From: a virus
Taxonomy: Duplodnaviria; Heunggongvirae; Uroviricota; Caudoviricetes
IMG/VR virus record: IMGVR_UViG_3300037455_000543
Coordinates: 123,136-187,135 of that record
Direction: 5' to 3' (one strand)
Length of the DNA: 64,000 nucleotides
The translations under genes and the position numbers were made by a program. This document shows, piece by piece, positions 1 through 64,000 of this stretch. How positions within the stretch are numbered: position 1 is the stretch's first letter; the number at the start of each line of letters is the position of its first letter. The notes beneath the pieces are model-generated. The model did not search any database and was not told the origin of the DNA. It saw only the letters and a list, made by a program, of their open reading frames with translations.

Positions 1-165
1 ACTTATCACGAAGTCAATGAACTTATCCGTAAGGGTGTTCATGGTCCTCATGCTGATAAGATTATCGATATGTATAACAAGAATAAGTTCAAGCTTGAAA
101 TGATTAGAATTCAGCATTTTGATCCTAAGCGTCCAGACTTCTTCTTGGAACATTTTGGTGTATAA
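1..165 (+). CDS. 3' end of a CDS (partial at the window edge), hypothetical protein ...HFDPKRPDFFLEHFGV*
   Basis: Frame 1 is open from base 1 to a TAA at 163-165. No family recognised. Confidence 0.45.
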   Translation, partial: TYHEVNELIRKGVHGPHADKIIDMYNKNKFKLEMIRIQHFDPKRPDFFLEHFGV

Positions 166-174
166 ATAAATTAT

Positions 175-525
175 GGGCTCGCCTGGTTTCGATTGGGTGA
201 TAGAGATATTAGTTGCAAGTCGAGGTCTCAGACGAGGGCACTCGTTAAAAAGTCTGAAAAAGATAAGTGCTAACACTTACGCAATGGCTGCTTAATTTAT
301 CGCAACCCTGGACCTATACCGTTAACCCGTTGGGTATAGAATCCAGTCGCAAAATGGGTTAGGAAATAGTTAAGTCTGTCTATTATTTCCGAAAATCACA
401 GGCTAGTTTATACTGATGCCGACCTTCAGGGCATAGGTATAACGAATTAGTAAATACGAAGGGAAAGCTTGTAGGAACGGATATTGAAGTTATTCAAGAC
501 AGGAGTTCGACTCTCCTCGGGTCCA
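175..525 (+). ncRNA. ssrA: tmRNA (SsrA), one-piece form; encoded tag (A)ANTYAMAA
   Basis: The 5' GGGCUCG pairs with the 3' CGGGUCC (518-524), including a G3:U wobble, followed by discriminator A. A T-arm AGGAG-UUCGACU-CUCCU lies at 501-517. The D-analog CCUGGUUUCGAUUGGG closely matches E. coli CUGGAUUCGACGGG. The tag ORF is GCU AAC ACU UAC GCA AUG GCU GCU UAA (269-295), preceded by a CUCGUUAAAAAGUCUGAAAAAGAUAAGU context parallel to E. coli. Length 351 nt. Confidence 0.85.
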
Positions 526-528
526 TTA

Positions 529-560
529 AAAGGGTTGACATTTGTCACCCTTTTTATTAT
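529..560 (+). terminator. rho-independent terminator after tmRNA
   Basis: Hairpin AGGGTTGACA-TTT-GTCACCCT followed by TTTTTATTAT. Confidence 0.5.
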
Positions 561-570
561 ATTTTATAAT

Positions 571-780
571 ATGAAGATTATATTAACATTACTTACCTCG
601 TTTTTATTTTTTATACTAGGTATGGGAACTATCGTCGGCGCAATGAAGCTGTGTATGCTTGTTACACTTTGCGGATTGCTTAAACTGTTTGTCCAGTTGA
701 CAATCATATTCTTTGCAATTTGCTTTATTGTACTATTATGGATGGCATTCAGCAAATTGGGAGAAATTTTAGAAATTTGA
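571..780 (+). CDS. small hydrophobic membrane protein (69 aa), hypothetical
   Basis: The ATG at 571 lies inside ORF 484..780 and avoids overlap with the tmRNA. The protein is almost entirely hydrophobic, giving 2 predicted TM helices. Confidence 0.35.
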   Translation: MKIILTLLTSFLFFILGMGTIVGAMKLCMLVTLCGLLKLFVQLTIIFFAICFIVLLWMAFSKLGEILEI

Positions 781-781
781 T

Positions 782-1222
782 ATGAGTAGTTTTGGTCCAC
801 ATTTAATTGCAGGTGTATCAGTAGGAACAATCGCTACTGGCATTTTAAGTATACATCAATATCCTGATTGGACGGCATTAACAATGCTACCGTTTATTGG
901 CGGTATTTGTGGTGCATTGACACCCGATATGGATATTAAATCGCATTCCAGTATGTTCATGTATCTTTTATATGTCATCGGTGCATTATATCTGTTCTCT
1001 ACGGGTGAACCTTTTTGGGCATTCCTATTATTGTTATATTCTATTATACCGCAATTCTTTACACATCGAGGGTTTATCCATTCAAGCCTGTTCGGCGTAG
1101 TTTCGACAATCGGCGTATTTGCCGCAACATATTGTAACTTTAACGATTTTGTATTGTGTATCGCTATTGCATGTGGTTATTTCTTTGGTTTCCTATCACA
1201 TATTTTATTGGATGAAGCATGA
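782..1222 (+). CDS. membrane-bound metal-dependent hydrolase-like protein (YdjM/DUF457-like)
   Basis: 146 aa with multiple TM segments. Conserved His/Asp motifs THRGFIHS and SHILLDEA. Confidence 0.45.
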   Translation: MSSFGPHLIAGVSVGTIATGILSIHQYPDWTALTMLPFIGGICGALTPDMDIKSHSSMFMYLLYVIGALYLFSTGEPFWAFLLLLYSIIPQFFTHRGFIHSSLFGVVSTIGVFAATYCNFNDFVLCIAIACGYFFGFLSHILLDEA

Positions 1223-1464
1223 AAACTAATAAACAAGAACGAGAATATCATAAGATTAAAAAAGCAAATCGACAGATACATTATGATAATGTACCTGAAG
1301 AGGAAGCAATTAAAAATTTATCTTATGAAGAATGCATGAAGTTTGGATATATTCAAATGGGAAAACGTCTTCCGTATTATTACGGTAAAGACAAAGAAGC
1401 AGCACGAAAGAAAAGATATTCAAAAAGAAAAGATATTGAAAATGGCTTAAACGAGGAAGTATAA
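1219..1464 (+). CDS. hypothetical protein (81 aa, basic)
   Basis: ORF with an ATGA overlap to the upstream gene. Confidence 0.5.
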   Translation: MKTNKQEREYHKIKKANRQIHYDNVPEEEAIKNLSYEECMKFGYIQMGKRLPYYYGKDKEAARKKRYSKRKDIENGLNEEV

Positions 1465-2039
1465 TGAAAGAAAAAATTGTTAAGCAAGTTGTTGATGTAA
1501 AACATTATATTGCCGATGATGGAAAAGAATTTGAAACATATCATGCATGTAAAGAATATGATGATACTATCTATTATGATAAGTATAAGCCTATTTTTAA
1601 TTTTAAGTGGACTAACGATTGTGAAGATGAATTCCGTATAACCTATAAGTCAAAATACCACAAAGAATTTTTAGCTTTCGTTTCCAAGATGTTAAATGAG
1701 AGTTTACGTGGTTCAGACACCGAAAATGAATGTGATTATAAGGTAGAAAATCTTGAAAATTATTTTAATGAAGAATGTGCTCCATTAGTTGATGGACATG
1801 TGTATAATATAGATACTGCTTATTGTTATGAAAACGATGCCTGGGATAAGCTTATTGTCTGGATTGAAGACGTAAGTGATACTCATATTGTAACTGATAT
1901 GATTCGACATGAATTAATTGAAAATAAAGAATTCCAAAAAATTCTTGAAGATTTTAAACGTAACCATAAGCATATTGATTCTAATAAAGTTATGGATGCA
2001 ATTAGAACATATTATAATGGATTGCAGTTTTTAGACTAA
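1464..2039 (+). CDS. hypothetical protein (191 aa)
   Basis: ORF whose start overlaps the previous stop (TAATG). Confidence 0.55.
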   Translation: MKEKIVKQVVDVKHYIADDGKEFETYHACKEYDDTIYYDKYKPIFNFKWTNDCEDEFRITYKSKYHKEFLAFVSKMLNESLRGSDTENECDYKVENLENYFNEECAPLVDGHVYNIDTAYCYENDAWDKLIVWIEDVSDTHIVTDMIRHELIENKEFQKILEDFKRNHKHIDSNKVMDAIRTYYNGLQFLD

Positions 2040-2049
2040 GGAAACAAAA

Positions 2050-2301
2050 ATGATTAATGAAGAATTATTTAAAATCGTATGTCGTTCATATAATGCAGAT
2101 TGTAAGTTCGACAAGGTTAACAAGCAAGACAAATATCCGACAGTTTATACAGTTATAGACTGTAAGCATGACCGTAGAGCTATGCTTTGTCATCTTGACT
2201 GCGCCGTTATTGCTGTTGACGACGCTGGCAAACAATATCCGATGGTTTATGAAGAACAGCTCGTAAATTTCTTTAAAATTAATTATCAGGCAAAACAATA
2301 A
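2050..2301 (+). CDS. hypothetical Cys-rich protein (83 aa)
   Basis: ORF with 6 Cys. Confidence 0.45.
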   Translation: MINEELFKIVCRSYNADCKFDKVNKQDKYPTVYTVIDCKHDRRAMLCHLDCAVIAVDDAGKQYPMVYEEQLVNFFKINYQAKQ

Positions 2302-2314
2302 AAAATTATTAATT

Positions 2315-2782
2315 ATGGACATAAGCAGTAGAGGAAATTATCCGTCTTGTGCACTGAGTAATTTTGCTGCACATGAATTTGAAATTGATGGTGTTAAATG
2401 TGCATCTATGGAAGGGTTTTTACAAAGTTTAAAATGCCCTACTATCGATATGCAGAAATATATTTGTTCATTGATTGGAATTAAAGCTAAGAAAGCTGGT
2501 TATGGAAGAAACTGGCAAAGACGGCAAATTCTTTATTGGCAAGGTCAACAAATTGGTCGTTCTTCAAAAGCATATCAAGACTTACTCGATCGTGCTTATG
2601 ATGCATTGTATGAAAACCAAGGTTTTAAAGCTGCATTAATCGCCTGTGGAAAAGATGCAGTGTTCACGCATAGTATCGGAAAGAATTGTCAAAATGAAAC
2701 AGTATTGACAGCTCGTGAATTTTGCAGTCGTTTAATGAAATTAAAAGATAGAGCGTTTAAAGAAATAAAGGAAATGAAGTAA
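2315..2782 (+). CDS. NADAR-domain protein (YbiA-like N-glycosidase / ADP-ribose processing)
   Basis: LSNFAAHEFEIDGVKCASMEGFLQSLK aligns to E. coli YbiA FSNFAAWPIKVDGKTWPTSEHYFQAQKF. Downstream, NW..LY.NQGFKAALIACGKDAVFTHS parallels the YbiA C-terminal half. Confidence 0.7.
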   Translation: MDISSRGNYPSCALSNFAAHEFEIDGVKCASMEGFLQSLKCPTIDMQKYICSLIGIKAKKAGYGRNWQRRQILYWQGQQIGRSSKAYQDLLDRAYDALYENQGFKAALIACGKDAVFTHSIGKNCQNETVLTAREFCSRLMKLKDRAFKEIKEMK

Positions 2783-3160
2783 ATGAATCCGTTTAAAATT
2801 ATTTCGAATCTTCGTAATGGTTCAATAACTATTAATGGCAATACAGTTAATTCCAATATTATTGGTAATGGCTGTAGTATCAGTATTGATGGTGATAATA
2901 TTGTTATTAATGGTAACAACATTACTGTAAAGGATAAAGTTATCAATATCAATATTACTGGGGATGTCGATGAAATTACGAATTGTCATGATGTCAAGGT
3001 AAAGGGCAATGTTCGTAAAATTTCTGTTGGATCTGGTGATGTCGAAGTTGATGGCGATGTTTCTGGTGATATTCAGACTGGTTCTGGCGATGTCGATGTT
3101 AGTGGTTCTGTTGGTGGAAATATCAGAACTGGTTCTGGTGATGTAAACGTTGGACGATAA
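2783..3160 (+). CDS. beta-helical repeat protein with SGDV repeats (DUF4097/bactofilin-like)
   Basis: Repeated motifs: GSGDVEVDG, TGSGDVDVSG, TGSGDVNVG and IxGNxxxIxG. Confidence 0.45.
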   Translation: MNPFKIISNLRNGSITINGNTVNSNIIGNGCSISIDGDNIVINGNNITVKDKVININITGDVDEITNCHDVKVKGNVRKISVGSGDVEVDGDVSGDIQTGSGDVDVSGSVGGNIRTGSGDVNVGR

Positions 3161-3184
3161 GGATTGATATTTAATATGGGACAG

Positions 3185-3262
3185 CAGGTCCCCACCTGTT
3201 GAAAATCTTTCTCGGATTTTCTAACCATATTATAAATAATACAAGGTCATGGGGATGACCTT
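3185..3262 (+). promoter_or_regulatory. two hairpins with complementary CCCC/GGGG loops in the leader of the HNH-rtcB operon
   Basis: CAGGT-CCCC-ACCTG (3185-3198) and AAGGTCAT-GGGG-ATGACCTT (3243-3262). A TATAAATA sits between them at 3231-3238. Confidence 0.35.
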
Positions 3263-3292
3263 ATAAAAATAAAGGTAAAATAAGGAGAATAT

Positions 3293-4150
3293 ATGAATTA
3301 TAAACATATATATTTGGAAATTATACGTAAAGCTAAAAATGAACAAATACTTGGTAATAGGCCATTAAACATATATTATAGAAGGCGTAATTTTAAAGAT
3401 GAATATTTTGAATTTCATCATATATTACCAAAATCATTATTTCCAAAATTTGAAAAAGTAAAAAAGAATTTAGTTCCATTAACTGCCAAAGAACATTTTA
3501 TATGTCATAAATTGTTATTTAAAATATATCCATGTAAATCTACAGCATATGCTTTATTAAGGCTATGTCGTAAACGTGATGATATGCATCCAATTAAATT
3601 GTCTGCACGTTCATATGAGCAATTAAGAAAAATATTAGCAAATACTTTATCAGATGCGCAAAAAGGTAAAGAACTTTCGAAAGAAACTAGAATAAAAATT
3701 TCTAATGCACTTAAAGAAGGATATAAATCAGGTAAAATTATACCACCGGCTAAAGATAAACCAGTTACTGCTGAAAAAAGAAAACAAATTTCTGAAACAT
3801 TAAAAGAAAGATATAAAAATGGATATAAAGTATGGAATAAAGATAAAAAGTGTCCAAACTTAGCAAAAAGAAAAGAAGATAGTTGGAATTATGGTAAACA
3901 TTGGTATAATAATGGTGAAATTAGCATATTAACTGAAACATGTCCTGAAGGATTTAAAGAAGGACATATTGTTAAAGTTAATGAGGAAACAGAAGAAAAT
4001 AGAAAAATAAAAATTGCAGAAAATAATAAAGGAAGACATTGGTATAATAATGGTAAAATTAATAAATTTTGCTATGAATGTCCAGAAGGTTTTGTAAAAG
4101 GATTTTTAGATCCAAGGTGGATTAAAAAAGATGATGGAAATACAAGGTAA
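3293..4150 (+). CDS. HNH homing endonuclease
   Basis: YFEFHHILPKSLFP...NLVPLTAKEHFICH (HNH motif). C-terminal repeated HWYNNG..CPEGF modules. Strong AGGAG SD. Confidence 0.75.
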   Translation: MNYKHIYLEIIRKAKNEQILGNRPLNIYYRRRNFKDEYFEFHHILPKSLFPKFEKVKKNLVPLTAKEHFICHKLLFKIYPCKSTAYALLRLCRKRDDMHPIKLSARSYEQLRKILANTLSDAQKGKELSKETRIKISNALKEGYKSGKIIPPAKDKPVTAEKRKQISETLKERYKNGYKVWNKDKKCPNLAKRKEDSWNYGKHWYNNGEISILTETCPEGFKEGHIVKVNEETEENRKIKIAENNKGRHWYNNGKINKFCYECPEGFVKGFLDPRWIKKDDGNTR

Positions 4151-5321
4151 ATATGGTAAAGCAACCGTATATACAGATAATATAGATAGCGCTGCATATG
4201 GGCAAATCTTAAATATGACTTGTCAAATATGGGCAAAAGATTCTAATATTAAAATAATGCCAGATTGTCATTGTGGGAAAGACTGTACAGTAGGTACTAC
4301 AATGCTTATTAAAAACAAGGTTGTTCCTAACCTTGTCGGTGTCGATATTGGTTGTGGAATGCTTGTCGCAAAGCTTAAGGACAAGTTTATCGAATTCGGT
4401 AAACTGGATAAGGTTATTAAGGAAAAGATTCCGTCTGGCAAGGAACATAGAAGTAACCGTCACCGTTATGCTAATGAATTTGATGAACAGTTTGAAGAAC
4501 TTATTGCCGATGTTAAACGAGAAGAACTTCTGAGTATTGCTTCACTTGGCGGAGGCAATCACTTCATTGAATGCGATAAGGATGATGAAGGTGCATTTTA
4601 TATTGTTATTCATTCTGGTTCACGCCATTTGGGTGTTGCTACTTGTGAATACTGGCAAAATCTTGCTATTAAGGACTGTGCTAATTTGACAGCCATTCGT
4701 GGTGCTGAAATTGCAAAGTATAAGAACCAAGGAAAGACTGATGCTGAAATTAAGGAACTCATGAAGGATTATGACCATTTCTCTGTTCCGAAAAATCTTT
4801 CCTATCTTACAGGCGAACATATGCAAGGTTATCTGCATGATATGGCTATTGTTCAGCAGTTTGCAGCTTTAAACCGTGCTGCAATGCTTGATGTAATCGT
4901 AAAGGAAATGGGTTTCAAGGTTGTAGAAAAGTTTGAGACTATTCATAATTATATTGACCTTGATAATATGATTCTTAGAAAAGGTAGTATTTCTGCACAG
5001 GCTGGAGAACGTGTAATTATTCCTATGAATATGAGAGACGGTTCTTTAATTTGTGTCGGTAAGGGAAATCCAGAATGGAATTATTCTGCACCTCATGGTG
5101 CTGGTAGATTGATGACCAGAGCAGATGCTAAGAATTCTATTTCCATGAAGGACTATAAGGAAGCAATGAAGGGAATTTTCACTTCTTGCGTTTCTTCTGC
5201 TACTATCGATGAAAGCCCTATGGCATATAAACCTATGGATGAAATCATTAAGAACATTGAACCTACTTGTGAAATTGAAAAAATTATCAAGCCGGTTTAT
5301 AATTTTAAGGCAGCTTTCTAA
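4131..5321 (+). CDS. rtcB: RtcB RNA-splicing ligase (3'-phosphate/5'-OH RNA ligase)
   Basis: RtcB signature motifs: MPDCHCGKDCTVGT, GVDIGCGM, GGGNHFIE, HSGSRHLG and PHGAGR (the nucleotidyl-His motif). Confidence 0.85.
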   Translation: MMEIQGKYGKATVYTDNIDSAAYGQILNMTCQIWAKDSNIKIMPDCHCGKDCTVGTTMLIKNKVVPNLVGVDIGCGMLVAKLKDKFIEFGKLDKVIKEKIPSGKEHRSNRHRYANEFDEQFEELIADVKREELLSIASLGGGNHFIECDKDDEGAFYIVIHSGSRHLGVATCEYWQNLAIKDCANLTAIRGAEIAKYKNQGKTDAEIKELMKDYDHFSVPKNLSYLTGEHMQGYLHDMAIVQQFAALNRAAMLDVIVKEMGFKVVEKFETIHNYIDLDNMILRKGSISAQAGERVIIPMNMRDGSLICVGKGNPEWNYSAPHGAGRLMTRADAKNSISMKDYKEAMKGIFTSCVSSATIDESPMAYKPMDEIIKNIEPTCEIEKIIKPVYNFKAAF

Positions 5322-5833
5322 TGAAACGTATTTTTCCAATGTATAAAGGTGTTAGCTTAGACAAAGCTGGCATGGGTTATTCTTCTGTCCAATCTGCAAA
5401 GCATTATATGGATGAAAAGCCGATTAGAGAGGATTTTGATAAGTCGTTACCAAAAAATTATTGGTATGAGTTTGAATATGTTCATAAGCATAATGGTCGA
5501 GAAATGAGTGATCATCATATCTGTTCTGTAGCAAATTACACCTTCCACGATACCGACTACGAAGAAGAATTCTATATTAAAGACTTGACTGGTAAAGACA
5601 AGGAACTATGGGATAAAGTCTATGCCATTGAAGACAAATATCGTGAACGTGGTTGGGGTTGGGCTGGCGAAAAGGTCCAAAAAGAAATGAACGCATTGCT
5701 TATTAAATTGGACAAACGTGGCTGGTACCATACATTGTTTGAAGATACAAAGGATTACTGGAAAAAGTATCGTGCTTATAAAAAAGCAAATGTAGAATAT
5801 ATTGAAAAGTCTGTTGAAATAAAGGTAGATTAA
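5321..5833 (+). CDS. hypothetical protein (170 aa)
   Basis: ORF with an ATGA overlap to rtcB. Confidence 0.55.
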   Translation: MKRIFPMYKGVSLDKAGMGYSSVQSAKHYMDEKPIREDFDKSLPKNYWYEFEYVHKHNGREMSDHHICSVANYTFHDTDYEEEFYIKDLTGKDKELWDKVYAIEDKYRERGWGWAGEKVQKEMNALLIKLDKRGWYHTLFEDTKDYWKKYRAYKKANVEYIEKSVEIKVD

Positions 5834-6051
5834 TGGCTGAAGCAGAATTTACAGAAGAAGAAATCGACTTTGCAATGGAAATGATACGCGATTTAATTCC
5901 GTATGATACACCGAATTATGCCAAAAAATTAAGAGAAATGGCAATTGGATGTCTACGAACAGAGCGTGATCCTGATTTTATTGCAATGTGTGAAGAACAT
6001 GACAGAATGCTAGAAAATGGTGAATTGGATGATAATTTAAATTTTGGTTAA
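5833..6051 (+). CDS. hypothetical protein (72 aa, acidic)
   Basis: ORF, translationally coupled. Confidence 0.45.
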   Translation: MAEAEFTEEEIDFAMEMIRDLIPYDTPNYAKKLREMAIGCLRTERDPDFIAMCEEHDRMLENGELDDNLNFG

Positions 6052-6054
6052 TTA

Positions 6055-6306
6055 ATGATTGAAGAAACATACAAATTTAAATGGAAAACATTTGAAGAAG
6101 AAATGCCAGAATCATATAAAATGATTTTGGCTCGTTCTCCTAAAAAACAAATGAACGATATACAGTGGTATTTTTTAACCAGTGATAAGAAACAACTCCA
6201 TCTTCATGATTTAAAATGTGAGTATTATATATCAAGAATTAAGAAATGGCTTTGGTGTTATCCAGAAGATATTGAAAAAATAGAGGAAAATAATGAGTCG
6301 ATTTAA
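6055..6306 (+). CDS. hypothetical protein (83 aa)
   Basis: ORF. Confidence 0.45.
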   Translation: MIEETYKFKWKTFEEEMPESYKMILARSPKKQMNDIQWYFLTSDKKQLHLHDLKCEYYISRIKKWLWCYPEDIEKIEENNESI

Positions 6307-6565
6307 ACGATATTTTGTAAGAAATGATGAAACTGGTTTGATTGAAACTTGGTCAATGCCTTACTGTATTGGTGACGGTCATTATGCTGTAACTATTGAT
6401 GAAATCCTACAAGAAGGTTTTCATGAACATGGTTTTACAAATAAACAGAAAGCCAAAGAATTTATCAAACAAGTAAAAGAGCATTATGAAAATAAATGCC
6501 ATACTAATCCAAAGTTATCTATTATTAAAGCCGAACTGAAGGTAGAATTAACCGAGGTAAATTAA
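6293..6565 (+). CDS. hypothetical protein (90 aa)
   Basis: ORF. Confidence 0.45.
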   Translation: MSRFKRYFVRNDETGLIETWSMPYCIGDGHYAVTIDEILQEGFHEHGFTNKQKAKEFIKQVKEHYENKCHTNPKLSIIKAELKVELTEVN

Positions 6566-6876
6566 TGATTTTCAGTAATCAATTATCAGATTCATTAAAA
6601 TCTCAAATACATGAACTTATTGATTATTTCCTTAATGAAGGAATTGGTTTTGAAATGCGCCATACATACGGTTATAACATGTATGACGAAGAAAGAGATG
6701 ACCAAATTGAAATAAATGCATTTAAGCGACATTTCTATATCGGTATTACAGCTCCTAAATTTTATATGGTTCATAGTTATTTAGGTAAAGGTAATCGTTT
6801 ACAAGAAGATAAATTGGAATTCAAATCGTTCGATGAAATGGTTAAATCGATAAAGGAATCCGACTATGACCGATAA
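6565..6876 (+). CDS. hypothetical protein (103 aa)
   Basis: ORF. Confidence 0.45.
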   Translation: MIFSNQLSDSLKSQIHELIDYFLNEGIGFEMRHTYGYNMYDEERDDQIEINAFKRHFYIGITAPKFYMVHSYLGKGNRLQEDKLEFKSFDEMVKSIKESDYDR

Positions 6877-7051
6877 AGAAAAGATTGCACTACTTGAACA
6901 CCAATTAAACCGATTGCGTTGTTTCATGTGGTTACACAAGACTAATTTCAAAACTAAACGTAAACTGTCTAATATTGAAATATATGACTATTTCGATAAG
7001 AAAGACCCGAAGCGTTTAAATAGAGGGCATAAAAATGGCTAAGAAAAAAGT
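6866..7051 (+). CDS. small ORF (58 aa), hypothetical
   Basis: ATG at 6866 fills an otherwise uncovered gap. Below the track cutoff. Confidence 0.25.
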
Positions 7052-7382
7052 AGAAAGTAAGGCAAGACCGATTATCAATGAAATTCTTGAGAAGGTCAAG
7101 ACTGAAAGAGAGAAGAAAAAGATTACTAAAAAATTATGGATTGACGAATTTCTGTATGGTAGAAATAATCAAGCCGCACTAGGTTTACCAGGTCAATATG
7201 ACGATGAAGAAGGCCGAGAAATCGTTATAGAACCAAATGATGAAGGAACAAATATTTCTCTCGTCCGTTATGTCAATGGTGATCTTTATGGTGGTGTAGA
7301 TGTCAAGACTGTAGATGAAGCACTTAACCAGATTAAATATTTCGCAAAACATGGTAAGCTTGAAGACGAAGACGCATATTAA
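7035..7382 (+). CDS. hypothetical protein (115 aa)
   Basis: ORF. Confidence 0.5.
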   Translation: MAKKKVESKARPIINEILEKVKTEREKKKITKKLWIDEFLYGRNNQAALGLPGQYDDEEGREIVIEPNDEGTNISLVRYVNGDLYGGVDVKTVDEALNQIKYFAKHGKLEDEDAY

Positions 7383-7393
7383 GGAAAATAATT

Positions 7394-7594
7394 ATGGCAC
7401 AAGCAAATGACATACACGAAGAACCAGATGTAGAAATTCTTAAGAAAGGAAAAAAGTTGATATTTATTTGTGATACATGTGAATGTCAATTTCAGGTTTC
7501 TAAGAAATTTGCTAAATATAAACAAACTGGCATGAATGAATATAATTACGCATTTAATTGTCCAGAATGCGGCGAAGAATGTTATTATTATTAA
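7394..7594 (+). CDS. zinc-ribbon protein (CxxC...CxxC)
   Basis: CDTCEC ... CPECGEEC. Confidence 0.45.
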   Translation: MAQANDIHEEPDVEILKKGKKLIFICDTCECQFQVSKKFAKYKQTGMNEYNYAFNCPECGEECYYY

Positions 7595-7606
7595 TGAGGT
7601 ATAAAA

Positions 7607-7813
7607 ATGGAAGAAAAGAAACTGCATAGCTTAATCAATACACTTCTCAAGATTGCTGAGGAATCCGGTAATCCGTCGAAGTATAACCAGGTAATTATCG
7701 ACCTGCTCCAGGCTGACGAATATACAAACGTCAATGTCATGGATCACAAGGGTTATCCGGTTATCGTATTCATTAACAAGGCTGGTGGAATTACCATGCT
7801 TGGCAATGAATAA
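7607..7813 (+). CDS. hypothetical protein (68 aa)
   Basis: ORF. Confidence 0.4.
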   Translation: MEEKKLHSLINTLLKIAEESGNPSKYNQVIIDLLQADEYTNVNVMDHKGYPVIVFINKAGGITMLGNE

Positions 7814-7976
7814 TTGTCATCTTTTGACAAGCAATCGATATAAATAAAACGAATAAAGAATTTACAAGTTTGACCGTGTGTCTCAGCGGCCAAAACCTGG
7901 ATTACAAAACTTGGATTCAGGTTTAACAAATGAGACAAAAAATCGGAACACGTAAGGTTCCAAAGGATAAAATACT

Positions 7977-8417
7977 ATGAACGAATTCTTTAACGTAATT
8001 GACTCTCTTCTTAACCCGTACTGGTTTCAGCAAGGCTTTACTCCAATCGAGAAAACCACGATTTCTGTCCCGGTAAACATTTATCAGGAAGAAGACGGTT
8101 CTGGAACAGTAGAAATCGCCATTCCGGGCAAGACCAAGGATGACGTATCGCTTGAAAAGAAAGTCGTCGACGGCGTAAACTACCTGGTCTTCGATCTCGT
8201 TGAAAAGAACGAAGAAACTACCGAAGAAACCAAGGAAGAAAAAGAACCTAAGCGCAAGGAACTTTTGAAGAAAATCAAGGTTACAAAGCATTGCGAAATC
8301 AAGGTTCCACCGACTCAGGATATCGATAACCTCAAGGCTAAGGTTGAAAATGGCCTCTTGACAATTACCCTTCCTGCTGTCGAAGCAGTAAAGCCTGTCA
8401 AGTTCGAAATCGAATAA
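7977..8417 (+). CDS. small heat-shock protein, Hsp20/alpha-crystallin family
   Basis: VEIAIPG..KDDV ... AKVENGLLTITLP, which is the A.ENGVLTI.LPK consensus. Confidence 0.75.
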   Translation: MNEFFNVIDSLLNPYWFQQGFTPIEKTTISVPVNIYQEEDGSGTVEIAIPGKTKDDVSLEKKVVDGVNYLVFDLVEKNEETTEETKEEKEPKRKELLKKIKVTKHCEIKVPPTQDIDNLKAKVENGLLTITLPAVEAVKPVKFEIE

Positions 8418-8442
8418 AGTTAAAGTAACGTAATAAATAAGT

Positions 8443-8470
8443 GCGGGTCCAAAAAGCCCGCATTATTTTT
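8443..8470 (+). terminator. rho-independent terminator
   Basis: TGCGGG-TCCAAAAAG-CCCGCA followed by TTATTTTT. Confidence 0.5.
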
Positions 8471-8481
8471 CAGAAACTATT

Positions 8482-8769
8482 ATGCAAATTGTAGAAGCTG
8501 AATTAAGACATACTGAAGACTCAAAACCTACCAAGCAGGTCGTCCAGAATAGTCATTCTGACTCCATAAACACGTTCTGGAGGGTTTTTCCGCGATGGGA
8601 TATAAAAACGGATATCTTTGATGAAAAGGTCGATAAAACGCGAATAATCGAGAAATTGGGAGAGAACTTAATCTGTCAATCTACCTTTTCCGGGAAACAT
8701 CATATTACATATTGGAAATACTATAAAACCAAAGAAGAATATGATAAGGATAATATTCAAAATATTTAA
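8482..8769 (+). CDS. hypothetical protein (95 aa)
   Basis: ORF. Confidence 0.45.
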   Translation: MQIVEAELRHTEDSKPTKQVVQNSHSDSINTFWRVFPRWDIKTDIFDEKVDKTRIIEKLGENLICQSTFSGKHHITYWKYYKTKEEYDKDNIQNI

Positions 8770-8797
8770 ACATATTCCCTTTTTCGCAAAAAATTAC

Positions 8798-8805
8798 TAT
8801 ATTTA
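8798..8805 (+). promoter_or_regulatory. Bacteroidetes-type -7 promoter box TATATTTA (TAnnTTTG class)
   Basis: The 19-mer AAAAATTACTATATTTAAT occurs identically at 44201-44219. The ATG lies 5 nt downstream. Confidence 0.4.
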
Positions 8806-8810
8806 ATTTT

Positions 8811-9254
8811 ATGAAAGTTATAAGCTGTGGTGTAATTATTATTGATAAAGAAACACGCAAGATTCTTGCGTGCCATCCGTCATGTCATTCTTATAAACCT
8901 GGAAACTGGGATATTCCGAAAGGCCATGTCGAAAAGGGTGAAACCCATGTGCAGACAGCATTAAGAGAACTGAAGGAAGAAGCTAATATTACCTTGACGC
9001 CTGAAGACCTCTATGACTGCGGATTGTTCCTGTATACCAAATATAAGGATTTGCATCTTTATGTTGCTGAAACAGAAGTCTTTATGCCAATGCTTAGCTG
9101 TTCGACCTACTTTGATTTCGAAGGTAGAAGACCTCTCGAAGTAGATGACTATAGATTGATTGACGACACTAATACTGATATGTATTATAAGAGCCTCAGG
9201 CCATTGGTTACTGACTGTCTCAAAAGATACAAAGAAGAAAAAGGACTTGCATGA
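8811..9254 (+). CDS. NUDIX hydrolase
   Basis: Nudix box GHVEKGETHVQTALRELKEEANI. Confidence 0.7.
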   Translation: MKVISCGVIIIDKETRKILACHPSCHSYKPGNWDIPKGHVEKGETHVQTALRELKEEANITLTPEDLYDCGLFLYTKYKDLHLYVAETEVFMPMLSCSTYFDFEGRRPLEVDDYRLIDDTNTDMYYKSLRPLVTDCLKRYKEEKGLA

Positions 9255-9703
9255 AACTAGAAGACTATGAAGAACTAAAAATCAGGGCTGATAAAGAACT
9301 TAAAATGCCCGATACTATTGAAGAAATTATTAAGCGTAGAAATACCCTTCCAGCAGACGAACAGAAATATACGAAACTTTTAGCAACACAAACTCAGCTC
9401 TGTGCCGACCTAGAAGTAGATCTTGCTGAACTTTATGGTAAGCTATATAAGTGTTATAAGTTTCCCAGAATGAACAAAGAACTTATACAGAAATATGGAT
9501 TAACAATTAATGAAATTTGGGACACTTCTAAAGGCATTGAAAGTCAGATAGACTGCGTTCCAGAATATATTAAACTGAAAAAAGAATTGAATATCCAGAA
9601 AGCAATTAAAGAATTCGTTCAAGATACAAGAAAGAGTATTATTGATTTAGGTTTCGCAATCAAAGATTACCTAGATTATAAACGCGGATTAATGTCCACT
9701 TAA
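9251..9703 (+). CDS. hypothetical protein (150 aa)
   Basis: ORF with an ATGA overlap. Confidence 0.5.
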   Translation: MKLEDYEELKIRADKELKMPDTIEEIIKRRNTLPADEQKYTKLLATQTQLCADLEVDLAELYGKLYKCYKFPRMNKELIQKYGLTINEIWDTSKGIESQIDCVPEYIKLKKELNIQKAIKEFVQDTRKSIIDLGFAIKDYLDYKRGLMST

Positions 9704-9706
9704 AAA

Positions 9707-9736
9707 GAAAACCGGTTATTAAAACCGGTTTTTATT
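9707..9736. terminator. bidirectional terminator between convergent genes
   Basis: GAAAACCGG-TTATTAA-AACCGGTTTT flanked by A and T runs. Confidence 0.5.
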
Positions 9737-9737
9737 T

Positions 9738-12341
9738 TTATGTTACGCCAAATAATGGTCTCCACATCATCTGTGCCCTTGATGGACCATGTTCATATGC
9801 AGGAGTAGGATCATTTATTATATCTTGATATGAACTTACACCACTCTTAACACCTGTACACCCCATAAATGCACTTGCATATCTTGCAGTATTATCATAG
9901 AAATGTGAAGCAACATAATCTAATATCGGACCAATATCAGAAGTTATTGCAGTACAGCCGGCAAACATTCCAGACATGTAGCTAATATCTGTTGCTGATA
10001 AATCTGTTTGTATATCTGTTATTTTAGAACAACCAGAAAACATACAAGTTGCATATTGTAACATAGGAGCAAAAGATTCCCATTTTGTAGGTGGAATCAT
10101 CTTGTCATAATAATTTCCTGTTATACTCTTACAACCCGCAAACATTTCGTTTGCCGCAGTCAAATTTGATAAAGTACCTTTAGGAAATGTTGTTACCTTA
10201 TTACAATTTTTAAACATGGCTGGTCCATATTCAAAACGGGTTAAACCATAAAAATTTGGTAATTCAGTTAATGAAATACAATTTTGGAACATCGATGGTG
10301 CACCTGTAAGTCTGCCCATATTATTAAAACTATCAGGTACTTCTTTTAATGCTGTTGCACCATTAAATAAACTTGGTAATTGTGTTATATTTATACACCA
10401 ACCAAAATTAGCTTTTATTGCTGTTAACGCTGTCAATGGTTCACTACCATTCACATACATTCCAGTAATATTCTTGACCGATTCACCAAGTTGTGTTATT
10501 TCTGTAATATTACTATTAAAATAAACTGGCGTTCCTGTTAAAATATTTGTCGGTAATTGTAATGCCAAATATGAATATTTTTCTGTACTACCATGATTTT
10601 TGTCAAAACCGTCTGAACCATAATATATAGAATTTGCTGGTTTTGTTATAATATATCGTGAATTTGTTTCTACTTCAGGGTCAAATGAATTTATATAATT
10701 TATTGAATCCAATACAGTAGGTATATCATAAGAATTTTCTTCATTTATTTCGAACGTTTTATGTCTCTTACCATATGTATCATATATGTAAGTATAACCG
10801 TCAAATTCCATAAAAAACGGTCCAATTGGCACATAAGTACGTTCTAATTTACCAGAATTATTATTGTTATCCCAGCAAGTATAAATTTTACCTAATTTAT
10901 CATCGAAGAATGCATAAGTTGTATCATTTATTTTTTTGAAATGTGTATCGTCAAATTTATATGCTTTACATTCCCAGTTATATTCATAATGTCTAGGATT
11001 AACACCGACAGTCCTATATTGAGATACTCCTTTCAATCCGATAACAAAATATTTATCAACATTTGTATTATAGTATTGACTTAAATTATTGCCAGAGAAT
11101 AGTAATGCGCCACCATAGTAGTCTGGTATATTATTTTTAGATATCATTGTATAGCCTTGACCACTTACAATAGGCGTAACTGTACTTTGTGCAGTCGGAT
11201 TCATTAAATACTTATTTGCTACTCCGATTGGATAAAATGAAATATTATAACTATAGCCGCCGCCACCGCCAACATCACCAACATAGCATTCTACATTTGT
11301 CCAGTGATAATCACTTACATTATATGAACTAACAGAGTTTTCAACTTTTTTGTATTCAACATCTGCGGTTACTGTTGCTGTCGCATCACCAATATATAGT
11401 TTTCGTAATATACCCGTTACATTAGTTCCGGTATTATTAAATACGAAAAATAAATCATCTCCTGTCAATGTGAGTGGCACATCGCTTAGATCAATATTAC
11501 TTAGTCTTGCAGTAAAGCCAGATGTAAATACTTGTTCAGTCGTATCAAAATGAAGTATACGTTCATCATCATAAAATTCTGGTATTGTAAATTTTTTATC
11601 TAATACATATTGAGTAGAATGTGTTCTTGCAGGATGGTACCTAAAGTCTTCACTTGCATATACCCGGCCAGTAATTGAATATAAATCAGCGTTACCTGAA
11701 AATTTTTCATTATATGCTGTAGCATAGACTTGACCTGTAACCCCTGCAGGACTTTGACCAACCAATCTCCATGTACTGGCATCTACAATAATACTAATAT
11801 CATTATTATTTGCAGAACCCCAAGCATGTCCTATAGCCCATGTGTTATCAGTAAATTGGCAATAATTATAAATACTTTCATTATAAAAATCTGTTTCTAC
11901 ATTCGGAATCGTACTTTCATTTACAACAACTCTATGTGCTGTTGCTGTTGAAAGATAATTAGCAGATTCATTATTTGGAAATTCAGAAAATTCACACCAA
12001 TTTTCTAGGCGGTTAAATTCTTTAAACCAAGCATCACCTGTTAATACACTTTTTAAATCTATAGTTGGACCCCAGCCATTACCGCCACCATCACCGCCTT
12101 GCGAATAACCAGACCGTGCTTGATTTATTCCTATAAAACCTTGAGTATCTTCGTCATATGTTTGATGCTCACCAATAACCAATGCATTAGTACCAGGAAA
12201 AAATACTTTTTCTGTAGTTAACATTGGCTGTAATGACATCGTTGCATTGCCATCAAAACCTTTAGAACTACCGAACATTGCAAATGCGGTAGTTAATGGT
12301 ATTAACTGGGCTGAATTACTGTTATCTTTTTTTATTAACAT
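9738..12341 (-). CDS. tail fibre / receptor-binding protein with C-terminal BspA-type leucine-rich repeats
   Basis: 867 aa. The C-terminal 200 aa carry repeated MF..C..iT... LRR_5-like units (MFQNCISLTELP, MFKNCNKVTTFP, MFAGCKSITG, MFSGCSKITD, MFAGCTAITS). Confidence 0.55.
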   Translation of the reverse strand: MLIKKDNSNSAQLIPLTTAFAMFGSSKGFDGNATMSLQPMLTTEKVFFPGTNALVIGEHQTYDEDTQGFIGINQARSGYSQGGDGGGNGWGPTIDLKSVLTGDAWFKEFNRLENWCEFSEFPNNESANYLSTATAHRVVVNESTIPNVETDFYNESIYNYCQFTDNTWAIGHAWGSANNNDISIIVDASTWRLVGQSPAGVTGQVYATAYNEKFSGNADLYSITGRVYASEDFRYHPARTHSTQYVLDKKFTIPEFYDDERILHFDTTEQVFTSGFTARLSNIDLSDVPLTLTGDDLFFVFNNTGTNVTGILRKLYIGDATATVTADVEYKKVENSVSSYNVSDYHWTNVECYVGDVGGGGGYSYNISFYPIGVANKYLMNPTAQSTVTPIVSGQGYTMISKNNIPDYYGGALLFSGNNLSQYYNTNVDKYFVIGLKGVSQYRTVGVNPRHYEYNWECKAYKFDDTHFKKINDTTYAFFDDKLGKIYTCWDNNNNSGKLERTYVPIGPFFMEFDGYTYIYDTYGKRHKTFEINEENSYDIPTVLDSINYINSFDPEVETNSRYIITKPANSIYYGSDGFDKNHGSTEKYSYLALQLPTNILTGTPVYFNSNITEITQLGESVKNITGMYVNGSEPLTALTAIKANFGWCINITQLPSLFNGATALKEVPDSFNNMGRLTGAPSMFQNCISLTELPNFYGLTRFEYGPAMFKNCNKVTTFPKGTLSNLTAANEMFAGCKSITGNYYDKMIPPTKWESFAPMLQYATCMFSGCSKITDIQTDLSATDISYMSGMFAGCTAITSDIGPILDYVASHFYDNTARYASAFMGCTGVKSGVSSYQDIINDPTPAYEHGPSRAQMMWRPLFGVT

Positions 12342-12348
12342 AAACTAT

Positions 12349-15306
12349 TTACACTAAATAAATCACACCTGGTTGCATATTTGCTAGAGTCAAATTCTCA
12401 GCAGACATTATTGTTAATTTCTGATTATCACCTGCGCTTACATAATTACCAATATTAAGATCAGCTACTTTCATATATATCTTTTGCTTTATGTTTGCAG
12501 GGTCAACTATTGGTATTAATGTAGCTGGGACAGGCAAGCCGGTTAATGATGTATCTTCTGGCCATAATGCAAAAGATGCAGTCGACCCATTAGATGCAGT
12601 TACATTTAAACTTATATAATCAGTATTTTGAGTTGTCCTATAATTATTAATATTCAAGGAAGATATATTAAAGTATTGTACAGAAGGATGGCCACCTGGA
12701 CCATACATCATTGCATATGTAAGTGTGCCATCAGGAATACCTGCTTCAGCTGAAATAGTTAATGTATTGCCATTCTTGTTAAACCCGATAGCAGAACCGG
12801 CAGACAATGTAAATCCTGTATAACTAAATGTTGTATTAAAGTTATTCGGGTTTCCCTTTGCAGCAAATGTCTGTGATTTTGGCATAAATGTTGTGCCATT
12901 AGCTACAATCCATGCTGAAGCGGCAGCACCACTCTTTGCGGATCCAATTATTCCATCTATTGGATTTCCATTTATATAGAAATTCTTTGCACTTATATCG
13001 CCTTTAGCAGATACATCGCCGTTTCGATTAATCAAGAATAAATCGCTTCTATTATCATCACTTGTACCATTACCTATAACAAATGGAATATTATCAGATT
13101 TATTATAAGTACCTATGGCCATACCAGAATGCAGCATTTTTGTTCCAAGACCAAATGATTGAGAATAGTCATCTGCTGTAGTTGCATTACCTTGTGCAAT
13201 AGAATAATACTGTGCTGATGTATTTGTACCCTGTGAAATCGAATAATTATCTGCAACTGTTCTTAGGCCCTGAGAAATTGAATAATAATTACTCTTTACT
13301 GTATTACCTTGTGCAAATGCAGCAGTTGTTGCTGTTACATCATAGCCTTGTGCAAAAGAATTATCATTAGCATTAGCATTAAGACCTTGTGCCATACCAC
13401 GATCTTTTGCACTGGCTTGCTCACCTTGTGCAAAAGATGTTTGATATGCAATGACGCCATTATGTCCTTGCGCCATCGACATATTTGTCGCACTTGCCAT
13501 ATGGCCTTGCACAAAAGAATAACCATCTGCTATAACATCATTACCTTGCGCAAATGATACTGATTTAGCAGATGCTACTTCGCCTTCAGCAAAACTTACA
13601 TAATTTGCATATACCTTTTGACCTTGCGCCATTGAATAGTCATTGGCTGATGCATATTGACCTTGCGCCAGTGCAATATTATTTGCTTTACATTTATCAC
13701 CTTGCGCAAAACCAGTAGTAGTTGCTGTAATATTATAACCTTGTGCAAATGATTGATTGCTTGCTTGTATATTATAACCTTGTGCAAAACCTTCCATATC
13801 TGCACTAGTATTTCGGCCTTGAGCAAAAGAATCATAATATGCAGATGTGTCACGACCTTGTGCGAATGCTATTGTCTTTGCTGATACATAATCACCTTGT
13901 GCAAAAGAATCATCATATGCATATACAGTATAACCTTGTGCAAAAGAATTATGATGTGCACTAACATTACAACCTTGTGCAATAGAACGCTCATTTGCTG
14001 AAATATATTCACCTTGTGCAATAGCATCATCATAAGCTGTTATATTGCTACCTTGTGCAAATGCCTTAGTCTTTGCAGAACAGTTAGCGCCTTGTGCAAA
14101 ACCATAAATATCTGCATTATTTTCTGAACCTTGTGCAAAAGATTTACTTTTAGCTGTAACTTCTATACCTTGAGCTAAACTTTCTTCATTTGCAAAAGCT
14201 GATAAACCTTGTGCAAAAGCATCATAATATGCCGAATTATCTTTACCCTGGGCAAAAGATTGTGTAAGCGCACTATTACTTGTACCCTGTGCAAAACTAC
14301 TATTATATGCATAATTAGTTGAACCTTGTGCAAAAGAAGCAACAAGTGTTGCACTATTATTAGAACCTGCAGCAAAACCATTACTATCTGCACTATTGTT
14401 ATTGCCTAATGCCTGGCTTTGACTTTTTGCATAGTTGTCTGCACCTGCAGCTATTGATTGACTATAAGCATAATTTCTTTTACCCTGTGCAAATGAATCA
14501 TAACTTGCACTATTAGCCGAACCTTGTGCTAAACTATAATTAGAAACCGTATGGTTAACTCTCGGTCCAGATATAGAACCTTCATTGATACCGGAAATAC
14601 TACTTAATGCGTTATAGACTTGGGAGGCAGAACTAATAAAATCATCAGTTATACCAATAGTGCCAGTATTACCAGCTGTAGTCATCTGAATAAATCTATT
14701 AAGATCTGTATTAATAGTATAATCTCTTTCAGGTGCTGTATTTTCAAATGTTATAGAATTTTCTGTTAAATCTATATCTTTATAATATGGTTCCAAATCA
14801 CCGACATATTCCCAGCCAGATGGACCGTCATTGACAGCAGATAACCATCTATAATAAGTTTGCTGATTAGATGGGCTAACTTCTGATTCTACATATACAT
14901 TATTTTCTGTATCATATATCCAAACTGGTATATCAGTTCCAACGTCATTTAAAATCTTAATAACATCTCTGTCCGAAATGTCTACACCCGAAACAAGCTC
15001 TGCAGAACGTGCTATAAATGCGTCATGACTACCAACTACATCAATAACATCTGCACGGGCATTAATTATTCTAATTTCTTCATTAAGATAGCCAGAAAAT
15101 GCAGAACATTCATCATATGTCTGATTAAGGGATTTAAGAAGATACTGGTCCCTACCAGAAAACGGTAAAAGCATTTCTCTGTTAAGCCACTTACCATCAG
15201 CGACAGTTGATCTAGACCATGGCATAATATTGCCATCTACATCACTAAACTTACCTGCTGAATATCCTTCATTATTAGCTGAAATCCAAGAATATTGTTC
15301 TGCCAT
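12349..15306 (-). CDS. tail fibre protein with about 35 tandem 13-aa YadA-head-like (Hep_Hag-like) repeats
   Basis: 985 aa. The consensus SFAQGxxxSAxxx repeats without interruption. A TATAAATA box and AAGAGG RBS lie upstream (15325-15332). Confidence 0.6.
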   Translation of the reverse strand: MAEQYSWISANNEGYSAGKFSDVDGNIMPWSRSTVADGKWLNREMLLPFSGRDQYLLKSLNQTYDECSAFSGYLNEEIRIINARADVIDVVGSHDAFIARSAELVSGVDISDRDVIKILNDVGTDIPVWIYDTENNVYVESEVSPSNQQTYYRWLSAVNDGPSGWEYVGDLEPYYKDIDLTENSITFENTAPERDYTINTDLNRFIQMTTAGNTGTIGITDDFISSASQVYNALSSISGINEGSISGPRVNHTVSNYSLAQGSANSASYDSFAQGKRNYAYSQSIAAGADNYAKSQSQALGNNNSADSNGFAAGSNNSATLVASFAQGSTNYAYNSSFAQGTSNSALTQSFAQGKDNSAYYDAFAQGLSAFANEESLAQGIEVTAKSKSFAQGSENNADIYGFAQGANCSAKTKAFAQGSNITAYDDAIAQGEYISANERSIAQGCNVSAHHNSFAQGYTVYAYDDSFAQGDYVSAKTIAFAQGRDTSAYYDSFAQGRNTSADMEGFAQGYNIQASNQSFAQGYNITATTTGFAQGDKCKANNIALAQGQYASANDYSMAQGQKVYANYVSFAEGEVASAKSVSFAQGNDVIADGYSFVQGHMASATNMSMAQGHNGVIAYQTSFAQGEQASAKDRGMAQGLNANANDNSFAQGYDVTATTAAFAQGNTVKSNYYSISQGLRTVADNYSISQGTNTSAQYYSIAQGNATTADDYSQSFGLGTKMLHSGMAIGTYNKSDNIPFVIGNGTSDDNRSDLFLINRNGDVSAKGDISAKNFYINGNPIDGIIGSAKSGAAASAWIVANGTTFMPKSQTFAAKGNPNNFNTTFSYTGFTLSAGSAIGFNKNGNTLTISAEAGIPDGTLTYAMMYGPGGHPSVQYFNISSLNINNYRTTQNTDYISLNVTASNGSTASFALWPEDTSLTGLPVPATLIPIVDPANIKQKIYMKVADLNIGNYVSAGDNQKLTIMSAENLTLANMQPGVIYLV
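13116..14500 (-). repeat. tandem 39-nt (13-codon) repeats inside the fibre gene
   Basis: The DNA motif CCTTGTGCAAAAGA/CCTTGCGCAAA recurs every 39 nt. Confidence 0.6.
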
Positions 15307-15324
15307 ATTATAAAAACCTCTTAT

Positions 15325-15332
15325 TATTTATA
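15325..15332 (-). promoter_or_regulatory. T4-late-like promoter box TATAAATA (minus strand)
   Basis: 22 nt upstream of the ATG at 15306, with an AAGAGG RBS. A terminator hairpin for the upstream gene lies at about 15340-15370. Confidence 0.4.
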
Positions 15333-15396
15333 ACATAAGCGGCATACAAAAAATACCAGATATACTGGTATTTTTGACTAATACTGATATATAATA

Positions 15397-16044
15397 TTAT
15401 TCCTGTGCTTCTGCCGTATAGAAAAATTCTTCTGGCGTTGCATATTCAATAGCATCTGCAGCATCCATCATGGCAATATATTTAGCCATACGTTCTTCTG
15501 TTAAGAACGGGTCCGTTTCCATTGACTGAAGAACCTGCTTAGCTTCGCGGAAAGAACCGGTCTGGACAAGCGAGATTACTGGTGCGAGTTTTACACCAAT
15601 TTCAAGAGGTGTAATTCCCTTAAAATCAGTCTTTACACATTCCTCACGGAATAATGCTATGAACTCATCACCAACTGTCATATTATAATCAATTTCTCCA
15701 GCCAATCCGTCAATAGCAGAAATTCTTGAAGTGTTTGAATTATATTCAGTCGTGAAACGATAAAAGTCAACCACCTTGCCCATAAAGTCCTTTACTTCAT
15801 GTTCATTGAAGTTTTCAAGAACAGCTGGTGCTTCTTTTGTCCAGAAATCTTTATTGTTGTAGACGCATTCACCGTCAACATAAACTACTCGTGAAATGTA
15901 TTTCATATCTATATCCTGTAAAATGTAAAAGTCCTCTTCCTCTTCGCCTAACTCCTGCATGCGAGCTTTTATTAGAGCCAAGCTTGCAGCAGTATGTGCT
16001 ACTTTTTCTGTTTGTTTATTAACTGCGTAAAACTGATTCATCAT
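15397..16044 (-). CDS. hypothetical protein (215 aa)
   Basis: ORF in the structural operon. Confidence 0.5.
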   Translation of the reverse strand: MMNQFYAVNKQTEKVAHTAASLALIKARMQELGEEEEDFYILQDIDMKYISRVVYVDGECVYNNKDFWTKEAPAVLENFNEHEVKDFMGKVVDFYRFTTEYNSNTSRISAIDGLAGEIDYNMTVGDEFIALFREECVKTDFKGITPLEIGVKLAPVISLVQTGSFREAKQVLQSMETDPFLTEERMAKYIAMMDAADAIEYATPEEFFYTAEAQE

Positions 16045-17744
16045 TAAACCTCTTTTCCATTTATTCTTAAATAATACTTACGACCACTTGAAACAGTAGC
16101 ATCTTTAACTTCTGTATTACATGATACTTGTTGGTCTTCTTGAACTAATGTTGTTAATGAAATTTGTTCTATCGTTGATTCCAATGTTGTAAAATCTAAA
16201 TAATTTTTCATATCATCACTACCATAAGCATTAATGTAATTGAATTGACCATTTTCATAAACATATATTGAAGTTGCATGATTATAATCACCCCATATAT
16301 TATATCCACCTTCTATATAGTAAAAATGTTTATCAACACCAGTCGGTAGATAATTTAATGGAGTTAAAGTTAAAGTGCTATCAACAATATATCCAGATTT
16401 TAAGTTAACTAACTGATTAACATAATTAGTCCAAACATGGTCTGGTGCACTAGTTAAAACTTTATGCGTTGTATCATTACCTAATGCTATTAAGAGTTGT
16501 GCATTTTGATTTGCTGGACTACCGGCTGCGATGTCAATAGTTCCGTTACTAGTAGTTGCTTTGGTTTTTTTCCAAATTCTATTAATGACATTAGAACTAT
16601 AGTTATGTCTTATAAAAATTTGTTGATTAGCATAAGACCATATATCGGCATCAGATGTAGTAATTGATGGATTCGTTATTTTTTCAGTTAGTTTCTTTCC
16701 TAAATGGTCATCACGAATTAAATCTGTTGAATTAACTGTAAGATTATTACCATTCCACAAAAATAATTCATCTGTATCAAGTTTAAGAATAGATTGTAAA
16801 TCTGTTTCTGTAATAGAACTTCCAACAGAAGGTAAAAATGCTTTTATATTCTTTACATTTGAATAAGGATGCACTGATGTTGCATCCGCATTATCATAAA
16901 CATTTGCTTTATAATTACCTTCTTCATTCGCAAAATATGCTGGTTTAAATACTATATTACCAGTACTCCATTTATTTGTATCTTTATCTTGGAAAATTAT
17001 ATAGTACTTTTCATCTTTATATAAAGTAGTTCCAACGTTATTTAATGTTCTGGCTCTACCTTCTAATGAATATCTGGTTTCTATACTATCTTGTCCATTT
17101 CCATTAAACGAAGCAACATACAATCCGCTTTCATGAATTATGTGAATTCTACTTGTTGTATAACTTGTAGTTTCATGAGAAAAAATTTCTATTGAATTTA
17201 CAGTTATATCATCTTCTGGCACATATTCAATAGCAACACATATATCACCGGCAGTAAGCTGACCAATATAGATATGTTCTGGTACTGATATAGAACCTGT
17301 ACCTGGAAAATAACCACCTGCTTTAGATGTAATTTGTGCTAAATCTACACGATAATCACCACGGGGTTTCTGAGATAAGTCAATAGTTTTAGTGTTCACA
17401 GTAAACGGTCTAACTCTTTCACCCTTTCCATCATATATCCAAGTAGTAATTTGTGATAGACTACTTGTCACGTCTTCACCGTTCTTTGTGATGGTAACTA
17501 TCCAAGCAGTCTTATCCTGAGATAATGTAACTGTAGCAGTACAAGTATCATCATAAGGAACATCATTACTTAATTGCCAAATAAGTTTTCTATCGTTTAC
17601 ATTATTTGTAGGCGACCAATAAACGGCTGTAATGGTGTGTGCTACACCATTTGCATCACACCAAGTTATACCTCTAGTTTTTGAAGCTCTATAATTTGGA
17701 TCTGATGGATGGGTTGGAATAATATGTGTCAATTCACCTGCCAT
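16044..17744 (-). CDS. virion structural protein (566 aa), putative tail component
   Basis: Large ORF in the fibre operon with no recognisable motif. Confidence 0.4.
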   Translation of the reverse strand: MAGELTHIIPTHPSDPNYRASKTRGITWCDANGVAHTITAVYWSPTNNVNDRKLIWQLSNDVPYDDTCTATVTLSQDKTAWIVTITKNGEDVTSSLSQITTWIYDGKGERVRPFTVNTKTIDLSQKPRGDYRVDLAQITSKAGGYFPGTGSISVPEHIYIGQLTAGDICVAIEYVPEDDITVNSIEIFSHETTSYTTSRIHIIHESGLYVASFNGNGQDSIETRYSLEGRARTLNNVGTTLYKDEKYYIIFQDKDTNKWSTGNIVFKPAYFANEEGNYKANVYDNADATSVHPYSNVKNIKAFLPSVGSSITETDLQSILKLDTDELFLWNGNNLTVNSTDLIRDDHLGKKLTEKITNPSITTSDADIWSYANQQIFIRHNYSSNVINRIWKKTKATTSNGTIDIAAGSPANQNAQLLIALGNDTTHKVLTSAPDHVWTNYVNQLVNLKSGYIVDSTLTLTPLNYLPTGVDKHFYYIEGGYNIWGDYNHATSIYVYENGQFNYINAYGSDDMKNYLDFTTLESTIEQISLTTLVQEDQQVSCNTEVKDATVSSGRKYYLRINGKEV

Positions 17745-17753
17745 AATACCTCA

Positions 17754-19568
17754 TTAGGTGTCATATATGAAATAATATGTATTTGCTTCTGTATTATCTG
17801 GAAGACTAGTGACGTTAATTACACATGCACCAATATCAAAACCACTAGCAGTCTTTCTTAACATATAGTTCGGTCCATTTGTATTATCAAAACTTGACAT
17901 TGAATCATAAGATGCAGTTGGGACGTGAACTACCTTAGACATGTTTCCCTGTGAATTAACTGTAATGTTACCATAAGCAGTATTTCCGTTTGGAGCAAAA
18001 TCAATTTGTATTGAAGTACCATTTAAATCGCCAACATTTCCACCTTGAACATTCTTTAAGAAACCACCACCATTACTATTTACACCAAGCCAGTTAGTAC
18101 CAATAGCGGTTGTATCAGTAAGACTATTTACTCTGGATTGTCCCATTAAAGTAGCAGTAGTATTTACAGTCAACAAATTCTTTCCAGTAGATTTAACAAT
18201 AACATCACCAGATACTGTTCCACCTGAAGTTGGTAAGAAACTACTATTTACATAATCTGTAGTAGCAATAACATCTGTCTTTACACCTAGTTTTGTACTT
18301 ACAGATTTACCATCACCTGATAATGTTGTAGTGTCTATGTTAGCTGTAGCAACAAATGTTCCTAATGCTTCTGATTTAGAGTAAGATTGATCTTGGAAAT
18401 CGCACCAACCACTTACAGCACCATTACTATCTGTTCGTAATACTAAGTATTTGTTTACCAATTCAGTTGGTTTGTCTACTTTATTATTCCATCCAGCACT
18501 AGCTGCTGTTAATGTATTAACAGTGGCTGTAATACTTATTGGTGCATAATCATCTAATTGTGTTTTTAATGCGAATGTAGCACTATCAGTTTGATATTGT
18601 ACTGTAGTTAGATAACTATTTAACTGTGAAGCAGAAGCAAATGTAGAATCTACTTGCGTTTTTGTATAATAGTTACTTAAATCAGTTGTAGGAATCGTAT
18701 AATCAGTACTGCCTATTTTAATACCTGTTAATGTATTGTTAGTACCAGTTAATACATCAGCAGTCGTTACATAATTACCTGTTGGTTGATACAAAGTATC
18801 TGCACTTGTTTTTGTAAGATATGTATTTGGCGCAGTTGTTCCAGTATATGTAGTAAAATCAGAACTATCGAGTTTTCCATTGATAGTATTTAACTGGTCT
18901 TGTGTTAAGCCAATATTCCATTGATTATTAATCTCGCCATCACGTGTTGCTGCAATACCGTTATAGCCGCTTAATGTAGTATCTGTTACAACGGGTTGAG
19001 CAGTCATAGAAATACCAAATGTCTTAACACCGGCATCTGTTGCTGTAGAAACTTGAATACCTGCGGCTGCGGTTACATTATATTTCAAAATATCATTAAA
19101 TGCTGCAGATAATTCATCTTTACCAGAAGTTTCAGTTTTTAAATAATATGTATCTGGAACTTGTGTCAAATAATTCTGGTTGTTAACCCAACCAGTTACT
19201 TCTGCACTGGCTGCTTGAACATATTGTTTTGTTGCAAAATCGCCACTTAGTGCAGCAAATTCATCCTTATCCAATTTTGCATTAATTGCATCGACTGTTG
19301 CATAATTAGCTGAATCAGTTAAATCAGATACTTTCGTCGGAATAGGCGTATTTAATTTAGCTGCTGCATCAGTAGATAAAGCTATTGTATGTTGAGTATT
19401 ATTTATACTAATATTATCATCACCTGGAGTATAAATAACACTTCCTTGTCCACCACCGCCACCGGTGAATGCCTCAATAACAGGACCAAGTGTCACAATT
19501 AAATTATTAACTTCGGATTCAGATAATTGTACTGAATTATTTGTAATAATTTTATTCATCTTACTCAT
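17754..19568 (-). CDS. tail fibre-like protein (604 aa, Ser/Thr/Asn/Gly-rich)
   Basis: Composition and context. Confidence 0.45.
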   Translation of the reverse strand: MSKMNKIITNNSVQLSESEVNNLIVTLGPVIEAFTGGGGGQGSVIYTPGDDNISINNTQHTIALSTDAAAKLNTPIPTKVSDLTDSANYATVDAINAKLDKDEFAALSGDFATKQYVQAASAEVTGWVNNQNYLTQVPDTYYLKTETSGKDELSAAFNDILKYNVTAAAGIQVSTATDAGVKTFGISMTAQPVVTDTTLSGYNGIAATRDGEINNQWNIGLTQDQLNTINGKLDSSDFTTYTGTTAPNTYLTKTSADTLYQPTGNYVTTADVLTGTNNTLTGIKIGSTDYTIPTTDLSNYYTKTQVDSTFASASQLNSYLTTVQYQTDSATFALKTQLDDYAPISITATVNTLTAASAGWNNKVDKPTELVNKYLVLRTDSNGAVSGWCDFQDQSYSKSEALGTFVATANIDTTTLSGDGKSVSTKLGVKTDVIATTDYVNSSFLPTSGGTVSGDVIVKSTGKNLLTVNTTATLMGQSRVNSLTDTTAIGTNWLGVNSNGGGFLKNVQGGNVGDLNGTSIQIDFAPNGNTAYGNITVNSQGNMSKVVHVPTASYDSMSSFDNTNGPNYMLRKTASGFDIGACVINVTSLPDNTEANTYYFIYDT

Positions 19569-19881
19569 ATCTGTCTTCTCCTTCTGCTAATGATTTCAAT
19601 AACCATGCTTTTAAATTTTCTAATCCTTTAATATTAATCGTTTCAATAATTTTTATAGCAGACTGAAACATACCGTATTCAATATATGGCAATACACCCA
19701 TATATTCAGCAAAATCAGTGCCATCATAATCATCTAATTGTTTAATGAAATCGTTAATGATTATTCGTCCAATATATTGATTCCACTCCAGTCCGGTTTT
19801 AAAATCAGAGTTTCCATATATTTTTACAAGTTCATCATTTTTGCTTCCAACCATTTGTAATCTATTATAAGTAGGTAACAT
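19561..19881 (-). CDS. hypothetical protein (106 aa), possible fibre assembly factor
   Basis: Small ORF overlapping both neighbours in the fibre operon. Confidence 0.4.
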   Translation of the reverse strand: MLPTYNRLQMVGSKNDELVKIYGNSDFKTGLEWNQYIGRIIINDFIKQLDDYDGTDFAEYMGVLPYIEYGMFQSAIKIIETINIKGLENLKAWLLKSLAEGEDRYE

Positions 19882-19890
19882 AAAAACTCC

Positions 19891-22800
19891 TTAATTAATC
19901 TTACCGTTACGAATCTGCATAAAGAATCTTGGAACTGTCGGTTGCTCGTTATAATTATCAGACCAAGGGCCCCACTGATAATCAGTTTGACTATCTGGTT
20001 TTAATATATTTAATCCAGCATCAGGATCATTCATATCAATTCCAGTAATATTTTCTGTTCTAACTGTAAATCTAGGTATTGCATTAATAAAACTTGCAGC
20101 TGCATAACTCGGACAACCCGCCAAAGATAATCCGTTTTGTGCTCTAGCTTCTGCTGGAATATAAATTGCAGCATAATAAACACAGTCAGACTTTAATTCA
20201 GAAATATTTGGATTTATATGTTTAATCGGGAATTCATTTCTACCAGCAGCAATTTGAATAGGACCAGTATCAGCGACATAATCAGTATGTGTCCAGTCAT
20301 AAACATATAATGCTAACATAATTTTTGGTGTAAATCCTTGTTTAGCATAAACTCCAAATAATGTTCCTGCAGGTTCTTCTTGCGTAGCCAATCTAATAGG
20401 GTTATTAATAGGAACTGTAAATGCCTGACAAATTAAACCAGCACCATTACTTATTGTAGAAATACTATCATTTGCAAAATCATAAACATTATCAATTTGT
20501 GGCATTGGGAAGTTTGTTGTTAACTTACTATCCAAATCATTTTCCATTTTTTGAACAGATTCAACAACTTCTTCAACTTGACTATTAATTGTAATAGCTT
20601 TAACACCAACACCAGCATTTTCATCAAACTTCAAACCATCACCAAGTTTAACTTGAATATGATTGCCACTAAATTCTAAACCATCGCCAATATCAACACT
20701 AAATGTATCATTTTGTAATAATAAGCCATTACCTGCTTGATAAGTAGAACCACCAATTTCACTTAAAGAACATATTACTCTATGAACATTTAAATCCTTT
20801 ACAAAGAATGTTGTATTACGTGGCAAGTCTTCTATTGTATAAGTCAACTTTGTAGCATCAGTTGCTACTCTAATATCATAAGACAAGCTAATAGTTTCAG
20901 TATGAGCATAGCTACCATCAATTTCCTGCTGTACCTGTCTTGACGGCGCAGTAGTAGATTTTAATATCGTACTGTGATAATTATTATCATTACCTGGAAT
21001 AGTAATACCGACCTGCATATCTACATGATATAAACCAGAATTTGCATATACTTCTGCATTATCAAGATAAATATCAGTTCCGATATAATCATCTTGTGCA
21101 AATCCAGTAATTTCAGCACTTGTTGTATAGGTATTATTTGATGTGTGGAATCTAGCATATGTTACAAGGTTAGTCTTATCAAGGCCTATGTTCCATTGAT
21201 TAGATTCAGGAATATATTCTGCAGAAATACCATTATTACTGTTAATGTTTGCACCACTAAGCAAGTAATAATTTACATCATTATCTATACCAGTCCATGC
21301 ACTCATCATGGATGCAGAAATACTATATTGAATGAACGGTTCAGGTTCCTTGGCACTTAATACATAACCAGAAGTTTCACCCATTGCTGAAACAGTAGCA
21401 GAAACCAGTTCTGGAGTCAAGGAAGTAATAGGATAAATCTTTCCAAGGTCAGACAAATCAATACCAGACCATGCAACTGCATCGCCTGTCTTCTTTATAA
21501 CATATGCTAAATCTTCATCAGCAATTTCATCGCCAGAAGTTACAAACTTTCCAGAATTTGCACTGAATGCAGAAGCTTCATTCCAATTAGCACTCGTTGA
21601 AGATACAGTATCATAAACACTTGTCCAATAACCGGAATTTGCCTTTAATGTTGCACTAGTTTCATCCCAGCTAGCGCTATTGTTAAGAACAGATTCATAA
21701 ACGCTATCCCAGTAACCTGAGTTAGCCTTTAACGTAGCACTTGTTTCATTCCAACTTGCACTATTGGCAAGAACAGACTCATAAACACTGTTCCAGTTTC
21801 CGCTTACATCCGAGATTTCTTCACGTTTTAAATACGGGTCCAAATCCATCGATGTATCGCCAATACAATACCAACCGGTATTTGCGCCTGTACCTGTTAC
21901 AATCCATTCAAATGATTTATCTACACCTGTTACAGTTGAATCTTTAATTAAATATATCTTTTTTGGATCACCTGTTAATGGCAATGCATCAACCGGAACA
22001 AATCCACCAAAATCTGCAAGAGCTGCTGAGATTGCATCAGTTACCCATGGCTTATCAGCTAAGTCGCCGCTAACGAATTCCAATACAAACTTATTGGTTG
22101 CAGATTGAACAGTAATAAATTCATTCTTACTTTCAACAGTATTATGTGCAGAGTTAGCCTTTAATGTTTCAACATCAGTCTTTACTGGCCCGAATTCATC
22201 TGTTTTCCATGTATCAAAAACATCTGTATCAAGCTTTGTAGCAGATAATGCAGAGTGATTATTCCAAGTTGCAGATGTAGCTGTAAGTGCAGTATAAGAT
22301 TCTTCCCATTTACCAGAATTCTCTTTTAATGTAGCACTTGTTTCATTCCAACTTGCGCTATTATCAAATACTGAATCATAAACGCTATTCCACTTACCGC
22401 TATAGTTATCCAATGCATTAGCGGAAAGATAATTAGCAGAAATACTAATTATATGTTCATCAACCTTGATGCCATCTGCCCCACTGTAATATATCTTATC
22501 CCAAGCATCAGTTGTTGCAGACCATTCTTCAAATGCGTCTTTATCAAGTTTTGTAGCAGATAATGCAGAATGATTATTCCATGTTGCAGAAGTTGAAGTC
22601 AATGCTGTATATGCTTGACCCCAAAAACCAGAATTTTCATTTACTACGGCACTTGTCTCATTCCAACTAGCACTATTAGCTAAAACAGAATTATAAACAC
22701 TGTCCCAATAACCAGAATTGGTTTTTAATGTAGCGCTTGTCTCATTCCAGCTTGCGCTATTATCAAATACTGAATTATAAACACTATCCCATTTACCAGA

Positions 22801-23802
22801 GTTAGTATTTAATGTAGCACTTGTTTCGTTCCAACTAGCACTATTAGCTAAAACAGAATTATAAACACTATCCCAATGACCACTAAGATCGTCCAATGCA
22901 TTGGCAGAAAGATATTCACCTATAGGCTGGAATGTCTCCTTAGCCCAAGCGGATGTGTCAGCTAAACCTTTATCAACATAGCTCTTATCAGCTTTGGCAG
23001 TTACTGTGTTCCATGTATTTCGTTCACCTTCTTGAATATGAACATCAGTAGCAGCAACATGAGTAGCTAAATCAGACTTAATACTAGAAACAGAACTTAT
23101 AGCTGATAACTGTGCAGGTGTTAACTTATCTTGTTTTTTATTAAATGCTGCATCAAGTTCTCCGTTAGCACTTGTTTCAGTCTTCTTATAATAATAATCT
23201 AACTGAGATGCAGATGCAAAAGTTGCTTTTGCCCATGCAGAAGTAGCAGTAAACTTATTATCAACATCAGTTTTTAATGCAAATTTTCCAGAATTCGAAG
23301 AAAATGCAGAAGCTTCATTCCATTTTGCACTGTTTGCCTTTACAGTATTATATGTGTTTTGCCAATTTCCGCTATAATTATTCAATGCATTAGCAGAAAG
23401 ATACTTTGCAGATACACCTATATAATATGCAGATGTAGAACTATCCCATCTTGCACGAATACCATCTACACCTAATATATTAGTGTCTGATACAATAGGG
23501 TCAGCAGTAAAAGAAATGTCATAATATGCAACACCATCTTTAAAATCTGGCGTAATTGTAACATTTTTATCAGTACTGCTAACAACTGCATGCGGTACTG
23601 CGCTGTATATTGAAAAATCTTCGTTTGTTACATATAAATCTGACTTAACACCTAATGGCTTACTATTAGTGCCATTGCCAGATAATGTATCATCAATCTT
23701 TAAATTTAATCCTATCGGAGAGTCTGATCTACCATTTCCAGATAATGGTGCATTAACTTTTGCTTGATCTATTGCTATAATATGGCCATTTTTCTGTATC
23801 AT
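19891..23802 (-). CDS. large tail fibre protein (1303 aa) with 28-aa tandem repeats
   Basis: Repeats such as NSGKWDSVYNSVFDNSASWNETSATLKT occur at least 8 times. A TATAAATA box is 20 nt upstream, with an AGAGGA RBS. Confidence 0.6.
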   Translation of the reverse strand: MIQKNGHIIAIDQAKVNAPLSGNGRSDSPIGLNLKIDDTLSGNGTNSKPLGVKSDLYVTNEDFSIYSAVPHAVVSSTDKNVTITPDFKDGVAYYDISFTADPIVSDTNILGVDGIRARWDSSTSAYYIGVSAKYLSANALNNYSGNWQNTYNTVKANSAKWNEASAFSSNSGKFALKTDVDNKFTATSAWAKATFASASQLDYYYKKTETSANGELDAAFNKKQDKLTPAQLSAISSVSSIKSDLATHVAATDVHIQEGERNTWNTVTAKADKSYVDKGLADTSAWAKETFQPIGEYLSANALDDLSGHWDSVYNSVLANSASWNETSATLNTNSGKWDSVYNSVFDNSASWNETSATLKTNSGYWDSVYNSVLANSASWNETSAVVNENSGFWGQAYTALTSTSATWNNHSALSATKLDKDAFEEWSATTDAWDKIYYSGADGIKVDEHIISISANYLSANALDNYSGKWNSVYDSVFDNSASWNETSATLKENSGKWEESYTALTATSATWNNHSALSATKLDTDVFDTWKTDEFGPVKTDVETLKANSAHNTVESKNEFITVQSATNKFVLEFVSGDLADKPWVTDAISAALADFGGFVPVDALPLTGDPKKIYLIKDSTVTGVDKSFEWIVTGTGANTGWYCIGDTSMDLDPYLKREEISDVSGNWNSVYESVLANSASWNETSATLKANSGYWDSVYESVLNNSASWDETSATLKANSGYWTSVYDTVSSTSANWNEASAFSANSGKFVTSGDEIADEDLAYVIKKTGDAVAWSGIDLSDLGKIYPITSLTPELVSATVSAMGETSGYVLSAKEPEPFIQYSISASMMSAWTGIDNDVNYYLLSGANINSNNGISAEYIPESNQWNIGLDKTNLVTYARFHTSNNTYTTSAEITGFAQDDYIGTDIYLDNAEVYANSGLYHVDMQVGITIPGNDNNYHSTILKSTTAPSRQVQQEIDGSYAHTETISLSYDIRVATDATKLTYTIEDLPRNTTFFVKDLNVHRVICSLSEIGGSTYQAGNGLLLQNDTFSVDIGDGLEFSGNHIQVKLGDGLKFDENAGVGVKAITINSQVEEVVESVQKMENDLDSKLTTNFPMPQIDNVYDFANDSISTISNGAGLICQAFTVPINNPIRLATQEEPAGTLFGVYAKQGFTPKIMLALYVYDWTHTDYVADTGPIQIAAGRNEFPIKHINPNISELKSDCVYYAAIYIPAEARAQNGLSLAGCPSYAAASFINAIPRFTVRTENITGIDMNDPDAGLNILKPDSQTDYQWGPWSDNYNEQPTVPRFFMQIRNGKIN
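21640..22905 (-). repeat. 84-nt tandem or dispersed repeats inside the fibre gene
   Basis: The DNA motif GCACTTGTTTCATTCCAACTTGCACTATT... recurs. Confidence 0.55.
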
Positions 23803-23822
23803 CTTGTTTTTTCCTCTATAAT

Positions 23823-23830
23823 TATTTATA
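23823..23830 (-). promoter_or_regulatory. T4-late-like TATAAATA box for the fibre operon
   Basis: Minus-strand TATAAATA 20 nt upstream of the ATG at 23802. Confidence 0.4.
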
Positions 23831-23893
23831 GCTGGCCATACACATTAAAAATCAAATAATTTATAAAATATTTACATTTTTTCTCAATTTTAC

Positions 23894-23901
23894 TATATTT
23901 T
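23894..23901 (+). promoter_or_regulatory. -7 box TATATTTT (TAnnTTTG class)
   Basis: TTACTATATTTT lies 7 nt before the ATG at 23909. Confidence 0.35.
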
Positions 23902-23908
23902 AATAGAT

Positions 23909-24802
23909 ATGATAGAATTTGAAAAACCAATGCCCATTAAGGACTATATGGCAGAATTTTATGCCGGAAAGCATCAAACTGAGTATAATATCTGCCGTTT
24001 TTGTGACGACAAGGAAAAATTTGCCAGAGAATGGCTGGAAAGGGAAGTTCCAGGCATAAATTTAGACAATCCACAAAATATCGTAGACCGTATTGGCTAT
24101 TATAAAATCTATGATAGAAACCCTATCAAGCAGGACTGGACCGATAAGATTACCGCTCTTGAATTACTTAGAAATGATGGTTTAAGCGAACTTAGGATTG
24201 AACCTGTATTTACAGACAGGAACTACTTGACTGAACATAATTATCGTTGGCATCTTTCTAATAATACAAATTATATCCTTAGGTGTAATCATGGTTCTGG
24301 TTGGAATATGAAATTTAGGAAAGAAGATAGCTTCAATCCAGAATATCTAATCAGGAAATCTCATGAATGGTGTAATCTCAACTATGCTTATATTAGCGGT
24401 TATGAATGGCAATATGAATGCATCAAACCAGGCATCGTAATCCAGCCTGACCTTGGCGAACTGTTGAACTGGGAATTCTGGTGCGAAAATGGTGAAATTG
24501 TCAATGTCTGTCGTGCCAAGAAGCTTAAAAAGAATATTATGATGTATCTTTCATGGTATGACAAGGACGGAAATCCTCCAGAATGGTATATCGGAACAAA
24601 ACCGTTGAACTTCAAGGTCATGTCACAGAAAGAACGTGAAATCTTGAATAGAATGATTCCGTATGTAGAACATCTCTGTAAAGGTTTTAAATTCGTAAGG
24701 GTAGATTTATACAGCATAAATAATGAAGTCAAATTTAGTGAAATGACATTTACTCCTTGTGCGGGTAAATTAGATTTAAAGTGGGTAAAAGATGAACATT
24801 GA
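23909..24802 (+). CDS. TupA-like ATP-grasp protein
   Basis: 297 aa. The C-terminal ...FVRVDLYSINNEVKFSEMTFTPCAG resembles the FGEiTFyP.sG end of ATPgrasp_TupA. Confidence 0.45.
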   Translation: MIEFEKPMPIKDYMAEFYAGKHQTEYNICRFCDDKEKFAREWLEREVPGINLDNPQNIVDRIGYYKIYDRNPIKQDWTDKITALELLRNDGLSELRIEPVFTDRNYLTEHNYRWHLSNNTNYILRCNHGSGWNMKFRKEDSFNPEYLIRKSHEWCNLNYAYISGYEWQYECIKPGIVIQPDLGELLNWEFWCENGEIVNVCRAKKLKKNIMMYLSWYDKDGNPPEWYIGTKPLNFKVMSQKEREILNRMIPYVEHLCKGFKFVRVDLYSINNEVKFSEMTFTPCAGKLDLKWVKDEH

Positions 24803-25349
24803 ACAATTTGTCGATAATTGTGACGTATTTGAATATAAAGAAAAAGTAACCTTTACATATAAGGAAGTCCAAGTTTTATTTGATTTCTTGTCAAAAATAA
24901 TAAATTCAAACGGACCTGGTTTCTCAGTATATCATCATACATTGTTTATCGATAACTACAATATGCTTTTTCAAGCAATGAATTATGTAGATTCTGAAAT
25001 TCGTAAACATTTTAACGATAATACTGTTAATAAAGTCAATGAATATAATGCAAAGAAGGAATTGCTTATCCAAAAATTCATTGACCGTGATGAACAAGGT
25101 GATCCAATTTATAAAGACGGTAAGGCTGTAATTACAGATAATCTTGTCGAATTCAATAATGAAGTACAAAAACTTGATATTGAATATAAGCCTGTTCTTG
25201 AACAAATTGGCAATAAACAGCAAGAATTTCAGAAATTCCTGATTGAAAATACAGTAAGCCTCGAAAAATTACTCATGTTTAAAGATTTCGAAATGTATAA
25301 TGAGTTGTTTACGCCTACTATATTTAGCATATATCTTAATAAGGCATAA
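24792..25349 (+). CDS. hypothetical protein (185 aa)
   Basis: ORF. Confidence 0.5.
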   Translation: MNIEQFVDNCDVFEYKEKVTFTYKEVQVLFDFLSKIINSNGPGFSVYHHTLFIDNYNMLFQAMNYVDSEIRKHFNDNTVNKVNEYNAKKELLIQKFIDRDEQGDPIYKDGKAVITDNLVEFNNEVQKLDIEYKPVLEQIGNKQQEFQKFLIENTVSLEKLLMFKDFEMYNELFTPTIFSIYLNKA

Positions 25350-25356
25350 ATAATAT

Positions 25357-25713
25357 ATGAATTACGACTTTGGACATCCGAAATTTCACAATGGACAGCT
25401 TACTTTTCCAGAAAAGGAAAAATCGCTAATTGATATATTTAGACAATATGTACTCAAACTAAAATATATCTTAAAACCAAACATGATTCTATCCAAAGAA
25501 AACCGGGATATTGCTCTTGTTAAAAACTGGGGTCATGCACTGGAACTTATTATGAAAAATGGTCAAGTTCCAAATAGAAAGTTCTTAAGATCAAAACATG
25601 ATATCGAGACTTTCTTTACAGAACTGAATGAATCATATTGTACTTCATTTAATAAAACTGCTATAGAAGAAGCAGTTAATGTATTAAAGAATTCTGGCTA
25701 TATAGTCAAATAA
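25357..25713 (+). CDS. hypothetical protein (118 aa); the C-terminus carries the family motif EEAVNVLKNSGYIVK
   Basis: Motif shared with the paralog family below. Confidence 0.5.
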   Translation: MNYDFGHPKFHNGQLTFPEKEKSLIDIFRQYVLKLKYILKPNMILSKENRDIALVKNWGHALELIMKNGQVPNRKFLRSKHDIETFFTELNESYCTSFNKTAIEEAVNVLKNSGYIVK

Positions 25714-25732
25714 ATTCCGAGTTTTTTATTTA

Positions 25733-25759
25733 AACCTAGCTTTTTGGCTAGGTTTTTTA
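25733..25759 (+). terminator. rho-independent terminator
   Basis: AACCTAGC-TTTTTG-GCTAGGTT followed by TTTTTT. Confidence 0.5.
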
Positions 25760-25760
25760 T

Positions 25761-25768
25761 TATAAATA
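25761..25768 (+). promoter_or_regulatory. T4-late-like TATAAATA box
   Basis: 19 nt upstream of the ATG at 25788, followed by a GAGGAAA RBS. Confidence 0.4.
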
Positions 25769-25787
25769 ATATAAAACGAGGAAATTT

Positions 25788-26120
25788 ATGACTTTAACAG
25801 AAGCAAAGGAAATCCTTAAAAAAACCGGTTATAATATAATAAATGAAGATAAAGAACCATTTAACCCAAATTTAGTATGGGAAGAAGGATGGAAAGGTTT
25901 AACTCGAGAAGAACAAAAAGCGGCAGAATGGCTTATACAAAAATATACTAGCAATACGATTAATTTAGATGCAGTAAATAATGGCAAATCTACACAAATT
26001 ATTGCAGCAATTTTAGACCATAAAGATGCTTGGCTTGACTATATATCTGCTGAAGATATTATAAACATGGTTTATAAGTATTTAAATTCATTAACTGCTG
26101 AAGAATGGGACGAATTATAA
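25788..26120 (+). CDS. paralog-family protein 1 (110 aa)
   Basis: N-terminus MTLTEAKEILKKTGYNII. Confidence 0.5.
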   Translation: MTLTEAKEILKKTGYNIINEDKEPFNPNLVWEEGWKGLTREEQKAAEWLIQKYTSNTINLDAVNNGKSTQIIAAILDHKDAWLDYISAEDIINMVYKYLNSLTAEEWDEL

Positions 26121-26139
26121 TTAATAAGGATATATTATT

Positions 26140-26778
26140 ATGACATTATCAGAAGCTAAACAAATCGTTACTAGAGCAAATCTTAATTTTGTAAAAGAAG
26201 CTACAACTTATTCTGGTCGTTCAGCTAGATTTGATATCAATAGAAAGATTATAGAATATATTGGTAATGATAAATTTATTATCGCATTCCTTATGGGCAT
26301 GTATGGTCGTCAGGAAGCTGATGAAAAAATGGGCCGTTATACAATCCATAAAAATTTAAGAGGATTTAACCAGACCGACGCTGGCCTGCTTTCTTTTTAT
26401 GCTGAAAAGATTGCGAACGGTGAAAAACTTACACCGAAAGAAATGGCACAGGCTAAACGTACTCTTATGACCTACAAGAATACACAGTGTCTCAAAGTTC
26501 TTCAAGAAATCGGATATATTCAAGAAACAAAGATTCGTGGCCAAGTTGCATATATTTTCAATGACGATGCTTTTGCTGAAGATCCAGAGGCTGCTTTGCC
26601 TAATCCAAAACAGAGTGAAGAAAACTTTGTCAACCAGTGTATTGCACTTGCGGAACAGGATAAAGGAATCATAGATGATGACGATTTAGACGACGCTAAG
26701 GCTCTTGCTTTAGATATGTATCGTCTTGGCGTTATTTCTCCGCAAGACGTAGCTGACAAAATTAATGAGGAGTTTTAA
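26140..26778 (+). CDS. paralog-family protein 2 (212 aa)
   Basis: N-terminus MTLSEAKQIVTRANLNFV. An internal GFNQTDAGLLSF...KLTPKEM block is shared with the next gene. Confidence 0.5.
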   Translation: MTLSEAKQIVTRANLNFVKEATTYSGRSARFDINRKIIEYIGNDKFIIAFLMGMYGRQEADEKMGRYTIHKNLRGFNQTDAGLLSFYAEKIANGEKLTPKEMAQAKRTLMTYKNTQCLKVLQEIGYIQETKIRGQVAYIFNDDAFAEDPEAALPNPKQSEENFVNQCIALAEQDKGIIDDDDLDDAKALALDMYRLGVISPQDVADKINEEF

Positions 26779-26780
26779 TA

Positions 26781-27428
26781 ATGATTAAAGAATCGTTTAA
26801 ACAATTTTTTAAAAGAACAGTCCTTGATGAGGCTTCTGCTACAAACATGGCGACACTTATCGCCAAAATGAAAAAGCAGCTTGAAAGAGATGACCAAGCT
26901 ATCAAAGCTCTTATGAAGCTTTATGAACGTCAACGTGATGTTGAAAAAGCTGCAAAACAGACAAGATTTGTAAACTATGAAGGTTTCAATCAACCTGATG
27001 CTAGATTTTTATCTTCTCTCGCTCAGTCATACATCAAGTATAAGAAATTAACCCCTCCACAAATGTTCGTATTAAAGAAGAAGATTACGAAATATGCTGG
27101 TCAGCTTATTAATATGTCTATCGAAGCAGGTCTTATCGAAAAACCTAGTCGTGGCGTATATGTCTGGGGTAAGGACAAACAGGTTGACGCTTTCAAAGAA
27201 GCAACAGAACAAACTGTAGATGTTGAACAAGTTCTTGACATCATGGAACCAGATGTAGATGTTCCAGAAGAAATGACTTATGCTGAATTTGAAGCAATAT
27301 TAAAACGTGAATGTGCTGAATGTGTCGCAGGCTTATCTGAAGAAGAACTTGATGACATTATCAATAGACTCTACAAATCCGGTGTCGGCATTCCGACTGC
27401 AAAACAATATATCTGCAATGAAGCATAA
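26781..27428 (+). CDS. paralog-family protein 3 (215 aa)
   Basis: Carries GFNQPDARFLSS...KLTPPQM, paralogous to 26140..26778. Confidence 0.5.
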   Translation: MIKESFKQFFKRTVLDEASATNMATLIAKMKKQLERDDQAIKALMKLYERQRDVEKAAKQTRFVNYEGFNQPDARFLSSLAQSYIKYKKLTPPQMFVLKKKITKYAGQLINMSIEAGLIEKPSRGVYVWGKDKQVDAFKEATEQTVDVEQVLDIMEPDVDVPEEMTYAEFEAILKRECAECVAGLSEEELDDIINRLYKSGVGIPTAKQYICNEA

Positions 27429-27438
27429 GGAAATAACT

Positions 27439-27846
27439 ATGGATCTGAATGAAGCTATATCTATATTAAACAAGAATAATTATAAAGTAAAACCTTTAAA
27501 TGAAGCAGATTTACGTTTTGATTCTGCAGACCAATTCTTGTCATTTACTCAATCTAAGGGTTATTACCAGAATTCTGTAAAGATTGCAAATATTAATACC
27601 ATGTTAAGTGAAAAAGAACTTAACAATACAGGTAGCGATATTGGCGAAGTCATAATTGAACATTACTGCAAGAAATTTGATACATCAAAGAAAGAACTTC
27701 AAAAAGCATGGGATAAAGGTTGGAAAGCTGAAGATCCTGATGCATTTAAAGAAGATGACTTTGACAAGAAAAATTGTGACGTAAATGAATGTGTTCAGGT
27801 TTTCCAAAAAGCTGCAATCATGCATGCTTTCCTTAACAATTTTTAG
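27439..27846 (+). CDS. paralog-family protein 4 (135 aa)
   Basis: The ATG at 27439 has an AAGGA RBS. N-terminus MDLNEAISILNKNNYKVK. The longer track ORF from 27307 overlaps the previous gene. Confidence 0.5.
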   Translation: MDLNEAISILNKNNYKVKPLNEADLRFDSADQFLSFTQSKGYYQNSVKIANINTMLSEKELNNTGSDIGEVIIEHYCKKFDTSKKELQKAWDKGWKAEDPDAFKEDDFDKKNCDVNECVQVFQKAAIMHAFLNNF

Positions 27847-27877
27847 TGAGAAACCAAAAAACTTTGGAAATTAAAAT

Positions 27878-27908
27878 AAAAAACCGGAATTATTTTCCGG
27901 TTTTATTT
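27878..27908. terminator. bidirectional terminator
   Basis: AAAACCGGAA-TTATT-TTCCGGTTTT. Confidence 0.5.
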
Positions 27909-28186
27909 TTATCATAATGAATTTTTAAACCTAGCAGAATGAAAATCAATATTGTTGCCAATGTGTAATTTACATATTGTGGATATTGCCACATTCCACT
28001 TTTTAAATTGGTCCAGAAGATATAAGCTGCACTACATAAGTTCCCGATAATCGACAATATAATAAAGAACATACTTAAATCGCCAGTTGATTTGGTCTTA
28101 TATGCCTTTATTACTTGGGGAAGGCTACATGTTGCAAAAGCGCCAGCACCGATAAATCCAATAATCAAGAATATTGTATCAAGCAT
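27890..28186 (-). CDS. SemiSWEET / PQ-loop family membrane protein (98 aa, 3 TM)
   Basis: SLPQVIKAYKTKSTGDLS matches the PQ-loop motif of bacterial SemiSWEETs. Three TM helices. The start overlaps the nrdG stop. Confidence 0.6.
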   Translation of the reverse strand: MLDTIFLIIGFIGAGAFATCSLPQVIKAYKTKSTGDLSMFFIILSIIGNLCSAAYIFWTNLKSGMWQYPQYVNYTLATILIFILLGLKIHYDKNKTGK

Positions 28187-28688
28187 TCCTTAATTCCTTA
28201 ATCTTATCTTTATCGAGTATACGTTGATTATTACTACCTCTAAACTTAAGGGATAGGTTTCGTTCGGCAAGAATAAACGGTCCGTCCACAAGTGTGTCTA
28301 TGGAGTCCAGAATGAGTCCTGTAACACCGTCAACATGTTTTCTCTGTCCTGGCAATAAATCCTTTTCAAGAACATAACCGGTATACATCCAGATATTCTT
28401 TTCTGGAAATCTTTCCTTAAATTTCTTGATAAGGTTTACAAGAACTTCTTGATTTTCTTCTTCAAATGGTTCACCACCCAATAAAGTTAAGCCAGAAATA
28501 TATTCCTTATCACATGCTTCAAGAATTTCATTTTCTTCAATTTCTGTAAATGGCTCACCATAATTAAAGTCCCATGTAACTTCATTGAAACAGCCTTTAC
28601 AATGATTCCTACAACCTGAAACAAATAATGAAACTCTTACTCCCGGTCCATCAGCAGTATCGATATATTTAATATTTGAATAATTCAT
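28179..28688 (-). CDS. nrdG: anaerobic ribonucleoside-triphosphate reductase activating protein (radical SAM)
   Basis: The CRNHCKGC CxxxCxxC cluster sits near the N-terminus. 169 aa. Confidence 0.85.
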   Translation of the reverse strand: MNYSNIKYIDTADGPGVRVSLFVSGCRNHCKGCFNEVTWDFNYGEPFTEIEENEILEACDKEYISGLTLLGGEPFEEENQEVLVNLIKKFKERFPEKNIWMYTGYVLEKDLLPGQRKHVDGVTGLILDSIDTLVDGPFILAERNLSLKFRGSNNQRILDKDKIKELRNA

Positions 28689-28756
28689 AAATCCTCATAA
28701 AAGATAGAAAAACCATGTAACTTTTTAGTTACATGATTTTTTATTTGAATTTCTAA

Positions 28757-30907
28757 TTAAAGGTGTAATACTCTGTCATGAATATCGCCTAAACGACCCT
28801 GACACATTTCGTTAGCATTTGAAAGATAACCACAAACACGACGAATAATATTCATTGTGCCTGCTTCGGTATTACCACACTGTGGGCACTTCCAAATAAG
28901 CTTACCATTTTCATCCTTTACCATGCTAATTTCGCCTTGGAAACCACATTTCTGACAAGTATCAAGTTTTGTATTAATTTCAGCATACATGATATTGTCA
29001 TAGATATGTTTAATAACAGCCATAATAGCATCAACATTATTAGCCATATTAGGTGTTTCTACATAAGAAATTGCACCACCCGGAGAAAGCTTCTGGAATT
29101 CTGCTTCCTTGGTAATCTTCTCGAATGCATCAATCTTTTCGAAAACAGGAATATGATAAGAGTTAGTGATATAGTTACGGTCAGTGATACCTTCTACTAC
29201 GCCGAATCTTGCCTGTAAGCACTTAGCAAACTTCTCAGTAGTATTTTCAATCGGAGTTCCATAAACAGAATAGTCGATTTTTTCAATCTGCTTCCATGCC
29301 TTACACTTATCATTAAGCTTCTTCATAACTTCAAGACCAAATTCTCTACCACCTTCTTCAGTATGAGATTTACCAGTCATATACTTTACACATTCATAAA
29401 GACCAGCATAACCAAGGGAAATAGTAGAATATCCATTATAAAGGAGGTTATCAATAGTTTCACCTTTCTTTAATCTAGCAAAAGCACCATTCTGCCAAAG
29501 AATCGGAGCAACATCAGACTTGACGCCACGAAGATGTTCATGACGTAATCTCAAAGCACGGTGACAGAGTTCCAACCTTTCCTCAAGAATATACCAGAAC
29601 TTTTCAATATTCTTACCAGAAGATAATGCGACGTCAGGCAAGTTAATAGAAACAACACCCTGGTTAAAACGACCGTAATACTTCGGCTTCTTAGTCTTCG
29701 GATCTCTATATGGAGTCAAGAACGAACGACAACCCATACATGGATAGCAATCACCTTCTTCTCCCTTCTTAGAAATCTTCTGCTGCTTCATTATCTTTTC
29801 AGAAATATAGTCAGGAACCATTCTTTCAGCTGTGCATTTTGCAGCAAGCTGTGTCAAATAATAATACTTACTATCTGGATGAATATTATCTTCTTCAAGA
29901 ACGTAAAGAAGCTTCGGGAACGGGTTAGCATAGTAAACACCAACTTCATTCTTTACGCCCTTGATTCTTTGGTTAAGAATTTCTTCAATAACTCTTGCCA
30001 AGTCTTCCTTAGCTTCTTCGTTTTCTGCTTCATTCAAGTAAAGACATACAGATACGAAAGGTGTTTGACCGTTAGTAGTCTGCAAAGTTAAAATCTGATA
30101 CTGAAGAGTCTGAACACCATCACGAATATCCTTTCTAACAAGCTGTTCAATCTGTTCTTCATTCATGGTCGGGAATTCTTTCTTAAAGTATTCTCTTGCA
30201 ACCGGAATAAACTTTGCAAGATGACTAGCAGTAATAGTCTGACCACCATATTGTGACGATGCAACCTGTGCAACAATCTGAGATGCAATATTACAAGCAT
30301 TTCTGAAAGTATGCGGCTTATCGATTGTATTACCAGAAATTACTGTTCCATTCTGCAACATATCGTCAAGGTTGATCAAGCAACAGTTATGCTCTGGCAT
30401 TGCGAAATAATCCATGTCATGGAAATGAATAATGCCTTCCTTATGAGCTTTCCAGATATCTGACGGAATAAGATAACGTCTTGAAATATCTTTAGAAACT
30501 TCACCTGCCATATAATCTCTCATTGTAGAGACAATAGTCGGGTTCTTATTTGCATTTTCCTGCTTAATTTCTTCATTATCGCCATTAAGTAACGCAAGAA
30601 TCTTATCGTCAGTAGTGTTAGTTCTATTGTCAAGTGCTTTCTGATAACGATATGTAATATATTCAGTTGCGACTTCATATTTTCCAGCGACCATGATAGA
30701 CTTTTCAACCATAGACTGGATATCAAGATAACTAATAGTTACTGTAGCCTGCTTACATTTATCTTCTATATTTTTAGCGATTTCCTTTATTTCGGCAATC
30801 GTGAGTCTGTCTTCCATTCTAACCTTCTCATTTGCCCTGGAAATCGCTTCAATAATATTAGTTTTATTAAACACTGCTTCAGAACCATTACGCTTTCTAA
30901 TCTTCAT
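28757..30907 (-). CDS. nrdD: anaerobic ribonucleoside-triphosphate reductase (class III)
   Basis: N-terminal ATP-cone (MKIRKRNGSEAVF...). C-terminal glycine-radical motif RVCGYL plus zinc ribbon CQKCG...CPQCG. The ATG at 30907 is preferred over the TTG-initiated extension to 30958 in the track. Confidence 0.9.
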   Translation of the reverse strand: MKIRKRNGSEAVFNKTNIIEAISRANEKVRMEDRLTIAEIKEIAKNIEDKCKQATVTISYLDIQSMVEKSIMVAGKYEVATEYITYRYQKALDNRTNTTDDKILALLNGDNEEIKQENANKNPTIVSTMRDYMAGEVSKDISRRYLIPSDIWKAHKEGIIHFHDMDYFAMPEHNCCLINLDDMLQNGTVISGNTIDKPHTFRNACNIASQIVAQVASSQYGGQTITASHLAKFIPVAREYFKKEFPTMNEEQIEQLVRKDIRDGVQTLQYQILTLQTTNGQTPFVSVCLYLNEAENEEAKEDLARVIEEILNQRIKGVKNEVGVYYANPFPKLLYVLEEDNIHPDSKYYYLTQLAAKCTAERMVPDYISEKIMKQQKISKKGEEGDCYPCMGCRSFLTPYRDPKTKKPKYYGRFNQGVVSINLPDVALSSGKNIEKFWYILEERLELCHRALRLRHEHLRGVKSDVAPILWQNGAFARLKKGETIDNLLYNGYSTISLGYAGLYECVKYMTGKSHTEEGGREFGLEVMKKLNDKCKAWKQIEKIDYSVYGTPIENTTEKFAKCLQARFGVVEGITDRNYITNSYHIPVFEKIDAFEKITKEAEFQKLSPGGAISYVETPNMANNVDAIMAVIKHIYDNIMYAEINTKLDTCQKCGFQGEISMVKDENGKLIWKCPQCGNTEAGTMNIIRRVCGYLSNANEMCQGRLGDIHDRVLHL

Positions 30908-31051
30908 ATATTTTCCTCTTTTTTGCCTCTTAAAAACGAACAAAAATCGTCTCACCAACCTGAGTTTTACCTCTCGTGGTTTTATATTTATGTTGCTTTT
31001 GAAAGCTGCAAAAATGCTATTTTACTTATTTTTTTACCAATCTTTTCCATA

Positions 31052-31059
31052 CAAATATA
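31052..31059 (-). promoter_or_regulatory. -7 box TATATTTG (minus strand) about 145 nt upstream of nrdD
   Basis: Minus-strand TTACTATATTTGTATGG. This gives nrdD a long 5' leader. Confidence 0.35.
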
Positions 31060-31099
31060 GTAAAAAAATTGATACAAAATGGTCCTGAAAAATGTTCTG

Positions 31100-31140
31100 G
31101 AAAAAGAAAAAAGACCAACCAGGAGTGCTGGTTTGGTCTC
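31100..31140 (-). terminator. rho-independent terminator after the SPFH gene
   Basis: AGACCAAACCAG-CACTC-CTGGTTGGTCT followed by TTTTTTCTTTTT on the minus strand. Confidence 0.5.
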
Positions 31141-31163
31141 TAAAATTCTGAGAATTTTATATA

Positions 31164-32741
31164 TTAACCGTTGAGCTGCTTCGGTTCGGTCTTACCACCG
31201 ACACCAGCGAGCTTGCTACCCATGAGAGAGCTGAGCAATACACGCGGGTCGATACCGAGAGAGTCGGTCAAACCACTAGTAATCTGAGAGATGGTCTTGG
31301 TGATGTCACCAGTGAGCTTAGCACCGTTTCCTTCACCATACATAGTGATGTTACCAATCTTTTCCATCGGCTTAGCGACAGCACCAGCGATTTCAGGCAA
31401 CTGAGCGAAGTAAGTCTTGAGTGCATCGAGCTGCATGTCCTGCTTAGCAGCGTCACCATACTTAGCCATAGCGTCAGCCTTCTTATCAAGAGCTTCAGCT
31501 TCTGCAAGACCCTTAGCCTTAGTAGCAGCAGCTTCACCTTCACCCTTAAGCTTACTTGCACGACCTTCAGCTTCACCAGTAGCAGCAATACCCTTTGCCT
31601 TATTGACTGCAGCTTCGTAATCAGCTTCAGCCATGGTCTTAACAGCGACTGCCTTCTGTTCCTGTCCATAACGGTCAGCATCAGCACTTCTTTCTTGTTC
31701 ATACTTTTCAGCTTCAGCTTTCTTCTGTCTTTCATACAGAGCAGCATCAGATTGCTTCTGCTTTGCATAGAGTGCAGCTTCAGCCTGGAGCATTGCGGCA
31801 GACTTTTCAGCTTCTGCCTTCTTAGTAATCTGAGCTTCAAGTTCCTTCTGAGTAACAGCTACGCGACGTTCCCTAATTTCAATTTCCTTTTCCTGCTTTG
31901 CAACTTCAGCTTCAGCAGCGGTAATGTTAATTTGCTTCAACTGAGTCTGCTTCTGAATTTCATAAGCAGCATCTGCAATAGCCTTCTGATTATCTGCTTC
32001 CTTCTTCAGGTTTGCTTTCTTAATTTCAAGTTCGTTGTTTCGTTCAGCAATAGTTGTTTCGGTCTTAACTTCAGCGTCGTTTGCTTCCTTCTTAGCAACA
32101 GCCTGAGCAACCTTAATATCCTTTTCAGCCTGAGCCTTAGAAATTGCTGCCTGCTTCTTAATCGCAACGATATTATCAATACCAAGGTTAACAATCACAT
32201 CATTATCGTCTTCAAAGTTCTGAACATTGAAAGATACAAGATCAAGACCCATAGCAGCGAGGTCCGGAGTAACATTTTCTGTAACCTGCTGTGCAAATGC
32301 CTTTCGGTCACCAATCATGTCGGTAAGCTTCATCTTACCGACAATCTCTCTCATATTACCTTCAAGAACTTCATTCACAACGCCTGCAATATAATTAGTG
32401 TCCTTATTCAAGAAGTTCTGAGCTGCAATCGGCAAAAGCTTTTCATTATTAGAAATCTTAACGTTAACGTTCGCATCGACTGTCACGTTAATATAATCTG
32501 CAGTCGGAATTGATTGCTTAGTCTTGACGTCAATCTTAATAAGCTTCAGAGAAAGCACGTCAAATCTTTCAAGGAACGGAATTCTGATACCAGCTTTACC
32601 AATGATATATCTCGGCATTTTTCGAATACCAGAGATAATATATGCAGTATCAGGCGGAGCCTTAATATAAGACATCACGAAGATGATACCGAGGAAGATG
32701 AGAACAGCGGCAACGCCGCCAATGATATAGAGATTAGGCAT
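31164..32741 (-). CDS. SPFH/band-7 (flotillin-like) membrane protein with a long Ala/Glu/Lys coiled coil
   Basis: N-terminal TM helix followed by the SPFH core IIGKAGIRIPFLERFDVLSLKLIKIDVKTKQSIPTADYINVTVDANV. About 250 aa of AEAEK-type coiled coil follows. Confidence 0.75.
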   Translation of the reverse strand: MPNLYIIGGVAAVLIFLGIIFVMSYIKAPPDTAYIISGIRKMPRYIIGKAGIRIPFLERFDVLSLKLIKIDVKTKQSIPTADYINVTVDANVNVKISNNEKLLPIAAQNFLNKDTNYIAGVVNEVLEGNMREIVGKMKLTDMIGDRKAFAQQVTENVTPDLAAMGLDLVSFNVQNFEDDNDVIVNLGIDNIVAIKKQAAISKAQAEKDIKVAQAVAKKEANDAEVKTETTIAERNNELEIKKANLKKEADNQKAIADAAYEIQKQTQLKQINITAAEAEVAKQEKEIEIRERRVAVTQKELEAQITKKAEAEKSAAMLQAEAALYAKQKQSDAALYERQKKAEAEKYEQERSADADRYGQEQKAVAVKTMAEADYEAAVNKAKGIAATGEAEGRASKLKGEGEAAATKAKGLAEAEALDKKADAMAKYGDAAKQDMQLDALKTYFAQLPEIAGAVAKPMEKIGNITMYGEGNGAKLTGDITKTISQITSGLTDSLGIDPRVLLSSLMGSKLAGVGGKTEPKQLNG

Positions 32742-32785
32742 ATTTTTATGTTTCCTTATTTTAGTGTTTGTTTTAATGTTTGAAT

Positions 32786-32793
32786 TAAATATA
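32786..32793 (-). promoter_or_regulatory. -7 box TATATTTA (minus strand) for the SPFH gene
   Basis: 44 nt upstream of the ATG at 32741. Confidence 0.3.
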
Positions 32794-32825
32794 ATAAAAA
32801 ACAGGTATCTTGTAAATACCTGTTT
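32790..32825 (-). terminator. rho-independent terminator
   Basis: ACAGGTAT-CTTGTAA-ATACCTGT with a U-run on the minus strand. Confidence 0.5.
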
Positions 32826-32860
32826 ATGTCCATATTAATGTAAATTTTATTTAACTTATA

Positions 32861-33688
32861 TTACCAGACAAGTCTTAAAACCTCGTCTGCATATTTATCT
32901 ACTAAAGCAGCGAGATCGTCTTGACCCTTATCTTGGAAATATTTTTTCATTTTTGCAAGTCCATCTTTAGCTTCGCCTTTTTTATCAGAACTTGATATTG
33001 CATTACCAATTCTTCTAACAAATATTTCAATAGTTTCAAGATTTTGTCTAATACGGTCTTTGTCTTGAGCTTCATCAGCTTCTTTTAATTCTTTGAACTT
33101 TTCAACGAGTGTATTATAATATCTTGCTTCACGTTCATCTGGATCTTCACGATAACGTCTAAAACCTGTAGTAGAATCATACCAATGGCCTTCAACAATA
33201 TAATTATTTTCTTTTAAAAGCTTAATTGCATTATCAACTTCTACAGATTCGGAATAACGTTTTTTCATACTAGAAATAATTTCATTTGCTAATGCTATAA
33301 CTTTTTCTTTTTTAATGTCTTCTGCATTAATAAAACCCCAGCCGGTTGCATCTTCATAAACTCTCTTAGAATCATTATATCTATAACAGACAGAACCTCC
33401 AAGTCCAGTAATTGTATTTTCCTTTCCTTGTTCCTTCATACGAACAGCTGCATAATATGTCTTTTCGTCATTACTAATAACATCTATCTTTTTAACCAAC
33501 ATACATTTGCATACAAATCTATCCGTATTCATATCATAGGCATCTACGATAGGAAAATCACAGTTTTTAGAAATTTCTTCTGTTCTACGAAGAACTTGGT
33601 TTTCAAGTTCCTTGTAATCAATTTCTTCAGTTCTTTCGCAAAAAAGCCCATTTTCTTTTAAAACTTGTTTAGCTTCGTTTAAATTCAT
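32861..33688 (-). CDS. paralog-family protein 5 (275 aa)
   Basis: N-terminus MNLNEAKQVLKENGLF. An internal second copy DNAIKLLKENNYIVE. A TATAAATA box at 33713-33720 (minus) with an AAGGAG RBS. Confidence 0.5.
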   Translation of the reverse strand: MNLNEAKQVLKENGLFCERTEEIDYKELENQVLRRTEEISKNCDFPIVDAYDMNTDRFVCKCMLVKKIDVISNDEKTYYAAVRMKEQGKENTITGLGGSVCYRYNDSKRVYEDATGWGFINAEDIKKEKVIALANEIISSMKKRYSESVEVDNAIKLLKENNYIVEGHWYDSTTGFRRYREDPDEREARYYNTLVEKFKELKEADEAQDKDRIRQNLETIEIFVRRIGNAISSSDKKGEAKDGLAKMKKYFQDKGQDDLAALVDKYADEVLRLVW

Positions 33689-33726
33689 TGTTTTTCTCCT
33701 TAAACTTTATATTATTTATAAAAAAA

Positions 33727-33752
33727 CCTAGGCTTTTAACCTAGGTTTTAAT
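33727..33752. terminator. bidirectional terminator hairpin
   Basis: AACCTAGG-CTTTTAA-CCTAGGTT flanked by A7 and T4 runs. Confidence 0.45.
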
Positions 33753-33757
33753 ATTTA

Positions 33758-33895
33758 AGGATTTAATCTTTTATAACTTAGATGGACTAATGCATCATCG
33801 TTATCCTGTAAATTCTGAGATTTCTGAACATCTGATAATTCTTTTTCTTTTGAGAAGAATTCTTTAGAAAATGGATTAATGAACTCAATTTTCAT
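33758..33895 (-). CDS. small ORF (46 aa) starting 8 nt after the giant gene stop
   Basis: Hand-translated as MKIEFINPFSKEFFSKEKELSDVQKSQNLQDNDDALVHLSYKRLNP. Below the track cutoff. Confidence 0.25.
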
Positions 33896-33902
33896 TATAA
33901 CC

Positions 33903-36900
33903 TTACTTCTTATTTGGACGCTTGAAACCAAATGTCTTCATAGTTTCATCTTTCTTTACAGTCTTGTCACCTTTACGTTGTTCCTTATAATCACAACGGT
34001 GCTTTGCAATCGACTTACTATAAAGTTTAGTCAAATATGCGCCTGTTCCAAGAGCATGTTTATTCTTGGCCTTGACAGTTCCATCTCTATCAGCTAACCA
34101 ATCAATAACCATCTGAACTGTTCCTGCACTTGTAGTCTTAGCTTCGTCATTCAATGTAAATTCGATATTGAAATCGTTTACATAGTTAGCAGCATTAGTA
34201 TAGACCCAAAGATGTAAGTTGTATTTTACATCATAGAGAGGAATATTCAAACCATACTTCTGATAATCCTTCTGGAATTCTTCAGTACAATGCTCTTCAA
34301 CATACTGATCAACTGGAATTCCATGTGTGGAGGCACCCACTATATTGCCATTATCATCAACTGGAATCTGACCGTTTTTCGTGATGTCATCCAATGTGGC
34401 GAGTGAACCCGTCGGAGAAACAGATGGAAGTACAATATCAACCTTGAAGCCAACACCAATTACATCTGGAATTGTATCATTCTTCGGGTCAACAAACTTA
34501 ACGTCATAAGGTTTCTTATCATTATACTTGTGACCGCTAGAATAATATTCATCAACCTTGTCCTGATCAACCATAGTTACTGGATGAACAAGCTCAATAT
34601 CAATATCCTTTGCTTCATTCATAATAACCATTACGGTATCAGCAGAAACGTTACCTGCCTTATCAACATATCTTCTAATAACATAGTTGACACCTTTTTC
34701 AAGTCTCTGTAAATTCAATGTATCTTGAACAATACCATTTACTGTCCACTTGACCGGAATTGCATTGGTATTGTAAGATTGTCCACGAACTGGATCAGAA
34801 ATTTCAACCTTAGGCGGAATATTATCATAGATAATATCTACCTTAGAAGAAGCCTTGTTACCAAAGTCATCAGTATATACATAGCTTACAGTAAAGGCGA
34901 TGTTACCTTCCTTGTTCTTCGTAATCTTCTTGTCATCACCAAGATAATAAGAAACAGTAGTGCAAGAATCAACCTTATAAGAAACTTCATAATCGCTAAC
35001 TCTCTGACCAGTCAAATTATCAGTCTTATAAGTGATAGTCAATTCCTTACCGTCTTGCTTAACTGTATATGTAACAGTCTGAACAGTATCAATCGGGTTC
35101 ATTTTCTTATCAACAATCTTGGTCAATGTAATCTTTCTATCACCATCCTTGACAACTTCCTTGACTTCAATCAAGCCACCGCCAATCTGTGTATATGTAG
35201 CAAGAGACTCATCAATCAAGTAATTATATTCGGTTACGTTCTTAGAAGAAACGTGAAGAGTATCAAGCTTAACATCAATCGGGAAAGTCTTTTCTGTCTT
35301 ATGAATAGTATCACGAACAGTAACCTTTAATTCATTATCTTTCTTATTGACATAAATCTTATCATCCTTTTCTTCTTCGATAGTAATGTAGTCAATCAAG
35401 GCATCAGTAGACTTTGCATTGGTCAAAGTAACAACTGGCGGAGCATCATTGAACAATACTACGATAGAATCACAAACAGTCTTCTTATCATTACATACCT
35501 TAATAGTTGTGTCCTTATGAATTCTAGGATTATCATAATGAGTTGTGCAGCTATCGCCTTCACAAATGGTCCACTTGAATTCATGGTCAGGATCATTGGT
35601 CTTTACGGTATCAGGTGGCGGATTATGATCCCATTCAGTAATCTTTACATCTTCAGGTTCATCGAGAATTCTGATAATTACCTGGGCGGTATCAGAAAAT
35701 TCACCATCGGTTACAATAACAGTTACAGTGTCCTTAGTCTTCTTTTCATAGTCAATCGGGTTCTTGATAGTAATTACACCAGTAGAATCGATAGAATAGT
35801 TCGTAGTATCGGTAATTATATACTTAGGAGTTGTTTTATCTTCATCGGTTGCAGTAATCTTGCAAACCTTACCAGTATAATTTTCCTTTACAGAACAAGT
35901 AGTATCTTGAACATGAACTGGCTCATTAATATCAGTTACCTTAATTACATAGGTAGCTGTATCAGCTGCACCACTAGAATCCTTTGCAATAACCGTAATC
36001 TTAACTTCTGGAGTTTTCTCATAATCAAGAGGATCAGTGAGCTTTAATACACCATTAGAATCGATTGTAAAGCCTGGTTCCTTAACTTCGTAAATTACCT
36101 TATCGCTATCTGGGTCAACAGCAGTAATGATGCCAACAATACAGCTCTTGCAATTTTCAGGAACTATAAGAGAGTCATTCGGCTGTAATACAGGAGGTTC
36201 ATTTACATTCTTAATATCAACAACAACTATGGCAGTATCAGTAAATACGCCATCAGTTACAAATACCTTAACAGTATCGGACTTAGTAACTTCATAGTCA
36301 AAAGGATCTACCAGTCTAAGAACACCAGTATTAGTATCGATGCTGTAATGCACAGTATCATCGCAAGAAAATTTAACAGGCTTTCCATCTTCATCTTCTC
36401 CTTTGACTTTACCGATTTCGCCAGTCTTGCCTTCATCTACAACAAATGTAGTATCTTTGGTATGAACTGGTTCATTAACATCAGTTACTTTTATATTTAC
36501 AGTCATAGTATCTTTTGCCTTACCATCGTCAGCAACTACCTTGAATGTAAATCCTTTTTCTTTTTCATAGTCAAATGTTCTAGTAGAAGTAATTACGCCA
36601 GTAGAATCAATCTTGAAAGGAACAGTTCCAACAATAGAATAAGTAATCTTATCACCATCTTGGTCAGTAGCCTTTACACTATCCTTAAACGGTTTATTTT
36701 CATCTACATAGAATGTAGTATCATGAGTAGCGAACTTAGGACCATCATTGCTGTTTGTAATATTAACAGTAACAATAGCACTATCCTTTAAGCTAGGATC
36801 ATTCTTATCCTGGACCAAAACCTTAATTGTATAAGTCTTTTGGTCTGTTTCATAATCAAATGTCTTCTTAGCCCACAATTCGCCATCAGAATCAAGTCTG

Positions 36901-38690
36901 AAGATACTTGTATCGCCTTCAAGCATTGTGAATATATTCTGGGTAAATGCAGTCTTAGTATCTGGATCTTTTGCAACTAACTTCTCAACCATGAACGGAT
37001 GAATAAGATTTTCCGGAAGATTAGTAGTTACATCATCGATTGTCGGAGCTTCATTAACATCGATAACTGTAATAGGAATATTACGAGTTACACTTACATT
37101 GCCAGTATCAGTCAATGTAATCTTAATAACATCGATTGCAGCTTTTTCATAATCTAATGGTTCACCAATAAGTGTCAACTTACCAGTCAAGCTATCTAAT
37201 TCATATCTATCAGTATATGCACTATCAAGATGGAAACGAGTATTAGCTGTTCCATTCAAAATCTTGATTGCATCTACTTCACCAAGCTTATTTTCCTCAA
37301 ACTTATATGTCTTTGTAGTATCAAATTCAACATGTCCAACCGGAGCATCAATAATTTTAATCTTTAATTCACCGTCAGTTTTACCATTCGGAAGAATAGC
37401 CCCAGAAATATCTGTAATCTTTACATATAAATATTCATCTTCTGTCAATGTATCAATCTTAACATTAACTTGGATTGGCGTCAATGGTAACTTAGAACCA
37501 GTAGGAATAACAACTTTCTTACTTTCACCATTTCCACAAATCGGAAAAGAAGGTGGAATATTAAAGTCATCAGTTGTTACACCGTCCTTCAAATCAAGAC
37601 AATATGTGAAATAAACATTAATATCAGTTGTATCGCTAAGTTCAATAGGAATAATTACTGTAGAATCATTTTCTCTCAAACCGCCATACTTATCTAGCTT
37701 AACATCGATTGTATCAGGGTCAAACTTAACAAATCTGAAATTCTTACCATTATATGTATCACCAATTCTTAACTGATTAGCAAGTAACTGACCAGCAAAA
37801 TTAATATTACATGCAAGATAGATTTCCTTAGTAGAAATCATAGTTCCTTGCATAATAGAATTATCAGAATGTTCAATACTAATGCTTTCATCAGTATAGA
37901 TAATTACATTACCACGATAATCGGACTGACTTAATTCATATTTAGTAGAGTCAGTTCTATAAACAACCTGAATCTGACCATGGTCATGATAAAGGAAATG
38001 CTTTACAAAAATACGTGTAAGTCTACCACCATCCTGCATTTCAATCTGCAACTTCTGATGGTCAAGCTTAAACTGAATAGTATCAAGATAAATGTCATAC
38101 TGGTCATTACCATCAGGAACAACGATAGTTTTAATATCACCATTTAATTGATTATCAAATATAATACTATGAGAAATAGTATCAGGCCATGTAATAGTCG
38201 GAATAGAAAGATTTACCGGTGCAGCAGGAACATTATCTACACAAACTTGAGTGGTAGAAGTAAAAATACTATCATTTGAACAATGATTTACTTTAGAATT
38301 ACTTACATCATTTAAACAGACATAACCATTAATACATGCGCCATTCTGGTTTGCATAAGTATATGTATTAGCTCTAACCGGACCAGAAGTCAAAGTAGGC
38401 TGGTCTCCGAAAGTAATATTACCATTTACCAAGACTGGACCACCAAGATTCAATCTTGCATTAGCTGTCATATATCCAGCTGTTCCATTCCAGCCAGACT
38501 TATCCTGAATCGTAACATCATTACCGATTGTAAGATAATCTCTACCAAAGAGCTTATACTTAAGCATATAATCAAACTCTGCCTGTTGAGAGACAGAATC
38601 TTCTGCTACCGATTCAAAATTAAACGGCTTATAATCAGCACTCCAGACGAATGCAATCAAGAAAAGAATAATTCCAAATATCTTTTTCAT
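33903..38690 (-). CDS. giant secreted protein (1595 aa) with multiple cadherin-like repeat domains
   Basis: N-terminal signal peptide MKKIFGIILFLIAFVWSA. Repeated VxDVNE(P/A)P linkers (DVNEAPTIDD, NSNDGPKF, DVNEPVH, NVNEPPV, DINEPVH). Cadherin Ca-site-like motifs ATDQDGDKITYSI, AVDPDSDKVIYEV, ATDEDKTTPKYII. Basic KRPNKK tail. Confidence 0.7.
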   Translation of the reverse strand: MKKIFGIILFLIAFVWSADYKPFNFESVAEDSVSQQAEFDYMLKYKLFGRDYLTIGNDVTIQDKSGWNGTAGYMTANARLNLGGPVLVNGNITFGDQPTLTSGPVRANTYTYANQNGACINGYVCLNDVSNSKVNHCSNDSIFTSTTQVCVDNVPAAPVNLSIPTITWPDTISHSIIFDNQLNGDIKTIVVPDGNDQYDIYLDTIQFKLDHQKLQIEMQDGGRLTRIFVKHFLYHDHGQIQVVYRTDSTKYELSQSDYRGNVIIYTDESISIEHSDNSIMQGTMISTKEIYLACNINFAGQLLANQLRIGDTYNGKNFRFVKFDPDTIDVKLDKYGGLRENDSTVIIPIELSDTTDINVYFTYCLDLKDGVTTDDFNIPPSFPICGNGESKKVVIPTGSKLPLTPIQVNVKIDTLTEDEYLYVKITDISGAILPNGKTDGELKIKIIDAPVGHVEFDTTKTYKFEENKLGEVDAIKILNGTANTRFHLDSAYTDRYELDSLTGKLTLIGEPLDYEKAAIDVIKITLTDTGNVSVTRNIPITVIDVNEAPTIDDVTTNLPENLIHPFMVEKLVAKDPDTKTAFTQNIFTMLEGDTSIFRLDSDGELWAKKTFDYETDQKTYTIKVLVQDKNDPSLKDSAIVTVNITNSNDGPKFATHDTTFYVDENKPFKDSVKATDQDGDKITYSIVGTVPFKIDSTGVITSTRTFDYEKEKGFTFKVVADDGKAKDTMTVNIKVTDVNEPVHTKDTTFVVDEGKTGEIGKVKGEDEDGKPVKFSCDDTVHYSIDTNTGVLRLVDPFDYEVTKSDTVKVFVTDGVFTDTAIVVVDIKNVNEPPVLQPNDSLIVPENCKSCIVGIITAVDPDSDKVIYEVKEPGFTIDSNGVLKLTDPLDYEKTPEVKITVIAKDSSGAADTATYVIKVTDINEPVHVQDTTCSVKENYTGKVCKITATDEDKTTPKYIITDTTNYSIDSTGVITIKNPIDYEKKTKDTVTVIVTDGEFSDTAQVIIRILDEPEDVKITEWDHNPPPDTVKTNDPDHEFKWTICEGDSCTTHYDNPRIHKDTTIKVCNDKKTVCDSIVVLFNDAPPVVTLTNAKSTDALIDYITIEEEKDDKIYVNKKDNELKVTVRDTIHKTEKTFPIDVKLDTLHVSSKNVTEYNYLIDESLATYTQIGGGLIEVKEVVKDGDRKITLTKIVDKKMNPIDTVQTVTYTVKQDGKELTITYKTDNLTGQRVSDYEVSYKVDSCTTVSYYLGDDKKITKNKEGNIAFTVSYVYTDDFGNKASSKVDIIYDNIPPKVEISDPVRGQSYNTNAIPVKWTVNGIVQDTLNLQRLEKGVNYVIRRYVDKAGNVSADTVMVIMNEAKDIDIELVHPVTMVDQDKVDEYYSSGHKYNDKKPYDVKFVDPKNDTIPDVIGVGFKVDIVLPSVSPTGSLATLDDITKNGQIPVDDNGNIVGASTHGIPVDQYVEEHCTEEFQKDYQKYGLNIPLYDVKYNLHLWVYTNAANYVNDFNIEFTLNDEAKTTSAGTVQMVIDWLADRDGTVKAKNKHALGTGAYLTKLYSKSIAKHRCDYKEQRKGDKTVKKDETMKTFGFKRPNKK

Positions 38691-38719
38691 TTTCTTCCTC
38701 TGTTATTAAATTTTCTATA

Positions 38720-38744
38720 TATTTATAATTTCACTACAAATATA
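38720..38744 (-). promoter_or_regulatory. stacked promoters for the giant gene: TATATTTG (38737-38744) plus TATAAATA (38720-38727)
   Basis: The minus strand reads TTACTATATTTGTAGTGAAATTATAAATATATAG...GAGGAAG..ATG. Confidence 0.4.
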
Positions 38745-38800
38745 GTAAAAAATGCGAGTTGTGTAAACCCGCATTAACGTAATAATAATGTTATATTAAA

Positions 38801-39001
38801 TTAACGGTTATAATCAGCTATTGTAAATATCTGAGTAATAAGACTTCCGTCTTCGAATTCTCTTTCCATTTCCAAGATTTTCAGATTATATTCTTCCAAG
38901 ACTTCATTTGCATCTGTCAATGTCTTAAATGAAATAGCATCTACTGCTTCTTCTGGAAGTTCTCTAGAACTTTTATTAACTATTTTTACTTTTTTACACA
39001 T
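38801..39001 (-). CDS. hypothetical protein (66 aa)
   Basis: ORF. Confidence 0.4.
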   Translation of the reverse strand: MCKKVKIVNKSSRELPEEAVDAISFKTLTDANEVLEEYNLKILEMEREFEDGSLITQIFTIADYNR

Positions 39002-39008
39002 ATTATCC

Positions 39009-39434
39009 TCATTTCTTTGCTACATTTCTTCTAATTCGCTTTCCATCTCCAGTTTTCGTAACGGGTAAATTCTGAATATTCAACTTCTTTACCGCATCAC
39101 AAAGAACCTCGATTTTCTCTATTATTTCTAGTTTTTTCTTCGACGCTTCAAGAGAATTAGCTAAATCTTTAATTCTCATCATATACTTATAACAATCGAA
39201 ATTCTTAAGGTCACTTACATTAAACCCAGAATTCAGTTTTTCATTATCAGGATATGCTTTTGCTAAACAATGATGTGCCACTACATGCTCCTTTGGTGTC
39301 AAGTAAATCCAATTCGATTCTATGTCAGGTCCGCCCTGGCTTTGCGGTATAATATGATGTTTTTCATATAATATACCAGCTTTCCTACCGGCGGCACTTG
39401 CTATAATCACATAATATGCTTTTAAGTAGTTCAT
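39009..39434 (-). CDS. HNH endonuclease
   Basis: EKHHIIPQSQGGPDIESNWIYLTPKEHVVAHH. Confidence 0.65.
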   Translation of the reverse strand: MNYLKAYYVIIASAAGRKAGILYEKHHIIPQSQGGPDIESNWIYLTPKEHVVAHHCLAKAYPDNEKLNSGFNVSDLKNFDCYKYMMRIKDLANSLEASKKKLEIIEKIEVLCDAVKKLNIQNLPVTKTGDGKRIRRNVAKK

Positions 39435-40243
39435 TTACCCTCGTTTAATTTCTCAAAATAGTTCTTTATTGTCAGGTCAAGAGTAGAATAGCCATCATAT
39501 CCCGGATTTTTCTTTATATCTTCCATATAAGGATGTTCGGAACATGCTGCACTTCCTCTTTTCCATTTCTTTTCCCAGTCATCCATTGATTTCAAATGAT
39601 AATGATACAATCTTATACTTGCATTATGCGCAGTAATCCCATAAGTAGAATCCTTAGTGACATCGGAACCGACAACTTTTGCCATTCTAAGCCAATCCTT
39701 ACTTCCAGAATACTTGACCATTGGAATATGTCCTTTTTCTTTAGTCGGCTTGCTAAAACTATACTTATGATCTTTAGAATAATAAATTATAGACTTTCCT
39801 TGACTCGAAAAATCATTTCGCCTGTAATAATTACACATTACATAAGGCTCAGAACGTTGTTCTTCCAAATGCCTACTGCTCATATAAATTTGAGGAACAC
39901 AAATTACATTCAATGGTGTCAAATTAAATTCATTATAGATATCAGTATACCAACCATGTTCAAACCAAAAATATTCATCATCATCAGCAAATATTATAGC
40001 ATCAGCATCTTTAAAATTATAAACATTATCATTTAAAATTTTATCAAATAAATGCCATTGGTCTGGCCAGCCATGTATTTCCTCGTATGTATCTTTTTTA
40101 CCAGTTATAATAGGCTTTATATCTACACTGGAATCATTATTAATAATATGAATAATGGTATTATAAGACTTATAATACCTATACCAATACTCGAAATCTA
40201 ATTTATTATATGATTTAGTCAAACAAATGATATGTAAGTCCAT
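39431..40243 (-). CDS. putative GT-A fold glycosyltransferase (DxD motif)
   Basis: IIFADDDEYFW DxD motif. 270 aa. No closer family assignment is possible. Confidence 0.3.
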   Translation of the reverse strand: MDLHIICLTKSYNKLDFEYWYRYYKSYNTIIHIINNDSSVDIKPIITGKKDTYEEIHGWPDQWHLFDKILNDNVYNFKDADAIIFADDDEYFWFEHGWYTDIYNEFNLTPLNVICVPQIYMSSRHLEEQRSEPYVMCNYYRRNDFSSQGKSIIYYSKDHKYSFSKPTKEKGHIPMVKYSGSKDWLRMAKVVGSDVTKDSTYGITAHNASIRLYHYHLKSMDDWEKKWKRGSAACSEHPYMEDIKKNPGYDGYSTLDLTIKNYFEKLNEGK

Positions 40244-40262
40244 ATCAATTAAATATAGTAAA

Positions 40263-41036
40263 TTATATTACATTACTATACTGTTCTGCAAACATTCTGA
40301 ATATTTTAATATAAAATTCTATATTATTCTTTGTTTCGTTAGCACTAAATATCGGTTTTCCGTCTTCTGTCTCGATAACGTCAACCTTAAGCTTTACCGT
40401 ACAATATACGCTTCTCTGGTTTATAGAATAGCCAAGTATTTCAATTCTGGAATTATTATCTACATTTTGAGTTACATACGGCTTAAAATATCTATGAAGC
40501 TCATTTATATAACTCTTTATATCTGTGCTAATTTCATTTCTTACGTCGAAAAGCTTAATCTTTATAACTGCATAAATGTCATTGTAATGAGTATCTATGC
40601 CTATAAGTCCAGCATTCTCAACGTCATGCATAAGTCTTAATAACTTATTTTTCAATTCGACTTTCTTTATGCCGTTTGCTTCCTTAACTTTTACCATATT
40701 CTTTTCCATTTTTTCAAGAATATAGTTAGCACAGGTAGCTGGAGTATAACCGTCAGCATAACAGTAATTAATATCTTCGTTAAGTTCCTTCGGCATACTT
40801 TTTATAGTATAACCTGCTTTCTTAATCAAGGAAACTATACGTGAAAGATATTTGTTAAACTTGTCGTCAACTGATTCATTCAATGAAGTATGCATATTAC
40901 TGATATACGTTCTAGGAGAAACATCAGAAACATAGGCTTCGAATACATTATTCAAGTCCAAAGACGATACGTCAAATTTCGGATTGGTTCTCAATAAATA
41001 ATGTTCTACTGTATGCCTGTATTCTGAAAAATCCAT
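40263..41036 (-). CDS. hypothetical protein (257 aa)
   Basis: ORF. Confidence 0.5.
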   Translation of the reverse strand: MDFSEYRHTVEHYLLRTNPKFDVSSLDLNNVFEAYVSDVSPRTYISNMHTSLNESVDDKFNKYLSRIVSLIKKAGYTIKSMPKELNEDINYCYADGYTPATCANYILEKMEKNMVKVKEANGIKKVELKNKLLRLMHDVENAGLIGIDTHYNDIYAVIKIKLFDVRNEISTDIKSYINELHRYFKPYVTQNVDNNSRIEILGYSINQRSVYCTVKLKVDVIETEDGKPIFSANETKNNIEFYIKIFRMFAEQYSNVI

Positions 41037-41058
41037 ATATCTTATTTATAACCAAAAA

Positions 41059-41403
41059 TTAACGTTTAATCTGAGATTCTACCTTATTTTTCTTATTCAG
41101 TTTCATTCTGAGAAAATCTCTGACTTTCTGTAATGACGGGTATTTGATAATCTGACCTTCAGTAAGGTCATTCCATATATCAGAATATCCGTTAAACCAC
41201 ATTACAAACCACCAATAGTTCTGTGTGCCATACAATTTATAGGATATTACATCTGGCCTACATTCACAGAACTTATTTACATACATATAGTTTAGCTTAC
41301 CGAAATTAAAATGGTCATCGGTAAAAGAACCAAGGTCATACTGTGCTATATTATCAACCAATTCTTGATATAAAAATGTGCTTCTTGATGCAATATTATC
41401 CAT
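41059..41403 (-). CDS. hypothetical protein (114 aa)
   Basis: ORF. Confidence 0.5.
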   Translation of the reverse strand: MDNIASRSTFLYQELVDNIAQYDLGSFTDDHFNFGKLNYMYVNKFCECRPDVISYKLYGTQNYWWFVMWFNGYSDIWNDLTEGQIIKYPSLQKVRDFLRMKLNKKNKVESQIKR

Positions 41404-41486
41404 AAAACTACCTTAGTTTTATATATTTATAACTTAAAATTCTCAGAATTATTCAAAAATAAGTTTACAAAAGCATTTCCGTTTAT

Positions 41487-41494
41487 TAAATTTG
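41487..41494 (+). promoter_or_regulatory. -7 box TAAATTTG preceding the GC-rich unit
   Basis: Matches TAnnTTTG. Confidence 0.35.
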
Positions 41495-41760
41495 GGAAGA
41501 CATTCAGAAGTCTTGTTCCTCGGAGCGAAGCTCAACCCAATGATGTTGTCGGTAGAGGGCAAGCCAGCGAAAGTCGAGGTGTGGCTTTCTAACACTGAAC
41601 AGGTACTAACTGTTGCTGAACCACCACTGACGTATTATCTAACGAATAATACACGTAGCCGCCATTGGCACGGTATGATATAGTCGGAGTACAGGATGAC
41701 CAGCCCGTAAGCATATCGATAAGTCCCGAGAGTTGACGCCAGAAGTAGATCTGGATTTTT
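41495..41760 (+). ncRNA. candidate structured ncRNA (about 265 nt, GC-rich island), family unknown
   Basis: GC is roughly 50% against a 33% background. Flanked by a promoter box and a terminator CCAGA-AGTAG-ATCTGG plus ATTTTT (41739-41760). Multiple local stems (AAGAC/GTCTT, GAGC-GAA-GCTC, AGCC..GGCT, GCCA-TGGC). The only ORF is TTG-initiated with 63 codons. Confidence 0.4.
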
Positions 41761-41826
41761 CTCTTATACCTGTATAGGCTCGATGTCTCAACCAGAATTT
41801 TGACTATGTGGTATATGTTTACATGA

Positions 41827-41834
41827 TATAAATA
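41827..41834 (+). promoter_or_regulatory. T4-late-like TATAAATA box abutting the start codon
   Basis: TATAAATAATGTATG; the gene ATG is at 41839. Confidence 0.35.
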
Positions 41835-41838
41835 ATGT

Positions 41839-42327
41839 ATGAAATACGGTTCATTTAAAAATTATGCAAGTCTGATTACCGAAGGAAAATTTCTCTTTGA
41901 GCAAGATCTATCTTTACAAGACTTGGTTGATAATTTCAGAAAAGTTTTTCCTTATGCAAAGGCTGATTGTAATGTCCAGCACTTCAAAGTAGACGGTAAA
42001 GACGGAAAACAAATGATTTGCAAAGGACAAGTTCAGTCTGCAACTCACCCGAATGAACATTATGAAGTTACAGTAGAATTCTATAGAGACGATATAGACA
42101 TTCCTTTCAGTGTTACAAATATCGGTAAAGTAAACTGTACATGTGATGCATATCGTTATAATCTAAGTCACCCGAATTCAAAGAATAATGTTCAGACAAA
42201 ACCTAAACAATCATGGTCAGGCATTCCAAACAGTGAAAGAAACCCTGACAAGGTTCCTTCTGTTTGTAAACATCTCTATACTTTCCTATTATTCCTTTAT
42301 AATAAAGGTATCATCAGAAATAACTAA
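41839..42327 (+). CDS. SWIM zinc-finger protein
   Basis: CTCDAYRYN...SVCKHLYTFLLFL, which is the CxCxnCxH SWIM signature. Confidence 0.5.
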   Translation: MKYGSFKNYASLITEGKFLFEQDLSLQDLVDNFRKVFPYAKADCNVQHFKVDGKDGKQMICKGQVQSATHPNEHYEVTVEFYRDDIDIPFSVTNIGKVNCTCDAYRYNLSHPNSKNNVQTKPKQSWSGIPNSERNPDKVPSVCKHLYTFLLFLYNKGIIRNN

Positions 42328-42373
42328 AAAATCAAAATAAATTTTTAAAAATATAGTAGTTGATAAAATTACT

Positions 42374-42381
42374 ATATTTTA
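42374..42381 (+). promoter_or_regulatory. -7 box TATATTTT
   Basis: AAATTACTATATTTT lies 4 nt before the ATG at 42386. Confidence 0.35.
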
Positions 42382-42385
42382 TTTT

Positions 42386-43261
42386 ATGAATTATAATAAT
42401 CCTAAACTACGAATACTTAATATTACACATGCGGATATGGATGGAATTGCATCTGCTATCGTGCTTAAAAATTTTTACGAAACAGTCTATACTGTACCAG
42501 TTACCTACAATACAGAGTGGACAATAAAGAATGAAATTCTTACTAACTACAAGGATAAGTTCGACTGTATAATCTGTACTGATTTTTATCCAGAACAGAC
42601 ATTGAGTTTCCTCAAGGAACATGCCGTAACATTGGTTCTTGATCATCACGAAAGTGTAGAACAATATAACAATGACAAGGATATTGTTATCAATACTGCA
42701 TATTCTGGAACGAAACTAACATATAACTTTATTTCCAAGTTCAAGGATATCAAGTATCTTGAAGAATTGGTTAATATCGTTAACGACTGGGATATGTTTA
42801 TTCTCAAAGATAAACGTAGCGCATATTTCAATAATATGTTCTGGGAAATGGGTCTCAAGTGGTTCATGAGACGATTTATTACCGGTAATGTTTCATTATA
42901 TCCTGAAGAAAAGAGATATTTCGTTGACGCACAGAAAGAATTCAAAGACATGTATGAGTCTCTTGTTATTTCTGACCTTGCAAGAAACGGTGTATACTTC
43001 GAATCTTCAAGATTCCATTACGAATGTATTGAAGCACTGAAGAAAGAAGGCTATAAGTGGTTCGTCATCAAGAACAAGAATAACCTATCAGTAAGATGTG
43101 ACGATATTGATTTGACCTATGTCGTCAAGGAACTCGGTAAAGGCGGTGGACATGTGCATGCCATTGGTATTCCTATTACAAAGAACGATGATGCTGGTTT
43201 ACTTGTAAAGAACATTGAACGAATTGTCGATTCTTATTATATGAACATGATTGACGACTAA
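42386..43261 (+). CDS. DHH-DHHA1 phosphoesterase (NrnA/DhhP-like)
   Basis: ADMDGIASA (motif I), LVLDHHES (DHH motif), GKGGGHVHAIG (DHHA1 GGGH motif). Confidence 0.65.
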   Translation: MNYNNPKLRILNITHADMDGIASAIVLKNFYETVYTVPVTYNTEWTIKNEILTNYKDKFDCIICTDFYPEQTLSFLKEHAVTLVLDHHESVEQYNNDKDIVINTAYSGTKLTYNFISKFKDIKYLEELVNIVNDWDMFILKDKRSAYFNNMFWEMGLKWFMRRFITGNVSLYPEEKRYFVDAQKEFKDMYESLVISDLARNGVYFESSRFHYECIEALKKEGYKWFVIKNKNNLSVRCDDIDLTYVVKELGKGGGHVHAIGIPITKNDDAGLLVKNIERIVDSYYMNMIDD

Positions 43262-43275
43262 CCGAAGGTTATAAT

Positions 43276-43524
43276 ATGCTTACTATAAAAGTTAGACGAA
43301 AAAATGGTAAAGAACATACATTCAATGTTCATAAAGTTGTAGTTACACCTCCAAACCATTATATTATTACTACACATGTTGGTATTGACGGTTATATAAA
43401 ATTTAACAAATGGGCAATAGGTGTAGATGATACAATATTTTATAATGATACATCATTTAAAATTAATAATTTAGATGATGTAGAAAAATTTAGAAAAATC
43501 TTAATCGAATTGAAAGATAAGTGA
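43276..43524 (+). CDS. hypothetical protein (82 aa)
   Basis: ORF. Confidence 0.45.
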   Translation: MLTIKVRRKNGKEHTFNVHKVVVTPPNHYIITTHVGIDGYIKFNKWAIGVDDTIFYNDTSFKINNLDDVEKFRKILIELKDK

Positions 43525-43546
43525 TTATACAAAGGAAAATTTAATA

Positions 43547-44047
43547 ATGGTTAATGAAAGTATTTTAAAACATGAAAAGCATCCATGTGCAAAAATCGAA
43601 TATGATATCCAGATGTATATGCCTGGTCCTGGTGTAAAGGTTCATAATATTCTTGAAAATAGTGATTATGAAACTAACGATACTAAACCTGTTGTTTTGG
43701 TTGGTACCGTGGGTGAAGAATGGACAGTCAACACAAAGAAGCTCATGACCGCATATACTTATAACGGTAAACCGATTACAGAAGATGTTATCAAGAATGA
43801 ACTTGCTGACGGTAATAAACATGTCATTCGTACTATCGCTGGTGCAGAAACAATGTTTGCTTTCCAGACCAAGGAAAAGTTTAAAGTAAGCACGTCATGG
43901 GGTGAAGTATTGGAAGCAAATCGTGATGGTATCGAACATGGTGACGGTGACTATATCATTTGTGCAAGTAAGGATGGTTTACCGAACTTCGATAATACCT
44001 GGGTCATTAATGGTTTAATTTTCCCGAAGACATATAAATTTATCTAA
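43547..44047 (+). CDS. hypothetical protein (166 aa)
   Basis: ORF. Confidence 0.5.
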   Translation: MVNESILKHEKHPCAKIEYDIQMYMPGPGVKVHNILENSDYETNDTKPVVLVGTVGEEWTVNTKKLMTAYTYNGKPITEDVIKNELADGNKHVIRTIAGAETMFAFQTKEKFKVSTSWGEVLEANRDGIEHGDGDYIICASKDGLPNFDNTWVINGLIFPKTYKFI

Positions 44048-44073
44048 TCATAATACAACATCCTTATATTGAG

Positions 44074-44101
44074 ACCGACTACGAAAGTAGCCGGTTTTTT
44101 A
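44074..44101 (+). terminator. rho-independent terminator
   Basis: CCGACTAC-GAAA-GTAGCCGG followed by TTTTTT. Confidence 0.45.
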
Positions 44102-44209
44102 TTATAAATATATTAAAGTCAAATGAATCAACCACTTTTTTAGGTTGATTTTTTATTTAAAAAATACAGAATAATGTAAATAAAATTTTACGTTTGCTAA
44201 AAAAATTAC

Positions 44210-44217
44210 TATATTTA
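44210..44217 (+). promoter_or_regulatory. -7 box TATATTTA with upstream TTTTACGTTTG element
   Basis: The 19-mer is identical to 8791-8809. The ATG lies 4 nt downstream. Confidence 0.4.
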
Positions 44218-44221
44218 ATAT

Positions 44222-45703
44222 ATGGCTGATATTATAATTAATAAAGAAAATGAAAGTTTTTTGAAGCTTGATTGTGACGAAGAAATGAATCACAGAATCT
44301 ATAAACTGTTCTCAGCTTTCATGCCAGGTTATAGATTTAATCCTAGATATATTCATAAATTATGGGACGGAAAACATCACAGTTTTTCACCTATTACACA
44401 GCTATTACCCATTGGCCTTTACTCTAACCTTGTCAATTGGTGTAAACAAAATAATGTTTCCTACAAAGAAGTAGGCCTTGAAAATGCACATGAAACAATA
44501 GACAAGGAATGGCTACGTGATTTTATAAATGAACGAATTGAAAAATTCGATATAAGAGATTACCAGTTAAATGCTGTTCATGCAGCTCTTGAAAACAAAA
44601 AAGGCATTCTTTTATCATGTACTGGTTCTGGTAAATCTTTAATGATTTATTCGATTATTCGTTACTTGTTAGAAGTAAAGCATCTTAAAAAATTATGCCT
44701 TATAGTTCCGAACAAGGGACTTGTAAACCAGATGTATAATGACTTTATAGATTATGGTTGGAACGATATTGAACAATATTGTGAAAGACTTCATAGCGAA
44801 GTAAAAGCAACATACAAAGTTCCTGTTCTTATTTCTACTTGGCAATCATTACAAATGAAGCATCAATCATTCTTTGAGAATTATGATTGCCTTATCGTTG
44901 ACGAATGCCAAGGCACAAAAGCGAATGTCTTACGTAAACTTGTAAAATCTGCATACAATTCTGAATATAAGATTGGAACTACAGGTACATTGCCTGCAGA
45001 AGTAGCTGACCAGTTACAGATTAATGATGTATTAGGCGATGTTATTTTTGAATTAAAATCTAAAGAACTCATTGATAAAGGCTTCTTGTCGAACATAAGC
45101 ATAGCATGCTTGTTCCTTAAATATCCAGAAGAAATGGTCAAGGAAAATAAGGATAGGACTTTCCCGGAAGAAATCAAGATGGTAGAAGAATATCCTAACA
45201 GAAATTCCGTGCTTAAATACGTGATAGACCATTCAAAGAAAACGGACAATATGCTTATCCTTATAACTCATAAGGAGCATCTTAAAAGGGTAAAGGAATA
45301 TCTTGAAAATGAATATAAGGATAGACCTGTTAAAGTCATTAGTGGTGATGTAAAATCTAAGCTACGTGAAGATATAAGATTAAGTATAGAAAATGAAGAA
45401 GGTGTATTATTATTGGCTACATATCAAACATGTGCAGCAGGTGTTAATATTCCTAAACTTCATGATGTTTTCCTTTTTGCAGATAGCAAGTCAAGAATTA
45501 AAGTCCTTCAATCTATCGGTCGTGGATTAAGAACACACAAGACTAAAAATAAAGTTATCGTTTATGATATAATTGATGATTTATCTTATGTCAAACGAAC
45601 TGGCAACATAAAGAAAAATTATTGCCTTGATCATTTTGATGAAAGATATAATTATTATAAAGAACAAAGATTCCCTACAATAAAAAGAGATATTAAAATA
45701 TAA
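44222..45703 (+). CDS. SF2 DNA helicase, UvsW-like
   Basis: Motif I LSCTGSGKS, motif II DECQ, motif III TGT, motif VI QSIGRGLR. 493 aa, in a T4-like replication or recombination context. Confidence 0.6.
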   Translation: MADIIINKENESFLKLDCDEEMNHRIYKLFSAFMPGYRFNPRYIHKLWDGKHHSFSPITQLLPIGLYSNLVNWCKQNNVSYKEVGLENAHETIDKEWLRDFINERIEKFDIRDYQLNAVHAALENKKGILLSCTGSGKSLMIYSIIRYLLEVKHLKKLCLIVPNKGLVNQMYNDFIDYGWNDIEQYCERLHSEVKATYKVPVLISTWQSLQMKHQSFFENYDCLIVDECQGTKANVLRKLVKSAYNSEYKIGTTGTLPAEVADQLQINDVLGDVIFELKSKELIDKGFLSNISIACLFLKYPEEMVKENKDRTFPEEIKMVEEYPNRNSVLKYVIDHSKKTDNMLILITHKEHLKRVKEYLENEYKDRPVKVISGDVKSKLREDIRLSIENEEGVLLLATYQTCAAGVNIPKLHDVFLFADSKSRIKVLQSIGRGLRTHKTKNKVIVYDIIDDLSYVKRTGNIKKNYCLDHFDERYNYYKEQRFPTIKRDIKI

Positions 45704-45746
45704 ATAAATCACAAGTGAAAGTTTACATTAATGTGAGGTAAAACAA

Positions 45747-46337
45747 ATGAATACAATAGCAATAATCGCGGCAGTAGCTGCACTCGTAATCTTTGGTGTG
45801 CTTGTAGTAAAGTACATCAAGTCCAAAACAAATTCAAAGCCGAGAATCGACGTATTTGACGAAAACCTTGGCGATGATGAAACTATCAAGACAGCAAGTG
45901 AACTCTGTCAGGTAGAAAGCCATGGACCGGAACCAACTCCTGAACCGGACACTGACAATACCTATACACCGAAGGACACTTCTGAAATTGAAGTTGTAGA
46001 ACCGGAAGATATCAATCCGATTTCTCAAGAAAACCAGATTTGCCCGTTCGAGATTAAGACTCTCAAGAATGGCGATGTAATTAAGACTGATGCTGATAGA
46101 ACTGATGGCGTAGATCCTCTTGGTGAACTTGAAAAGATTATCGCTACAGCTCCGAAGACTAAAACTAAGAAGACCACTAAAAAGGTCACAAAGACCAAGA
46201 CTGTCAAGAAGGCTACTAAGAAGACTGCAAAGAAAACAAAGGCTACAAAATATGTAACACCTGTTATCAAGGTCGCTGAAGTCGATGCAATCGCTCCGAA
46301 AAAGCGCGGTCGTAAGTCTAAGAAGAAAGAAGGTTAA
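45747..46337 (+). CDS. membrane-anchored protein with a Lys-rich histone-H1-like C-terminal tail
   Basis: N-terminal TM helix AIIAAVAALVIFGVLVV. C-terminal KTKTKKTTKKVTKTKTVKKATKKTAKKTKATK...KKRGRKSKKK. Confidence 0.5.
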   Translation: MNTIAIIAAVAALVIFGVLVVKYIKSKTNSKPRIDVFDENLGDDETIKTASELCQVESHGPEPTPEPDTDNTYTPKDTSEIEVVEPEDINPISQENQICPFEIKTLKNGDVIKTDADRTDGVDPLGELEKIIATAPKTKTKKTTKKVTKTKTVKKATKKTAKKTKATKYVTPVIKVAEVDAIAPKKRGRKSKKKEG

Positions 46338-46340
46338 TAT

Positions 46341-46685
46341 ATGGCAGAATTGACTTGTCCAATTTGTGGTGAACCGGTTGAAAACCGTATGAAGTTGGGT
46401 GCACATATGTGGGCTAAGCATAAAGTCAAGCTCAAAGAATATGAAGCGCAGCAATTCAATACGCCGGCAGTAAACGAAGGCACCAAGGCTGCTGAAAAGC
46501 TCATTCAGCCCGAAATCGTAAAAGAATCCAAGGAATTCGTAAATGAACAGCCTGCTGCTTTTATTGACCGCGATTTAGTCAATGAAGCCAAGGATAAAGA
46601 TACTGATTTTGTAAAAGCTGTAAAGAATCCATACCGTGACCTCTATCCGTCTGATGGAGTAGTCATGAATGAATGGCTACATTAA
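46341..46685 (+). CDS. C2H2-type zinc-finger protein
   Basis: CPICGEPVENRMKLGAHMWAKH. Confidence 0.45.
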   Translation: MAELTCPICGEPVENRMKLGAHMWAKHKVKLKEYEAQQFNTPAVNEGTKAAEKLIQPEIVKESKEFVNEQPAAFIDRDLVNEAKDKDTDFVKAVKNPYRDLYPSDGVVMNEWLH

Positions 46686-46707
46686 TAGCACAAAAATTCA
46701 AATAAAT

Positions 46708-46829
46708 GTTACCAAATTTTTACGTTTGGTAACATTTTTCTATATTTGTAAAATAAAGTTTACAATCATAAATAAAAAGGTTATCGGTTATAATAGATAT
46801 AAACTGGTCGACTTATATTGACCGATAAC
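46708..46829 (+). promoter_or_regulatory. regulatory region upstream of uvsX: perfect 9-bp inverted repeats plus a TATATTTG box
   Basis: GTTACCAAA..TTTGGTAAC (46708-46733). TATATTTG at 46741-46748. GTTATCGGT (46770-78) and ACCGATAAC (46821-29) flank a GTCGAC-centred spacer. Confidence 0.35.
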
Positions 46830-46872
46830 TAAAAGACCATGATGACAAAAACTTAAAATATGAGGTAAAAAG

Positions 46873-48036
46873 ATGGCAAATAAATTGCTCGCTAAAATGA
46901 TGAAAGAAAAGGCTTTCGCCGACATGCTCAGAACCGAACAAAAACCGATTGAATGGTTGAGCACAAACTGTATTTCAGTAAACCTGTTGCTCTCAGGTAA
47001 AATTAAGGGCGGTATCAAGAAAGGTTCAATCAGTATGATTGCAGCCGGTTCCGGTTGGGGTAAATCTATGATTGGCTACGCAGTTCTTAAGTCTGCACAA
47101 GATTCTGGTATGAACTGCTTTATTGTCGATACTGAAAACTCTGTTAACTACGAACTTCTTACTAAACTCGGAATTAACATGAAAGAAGTCGGTGTATTTG
47201 GACCGACAAACCGAATTCCAAAAATCAAACAGTTCATTACAAAGCTCATGAGTGGTCTTACTCTTGATGAAGCACGTAATACTTTCCTTCTTTTCGACTC
47301 CTGGGGCCCGATTATCGAAGAACAGGTCATTGAAAAGGCTGAACAGGCATCAAGTGCTGTAAACATGTCTTCTGCAAAGTTTAAGAACGAACTTGCAAAC
47401 CTTCTCTTGAGTGCTGGTTTTACTACCCTCGTTATGAACCACGTTTATGCTTCTCTCGAAATGTATGGTGATCCGTATAAGATTCCAGGTGGTATGAGAA
47501 TCATATTCAATGCTGAAAACATTATGCTTGGTTCTTCTACTAAGAAGGAAAAGGACAAGGATAAGAACATTCTCGGTAAGGTCATTACTGCTGGTGTTGC
47601 TAAGGGCCGTTCTGCTAAGGAATTCGTAAAGACTCAATATCTTATTCTCCATGCTGGTGGTATTTCTCCTTATTATGGTCTATTAGATGAAGCTATTGAT
47701 TGTGGTATCGTCTATAAACCAAAACCGGGATATTATGCTCGAATCGGTTATGACGTCCAGGTTGATAAGGAAACTGGTGAACTTGGTAAGCCAGAAAGAG
47801 TATGGAAAGAATCTGAACTTTACTGTGCTAAATTCTGGATTCCACTTTATAAGGATGAAACATTTAGACACTATGTTGAAGCTAAGTTCGCATTCGAAGA
47901 CCAGGTATTGATTAACGCTTCTGAAGACATTATGAAGTTGATGGAAAAGGAAGATGCTGATTTAAGTGAAAACACAGGTATCGATCCGAATGTTGCGGCT
48001 TCAGGTGAAGACGAAGATTACGACGAAGAAGATTAA
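46873..48036 (+). CDS. uvsX: UvsX/RecA-family recombinase
   Basis: GISPYYGLLDEAIDCGIVYKPKPGYYAR aligns to T4 UvsX GIDPYSGLLDMALELGFVVKPKNGWYAR. MNHVYAS aligns to INHTYE and FWIPLY to FWGPLF. Acidic C-terminal tail. Confidence 0.85.
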   Translation: MANKLLAKMMKEKAFADMLRTEQKPIEWLSTNCISVNLLLSGKIKGGIKKGSISMIAAGSGWGKSMIGYAVLKSAQDSGMNCFIVDTENSVNYELLTKLGINMKEVGVFGPTNRIPKIKQFITKLMSGLTLDEARNTFLLFDSWGPIIEEQVIEKAEQASSAVNMSSAKFKNELANLLLSAGFTTLVMNHVYASLEMYGDPYKIPGGMRIIFNAENIMLGSSTKKEKDKDKNILGKVITAGVAKGRSAKEFVKTQYLILHAGGISPYYGLLDEAIDCGIVYKPKPGYYARIGYDVQVDKETGELGKPERVWKESELYCAKFWIPLYKDETFRHYVEAKFAFEDQVLINASEDIMKLMEKEDADLSENTGIDPNVAASGEDEDYDEED

Positions 48037-48040
48037 TTTA

Positions 48041-48070
48041 AAAACCGGGTTAAAAACCCGGTTATTTTTT
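48041..48070 (+). terminator. rho-independent terminator
   Basis: AACCGGGTT-AAAA-ACCCGGTT followed by ATTTTTT. Confidence 0.5.
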
Positions 48071-48099
48071 AAAACAAAAAATAACTTACAAAAAGTTTC

Positions 48100-48107
48100 T
48101 ATATTTG
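48100..48107 (+). promoter_or_regulatory. -7 box TATATTTG
   Basis: GTTTCTATATTTG lies 7 nt before the ATG at 48115. Confidence 0.4.
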
Positions 48108-48114
48108 AGGTAAT

Positions 48115-48651
48115 ATGAAAGAAACACTAATTGTAAACCTATATGCTGGCCCTGGTTCAGGTAAATCAACGTGCGCCGCTTATGTATTTTCAAAATTAAA
48201 AATGGCTGGTGTAAATTCAGAATATGTTACAGAATTTGCAAAAGATAAAACTTGGGAAGAAAATCAGAAAGTTTTAAATTGTCAGTTCTATATATCTGGT
48301 AAACAGGCATTCCGACTTGCTAGAGTATATGGCAAAGTTGATGTTGCCGTTACTGATAGTCCGATTATATTGGGTTCATTCTATACCGATGAAGAATATA
48401 TCAAGATTGCATGTGTTGGTGAAGACAGTAAATATAAAAATCAGCTCAACTATTTTATAGAACGTAAAAAGGCATATAATCCTTCCGGCAGAAATCAAAC
48501 TGAAGAGGAAGCCAAAGAAATTGACATAAAAGTTAGAGCCATGTTAGATAAGCTTCAAAAACATTACGTGTCAGTTGAAGGAACACTAGAAGGTTATGAC
48601 TGGATAGTAAACGATATTTTGAATCATCTACAAAAACAAAATTCAAAATAA
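48115..48651 (+). CDS. P-loop nucleotide or polynucleotide kinase-like protein (AAA_33/PNK-kinase-like)
   Basis: Walker A YAGPGSGKST closely resembles T4 Pnk GCPGSGKST. 178 aa with no phosphatase domain. Confidence 0.45.
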   Translation: MKETLIVNLYAGPGSGKSTCAAYVFSKLKMAGVNSEYVTEFAKDKTWEENQKVLNCQFYISGKQAFRLARVYGKVDVAVTDSPIILGSFYTDEEYIKIACVGEDSKYKNQLNYFIERKKAYNPSGRNQTEEEAKEIDIKVRAMLDKLQKHYVSVEGTLEGYDWIVNDILNHLQKQNSK

Positions 48652-48659
48652 AACACATT

Positions 48660-48684
48660 AAGTCCCTCGCCTGGGACTTTTTTT
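48660..48684 (+). terminator. rho-independent terminator
   Basis: AGTCCC-TCGCCT-GGGACT followed by TTTTTTT. Confidence 0.5.
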
Positions 48685-48685
48685 C

Positions 48686-48693
48686 TATATTTG
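48686..48693 (+). promoter_or_regulatory. -7 box TATATTTG
   Basis: TTTTTCTATATTTG, 53 nt before the ATG at 48746. Confidence 0.35.
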
Positions 48694-48745
48694 CTTACAA
48701 ATAGTTACGGTTATCCTGTTTAATAAATAAGGATAAAGGTAAAAA

Positions 48746-50104
48746 ATGACAGATAATGAATTTGAACAAGTTGTAATTAAGACTATATATGCTAATCCAT
48801 CTGCATCAAGTAAAATTGTTCCAGAATTAGATCCGAATTGGTTTATTCAGGTTGATCATAAGTATATTGTTGATGCTATTGCAAGTTATAATGGTAAATA
48901 TTCTACTTTGCCGAATGCTATAGAAATTAAGAGACTGCTTTCTGATGAAAGAAGTATTGAAGAATTCGAAAAATGTATGGCAATTCCGGATAGTGATGTT
49001 AATACGCCATTTATTCTTGATGAGATTCAGACATTCGTAAGAAAAAGACTTGGTAGACAAGTATGTATGGCATATAATGAATATTGCTCTACAGGCAAGG
49101 CAAAAATAAGCTTTGCTGATGAAATGGCATATGCACAGTCTTTTACATTCGACGATAAAATTGGTTTTGCATTTTGTGAAGAACCAGAAAAAGTATATAA
49201 CGGAATTATTACTAATGAAAAGGTAATTCCATTAGGCTGTGCAACGCTTGATGAGATGATTCATGGTGGTGCACATGAAAAGAGTATGACATTGGTTATG
49301 GCACCGACTAACGTTGGTAAAACATTATTCCTTTGTTCATTTACGACTTCTGCAATTTTAAACGGTAAGAAAGTATTATATATTACTTTCGAAGACTCTG
49401 AAATTAAAATTGGTCAGAGAATTACACAGAACTTATTTGATATTACTCAGACACAATTATATTCTTTGTCCAAAGAGAATTATGGTAAGCTTTGGAAGAA
49501 ATCAATGTCTCAGATTGGACATAACAAGCTTATCATTAAAGAATATTCTGCTGGTTCTGTAAATGCTCTTATGTTACGTGCTCTTATTAAGGAACTTAAA
49601 GAGAAAAAAGACTTTGTTCCTGATATGATAGCAGTTGACTATATTGGATGTATGATTCCTAATGGTCGTTATAATTCTGATATGAATGATAACTCTAAGC
49701 TTCGTTCTGTTTGTGAAGAAGTAAGAGCAATCGGTATGGACATGGGCATTCCTATCATATCTGCTGCACAGGCTAACAGAGGTGGTTATGGTAAAGCTGA
49801 AATTGGTCTTGATGATGCTGCTGACTCTTTTGGTCAGACAATGAAAGCAGACGTTATTTTTGGTGTTACTCAGACACCAGACCTCAAGTCTGCGAATATG
49901 TATACGGTCAAGTTGCTTAAGACCAGATATGGTCAACCTCCTGCACCGATGGTTACAATCGGTGTCGATATTGAAAAACAAAGAATATATGATTTGAAGA
50001 CATTCAGTAATATTCAACCGACTGGAACAAATTACAATACTGAAGACGAAACGGTTATCGAATCTACTATTAAAGAACCGAACGTCAATAACTTTACATT
50101 CTAA
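48746..50104 (+). CDS. replicative DNA helicase, DnaB/gp41-like
   Basis: Walker A MAPTNVGKTLFL (T4 gp41 GAPNVGKS), Walker B IAVDYIG, arginine-finger region AAQANRGG. 452 aa. Confidence 0.8.
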   Translation: MTDNEFEQVVIKTIYANPSASSKIVPELDPNWFIQVDHKYIVDAIASYNGKYSTLPNAIEIKRLLSDERSIEEFEKCMAIPDSDVNTPFILDEIQTFVRKRLGRQVCMAYNEYCSTGKAKISFADEMAYAQSFTFDDKIGFAFCEEPEKVYNGIITNEKVIPLGCATLDEMIHGGAHEKSMTLVMAPTNVGKTLFLCSFTTSAILNGKKVLYITFEDSEIKIGQRITQNLFDITQTQLYSLSKENYGKLWKKSMSQIGHNKLIIKEYSAGSVNALMLRALIKELKEKKDFVPDMIAVDYIGCMIPNGRYNSDMNDNSKLRSVCEEVRAIGMDMGIPIISAAQANRGGYGKAEIGLDDAADSFGQTMKADVIFGVTQTPDLKSANMYTVKLLKTRYGQPPAPMVTIGVDIEKQRIYDLKTFSNIQPTGTNYNTEDETVIESTIKEPNVNNFTF

Positions 50105-50114
50105 TTGAGGATAT

Positions 50115-50495
50115 ATGATAAACGAAGATAACTTATTGATTAATGAAGACTATGTTGACGGTTGTTCTAAGGACGGTTTCTATAAAATCCTCAAGGACAA
50201 TGGTATCGACATGGATAACATTGATCCAAATGACAAATTACCAGAATTCTTAATCAAGGTAATTAAAAATGAACCTGCTGAATACAACAAGTTCAATAAC
50301 ATCCTTTATAAGCTTCATAAGAACAATATTATCAATATACTTGATTCTATAGCTTATATCGAAGATGATTGGCTTGAATCTGCAGTTTTATTGAAATGTC
50401 TTGACGAACTGAATTATTTCTCGCTTAGAAGCGAACTTAAGAAGAAATATAAGATAACTCCTGAACAAAGTGGCCTAGAAAGTCTTTTTGCATGA
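50115..50495 (+). CDS. hypothetical protein (126 aa)
   Basis: ORF. Confidence 0.45.
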   Translation: MINEDNLLINEDYVDGCSKDGFYKILKDNGIDMDNIDPNDKLPEFLIKVIKNEPAEYNKFNNILYKLHKNNIINILDSIAYIEDDWLESAVLLKCLDELNYFSLRSELKKKYKITPEQSGLESLFA

Positions 50496-51121
50496 TAGAT
50501 AAATACCAAATTTATATGCTCTATAAGAGCATCAAGAAGATTTGGGAAGGTAAACGTTTTAATACCGTTCTAGTGAACGATATGTTAAATGATACACTTG
50601 AAGAATTCTTGATTAATCAGTTTATTCAATCCAATAGCAGGGTTGAATATATGTCTAATTATTTCATTCCTTTGGTTAATGAAATTAACTGCAATATTAC
50701 TGATATTGAGCATTGGACTATGTATTTTATAGAAAAATGCCTCGTAGACAAGAAATTTCCCAAACCGGACGAAATTAATAATATAAATAAAATGAAAGGC
50801 TACATGATTTTTAAAAAGCGTCCAATCATAGCTGCTCAAATTAACGAGATAAATAAACTTATCGAAGCTAATGATGGCATCAATGAACTTTTCGATACGA
50901 AGTTCACTCTTTATGAGACCGACGGTAATCAAGAAAATCAAGCCTACAAACTATATAGAATGAGCAAAATTGACCCAGAATTTTATATACAGGGTTACCG
51001 AGCAAGAAAATTTGAGATAAATAAGGATTTGGTTAAAGATATTGATTACAAAAGGTTTATTACATTCACAGAGATCATTATTAAATTACAATCAGAAATC
51101 TCAGATAAAAATGTAAAGTAA
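50492..51121 (+). CDS. possible gp59-like helicase loader (209 aa)
   Basis: Size and position (immediately upstream of the gp32-like gene, as in T4). Weak N-terminal similarity YQIYMLYKSIKKIWEGK to T4 gp59 YKLYLMIKQHMNGK. Confidence 0.3.
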   Translation: MIDKYQIYMLYKSIKKIWEGKRFNTVLVNDMLNDTLEEFLINQFIQSNSRVEYMSNYFIPLVNEINCNITDIEHWTMYFIEKCLVDKKFPKPDEINNINKMKGYMIFKKRPIIAAQINEINKLIEANDGINELFDTKFTLYETDGNQENQAYKLYRMSKIDPEFYIQGYRARKFEINKDLVKDIDYKRFITFTEIIIKLQSEISDKNVK

Positions 51122-51143
51122 AAGAAACATTTTGTTTTGTTTC

Positions 51144-51176
51144 TATATTTGATATTGTCAATCGAATGAACGATTG
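51144..51176 (+). promoter_or_regulatory. -7 box TATATTTG plus leader hairpin upstream of the gp32-like gene
   Basis: TATATTTG at 51144-51151. CAATCG-AATGAA-CGATTG hairpin at 51159-51176. GAGGAAAAA RBS. Confidence 0.35.
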
Positions 51177-51203
51177 AGAAAACATAAAGAGGAAAAATAA
51201 AAT

Positions 51204-52304
51204 ATGCCAATTAAAAGAAGCTTTAGCAATATTTACAGTGAGATGGACAAGATCAATGTAAATCGCAAGAAAGATAACAATGAAAAGAAGAATTACGAGA
51301 TCGAAGGCTTATTCAAGCCGAAGATGGTAAACGGTAAGTTTTCTATCGTTCTCCGTTTCCTTCCGTCACATCCGGATGAAGAACTTCCGTGGATTGAAAA
51401 CCGTAACCACTTGTTCCAGCTTGATAATGGTGCATGGTTTGGTTGTGACTGTGCAAAGAAGTGGAATGAACCGTGTCCGATTTGCGACTATAACTCCAAG
51501 GTTTGGGAAAAGTACGGTCGTACTGATGAAGCCCGTGCAAAGGTAAAGGCAAAGTGGCGCCCGAACTACTACTCCAACGTTTATATTGTAAAGAATGATA
51601 ACCAGCCTGATACTGTTGGTAAGGTTTACCGTCTTCAGTATGGTCGTGCCATTATGAAGAAGATTCAGGAAGCTATGGAAAATAAGGATGATCCGGAATT
51701 GGGAATTATCCCGGGCATCAATCCGTTCTCCTGGTGGGGTCCAAATGATGAAGCTGTTATTAAAGGTGAAGAAAAGGCAGGTGCAAACTTTGTTTGGGAA
51801 GCTGTTCAGGGTTCTAACGGTCCTAACTATGATTCTTCTCACTTTAACCCGGCACGTCGTATTTCTAAGTTCGGTCCGGATGGCAAGCTCCATAACATGA
51901 CTGACGACGAAATCGATACTATTGAATCTCAGCTTTACACTCTTAAGGACATCGAAATCCAGAAGGATCAGATTCGTTCTTATCAGCAGATTCTTGAATT
52001 CTACCGCAAGAAGTCTGGTGAAGACCTCATGGCTGAATTTACTGATGGTTCCAGTGATTATGCTGCAACTACTACCAAGTCTAACTTCCAGACTCAGGAA
52101 GCTGACGATGATGAAATGTTTGCAGGCACTCCGCTTGAAACTAAGAAGCCGGTCAAGGAAACAGTTGTTAAGGCAGATTTTAACAATTCTATGCCGTTCG
52201 ACGAAGGAACAGAATCTGAAACTTCTGACGAAGCAGAAACCGGTATGGTCGATGCATCTGAAGAGGATGATGATGACTTCTTCGCTCGTTTAGCTAATGG
52301 CTAA
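51204..52304 (+). CDS. ssDNA-binding protein, T4 gp32-like
   Basis: Zn site H..C.C..C.C (HLFQLDNGAWFGCDCAKKWNEPCPICD). GKVYRLQYGRAIMKKIQEAM aligns to T4 GKVFKYRFGKKIWDKINAM. Acidic C-terminus EEDDDDFF. Confidence 0.8.
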   Translation: MPIKRSFSNIYSEMDKINVNRKKDNNEKKNYEIEGLFKPKMVNGKFSIVLRFLPSHPDEELPWIENRNHLFQLDNGAWFGCDCAKKWNEPCPICDYNSKVWEKYGRTDEARAKVKAKWRPNYYSNVYIVKNDNQPDTVGKVYRLQYGRAIMKKIQEAMENKDDPELGIIPGINPFSWWGPNDEAVIKGEEKAGANFVWEAVQGSNGPNYDSSHFNPARRISKFGPDGKLHNMTDDEIDTIESQLYTLKDIEIQKDQIRSYQQILEFYRKKSGEDLMAEFTDGSSDYAATTTKSNFQTQEADDDEMFAGTPLETKKPVKETVVKADFNNSMPFDEGTESETSDEAETGMVDASEEDDDDFFARLANG

Positions 52305-52372
52305 TAAACAATTTTAAAATATGGGTATAAGTAAAATTATACCCGTATTTTTATTATCTTTAGGTAATTTTT

Positions 52373-52714
52373 ATGAAAAAAGAAACAAAGAAAACAAAGA
52401 AAACAGAAAAGAAGTTTGACTTCGAACGTGCACATCATATTGCAGATTTGCTTGGAACACTTACACAGTTCATGCCATCATATAATATCGATAGTGGTAT
52501 AATTCCATGTCTTTCAAGAGAATTCGTGTTCAAGAATTTACTCGGTTTTAGTGATGAAGAATTTTTGAAGAATGAAGAATTACTTTTTAATGAAGCAAAT
52601 ACCATTATTCAGGCTATTGCAAAGAACAAGGAATCATTTGAACACTTCTCTAATGAACTTACAGAAAAAATTAGTACAAATACAAAAGCATCTAAAAAGG
52701 AAAAGGCAAACTAA
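52373..52714 (+). CDS. hypothetical protein (113 aa)
   Basis: ORF. Confidence 0.45.
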   Translation: MKKETKKTKKTEKKFDFERAHHIADLLGTLTQFMPSYNIDSGIIPCLSREFVFKNLLGFSDEEFLKNEELLFNEANTIIQAIAKNKESFEHFSNELTEKISTNTKASKKEKAN

Positions 52715-53487
52715 TGATTGATACAAATTCTATGTATGGCAATGTTGCTGAAGAACAAGATGAATTTCAGCTTATCCAGAAGCGTATGGCTGAAAATGCA
52801 AAGAAGCTCGCCGAAGCAAAGAAGAAAGCTGAAGCAAAGTCTGATGAAATTGTAATTCCTGATTTCCCGAAAGAATATGATGCTAATACTGCTCTTGATA
52901 CTATGTTCAATATGCAGAGAGCATTACAGAATATTCTTGCTAAGAAGCGTGGAACTTTAGCACCGGATAATGACAAGGATAACTTTGAAAACGCTCGTCG
53001 TTCTGGTTATTTCATGATGTCTACCGTTACCGAAATTTGGGAATTCTTTGATCAGCTCAAGAAAGATAATTATGAAATTACTGATCTTGTTAAGTATGAA
53101 ATTATCGATGCTTGGCACTTCGTAATGAACCAGTTGCTTTATCTTAAGTATTCTCCGAAGATGAAGTTGCAGGAAATCTATGACCATGCAACAGAAGATT
53201 TGAAGACTGGAACAATTGGAACTTCTGACCTTCATTATCTCGTTGGTGAATTTATCGAAGCTGTCGGTGAACTCTACCAGAATTCGAGCTATAAGGATTG
53301 GAAGACCTACGACGTTTGGAAGGAAGACCCGCTCAAGATTCAAGAACTTGGCGATGTAATGTTGATTAAGTTCTTCAAGATCTTTGTAGCAATCAACCTT
53401 ACGCCTGACCAGATTTATCAGTTCTATTACAACAAGAACATTGAAAATGTAATGAGACAGAAGTCTGGCGGTCGTTACGAAAAGTAA
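52714..53487 (+). CDS. putative all-alpha NTP pyrophosphohydrolase (MazG / dimeric-dUTPase-like)
   Basis: ExxExxGE-type motif LVGEFIEAVGEL and TEIWEFFDQ. Weak. Confidence 0.3.
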   Translation: MIDTNSMYGNVAEEQDEFQLIQKRMAENAKKLAEAKKKAEAKSDEIVIPDFPKEYDANTALDTMFNMQRALQNILAKKRGTLAPDNDKDNFENARRSGYFMMSTVTEIWEFFDQLKKDNYEITDLVKYEIIDAWHFVMNQLLYLKYSPKMKLQEIYDHATEDLKTGTIGTSDLHYLVGEFIEAVGELYQNSSYKDWKTYDVWKEDPLKIQELGDVMLIKFFKIFVAINLTPDQIYQFYYNKNIENVMRQKSGGRYEK

Positions 53488-53496
53488 TAAAAATTG

Positions 53497-53520
53497 GGAA
53501 AGCAATTTCCCATTTTTATT
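53497..53520 (+). terminator. rho-independent terminator
   Basis: GGGAAA-GCAA-TTTCCC followed by ATTTTTATT. Confidence 0.5.
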
Positions 53521-53567
53521 AAATTCTTAAATATTTTTCATCATGTAAACTTTTATATATAAAATTC

Positions 53568-53575
53568 TATATTTG
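53568..53575 (+). promoter_or_regulatory. -7 box TATATTTG
   Basis: AAATTCTATATTTG lies 10 nt before the ATG at 53586. Confidence 0.4.
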
Positions 53576-53585
53576 TAATTAGTAA

Positions 53586-54449
53586 ATGAGAACACTTCAA
53601 TACATAAAAAATCAGTTTGATAATGTTATGAAACCAATGGTTTGGGACAAGACTACTCAGGCTAAATTTATGTATATCATTAAGCATCCGTTAGTCATTA
53701 AAGAAAAGAGCATGATTCCACAATGGAAGTTCTGCACTTCTTCTGGTGACAAGAGATGCACAGATAATATTGGAGTATCTGATATTCTTATTCTTGATTT
53801 TGACGACCCATCATATAGCATTAAGACATTTGAAAACTCATTTAGAGAATTCCGTTATATACTGCATACATCTCATTCATATGATGGCGTTAACCAAAAA
53901 TTTAGAGTCTTCTTGTTCTTAAACGAAGAATATGACTTGAATAGATTATTCTTTAAATGTCATAATACGGCATTCAGTCCATATCATATGCTCGTAAATT
54001 ATTTTGATTGTGTTGATAAAGCAAGTTTTGTAAAAGCACAATTCTTTAAGATGCCAGCAATTACAGAATCAAATAAACCATATTATTACAAGTTTAATAA
54101 TGGTCGTTTATTTAATCCATTTATCGATATAGGTTTCGAAATGAAAATGGCATATGATTACTGTATAGATAAGCAAGAAGAATATCTTAAAGAACTAGAC
54201 CGTGAAAACCAGAAATATCGTTCTAAGTTTGGAAAGATAAATCTTGACAAAGCTAGAGAATATATTGCTGAATGTATTGAAAATACACAGGATGGTGAAA
54301 GACATAATCAGGTATTTTCTCTTGCATGCTGGTGGAAGCGTATAGGCGGAAGTTATGAAGAGTTTGAACAGAACATGCCATCATGGGCAGACAGTTCATA
54401 TAATAAACAGATGAAACGTATTAGACTAGAATGGGCGAAATTAAAATAG
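53586..54449 (+). CDS. archaeo-eukaryotic-type primase (AEP/PrimPol-like) with PriCT-1 C-terminal domain
   Basis: AEP motif ILILDFDD (DxD), HTSHSYDG (sH motif). The C-terminal GERHNQVFSLACWWKRIGGSYEEF matches PriCT_1. Confidence 0.55.
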   Translation: MRTLQYIKNQFDNVMKPMVWDKTTQAKFMYIIKHPLVIKEKSMIPQWKFCTSSGDKRCTDNIGVSDILILDFDDPSYSIKTFENSFREFRYILHTSHSYDGVNQKFRVFLFLNEEYDLNRLFFKCHNTAFSPYHMLVNYFDCVDKASFVKAQFFKMPAITESNKPYYYKFNNGRLFNPFIDIGFEMKMAYDYCIDKQEEYLKELDRENQKYRSKFGKINLDKAREYIAECIENTQDGERHNQVFSLACWWKRIGGSYEEFEQNMPSWADSSYNKQMKRIRLEWAKLK

Positions 54450-54461
54450 TAGAGGTAATAG

Positions 54462-55313
54462 ATGGATATATACGAACAATTATGGACTGCATTTAACGAT
54501 ATATTTTTTGACGAAAAACCTCATAAGTATACTGACTCTGTAGGAACAAACTATACGTCTGTTACTACCTTTGTTGGACAATTTGAAGCTGACAAAGATT
54601 GGGACTTTATAGCTGAACGTTCTGCAATTAAGAAATTGACTGCAGACGGTCTTAATGTAGATTTGTCAAAAATTCGTGATAAGAAACGTAAGGAAGAAGT
54701 CAAGAAGCTTATTACTGAAACGGCACAGAAGTTAAGAGCGGAATGGAAACATTCTGGTGATATTGCATGTAGTCTTGGCACCATGGTTCACGCAGTTGCT
54801 GAACTTGGTTGGCAAAATAAAGAATACTATCCTGATGACAGGGAATTTGAAAAATATCCTGAAATCAAGGAAGACTTTGACTATCGTAAGCAGAAGCTCA
54901 AGAAGATGATGACAGATATGAGAAAGATCTATATGCCTATCAAAAACGAATTAATTGTCTATGATAGAGATTGGGGTCTTTGTGGAACGATTGACTTTTT
55001 AGCCAAAGATATACGTGACGGTTCTTATGCTATTATCGACTGGAAGACAAATAAAAAATGGGAATTTGCAAATAAGTATAATAAACTTAAACCGCCATTT
55101 GATAAGCTGGATGACTGCAATATTTCACATTATGAATTACAGTTGAACATATATAAAGCGATACTTGAAAAACATACTGACATAAAGATTAAAGACTTAG
55201 TTTTAATTCATATTCCACCGAAGGAAACTGGAACAGCTGAAGTGCATAAATGTCAGGACTTACAAAAGATTTTAATTCCTTATTTAAATAAAATGGAGAA
55301 AGATAAAAAATGA
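54462..55313 (+). CDS. PD-(D/E)XK nuclease (RecB/Cas4-like exonuclease fold)
   Basis: GTIDFLAKD...AIIDWKTNKK (D..D/E.K motif) followed by YELQLNIYKAIL (QhxxY motif). Confidence 0.55.
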   Translation: MDIYEQLWTAFNDIFFDEKPHKYTDSVGTNYTSVTTFVGQFEADKDWDFIAERSAIKKLTADGLNVDLSKIRDKKRKEEVKKLITETAQKLRAEWKHSGDIACSLGTMVHAVAELGWQNKEYYPDDREFEKYPEIKEDFDYRKQKLKKMMTDMRKIYMPIKNELIVYDRDWGLCGTIDFLAKDIRDGSYAIIDWKTNKKWEFANKYNKLKPPFDKLDDCNISHYELQLNIYKAILEKHTDIKIKDLVLIHIPPKETGTAEVHKCQDLQKILIPYLNKMEKDKK

Positions 55314-55801
55314 AAGTAGAACAAACTCAATTAACGAACATGCAGATTAAGCAGTTATTCGAGGAATTTAATTCTAAGATTAATGAACCTGGTATTACTG
55401 CTAAATATTCCTGGTGCATGTTTAAGAACTGTGAAGTTCTTGCACAGCCATATAATCTGCTCATGTCGCAGCTTTATGACCAGCGTCGTGAACCTGAATT
55501 CCAGAAGTTCGCAATGGAAAATGACCAGCTTATTAGAGAATTCGCTAAGAAGAATGGTGATCAGATTGTATTTGACGCAAAGAATCAACCTGTCCTTGAC
55601 GAAACCCGTATGGAAGAGTATGCTAAGAAGGTTCAGGAGCTTCGTGAAAAGTATGCTGAATTTTTCAAGAATTCTGATGAAAAGATGAAGGGAAATGCTG
55701 AACTTTTCAATACTCCGGTTCCGGTCATGCTTACTAAGTTGGAAATCACAGAAATTCCAAATGTAGCTAAGCCGTGGGTTGTCGGTCTTATCGGTTATTA
55801 A
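55310..55801 (+). CDS. hypothetical protein (163 aa)
   Basis: ORF. Confidence 0.5.
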   Translation: MKVEQTQLTNMQIKQLFEEFNSKINEPGITAKYSWCMFKNCEVLAQPYNLLMSQLYDQRREPEFQKFAMENDQLIREFAKKNGDQIVFDAKNQPVLDETRMEEYAKKVQELREKYAEFFKNSDEKMKGNAELFNTPVPVMLTKLEITEIPNVAKPWVVGLIGY

Positions 55802-55823
55802 TTTTAAGCGATATTTCAAATTT

Positions 55824-55849
55824 AGCCGGGTTTTTAACCCGGTTTTTTG
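55824..55849 (+). terminator. rho-independent terminator
   Basis: CCGGGTT-TTTA-ACCCGG followed by TTTTTTG. Confidence 0.5.
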
Positions 55850-55850
55850 T

Positions 55851-55858
55851 TATAAATA
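55851..55858 (+). promoter_or_regulatory. T4-late-like TATAAATA box
   Basis: GTTATAAATATATAAATG; the ATG at 55864 is 5 nt downstream. Confidence 0.4.
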
Positions 55859-55863
55859 TATAA

Positions 55864-56658
55864 ATGATTAGTAATAAAGATATTTTTAATGTCAACAAGG
55901 TTGTAATGCCATTTAGCAGCAAGGATATAGATTCGATTATATCCAAAAGTGTTATTACTGGCTATATTGCTACTACCTATGATATGTTGGTTGACAAGTT
56001 AAAGGAAATTGCGAAGGCTACGCAATATCCAGTTACGTTGAATCCTAATGCAATTTATTTAGGTTCCAATAATCCGTTAACTAAAAACAATGTCCTTATT
56101 CAGGTAGAAGGAACTCAATTATATACTGAGTTTATCAATACGATTGTTAAGACTGGTGAAAATGAAAGCTGGTCTAACTTTATGACTTATTCCGAGTTAT
56201 TAAAAGACGAAATTAAGAGCCTTAAAATAACAGCATATAAAAAGTTCTTATGGAATTACCATAATATTGATGCTTGGTTCACAGCAAAAAATATAGGTCT
56301 AATCACGAATGACAAGAATATTCTTTTAACTGATTTCGATTCATTTAAAACGAGAGTTCTTATGACAGATGACTTTGCTGGGTTTGTTGATTGTTGCGTC
56401 GATGAGGATGTCAGAAATGCGATTAACTTTATAGTCAAGCATGGTTGCGAATTGTTAAGAAAATATAAAGTTGAACTTAATAACCATATTGCCAATGACA
56501 ATAAGCGTCAAGAAACAATTATGCTTAAGAATCCAATCATTACCAAGATTTATTTGCAGTCAACTGTAGCAAATCAATGTAAGAAAGATTGGCCTAAAAT
56601 TAAGTTCAATACATTGGATAAAAAATCATTTGATACAATAGGACTCTGGGACGTATAG
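55864..56658 (+). CDS. hypothetical protein (264 aa), probably virion-associated (late promoter)
   Basis: ORF behind a TATAAATA box. Confidence 0.45.
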   Translation: MISNKDIFNVNKVVMPFSSKDIDSIISKSVITGYIATTYDMLVDKLKEIAKATQYPVTLNPNAIYLGSNNPLTKNNVLIQVEGTQLYTEFINTIVKTGENESWSNFMTYSELLKDEIKSLKITAYKKFLWNYHNIDAWFTAKNIGLITNDKNILLTDFDSFKTRVLMTDDFAGFVDCCVDEDVRNAINFIVKHGCELLRKYKVELNNHIANDNKRQETIMLKNPIITKIYLQSTVANQCKKDWPKIKFNTLDKKSFDTIGLWDV

Positions 56659-56659
56659 T

Positions 56660-58051
56660 ATGGCAATAAAAGTAACAAACATTGTTAATATAAAAAATAC
56701 TGTCAGACTCTTTGATTCGATCCAAGAAGATTTAAATCGTGCTGAAAACTGGTATTTTAAATATACTGCATTAAATAATGATACACCAAAACCACGAGAT
56801 TTGTTGGTATATGGTGGCACATACAATTCTAATAAAGCTGATTATGCTGATGACGTTATATTCTTTGATTCAAAACCAGCTACTGCTCATATATCGTCCA
56901 GTGTTGAAAATATTATAGTCAATTTAATACCACCAGAACTTAATGGTGTAGATATTACTTCTACTATAGTTTCAATGTTCGATAATCTTGACTTCAAGGC
57001 AAAAGTAACGGTTAAGTCTGAAGTTCTACTTGATCTATGTGAAATCGGCATTGAAACGGTTGACACATTAGATGCTGATGGCAATGATACCGAAAATATT
57101 AATGTATTAAAAGCAAGCAGATATAATAAAGGTGTTCCAGGCGATGAAACTGGCAATGAACCTTATGCTATTATTAATTATATAAAAAATTTAAAAGTAA
57201 ACCGTAATGGTAACTTATATACTTTTACTTTTGATTTAGACCATGAATATTTTGGTTCAGATGAATGTTCTGAAAACAAATTTAAATTTACATTTTTTGA
57301 TATTTCTGGTAATAAATTAGAAGTTACTACTGAAGACTCTTATAAATGGAAAGTAATAAAGGTAGAACCAACAGAAGATAATATAAAACATCTTATTATT
57401 GAATTTGTTGAAGTATATCCAGAAAATAGAGTTCTTAACAACCACATAATTGGCCATACAAAAGTTAAAGTTTATAATCCGAATAAAGAATTATGGGACT
57501 TTATACCACATGTAGAACTTGGTGAAAGCAGTATTGGAGTAATAGATAGACATACGCTAACTTATGATAAATCAACTGGTACATTGACATTTATTATAAA
57601 CAATATAAATCGACGTGGTAATGTAATTGTCGATGCATGGATTGATTTATCTAAAGAAAGTCCAGATATTGCAGCATTAATTAAATCTCTTACATTTGCT
57701 GAAGCAATATTAAAAGATTTTATTGTTCAAGATGAAGGCAGACTTTATAAATTTAAGCCATATATTCCTAAATATATGTCTGACGATAAGTATGGCGCAT
57801 TTGTGTTATTTACTGAGCTGTTCTTGAATACATCACAAGAAAGTTTAAATAATGGTAATGCAATTAGTACTCTTGAAAAAATTGCCCGTATAAATAATTT
57901 TAATGATATTGATAGAATTGAAAATCCATTAGTTCAATATTATCAGTCTCAATTTAATTTTGAAATTAAACCTAATTTTAATGACTTAGTGACTTTCATG
58001 ACACATAAGCAAGATATTAAAAAAGGTCAGGATGAAAAGAAGGATGCATAA
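56660..58051 (+). CDS. hypothetical structural protein (463 aa)
   Basis: ORF, coupled. Confidence 0.45.
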   Translation: MAIKVTNIVNIKNTVRLFDSIQEDLNRAENWYFKYTALNNDTPKPRDLLVYGGTYNSNKADYADDVIFFDSKPATAHISSSVENIIVNLIPPELNGVDITSTIVSMFDNLDFKAKVTVKSEVLLDLCEIGIETVDTLDADGNDTENINVLKASRYNKGVPGDETGNEPYAIINYIKNLKVNRNGNLYTFTFDLDHEYFGSDECSENKFKFTFFDISGNKLEVTTEDSYKWKVIKVEPTEDNIKHLIIEFVEVYPENRVLNNHIIGHTKVKVYNPNKELWDFIPHVELGESSIGVIDRHTLTYDKSTGTLTFIINNINRRGNVIVDAWIDLSKESPDIAALIKSLTFAEAILKDFIVQDEGRLYKFKPYIPKYMSDDKYGAFVLFTELFLNTSQESLNNGNAISTLEKIARINNFNDIDRIENPLVQYYQSQFNFEIKPNFNDLVTFMTHKQDIKKGQDEKKDA

Positions 58052-59208
58052 TGGTATATAATGAAGATATAAAAGAACAAGCTATTGCCCTTATAAAATA
58101 TCTTTATAAGAATATGCCAACATATAACCAGATAAAAGGAACATATATTGGTATTCAATATGTTCTTAATATGCTTGGCCTTTGTACATCAATTACAGAA
58201 ATCTGGTCTGATAGGGCGCAAGAAACATTAAAGAATTTTGCAGAAAGTTCTGATCATTTATTTAGAGCTGAAGAATTAAATGACCTTAGAGAAAATATTG
58301 CTGAACTTGCAAATTCATCTTATAGTGGAAATGCTCAAATTAAAAATTTCTTTTTAACATCTCGTTTTGATATTGATTTAGTCAATACCAAATATCAAAC
58401 ATTTAAAAGTTTTAATGAACAGGCTGCAGCTATTATTCAAGTTGTAAATCAAATTAAGCCAGTCACTCGTGCATTAAGAAAATTATACTATATAATTAGA
58501 ATTACAACCGAATTATCAGTTCAAAATATTTCACTTACTGATGAAAACCCGTGCCGTATTCATGCCTATACATATACATGGAATATTGATTCAGAAGCAT
58601 CAAAGGCAAAGACGATTTTTGACCCAGTAACAGTACAATTATCACAGCTATATTTACCATTTGTATCAAATATAAATAATGCACTATATTTAGGCTATTA
58701 CGAAAGACCTGATAATAGTAAAATTTTTGAATGGCATGAGGTTGGATTTCCAAAATATACATCTCAATGCACTAATTTTACATTAACCAATCTAGGCTAT
58801 AAATTTAAAGTTTCAAACCAAAATACATTTACTTTTGCTTTTGTTTCCAGTGGAAAATACTTCTATTATACATATCCTATTGGCACTGAAGATGGTATTG
58901 ATCTAGAAACTGATGCTTATGGTATTATTATAAGATTTAATGGAACGTCTAAGACTGTAATACAACAGCTAATTGATTCATTACATAGAACTGAACCAAT
59001 TACATCACTATATGATATTAATTTTCAGGTTAAAAGCTATTTTAATTTAGTTCCTGAAACAAATTATCTATATCAGGACCCTGATAGATATGACTTTGGA
59101 TTTACTGGATTAATATTTGAGAATGATTCTGAAAACACGAATATTATTGTTCCTGAATCAGATGTTACATCAAATCCGACAAATATATTTGTATCAGAAG
59201 AAATATAA
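58051..59208 (+). CDS. hypothetical structural protein (385 aa)
   Basis: ORF, ATGA-coupled. Confidence 0.45.
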   Translation: MVYNEDIKEQAIALIKYLYKNMPTYNQIKGTYIGIQYVLNMLGLCTSITEIWSDRAQETLKNFAESSDHLFRAEELNDLRENIAELANSSYSGNAQIKNFFLTSRFDIDLVNTKYQTFKSFNEQAAAIIQVVNQIKPVTRALRKLYYIIRITTELSVQNISLTDENPCRIHAYTYTWNIDSEASKAKTIFDPVTVQLSQLYLPFVSNINNALYLGYYERPDNSKIFEWHEVGFPKYTSQCTNFTLTNLGYKFKVSNQNTFTFAFVSSGKYFYYTYPIGTEDGIDLETDAYGIIIRFNGTSKTVIQQLIDSLHRTEPITSLYDINFQVKSYFNLVPETNYLYQDPDRYDFGFTGLIFENDSENTNIIVPESDVTSNPTNIFVSEEI

Positions 59209-59232
59209 AAATAAAAACCGCAATTGCGGTTT
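59209..59232. terminator. bidirectional terminator
   Basis: AAAAACCGCAATTGCGGTTTTT is a perfect palindrome. Confidence 0.5.
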
Positions 59233-59685
59233 TTATTTTAATTCATATCCAACTAAACCATCTATATACCGAGGATTTGGCATATGCCTACAATGACAAT
59301 CTTCTGTATTAAAATTAACACTTAAATAATCTTTTAATGATAACAAACATGCAGAACAAATTACATGATTATAGTCTGCCTTTGTTCGTATGCATAATGT
59401 TTCATTCGGTTTGATTTCATTAAGCATTATTTCAATCGCATTTTCAGGTATAACACAATCGGAATCTAACATAAAAATATAATCATATGTTATCAAATAT
59501 AAATTATTTTTTATTAACTGCTGTGTTATAGCCCTATTAATATTAATAGATATTGTTTTATTACGTGGAAAATCTGGTGCCCTATCATTGACCCATATTG
59601 GATAGTTAATAATTGGTTTTAAAACCTCAGGTTTTAAGATAGTCGTCGGTGTTTTATCAATAACTACTAATACTTTATAATACAT
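59233..59685 (-). CDS. small glycosyltransferase-like protein (DxD: FMLDSDCVIPE)
   Basis: 150 aa with a GT2-like DSD motif. Weak. Confidence 0.3.
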   Translation of the reverse strand: MYYKVLVVIDKTPTTILKPEVLKPIINYPIWVNDRAPDFPRNKTISININRAITQQLIKNNLYLITYDYIFMLDSDCVIPENAIEIMLNEIKPNETLCIRTKADYNHVICSACLLSLKDYLSVNFNTEDCHCRHMPNPRYIDGLVGYELK

Positions 59686-59687
59686 TA

Positions 59688-60755
59688 TTAATCACCTACA
59701 CGTAATTGATATAGAGCAAGTACACCTGGATATGCATCTTGCCACATACCACAATTAACAAGCGGTGTAAATTCCCATCCATAACCAATAGCGGTTATTT
59801 TAAATATACAGTAATTATCATCAAGTAAATCATCAGACGATTCACTACAAGAATCTTTGTTCGTGTAAATTTCAACAAAGCGTTCTACGCCGTCATTTAC
59901 ACTTGGTAATACTATTTTATTAGGTACCGGAAAGTTGCTCCACGCTGGCGAATCATGAGATGCATGTAAAAAATTATCCAAATTTGTGCCATGAGTCAAT
60001 CTAATTAAAAATTCACTTCTTAATTTGACCTGCTCACTTGTAGGCGGATCAAGTATTAAATGATTGTTAGAATTATTATCTGCATCCCACTCAAAAGCAC
60101 CAAAACTAGCTGTACCTACAGCTTTATTATTTACATTAATCGGTAAACCTAACCTTCCATTATTAGATAATTTATAAAATTTTAATGTGCCACTATCTGT
60201 ACTAGTAATAGCGGATTCTGGATTTCTACTATATAAATTATGATAAGTAATATTCGCAAAAATTTCTACAGAATCACCTACTTTTAATTCTAATACATAA
60301 ATAGCATTACCATATAAATCAGTGGTATCAATATATTCAAAAGTATATCTGTGTTTTTGTGCACGACCATATGTATCTATACAGACAAGCCTAAATGTAT
60401 AAACCGGTTCATTATAATTATCAAAAATAGGTAATGTATGATCGTCTGTTACTTTTGCAACAATAGTATAGCCATGTTCTACTAAACCGTCTAAAACATC
60501 AATCGCTTCAGAACCAGAAATTTCAGCACCGCCTTCATCATATACTTTTAATCTGGCGCCTTGTTCATTTGCACGATTTACTGTAAGTGTATAAACATTT
60601 GAACCAGTATTTTCTGGAATTTTAAAATCTCCAATCGGAATTTTATAATTATCTTCTCCACTTTTAAACGCCGCAACATAGGTAGCTTCATCATCTATAA
60701 TAGTCTCAAGATTCTTTTCTTTACCTTCTGATAATTTTGCATAAGATACTGCCAT
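59688..60755 (-). CDS. hypothetical virion structural protein (355 aa)
   Basis: ORF in the late operon. Confidence 0.4.
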   Translation of the reverse strand: MAVSYAKLSEGKEKNLETIIDDEATYVAAFKSGEDNYKIPIGDFKIPENTGSNVYTLTVNRANEQGARLKVYDEGGAEISGSEAIDVLDGLVEHGYTIVAKVTDDHTLPIFDNYNEPVYTFRLVCIDTYGRAQKHRYTFEYIDTTDLYGNAIYVLELKVGDSVEIFANITYHNLYSRNPESAITSTDSGTLKFYKLSNNGRLGLPINVNNKAVGTASFGAFEWDADNNSNNHLILDPPTSEQVKLRSEFLIRLTHGTNLDNFLHASHDSPAWSNFPVPNKIVLPSVNDGVERFVEIYTNKDSCSESSDDLLDDNYCIFKITAIGYGWEFTPLVNCGMWQDAYPGVLALYQLRVGD

Positions 60756-60771
60756 AAAAATTTCCTTTCTT

Positions 60772-62244
60772 TTATCCGTTTATAAACTTTGGAATGTTAA
60801 ACTTACTACCAATAAATGTTGTTTCTACTTTCTTTCCGCCTTCGGTCGAAGAAACATTATAAACAAAATCTGTTCCCATGATTTTCTGTTCTTCTAATGT
60901 AGGGCTAAATGTACCTTCTTCAAAATAAGTAGTATAATAGGCTGAATAAGGTTTACCATATTCATCTACCATTTCCTTATATCCAAATGTTACAGTGTCA
61001 TCTGTAAATGTGTTGATACCAGACATCGACTGATAGAACTTCTGTGTAAGATATTCACCAGAATATGCAGTAACCATAATCTTATCTACATATTTGTCCT
61101 GTGCCGCATCATACACAAATTCAGGAATAGGAGTATATACGCCATTTTTTATTTCATACTTTTCATAATAATTATTTCTTTCATTTGCTGGCAAAGCACT
61201 AGGAATTAATGGCGCAGCACTTGAATAGAATCTGGACGATACAGAACTTAATTGCATTGCATCAGCATCATAAGTAGTCAATTCATCAGTCTTTTCATAA
61301 TTATAAACTGTGAAATGTGTTAATGGATTTCCAGATTCATCATAGGTATGAGTAGTCGTAGGATTTCCTACAAGTCTATAAACGTTACCGACTTTGGTAT
61401 TATAAATCTGACCAAAATCATATCTATGATCTAAGCTACCATCCTTATTTCCGAATGTAGCTGCATGATAAAGAAGTCTATCATTACCGGTAGATACAAA
61501 AGTATTAATACATTCGATAATACGTGCATCTTTAATGGGTTTATATAAAACCGCTTCCATAGTAAACGAGAAAGATACTGTAATTTTTCTCCAGTCTTCT
61601 TCACCCATGCTATCGGAATCGATTGTCCAGTTTATAGATTCAAGTTTTAACTTGATGCTTCTACGCTTATTGAAAAACCAAAATTCTTTTACGTCAAAGA
61701 ATGCTGCTGGTTGGAATCTTACTGCAACTTGTTCTACAATCTGTTGTGCGTCAGACATTTTCTCACAGTTAGCTTCCATTGATACTGTAAAATTATATGG
61801 AACTGGTTGGACATCAGACCAGAACTGTTCTTGCATCGCGCCTCTGATACCAGCATTTTCTAAGTCAGTTTCATAAAATGCTCTTTGTTCATAGATACCT
61901 TTTGCACGTTCAGTTGCGAACTGCATGGAATCAAGCCTATAAGTCAAGTTAGGCAAAGAAATATAATATTTCTTACCAGACTCTTCTTCAGTTCTAAAGT
62001 CATGAGACTTAGCTCTTGGACCGAACTTGATAGGCACATTGATTGTCTTTACAGGTTCACCATTCTTATTAAAGCGAACAACGCTTAAGTCATTAAAGAA
62101 ATTACCGAACCCGATAAACAATGAACGCATTGTATCTGCGAAATAATAATTATTAGGATAACCGTAATTCGGTGCGTTATCTATAGTGCCACGCCAATAA
62201 CCATTTACTGACGGATCATAATCTGTTTGTTTGTAATTTGCCAT
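60772..62244 (-). CDS. hypothetical virion structural protein (490 aa)
   Basis: ORF with a TATAAATA box immediately upstream (62249-62256, minus). Confidence 0.4.
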   Translation of the reverse strand: MANYKQTDYDPSVNGYWRGTIDNAPNYGYPNNYYFADTMRSLFIGFGNFFNDLSVVRFNKNGEPVKTINVPIKFGPRAKSHDFRTEEESGKKYYISLPNLTYRLDSMQFATERAKGIYEQRAFYETDLENAGIRGAMQEQFWSDVQPVPYNFTVSMEANCEKMSDAQQIVEQVAVRFQPAAFFDVKEFWFFNKRRSIKLKLESINWTIDSDSMGEEDWRKITVSFSFTMEAVLYKPIKDARIIECINTFVSTGNDRLLYHAATFGNKDGSLDHRYDFGQIYNTKVGNVYRLVGNPTTTHTYDESGNPLTHFTVYNYEKTDELTTYDADAMQLSSVSSRFYSSAAPLIPSALPANERNNYYEKYEIKNGVYTPIPEFVYDAAQDKYVDKIMVTAYSGEYLTQKFYQSMSGINTFTDDTVTFGYKEMVDEYGKPYSAYYTTYFEEGTFSPTLEEQKIMGTDFVYNVSSTEGGKKVETTFIGSKFNIPKFING

Positions 62245-62248
62245 ACAT

Positions 62249-62285
62249 TATTTATAATATAAAAAGAAAATCCAAATTATAAATA
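62249..62285. promoter_or_regulatory. divergent late promoters: TATAAATA on the minus strand (62249-62256) and the plus strand (62278-62285)
   Basis: The minus strand reads TATAAATAATGTATGGCAAAT. The plus-strand TATAAATATATAG is 39 nt before the terminase ATG. Confidence 0.4.
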
Positions 62286-62324
62286 TATAGTATAATCTAG
62301 CTAACTATCTGTGAGAATCTATAT

Positions 62325-63245
62325 ATGTGGATGAAAACCGCCGAGCTTCGCGGCCATAACGAAGAAGTTGAAATTACAAAAGAGCAAATGGATGAATATA
62401 TCAAATGCTCACGTGATATATTTCATTTCGCTGATTATTTTTATATCTTGACTGATGATGGTGAAGCACCTATCAAACTAAGAGAATACCAAGAGCGTAT
62501 TGTAAAAATGCTTATCGGTAAGTATTATGACAAAGAGGGTGTTATTCGTAATAACAGAATATGTATGATGGGTCGTCAGTGTGGTAAAACTACGATTGCT
62601 ACACTTTATATTCTATGGTATGCATTATTTAATAAAGATAAAACTATTGCGGTACTTGCTAACAAGGAAGACCAAGCAAAAGAAATTATGCTCAGAATAC
62701 GTTCTGCTATTCTTAAACTTCCTTTATGGATGCAGCAAGGCATTAATCCTGACCGAGGTGGCTGGTCAAAAGAAAGTATAGGTTTCGATAACGGAACTAA
62801 GATATTCTGCGCCGCTTCTGGTTCATCTGCTATTCGTGGTAAGTCCGTTGACCTTATGCTTGTGGACGAATTTGCGTTCTTGCCGGAAGAAGATGCTAAG
62901 GACTTTATTAAGTCTGTGTTCCCGACTCAATCTGCTAGAAAAGATGCTATGATGATTCTTATCTCTACTCCTCACGGTATGAATGAGTTCTATAACATCT
63001 GGACTAAGGCTGCTGCTGGTATTTCCAGTTACGTTGCAGCAAAAATTCAATGGTGGGAAATTCCAGGAAGAGATGAAGCATGGAAGAAACGTATTATTCG
63101 TGACTTCGGTATTCAGATGTTCCAACAAGAATATGCCTGTCTTTTAGGCGATGAAAAGATAACCGTAAGGTCAGAAGAAGGCATAGAATTGACCGATACG
63201 ATAGAAAATCTGTATGAACTTTATATGGACGGATTCCTCCGTTAG
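62325..63245 (+). CDS. terminase large subunit, ATPase domain only (T4 gp17-like)
   Basis: LREYQERIVKML (Q/adenine motif) and MMGRQCGKTT Walker A (T4 SRQLGKTT). TIAVLANKEDQAKEIMLRIRSAILKLP aligns to T4 AVGILAHKGSMSAEVLDRTKQAIELLP. LMLVDEFAF is Walker B, and ISTPHGMNEFYNIWT aligns to TTTPNGLNHFYDIWT. The ORF ends at 306 aa, near the ATPase/nuclease boundary. Confidence 0.8.
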   Translation: MWMKTAELRGHNEEVEITKEQMDEYIKCSRDIFHFADYFYILTDDGEAPIKLREYQERIVKMLIGKYYDKEGVIRNNRICMMGRQCGKTTIATLYILWYALFNKDKTIAVLANKEDQAKEIMLRIRSAILKLPLWMQQGINPDRGGWSKESIGFDNGTKIFCAASGSSAIRGKSVDLMLVDEFAFLPEEDAKDFIKSVFPTQSARKDAMMILISTPHGMNEFYNIWTKAAAGISSYVAAKIQWWEIPGRDEAWKKRIIRDFGIQMFQQEYACLLGDEKITVRSEEGIELTDTIENLYELYMDGFLR

Positions 63246-63335
63246 CTAAAGTTGCAAAAAACCAGAAAATCTCTTCATAAATAAAATAGGTGTGTGGAAT
63301 AAATCCATGCATAGGAAAATTTAAGGAGAAATACT

Positions 63336-63734
63336 ATGAAGAATAGAGACAACATCTATAACGTAGGTAACGATTACTTCCAGAAGCTTGACAAGTACTT
63401 CTTGGACACTGATGAAAAGGTATCAGCTGCAACTGATCCTAAGGGCAATCCACTTTATGGCAAGGCATATTCTGACGGTTTGTATCACTACACAACTGAA
63501 CCGGTTTATGAACTTTCTGGCGGTGCATCTGCTCTCAACAAGCGTGTATTCAACAAGCTTCCTCAGTCTGCATGGACAGCTCCAACTTTCATTACTGATG
63601 GCACTGTCGAAGCATCTGCATTCTCTGGCATCACTGATGCATCTGCTGTATTCAGCCCGGATTATGCTAAAGTCGAATTTGACTTCGAAACAGACAATAC
63701 TTGGTCTGGTACTCCAAAAGCCAAAGAAGACTAA
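63336..63734 (+). CDS. hypothetical protein (132 aa), possible head or scaffold-associated
   Basis: ORF between the terminase and the protease. AAGGAG RBS. Confidence 0.45.
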   Translation: MKNRDNIYNVGNDYFQKLDKYFLDTDEKVSAATDPKGNPLYGKAYSDGLYHYTTEPVYELSGGASALNKRVFNKLPQSAWTAPTFITDGTVEASAFSGITDASAVFSPDYAKVEFDFETDNTWSGTPKAKED

Positions 63735-63855
63735 TTGTTACTGATTAGCAAAAATTTAAAAACCTTAGAGTAAAATCTAAGGTTTTTTCTTATATTTCTG
63801 AAATTTTCATTTGATAAATTATAAATATATTAAAGCTAATTTTAGAGGTTTTAAT

Positions 63856-64000
63856 ATGGAAGCTAAAAAGCTATTAAATGAACAAGCTATTGCAGAAAGT
63901 AAGGTTATTAATGAAGACGCAGGCAATGGCATAAAGAGAATGTATATTACAGGTCCTTTTTTACAGGCTGTAGATAAGAACAGAAATGGACGTGTATATC
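63856..64000 (+). CDS. prohead protease (T4 gp21-like), N-terminal fragment (partial at the window end)
   Basis: ITGPFLQAVDKNRNGRVY aligns to T4 gp21 ISLANVENLNGRVYP. AGAGG RBS. Confidence 0.45.
   Translation, partial: MEAKKLLNEQAIAESKVINEDAGNGIKRMYITGPFLQAVDKNRNGRVY

What the first reader, a model, noticed from the sequence alone, without database searches (positions are those of the whole stretch)
41487..41760. Discrete GC-rich transcription unit that looks like a novel structured ncRNA
A segment of about 265 nt has roughly 50% GC in a 33% GC genome. It sits between convergent and divergent protein genes. It is bracketed by a host-type -7 promoter box (TAAATTTG) and a clean intrinsic terminator (CCAGA-AGTAG-ATCTGG plus U-run). 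It contains many short GC stems. Its only ORF starts with TTG and encodes a compositionally odd 63-aa peptide. It immediately precedes the SWIM zinc-finger and DHH-phosphoesterase genes. No tmRNA, tRNA, RNase P or other common riboswitch signature was recognisable by eye.
Basis: seen in the sequence. Interest (0 to 1): 0.75.

Follow-up and report, generated by a model that had tools for sequence, protein, structure and literature searches.

The report
Phage structured RNA, extended cow-rumen-2
The GC-rich segment is a real non-coding RNA gene of a T4-like phage; its centre matches the catalogued but uncharacterised Rfam family cow-rumen-2, and comparison with about 50 relatives shows the RNA is roughly 300 nt, three times the catalogued motif, with a well-supported pseudoknot.

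Summary
Window 41495-41760 has 47.7% GC against 33.9% for the window. It has its own promoter-like site, a hairpin plus U-run, and a 63-aa TTG ORF.

It is not a new RNA. Positions 41626-41731 match Rfam RF02947 (cow-rumen-2) over the full model, at 99.3 bits against a cut-off of 66.

I collected 58 unique relatives, all on phage-like contigs. Conservation runs far beyond the 106-nt Rfam motif, from about 41500 to about 41800.

- **5' domain (new):** helix H1, a three-way junction (Pj/H2/H3) and pseudoknot PK1. 95.7% of cells pair, against 35-45% in slid controls.
- **3' domain:** A conserved hairpin (H7) and tail follow it.
- **ORF:** cut to 20 aa in the closest relatives and absent elsewhere.

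The RNA is a self-contained promoter-plus-RNA cassette. Its genomic position differs between phage lineages, and large contigs carry two to four different copies. Neighbouring genes usually have T4-type late promoters (TATAAATA).

Function is unknown. My best inference is an early, trans-acting structured RNA, either a protein scaffold or decoy, or a ribozyme. It is not a leader of the SWIM/DHH genes.

The parts
41464..41494 (+). Promoter-like site: TTTACA (41464-41469), 17-nt spacer, TAAATT/TAAATTTG (41487-41494)
   Evidence: The same arrangement occurs upstream of relatives.
41500..41800 (+). Whole conserved RNA unit. The ends are approximate: the 5' end is inferred from the promoter and the conserved ACAU, and the 3' end is not mapped.
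   Evidence: Conservation in 58 unique relatives. Model R1 matches 41507-41664 (143.9 bits) and R2 matches 41617-41796 (144.4 bits).
41512..41563 (+). Helix H1 (41512-16 with 41559-63; 41518-21 with 41555-58). It encloses the near-invariant segments CGGAGCGAAG, the small hairpin 41532-34/41541-43 with loop CAAyyCAAUG, and UGUCGGUA.
   Evidence: helix 1: 95.7% of cells paired, and 8 of 9 pairs change on both sides.
41565..41618 (+). Three-way junction: Pj (41565-68 with 41615-18), H2 (41569-75 with 41583-89) and H3 (41598-602 with 41610-14). H3 is absent in some relatives.
   Evidence: helices 3, 4 and 6: 98.5%, 94.7% and 98.4% paired, with compensatory changes at 15 of 16 pairs.
41578..41625 (+). 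Pseudoknot PK1: the H2 loop GGUG (41578-81) pairs with CACC (41622-25).
   Evidence: Not part of the model used for the alignment, yet 92.8% paired and 4 of 4 pairs are compensatory. At least 12 different sequence combinations occur.
41626..41731 (+). Rfam RF02947 cow-rumen-2 match. It comprises H4 (41632-38 with 41646-52), the linker AGCCGCCA (41657-64), and the long arm H5 (41665-70/41722-28, 41671-77/41712-18, 41685-90/41702-07) with apical loop ACAGGAUGACC (41691-41701).
   Evidence: 99.3 bits, model positions 1-106 of 106. H4 94% paired, H5b 94%, H5c 86%.
41739..41760 (+). H6: terminator-like hairpin CCAGA/UCUGG plus U-run. This is the variable element of the family.
   Evidence: Variability in relatives.
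41763..41789 (+). H7 hairpin (41763-68 with 41773-78, loop CCUG) and conserved tail GCUCGAUGUCUC.
   Evidence: AGGCT is nearly invariant in A3. The stem varies with compensation across relatives. A formal count on the MAFFT alignment gives only 65.5% paired, because the variable loop length causes misalignment.
41693..41771 (+). Candidate loop-loop contact PK2: AGG (41693-95) with CCU (41769-71).
   Evidence: 82.9% of cells compatible, but no compensatory pair was counted. There is a register shift GGUU/(A)ACC in L303, L310 and L312, and L320 is intermediate. Tentative.
41792..41802 (+). Second copy of the H6 motif CCAGAA (first copy 41739-41744), followed by UUUUG.
   Evidence: The lineage-specific repeat is present in relatives. 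No complementary partner lies inside the RNA.
41827..41834 (+). TATAAATA (T4 late-promoter consensus) in front of the downstream gene (ATG 41839). Not part of the RNA.
   Evidence: An exact TATAAATA lies downstream of the RNA in 32 of 51 relatives, against 0.25 per kb per strand in the background.
41492..41683 (+). 63-aa TTG ORF. Judged spurious.
   Evidence: No Pfam hit.

Best explanation
**What it is (shown).** This is the window's single copy of the RNA family catalogued in Rfam as cow-rumen-2 (RF02947). The real gene is about 300 nt, not 106 nt.

**Transcription (inferred).** It is transcribed on its own from a host-type (sigma-70-like) promoter, so probably early in infection. The phage is T4-like and its neighbouring genes use TATAAATA late promoters.

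**Fold.** The RNA has three parts:
1. A 5' domain: helix H1 around a nearly invariant junction, then a three-way junction locked by pseudoknot PK1.
2. The Rfam core: hairpin H4, the invariant linker AGCCGCCA, and the long arm H5 with apical loop ACAGGAUGACC.
3. A 3' domain: a variable hairpin H6, then a conserved hairpin H7 whose UCCU loop may touch the H5 loop.

**Mechanism (inferred).** The RNA works in trans through its folded shape. It would bind and hold a protein or other factor of the host or phage, or less likely catalyse a reaction. It does not act as the leader of the gene that follows it.

The identity, extent, non-coding nature, helices, PK1 and variable genomic position are shown. 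The early timing, the trans action and the partner are inferred.
For: - **Identity.** Rfam match of 99.3 bits (cut-off 66), E = 6.8e-18, over the full model. It is the only family matched at E <= 10.
- **Extent.** Sequence 5' and 3' of the motif is conserved in 58 unique relatives.
- **Structure of the 5' domain.** 95.7% of cells pair, against 66% in shuffles and 35-45% when partners are slid. The covariation score is 0.713 against 0.07-0.11. 35 of 39 pairs change on both sides. PK1 is 92.8% paired although it was not in the model.
- **Structure of the Rfam half.** H4 and H5b are 94% paired, each with 7 of 7 pairs compensatory.
- **Strand.** Frequent U-G pairs (for example UG in 35 sequences at one H1 pair) fit only the + strand.
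- **Non-coding.** The ORF is lost in the nearest relatives.
- **Own unit.** A promoter-like site sits at a fixed distance in relatives, often right after the upstream gene's terminator hairpin.
- **Not tied to one gene.** It occurs in at least five contexts, including between opposite-strand genes. It is absent upstream of DHH and baseplate-hub-like homologues in other lineages, some of whose contigs carry the RNA elsewhere.
- **Own terminator.** A strong hairpin lies 30-40 nt beyond the conserved 3' end where no co-oriented gene follows.
- **Late promoters.** TATAAATA lies between the RNA and the downstream gene in 32 of 51 relatives.
- **Copy number.** Three large contigs carry two to four different copies.
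- **Phage type.** NrdD, gp41-like helicase, RegA, gp53-like, neck and tail-tube proteins are present.
Against: - There are no expression data, so neither RNA end is mapped.
- The single-sequence fold is not unusually stable (z = -0.14).
- In most contexts a co-oriented gene starts 50-100 nt downstream. Read-through, and therefore a cis effect, cannot be excluded.
- No partner protein or target was identified.
- The many invariant unpaired nucleotides would fit a ribozyme as well as a protein-binding RNA.
- The twin lineage-specific motif (H6 loop and 3' trailer) is not explained by this model.
- PK2 and the pairing partner of the 3' tail are unresolved.
Confidence: 0.55

Rival explanations
1. 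It is a cis-acting leader. The RNA is the 5' part of a transcript that reads into the downstream gene. It would control that gene by attenuation at H6 or by making RNA polymerase resistant to termination, as the put RNAs of phage HK022 do.
For: - A co-oriented gene follows within about 100 nt in most contexts.
- The window and some relatives have a hairpin plus U-run inside the conserved unit.
- Several independently promoted copies per genome recall putL/putR (my own knowledge, not tested here).
Against: - The downstream genes are functionally unrelated: SWIM-like, baseplate-hub-like, tail tube, a 999-aa protein.
- They usually have their own TATAAATA promoter after the RNA.
- In context D and in L018 only opposite-strand genes follow. 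In L304/L311 a strong hairpin terminator follows the RNA.
- H6 has no U-run in two of the three subgroups.
- Homologous downstream genes do without the RNA in other lineages.
Confidence: 0.15
2. It is the RNA of a mobile or selfish cassette, for example a guide-like RNA or a ribozyme that travels with its promoter. The lineage-specific twin motif would be a programmable recognition sequence.
For: - The position differs between lineages, and contigs carry two to four copies.
- The 6-11-nt motif in the H6 loop is repeated in the 3' trailer and differs between lineages. The own-sequence repeat is at least 7 nt in 21 of 31 sequences, against 12% of cross pairs.
- That motif has no complementary partner inside the RNA.
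Against: - No nuclease, transposase, reverse transcriptase or homing-endonuclease gene is consistently adjacent.
- No terminal inverted repeats were seen.
- There is no Rfam match to HEARO, IS605-associated or group I/II intron RNAs.
- The motifs are short and A- or U-rich, so they may simply be protein or RNase sites.
Confidence: 0.1
3. It marks a replication origin or a clamp-loading site. An early transcript would form an R-loop in the AT-rich DNA just downstream and prime replication, as at T4 oriF/oriG or with ColE1 RNA II. Since T4 late transcription depends on replication, this would also activate nearby late promoters.
For: - It has an early-type promoter, and there are several copies per large genome.
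- It lies next to late promoters. In the window it lies between two divergent ones, TATTTATA 41424-31 and TATAAATA 41827-34.
- GC skew changes sign near 41400.
Against: - The skew change coincides with the switch in gene orientation.
- As far as I know, known T4 origin transcripts are not conserved structured RNAs.
- Nothing here tests R-loop formation.
- In context A the RNA lies inside a block of same-strand genes.
Confidence: 0.07
4. It encodes the 63-aa peptide.
For: An ORF with a TTG start spans 41492-41683.
Against: - The ORF is cut to 20 aa in the closest relatives (L016, L056). No ORF at the same place is conserved across the other relatives.
- It has no Pfam match.
- Substitutions follow base-pairing, not codons.
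- Insertions and deletions in H2 and H3 are not multiples of three.
Confidence: 0.01

Closest known systems
cow-rumen-2 RNA (Rfam RF02947)
   Same: Window 41626-41731 matches the whole model above the curated threshold. The same hit occurs in all 12 relatives tested.
   Different: - The Rfam model covers only 106 nt (H4, linker, H5).
- The conserved RNA also has a roughly 125-nt 5' domain with a pseudoknot and a roughly 65-nt 3' domain.
- Rfam types it only as "Gene; sRNA".
- In the held library the family name appears only in the Rfam 15 papers.
- From my own knowledge it is one of the motifs of Weinberg et al. 2017 (PMC5737381). The supplement that would describe it is not held.
ROOL and GOLLD large ornate RNAs
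   Same: They are structured RNAs found in rumen or phage sequences, often near tRNAs, with unknown function (PMC5737381). They form RNA-only assemblies (PMC12286853). In one lineage (L304/L311) this RNA directly follows a 17-18 tRNA array.
   Different: - There is no Rfam match to either.
- This RNA is about half the size of ROOL.
- No tRNAs lie within the roughly 48 other loci scanned.
- Self-assembly was not tested.
put RNAs of phage HK022 (processive antitermination; my own knowledge)
   Same: Each is a phage RNA element placed directly after its own promoter, with more than one copy per genome.
   Different: - put RNAs are about 70 nt, made of two hairpins, and act only in cis on the transcribing polymerase.
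- This RNA is about 300 nt and pseudoknotted.
- It also occurs where no co-oriented gene follows.
manA and wcaG motifs of T4-like cyanophages
   Same: They are conserved structured RNAs carried by T4-like phages and known mainly from metagenomes (PMC2864571).
   Different: - Those are proposed riboswitches in the 5' UTRs of metabolic genes.
- This RNA shows no consistent gene association.
- There is no sequence or model similarity.
Stable RNAs C and D of the T4 tRNA cluster (my own knowledge; not tested)
   Same: They are small stable non-coding RNAs of a T4-type phage with unknown function. The L304/L311 copy sits at the end of a tRNA cluster.
   Different: No similarity was tested with the models. 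BLAST of the window RNA found nothing in 50,697 cultured-phage records.

Membership tests
Rfam RF02947 cow-rumen-2 | Covariance-model score at or above the curated gathering score (66 bits) over the full model | tested here: met
   99.3 bits, model positions 1-106 of 106, E = 6.8e-18. E = 6.4e-20 in the local scan.
Rfam RF02947 cow-rumen-2 | The model's helices are kept by compensatory changes in relatives | tested here: met
   H4 is 94% paired with 7 of 7 pairs compensatory. H5b is 94% with 7 of 7. H5c is 86% with 4 of 5. The basal H5a is weak at 66%.
Independent sRNA gene with intrinsic terminator | Own promoter, and a conserved GC-rich hairpin plus U-run at the 3' end | tested here: inconclusive
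   The promoter-like site is conserved. The hairpin plus U-run at 41739-41760 is present in the window, but it is not conserved as a terminator and is followed by conserved sequence. Strong terminators lie further downstream in some contexts.
Riboswitch or other cis-regulatory leader | Consistent position in the 5' UTR of functionally related genes | tested here: not met
   There are at least five unrelated downstream contexts, some with only opposite-strand genes. Late promoters intervene. Homologous downstream genes lack the RNA in other lineages.
Group I intron | Match to the intron core model, and insertion within a gene with flanking exons | tested here: not met
   No Intron_gpI hit at E <= 10 in the window region or at E <= 5 in 12 relatives. 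The upstream gene is on the other strand, and a promoter immediately precedes the RNA. Short resemblances to the Tetrahymena core that I recalled from memory did not fit the helix order found here.
RNase P RNA, tmRNA, 6S, SRP, cobalamin riboswitch | Match to the respective Rfam covariance model | tested here: not met
   The only hit is cow-rumen-2. The window's tmRNA is elsewhere, at 175-528.
ROOL/GOLLD-type large phage RNAs | Match to the Rfam models, size above 500 nt, and frequent tRNA neighbourhood | tested here: not met
   No hit. The RNA is about 300 nt. tRNAs are adjacent in only one lineage. Homo-oligomer formation cannot be tested with these tools.
Protein-coding small ORF | The ORF is conserved in relatives | tested here: not met

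The most novel reading that the evidence does not exclude
The catalogued 106-nt motif is only the core of a previously undescribed class of RNA. The class is about 300 nt, pseudoknotted, specific to T4-like phages of rumen and gut communities, and present as several independently promoted paralogues per genome. Each copy carries a lineage-specific single-stranded motif twice, once in the H6 loop and once in the 3' trailer. Such an RNA could be a new ribozyme, an RNA-only assembly of the ROOL/GOLLD kind, or a programmable RNA that recognises a target by base pairing during host takeover.
Probability: 0.2. Interest if true: 0.8.

Novelty: new member of a known kind. Interest (0 to 1): 0.45.

Why it matters
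- **For annotation:** the segment should be labelled cow-rumen-2 RNA. It is neither a hypothetical 63-aa protein nor a novel RNA.
- **For RNA biology:** the curated family model captures about a third of the conserved molecule. The full RNA has a covariation-proven pseudoknot, many invariant unpaired nucleotides, several copies per large phage genome and its own early-type promoter. Catalytic and tightly protein-bound RNAs share this combination of features. It gives experimenters a defined construct (about 41500-41800) for probing, cryo-EM, pull-downs or cleavage assays.
- **For phage biology:** it adds a structured RNA to the early programme of an uncultured group of T4-like phages. In this window the phage also encodes a tmRNA and an RtcB ligase.

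Tried and rejected
- **BLAST against cultured phages.** BLAST of 41440-41800 against 50,697 records found no match.
- **Genome and metagenome scans.** Only five metagenome loci were true members, and none of the 120 genome rows were.
- **Group I intron, RNase P P4-like and cobalamin B12-box-like resemblances.** I recalled these from memory. I rejected them because no Rfam model hits and the helix order does not fit.
- **tRNA association.** It holds in only one lineage.
- **Closing helix between the 5' leader AAGUC and the 3' GGCUU, or AGCC with GGCU.** The nucleotides involved do not vary or they conflict with proven helices, so there is no covariation. GGCU turned out to be part of the 3' strand of H7.
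- **A common helix between the segment after H5 and the 3' tail.** It is plausible in some subgroups (AGAUY with GAUCU) but not general.
- **PK2.** It is compatible but not formally supported.
- **Formal count for H7.** It fails on both the MAFFT and the model alignments because loop length and stem position vary.
- **Intramolecular complement of the twin motif.** None was found.
- **The other GC-rich stretch, 31070-31660.** It is coding sequence of a flotillin-like gene, not RNA.

Full report
**1. The observation**

The sequence at 41487-41760 is as described.
- GC is 0.477 for 41495-41760, against 0.339 for the window. Only 0.5% of 266-nt windows are as GC-rich. The only other such stretch (31070-31660) lies inside a flotillin/SPFH-like ORF.
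- TAAATTTG lies at 41487-41494. The consensus scan reads it as TTTACA(41464), 17 nt, TAAATT.
- The only terminator-like site in 41000-42400 is CCAGAAGTAGATCTGG (41739-41754) followed by ATTTTTCTCT.
- A TTG ORF of 63 aa spans 41492-41683.
- The upstream gene (41059-41403, minus strand) resembles a baseplate-wedge/gp53 protein. The downstream genes are a 162-aa protein (41839-42327) and a DHH phosphoesterase (42386-43261). The unit is therefore divergent from its upstream neighbour and co-directional with its downstream one. Nothing is convergent.
- Folded alone, the RNA is no more stable than shuffles (-70.9 kcal/mol, z = -0.14). The stems seen by eye are not evidence in themselves.

**2. What it matches**

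Scanning the whole window against Rfam gives two hits above threshold.
- A tmRNA at 175-528.
- cow-rumen-2 (RF02947) at 41626-41731 on the + strand: 99.3 bits against a cut-off of 66, over model positions 1-106 of 106.

A permissive scan of 41300-41900 (E <= 10) finds nothing else. ARAGORN finds no tRNA there.

In the held literature the family name appears only in the Rfam 15 papers, where two covarying pairs were added. The 2017 survey of 224 motifs is held, but its supplement is not. Rfam types the family only as "Gene; sRNA". So the RNA is catalogued, and I found no functional work on it.

**3. Relatives**

- An exact two-anchor pattern from the motif found 60 loci in IMG/VR, two of them chance hits.
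- A pattern from the conserved 5' sequence added divergent members whose core motifs vary: ACAGGTTGACC, ACAGGAAGACC, ACAGGAGGACC, ATGCCGCCA and others.
- Five more came from metagenomes.
- The total is 58 unique sequences.
- The genome and metagenome scans were largely wasted on chance hits because I loosened the pattern.
- BLAST against 50,697 cultured-phage records found nothing.

**4. The RNA is much larger than the Rfam motif**

Sequence on both sides of the motif is conserved across all relatives.

*5' side.* I built a model of the 5' domain (R1, 161 positions). It finds exactly one copy per locus, and in the window it matches 41507-41664 at 143.9 bits. I counted pairs on the resulting alignment of 50 distinct sequences.

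| Measure | Observed | Shuffled | Partners slid |
|---|---|---|---|
| Cells forming a standard pair | 95.7% | 66.2% | 35-45% |
| Covariation score | 0.713 | 0.187 | 0.07-0.11 |

35 of 39 pairs change on both sides.

The helices, in window coordinates:

| Helix | Coordinates |
|---|---|
| H1 | 41512-16/41559-63 and 41518-21/41555-58 |
| Small inner hairpin | 41532-34/41541-43 |
| Pj | 41565-68/41615-18 |
| H2 | 41569-75/41583-89 |
| H3 | 41598-602/41610-14 |
| H4 | 41632-38/41646-52 |

*Pseudoknot PK1.* The H2 loop (GGUG, 41578-81) pairs with CACC (41622-25). This pseudoknot was not in the model, so the alignment was not fitted to it. It is still 92.8% paired, with compensatory change at all four pairs. 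The combinations seen include GAAC/GUUC, GUUC/GAAC, GGAC/GUCC, GAUAC/GUAUC, AAUCG/CGAUU, GUUAG/CUAAC, AUUGC/GCAAU and GGCG/CGCC. The last occurs in the window's closest relative.

*Strand.* Frequent U-G pairs fix the strand as +.

*Rfam half.* On an unfitted MAFFT alignment of 31 sequences, H4 and the middle of H5 are 94% paired, each with 7 of 7 compensatory pairs.

*Divergent subgroup.* L014, L252 and L181 keep H2, PK1 and everything 3' of them, but have a different 5' end.

**5.

After H5 comes a conserved RUYGA motif, then a hairpin H6 that differs between subgroups.
- In the window's subgroup H6 is often followed by U's.
- In two other subgroups its loop is A-rich (CCAAAAG, UCAAAACAAAGA) and no U-run follows.

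Next comes hairpin H7 (window 41763-68/41773-78). Its loop is UCCU-like, its 3' strand AUAGGCU is almost invariant, and a tail ending in GUCUC follows. A model of the 3' half (R2) matches the window over 41617-41796 at 144.4 bits.

Where no co-oriented gene follows the RNA (L022 group, L311/L304, L018, L321, L305), a strong hairpin terminator lies 30-40 nt beyond this conserved end. The transcript therefore most likely runs past 41760 to about 41800, at least in part. The hairpin at 41739-41754 is an internal, variable element that may also stop some transcripts.

A loop-loop contact between AGG(A) of the H5 loop and (U)CCU of the H7 loop is compatible in 83% of cells. L303, L310 and L312 show a shifted version (GGUU with AACC/ACC). 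No compensatory pair was counted, so it stays tentative. I could not find a general pairing partner for the tail.

**6. An unexplained feature**

The motif in or next to the H6 loop is repeated in the single-stranded trailer after the tail, and it differs between lineages. Examples are CCAGAA in the window (41739-44 and 41792-97), and ACAGAU, ACGGAAUAU, GACGAUA, CCAAAAG, AAACAAAGA and AGAAAAAAAG elsewhere.
- The repeat within one RNA is at least 7 nt in 21 of 31 sequences.
- Only 12% of cross-lineage pairs reach that length.
- No complementary partner exists inside the RNA.

Two identical single-stranded sites could bind a dimeric protein or a common nucleic-acid target. I cannot tell which.

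**7. Not coding**

The 63-aa ORF is cut to 20 aa in the nearest relatives (L016, L056). No ORF at the same place is conserved across the other relatives. It has no Pfam match.

**8. Genomic setting**

The window encodes NrdD, helicases including a gp41-like DnaB helicase (about 31% identical to those of T4-like cyanophages), a gp53-like protein, a tmRNA and RtcB. Relatives' neighbours include neck, tail-tube and baseplate-hub-like proteins and RegA. These are T4-like phages.

The RNA occurs in at least five contexts:
- after neck genes and before a baseplate-hub-like gene;
- before SWIM-like and DHH genes, as in the window;
- before tail-tube genes;
- next to a 999-aa protein;
- between opposite-strand genes.

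In L304/L311 it ends a 17-18 tRNA array. No tRNAs lie within the other loci scanned.

DHH homologues at about 56% identity, and baseplate-hub-like homologues at 37-50% identity, have no RNA upstream. Some of those contigs carry the RNA elsewhere.

Three large contigs carry two to four different copies: four on a 415-kb contig, and two each on contigs of 411 kb and 230 kb. The window has one copy.

Each copy has a promoter-like site at a fixed distance: TTTACA/G, 16-17 nt, TAnnTT(TG) in 23 of 43 distinct upstream regions. In most of the rest the box directly follows the upstream terminator hairpin. This site fits a sigma-70-type promoter as well as the Bacteroidetes -7 box, so I do not infer the host from it.

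The genes around the RNA carry the T4 late-promoter consensus TATAAATA.
- It lies downstream of the RNA in 32 of 51 relatives, against 0.25 per kb per strand in the background.
- In the window it lies on both sides, at 41424-31 (minus strand) and 41827-34.

**9. Interpretation**

*Shown.* It is a member of cow-rumen-2. The RNA is about 300 nt and non-coding. It has the helices listed and pseudoknot PK1. It is an independent promoter-plus-RNA cassette whose position varies between lineages.

*Inferred.* It is made early from a host-type promoter, and it acts in trans through its fold, as a scaffold or decoy for a protein or as a ribozyme. I give this 0.55 overall. The identity part is near certain and the mechanism part is about even.

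*Rivals.*
- A cis-acting leader or antiterminator: 0.15.
- The RNA of a mobile or programmable cassette: 0.10.
- An origin or R-loop primer: 0.07.
- A coding gene: 0.01.

**10. Novelty and score**

The family is known, so the window's RNA is a new member of a known kind. The 5' domain with PK1, the 3' domain, the T4-like early-cassette setting, the multiple copies and the twin motif are not in the Rfam model, and I found them in no paper held here. Interest is moderate at 0.45. The most novel reading not excluded is a new ribozyme, assembly or guide-like class, with probability about 0.2.

Noticed in passing
window 161-528: A phage-encoded tmRNA (Rfam 139.5 bits, tag peptide ANTYAMAA*) lies at 175-528. 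An exact TATAAATA (T4 late-promoter consensus) sits at 161-168 just upstream, so it may be expressed late.
   Followed up: partly
window 4131-5321 (+): An RtcB RNA ligase gene (Pfam PF01139, E = 2.9e-57) lies a few kb from the tmRNA. This suggests the phage carries RNA-repair functions.
   Followed up: no
window 31070-31660: This is the only other stretch as GC-rich as the finding (up to 0.51). It lies inside a flotillin/SPFH (Band_7 plus Flot) ORF at 31164-32741 (-) and has no meaningful Rfam hit.
   Followed up: yes
window 41424-41431 (-) and 41827-41834 (+): The RNA lies between two divergent TATAAATA late-promoter consensus sites that serve the flanking genes.
   Followed up: partly
L011, L015, L017, L049 and L033, between the RNA and the tail-tube gene: A run of about four short GC-rich hairpins occurs here (for example CCAGGCAACGCCTG, GGCGCATAGCGCC, GCTGGCTTGCCAGC, GGGCGCTTGCGCCC). 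They are unexplained.
   Followed up: no
L304 414-1933 and L311 1820-4041 (- strand): Arrays of 17-18 tRNA genes lie immediately upstream of the RNA on the same strand in one phage lineage.
   Followed up: partly
window 41739-41744 and 41792-41797; equivalent sites in relatives: A lineage-specific 6-11-nt motif occurs twice per RNA, in the H6 loop and in the 3' trailer. It has no complementary partner inside the RNA.
   Followed up: partly
L014/L050, L252 and L181: This subgroup has a different, longer 5' end in place of the H1 domain. It keeps H2, PK1 and the whole Rfam and 3' part.
   Followed up: partly
context A loci (for example L019), upstream of the baseplate-hub-like gene: Strong Shine-Dalgarno-like AAAGGTGA sits before the start codons. 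This sits awkwardly with a Bacteroidetes host, which the TAnnTTTG box might suggest. That Bacteroidetes make little use of SD sequences is my own knowledge. The host is left open.
   Followed up: no

Follow-up and report, generated by a model that had tools for sequence, protein, structure and literature searches.

The large terminase subunit (TerL) of a T4-like jumbo phage from the rumen, with a genome of roughly 420 kb, is very probably encoded by two genes that carry complementary fragments of an atypically split class-1 intein and whose products are joined post-translationally. One of these, the TerL N-half gene, is located on the plus strand at positions 62325..63245 of the 64-kb stretch of phage DNA that was analysed (hereinafter, the window) and consists of the N-extein, the intein N-fragment (IntN) and a stop codon; it starts with ATG and encodes 306 aa. 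Split-intein TerL proteins as a kind are already known (GOS-TerL, AceL-TerL; Dassa et al. 2009).

The N-extein (residues 1-271, 62325..63137, +), ending in ...FQQEYA, is a TerL ATPase domain, as indicated by Pfam, similarity to T4 gp17, an AlphaFold2 (AF2) model and collinearity with unsplit TerL as far as residue 271. The profile Terminase_6N matches residues 79-277 of the 306-aa protein (E=1.4e-21), and a phmmer search against the PDB aligns residues 6-249 with positions 91-321 of T4 gp17 (3ezk_A; E=2.3e-37). All four ATPase motifs are present and invariant in an alignment of 18 proteins that includes the window protein and 17 of its best database homologues, namely Q56, Walker A (GRQCGKTT, residues 83-90, 62571..62594, +, with G87, K88, T89 and T90 invariant), Walker B (LMLVDE, residues 177-182, 62853..62870, +, with L179, V180, D181 and E182 invariant) and the C-motif STP at 214-216. 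In the AF2 model of the N-half, the block-mean pLDDT is mostly 80-97 for the N-extein beyond its first 10 residues. The first-pass annotation, made from the letters of the sequence, had recognised both the T4 gp17-like ATPase and the lack of an N-terminal extension of about 75 aa, and both observations hold, T4 gp17 having roughly 85 extra N-terminal residues. The T4-type gp17 architecture joins the ATPase and an RNase-H-like nuclease in one polypeptide; the 306-aa protein lacks the nuclease.

That the open reading frame (ORF) is about half the usual TerL length is the sole point in favour of regarding it as an artefact or a pseudogene, i.e., the product of an assembly error, a sequencing frameshift or gene decay. 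This explanation deserves almost no credence. The identical 306-aa protein is found on three independent metagenome contigs (ENA and JGI assemblies) and is also recorded on a contig of 424,163 bp; clustering at 90% groups it with others into a set of 54 members, from contigs of up to 678 kb. Among 779 database homologues, the best 120 have lengths of 218-359 aa and contain Pfam domains of the ATPase type only; furthermore, the tail that follows Cys272 is conserved as protein in the 18-protein alignment, and tblastn detects no downstream nuclease-like sequence in any frame. The assembly error or frameshift considered in the first-pass annotation is rejected because of the identical protein on three contigs, the short homologues and the conserved Cys272 tail.

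The ORF that had been described as stopping after 306 aa at the boundary between the ATPase and nuclease domains is real, but its last 35 residues, starting from Cys272, are not terminase sequence. Residues 272-306 (63138..63242, +), CLLGDEKITVRSEEGIELTDTIENLYELYMDGFLR, represent an IntN that contains block A only, with a block A-like sequence CLxGxExITV and C272 as the catalytic Cys1. The fragment ends with a TAG codon (63243..63245, +), which marks the natural split point of the intein, the relatives stopping at the equivalent position. The insertion precedes the conserved cysteine of the TerL hinge motif QExx↓C(S/E)F(L/I)GS (here and below, the arrow denotes the junction). C272 is invariant, and the short tail is conserved at the protein level, in 18 of the 18 aligned N-halves. 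About 55 related split loci encode a tail that begins with cysteine and conforms to the pattern C-[LCV]-x-G-x-x-x-[IV]-x-[VI], with a length of 28-38 aa (59-76 aa in three loci). A phmmer search of the PDB with the 35-aa tail alone gives no match. When this tail is concatenated with the intein C-fragment (IntC) of a relative, the best PDB matches are the CatC (E=1.2e-5), VidaL and gp41-1 inteins, and the VidaL alignment spans the joint between IntN and IntC. Pfam intein models do not match the concatenated IntN and IntC of this clade at E<=1; the evidence for an intein comes from the sequence matches in the PDB, a fold search and a cis-intein homologue, the contiguous mini-intein at the same site in the TerL of locus L074, with whose first ~30 residues the window tail aligns. 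In the AF2 model, IntN forms an appended hairpin and helix of lower confidence (pLDDT about 59-69). The TerL N-half gene is interrupted at the protein level, without a displaced exon.

Downstream of the TerL N-half gene, the window encodes a 132-aa protein (63336..63734, +), outside the terminase and conserved at the same position in relatives, for which no significant Pfam match and no PHROG match was found, followed by a prohead protease (Peptidase_S77) that starts at 63856, exactly the succession of an unrelated protein and protease reported in the first-pass annotation. This neighborhood bears directly on the proposal that a group I intron, perhaps one with a homing endonuclease, interrupts the gene in the RNA and that the second exon lies downstream. 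The precedent comes from the Jug gut jumbo phages, related T4-like phages of 360-402 kb in which terL is fragmented by group I introns and among which the TerL of group Delta clusters with huge phages from sheep and cows (PMC12880540). However, the Jug terL fragments are adjacent, co-transcribed and RNA-spliced, whereas the fragments described here are dispersed, intron-free and intein-bearing. A search of positions 62000-64000 against Rfam at E<=1 finds neither a group I intron nor any other family, and no second exon is present downstream in the window; for these two reasons, the intron suggested in the first-pass annotation is rejected. Moreover, the ORF tail is intein block A and is not intron-derived. 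The chance that an intron is responsible appears negligible.

The 8-nt motif TATAAATA, which resembles the T4 late promoter, is located at 62278..62285 (+), 47 nt upstream of the start codon of the TerL N-half gene. The window contains 25 copies of this motif compared to 13.5+/-3.8 expected, a number that was reached in none of 100 shuffles, and 15 of the 25 are followed, at no more than 130 nt, by the start of a gene on the same strand. In relatives, TATAAATA is found about 30-50 nt upstream of the C-half genes. The motif can be predicted to function as a promoter, which would be compatible with late co-expression of the two TerL halves. No terminator-like site is detectable between the TerL N-half gene and the 132-aa ORF (63245-63336), and a terminator-like hairpin with a 12-bp stem and a T-run (63758..63787, +), a consensus match only, closes the putative transcription unit; the 132-aa ORF is probably co-transcribed with the TerL N-half gene.

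The observation in the first-pass annotation that no nuclease domain follows the ORF can be extended to the whole window. A tblastn search started with the C-terminal part of the TerL of Pelagibacter phage Mosig detects no nuclease domain in the 64 kb, and neither tblastn with the C-halves of five relatives nor a scan for the motif HN[CST] detects a C-half. A synteny search with the ORFs of about 25 loci around the C-halves of relatives also identifies no homologue in the window. In these loci, the gene order is a regA-like gene, two unknown genes, the TerL C-half gene, an unknown gene and the baseplate hub gene; this neighborhood sits elsewhere in the genome, outside the window.

The C-halves of the relatives are ORFs of 347-353 aa, each comprising an IntC of ~101 aa that ends with HN, the sequence CSF[IL]GSS and the nuclease domain. 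These ORFs match the Pfam family Terminase_6C and positions 351-555 of T4 gp17 (E=3.9e-23). The first ~101 aa match PDB entry 6DSL_B, "Consensus engineered intein CatC" (E=3e-4), and the ORFs contain the succession of motifs CS.DH (block B) ... VYTP ... NG[IL]I[NH]HN↓CSF[IL]GSS. In an AF2 model of one C-half, an all-beta N-terminal domain precedes the nuclease domain, and a Foldseek search started with this model retrieves T4 gp17 (E=4.6e-18) and the inteins VidaL (5e-6), gp41-1 (1.4e-5) and NpuDnaE (1.9e-4), the top intein being the atypically split VidaL. An alignment of 59 C-halves with 30-89% identity shows no variation at His38 of block B, at Asn101, the last residue of the intein, or at Cys+1 (C102), and conservation of at least 90% at Ser35 and His100. 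D152, E210 and D296-D297, here equated with the acidic residues of the nuclease, are invariant as well. The residue set of a class 1 intein (HINT fold) is thus found in the two genes taken together, with C272 in the N-halves and S35, H38, H100, N101 and C102 in the C-halves.

The contig Ga0265298_10000003 (IMGVR_UViG_3300028832_000001; 415,750 bp), which represents the closest relative available in full length, carries both halves. Its N-half, 87% identical to that of the window, is at 104,931 (+); its C-half, at 46,283-45,231 (-), is separated from it by 58.6 kb and encoded by the other strand. Four further contigs carry both halves at distances from 0.1 to ~59 kb. In the clade of the window (N-halves at least 60% identical), the halves are non-adjacent and, in the relatives, are separated by 45-59 kb and located on opposite strands. 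Inverted repeats flanking the TerL N-half gene, which could have caused its inversion in relatives, were sought, and only short, imperfect repeats, compatible with chance, were found. The relatives and the co-occurrence in one sample suggest that the window's own genome has a C-half: JGI sample 3300031993 contains the exact N-half of the window together with a C-half that shares 99% identity with its counterpart in the 415-kb relative, and the partner is probably a Y-like C-half, 85-100% identical to that of L204. A pairing of another C-half clade, X (L172 type), with N-halves 85-89% identical to that of the window had been guessed from co-occurrence in samples and is rejected because a C-half of clade Y (L204 type) accompanies the 87% identical N-half on the 415-kb contig.

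Neither the window nor any contig overlapping it yielded the C-half of this genome. This would be expected if the phage had lost the nuclease half of TerL and its stand-alone ATPase worked with a different nuclease, which is very improbable. Every relative in which both halves can be placed on one contig has the C-half, and it would be hard to see why an IntN with an invariant cysteine is conserved if it had no partner; the 99% identical C-half found alongside the exact window N-half in the same JGI sample also argues against the loss. The split terminase and the intein that were among the options in the first-pass annotation both go in the right direction, in that the nuclease is encoded elsewhere in relatives and an intein is involved, but neither had been pinned down: the IntN at residues 272-306 had been missed, and no exon was displaced. 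The related notion that the discovery of a separate nuclease gene would make the terminase simply split is correct insofar as such a gene exists in relatives and falls short insofar as the two halves carry complementary intein fragments.

Trans-splicing is the most likely outcome, judging from intein anatomy, homology and the conservation of the catalytic residues in the aligned sequences. The window gene would supply the ATPase domain (residues 1-271) fused to the 35-residue IntN that starts at the catalytic Cys272, and the second gene, outside the window, would supply the ~101-residue IntC followed by the RNase-H-like nuclease, the first nuclease residue being the +1 Cys of CSF[IL]GSS. Each half-gene lies behind a TATAAATA late promoter-like motif. 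After translation, IntN would dock into the incomplete HINT fold of IntC, and splicing would take the canonical route: Cys1 would undergo an N-S acyl shift, trans-thioesterification to Cys+1 would come next, and Asn cyclisation would be followed by an S-N shift, with the intein excised and a seamless 521-aa TerL (...FQQEYA-CSFIGSSNTLISG...) released. The product spliced in silico (271+250 aa) can be aligned from end to end with the TerL of Mosig, which is unsplit and 542 aa long, without a gap at the junction; such a mature protein would conform to the T4-type gp17 definition, ATPase plus nuclease.

It is improbable, albeit less so than the loss of the nuclease, that the halves stay separate, with splicing-dead intein fragments serving as a non-covalent docking module of a two-subunit TerL. 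In favour of this possibility, the concatenated intein escapes the Pfam models, and enzymes encoded by T-even genes-in-pieces are known to work unligated, e.g., the ribonucleotide reductase split by a homing endonuclease insertion (as cited in PMC3322345). However, Cys1 is invariant in all 18 aligned N-halves, as are the block-B His, the terminal Asn and Cys+1 in the 59 C-halves; invariance of the splicing residues at sequence identity as low as 30% can be argued to reflect selection on catalysis, beyond binding alone. Furthermore, splicing is established for the homologous inteins AceL-TerL, GOS-TerL and Cat.

The comparison of fused and split TerL in related genomes that was proposed in the first-pass annotation reveals intein-free, cis-intein and split forms at the same site. 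TerL without an intein is encoded in two loci (L079, L081) and in Pelagibacter phage Mosig (QEFE↓CEFLGS). The TerL of locus L074 is contiguous, 662 aa long, and contains a cis mini-intein with sub-threshold Pfam matches to Intein_splicing (1.4e-7) and PT-HINT, and in the remaining loci compared, TerL is split. Synechococcus phage S-RIM2 seemed to match into the IntN region and proved to encode an ordinary contiguous 549-aa TerL. The forms found at this single site, from no intein through cis intein and adjacent split to dispersed split, are a record of the dispersal of a fractured gene.

The closest known systems are GOS-TerL (IntN of 37 aa), AceL-TerL (IntN of 25 aa, IntC of 104 aa) and the engineered consensus intein Cat-TerL, all proven trans-splicers (review PMC11766414, with references to Thiel et al. 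2014, Bachmann and Mootz 2015, and Stevens et al. 2018). The host protein in both cases is the gp17-type large terminase of myoviruses; IntN is very short and limited to block A (25-37 aa in the GOS-TerL/AceL-TerL group, 35 aa here); IntC is long and contains blocks B, F and G (104-122 aa in the known TerL inteins, ~101 aa in the relatives analysed here); and the Cys1 and Cys+1 nucleophiles are common to AceL-TerL and the present clade. The similarity of IntC to CatC (6DSL) is direct, as detailed above for IntC alone and with IntN added, at low sequence identity. The insertion site, located in the hinge between ATPase and nuclease (QEYA↓C(S)F(I)GSS), is probably the same as in AceL-TerL and GOS-TerL; the CatC chain continues with C-E, which is compatible with a CEF site. 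The sources differ: GOS-TerL and AceL-TerL come from aquatic metagenomes (the Global Ocean Sampling survey and Ace Lake), whereas the present clade comes from ruminant-gut jumbo phages of about 420 kb.

A related arrangement is that of the fractured genes (Dassa et al. 2009, PMC2677866), in which the halves of a split intein are encoded by adjacent ORFs with a free-standing homing endonuclease gene between them. Many environmental loci analysed here share both the TerL site and the atypical split. Among distant relatives, an ORF of 225-292 aa lies between the TerL halves in the three loci that were checked (L135, L099, L128); the cultured Vibrio phages K469 and VP-1 show the fractured arrangement with a GIY-YIG endonuclease fused after IntN; and in a 678.8-kb relative (L232), a homing endonuclease gene adjoins the TerL N-half gene. 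Unlike fractured genes, the halves in the clade of the window are dispersed, each with its own promoter-like motif, and the window contains neither an endonuclease gene nor a C-half in the 62 kb upstream or the 0.75 kb downstream of the TerL N-half gene.

A dispersed arrangement is also found in a cultured T4-like phage, Campylobacter phage CP30A (Fletchervirus, NC_018861), in which TerL is encoded by two genes, gp056 and gp082, separated by 24 kb and located on opposite strands. A 31-aa IntN, CVAGDTKITVRNKKTGVIEDITMEELYNRIG, forms the end of the N-piece, and the C-piece starts with an IntC of ~100 aa that ends with NNFVSHN↓C and is homologous to the IntC of the present clade (tblastn, 4e-4 to 1e-3). 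The insertion in CP30A is located after Walker B (LIFIDE↓CAFID), as opposed to the ATPase/nuclease hinge here. The record of this phage labels the two products "terminase large subunit" and "putative phage DNA packaging protein" only; the split TerL inteins in the cultured Campylobacter and Vibrio phages are previously unannotated.

The proposed arrangement also resembles the split DnaE intein of cyanobacteria, where two genes located far from each other encode the parts of an essential enzyme that is rebuilt by protein trans-splicing. The cyanobacterial DnaE halves are encoded on opposite strands. The host gene and the organism differ from the TerL case, and the DnaE intein is split canonically (IntN of about 100-123 aa, IntC of about 36 aa), whereas the TerL intein is split after about 35 residues.

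A further, rather unlikely conjecture is that the split has been co-opted by the phage. The halves would then be independent late transcription units tens of kilobases apart, with obligatory trans-splicing as a post-translational checkpoint that keeps the packaging nuclease unlinked from the motor until both halves accumulate. If this is the case, these phages harbour a large natural family of atypical split inteins that operate at gut temperature, with N-fragments of about 35 aa, of use in protein engineering.

Short-IntN split inteins are sought for protein engineering, and characterised natural TerL examples are few, the AceL-TerL intein being cold-adapted; the diverse animal-gut clade is a ready candidate source of split inteins. 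When a jumbo-phage contig appears to encode a "truncated" TerL, it would be wrong to conclude that the gene is a pseudogene, that the assembly is faulty or that the genome is incomplete, and marker-gene pipelines and TerL phylogenies that expect a single protein of ~550 aa will mis-handle the whole clade. If the proposed splicing indeed occurs, DNA packaging in widespread ruminant-gut phages with genomes of roughly 410-440 kb depends on protein splicing, and the spliced partners are the products of genes located about 45-59 kb apart.

The short ORF at 62325–63245 (plus strand) of the window is real and encodes a 306-aa protein. The Pfam family Terminase_6N covers residues 79–277 (E=1.4e-21), and T4 gp17 in PDB (chain 3ezk_A, positions 91–321) matches residues 6–249 (E=2.3e-37). 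The ATPase motifs listed in the first-pass annotation are all present, namely Q56, Walker A (83–90), Walker B (177–182) and the STP C-motif (214–216), and are invariant in an alignment of 18 homologs. The N-terminal extension of T4 gp17, put there at about 75 aa, is indeed missing (T4 has roughly 85 residues more at this end); this absence is ordinary because the unsplit TerL (large terminase subunit) of Pelagibacter phage Mosig likewise lacks a T4-type extension. The ORF had been described as stopping at the ATPase/nuclease boundary. The TerL part does end there, with the alignment to unsplit TerLs extending to ...FQQEYA (residue 271), but the ORF does not simply stop: its last 35 residues (272–306, CLLGDEKITVRSEEGIELTDTIENLYELYMDGFLR) are a non-TerL sequence that had been overlooked, the N-fragment (IntN) of a split intein. 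The first residue of this tail, Cys1 (C272), is a cysteine in all 18 aligned N-halves, and about 55 related loci share the layout QE[YF]x, Cys, a block-A-like C-[LCV]-x-G-x-x-x-[IV]-x-[VI] motif and a stop, which comes 28–38 residues after the Cys (59–76 in three loci). Judged by sequence, this layout is the signature of an intein N-terminus. In the AF2 model of the window protein, the ATPase domain is confident and the tail is an appended hairpin and helix, with pLDDT of about 59–69.

Among database homologs, the best 120 of 779 are 218–359 aa long, with Pfam domains that are all of the ATPase type. The window protein recurs identically on three independent contigs (ENA, JGI), and at 90% identity it belongs to a cluster of 54 members, on contigs up to 424–679 kb. 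Thus, the short ORF is a conserved gene and not an artefact; the frameshift and assembly error initially considered, as well as a pseudogene, are ruled out by this conservation and by the independent assemblies. Group I introns split terL in Jug gut jumbo phages (PMC12880540), but no intron is found in the window terL: no Rfam family matches 62000–64000 even at E≤1, and no exon 2 follows the ORF, so that the proposed intron with a displaced exon is rejected as well. As reported, a 132-aa ORF (63336–63734, plus strand) comes next, after which a prohead protease gene (Peptidase_S77) begins. The 132-aa ORF has no significant Pfam match and no PHROG match, is kept between the N-half and protease genes in relatives (113–132 aa there), and is probably co-transcribed with the terminase gene; there is no terminator-like site between the two genes and one after the 132-aa ORF. 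The 64-kb window contains no nuclease domain: tblastn searches of the kind suggested, here using as queries the C-terminal portion of an unsplit TerL and the C-halves of five relatives, yield nothing beyond noise.

A survey of IMG/VR loci around N-half homologs, which bears on the earlier question of fused versus split TerL, identifies three architectures at the identical TerL position. L079, L081 and phage Mosig lack an intein (junction QEFE|CEF[LM]GS). In locus L074, TerL is one contiguous 662-aa protein that contains a cis mini-intein (…GEYN|CLKGDSLVTIK…NGILSHN|CSFLGSS…), for which the Pfam Intein_splicing and PT-HINT matches are both sub-threshold. All remaining loci are split, e.g., into ORFs 36 nt apart in L075 and into adjacent, divergent ORFs in L022. 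The relatives' C-half ORFs (347–353 aa) start with about 101 residues of the C-fragment, IntC (M[FL]IK…CS.DH…VYTP…NG[IL]I[NH]HN), followed by CSF[IL]GSS and the Terminase_6C nuclease domain. For example, phmmer searches with the C-half of L172 align residues 99–310 with T4 gp17 positions 351–555 (E=3.9e-23) and residues 8–106, IntC alone, with PDB 6DSL_B, “Consensus engineered intein CatC” (E=3e-4). When the window IntN is joined to a relative's IntC, the top three PDB matches are CatC (1.2e-5), VidaL (0.018) and the gp41-1 intein (0.085), and the VidaL alignment spans the joint. In the AF2 model of one C-half (P0121), an all-beta domain and a confidently predicted nuclease domain are connected, at the splice junction, by a linker of low confidence; a Foldseek search started with this model retrieves many inteins (VidaL, 5e-6; gp41-1, 1.4e-5; NpuDnaE, 1.9e-4) as well as the gp17 nuclease of T4 and RB49 (down to E=4.6e-18).

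The window ORF encodes the N-half of a large terminase into which an atypically split intein has inserted, and the partner gene presumably lies elsewhere; the initial interpretation is partly supported, a split terminase and an intein both having been among its alternatives. Across 59 aligned C-halves (30–89% identical), no variation occurs at H38 (the block-B His), N101 (the terminal Asn) or C102 (Cys+1), nor at D152, E210 and D296-D297, which we take to be the acidic residues of the nuclease; conservation of Ser35 in block B and of the penultimate His100 is 90% or higher. This is the pattern that selection for splicing would predict. With the intein removed in silico, the product has 271+250 = 521 aa, and it can be aligned from end to end with the unsplit TerL of Mosig (542 aa), without a gap at the junction (FQQEYA-CSFIGSSNTLIS versus FQQEFE-CEFLGSVNTLIS in Mosig). 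The terminase might instead function as two subunits held together by a splicing-dead intein that serves as a docking module, but the conservation of catalytic residues in both the N- and C-halves speaks against this, and we regard it as unlikely. From the sequences, we infer that the TerL halves of the window phage undergo trans-splicing.

A gp17-like terminase with a split intein broken at an unusual point is described in GOS data by Dassa et al. 2009 (PMC2677866), and GOS-TerL (37-aa IntN), AceL-TerL (IntN of 25 aa, IntC of 104 aa) and the consensus Cat-TerL were later proven to splice in trans (PMC11766414). The host protein, the lengths of the fragments, the motifs that they contain and the sequence similarity all fit an assignment of the window element to this family. 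Similar elements, not annotated as inteins, are found in cultured phages. The TerL split of Vibrio phages K469 (OZ195916.1, 1–3154) and VP-1 (MH363700.1) falls at the same site as in the window (QExx|CLWG…). Their N-half ORF continues after IntN with a fused GIY-YIG endonuclease, and the next gene, recorded as “hypothetical protein” or “terminase like family protein”, encodes the C-half; VP-1 also has a cis intein within Walker A (SGK|C…SHN|T). The atypically split intein of Campylobacter phage CP30A, unlike that of the window, is located after Walker B (…LIFIDE|CVAGDTKITV…, 31-aa IntN; …NNFVSHN|CAFID…). Its halves, gp056 and gp082 (NC_018861.1, 49486–50202, minus strand, and 74590–75918, plus strand), lie on opposite strands with 24 kb between them; the record names them only “terminase large subunit” and “putative phage DNA packaging protein”. 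A 137-aa in-frame insertion at the Walker B site of Desulfovibrio phage 7757 is probably a cis mini-intein. Both the atypical split and the dispersal of the halves thus have precedent.

Neither the 62 kb upstream of the N-half nor the 0.75 kb downstream of it contains the C-half of the window genome. The best guide to its location is the 415,750-bp contig Ga0265298_10000003 (IMGVR_UViG_3300028832_000001), where both halves are present: the N-half (104,931–105,848, plus strand) is 87% identical to that of the window, and the divergent C-half (46,283–45,231, minus strand) lies 58.6 kb away. An exact 32-mer from the splice-junction region of this C-half verifies its presence on the IMG/VR record. 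Contigs of 69, 139, 291 and 411 kb likewise carry both halves on opposite strands, approximately 45, 53, 59 and 59 kb apart, respectively. JGI sample 3300031993 contains the exact window N-half, together with a C-half that shares 99% identity with the one on the 415-kb contig; the window genome's own C-half would presumably be of this kind. No C-half is present in 54 loci with an N-half at least 60% identical to that of the window, nine of which have flanks of 9 kb or more on either side, so that dispersed halves are typical of this jumbo phage clade; the L022 group is the exception. In many more distant environmental loci, the halves are adjacent, and an ORF of 225–292 aa separates them in all three inspected (L135, L099, L128), at least one of these ORFs looking like a GIY-YIG endonuclease. 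N-halves of the window protein's 90% cluster come from contigs of 411–464 kb, plus one scaffold of 678,800 bp, and C-halves of the related P0124 cluster from contigs of 409–425 kb; the typical genome therefore seems to be about 420 kb, and the large scaffold is either a far larger relative or a chimeric or concatemeric assembly. The window genome is likely to be of roughly this size and from the ruminant gut, as indicated by the names of the datasets, by contigs of about 410–440 kb and by the cow-rumen-2 RNA match described below, with the partner gene elsewhere in it. Around the C-half, three loci (L236, L249, L273) share a conserved block of a regA-like gene (Translat_reg), a 409–434-aa ORF, a 444–450-aa ORF on the opposite strand, the C-half, a 201–228-aa ORF whose start overlaps or abuts the C-half stop, and a 313-aa baseplate hub protein (PHROG 150), which places the C-half among baseplate rather than head genes.

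In two loci, L232 and L010 (N-halves 94% and 86% identical to that of the window), the N-half gene occupies the same place but points the other way with respect to the gp15-like and protease genes. In L232 (locus positions 9046–10921, from the 678,800-bp TONG22-1_SAMN15871561 scaffold_1, compared with window 62245–63245), the TATAAATA promoter region is inverted along with the gene, which adjoins a 276-aa free-standing homing endonuclease (PHROG 559 HNH, E=1e-24; PHROG 3339, E=2.7e-20); a gene of this kind is absent from the window. These observations suggest endonuclease-associated rearrangement of the fractured TerL gene. The motif TATAAATA, which we take to be the T4 late-promoter consensus, precedes the N-half start codon by 47 nt and, in eight relatives, the C-half genes by about 30–50 nt. 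The window contains 25 copies versus 13.5±3.8 expected, 15 of them within 130 nt upstream of a same-strand gene start. These signals point to late co-expression of the two halves.

Another copy (161–168) directly precedes a tmRNA gene (175–528, plus strand; Rfam RF00023, 139.5 bits; ARAGORN tag peptide ANTYAMAA*). A full-length cow-rumen-2 RNA (41626–41731, plus strand; RF02947, 99.3 bits versus a gathering score of 66) is intergenic, between divergent genes with TATAAATA motifs, which suggests a phage origin of this RNA motif. On the minus strand are genes for a 1595-aa protein that combines four cadherin domains with bacterial Ig domains (33903–38690), a flotillin/SPFH (Band 7) protein (31164–32741) and a 733-aa anaerobic ribonucleotide reductase NrdD (28757–30958), which is intact here and often fragmented in related Jug phages. 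The split terminase itself matters chiefly for how jumbo phages are annotated and placed in TerL-based phylogenies, and as a supply of natural split inteins with a short IntN.
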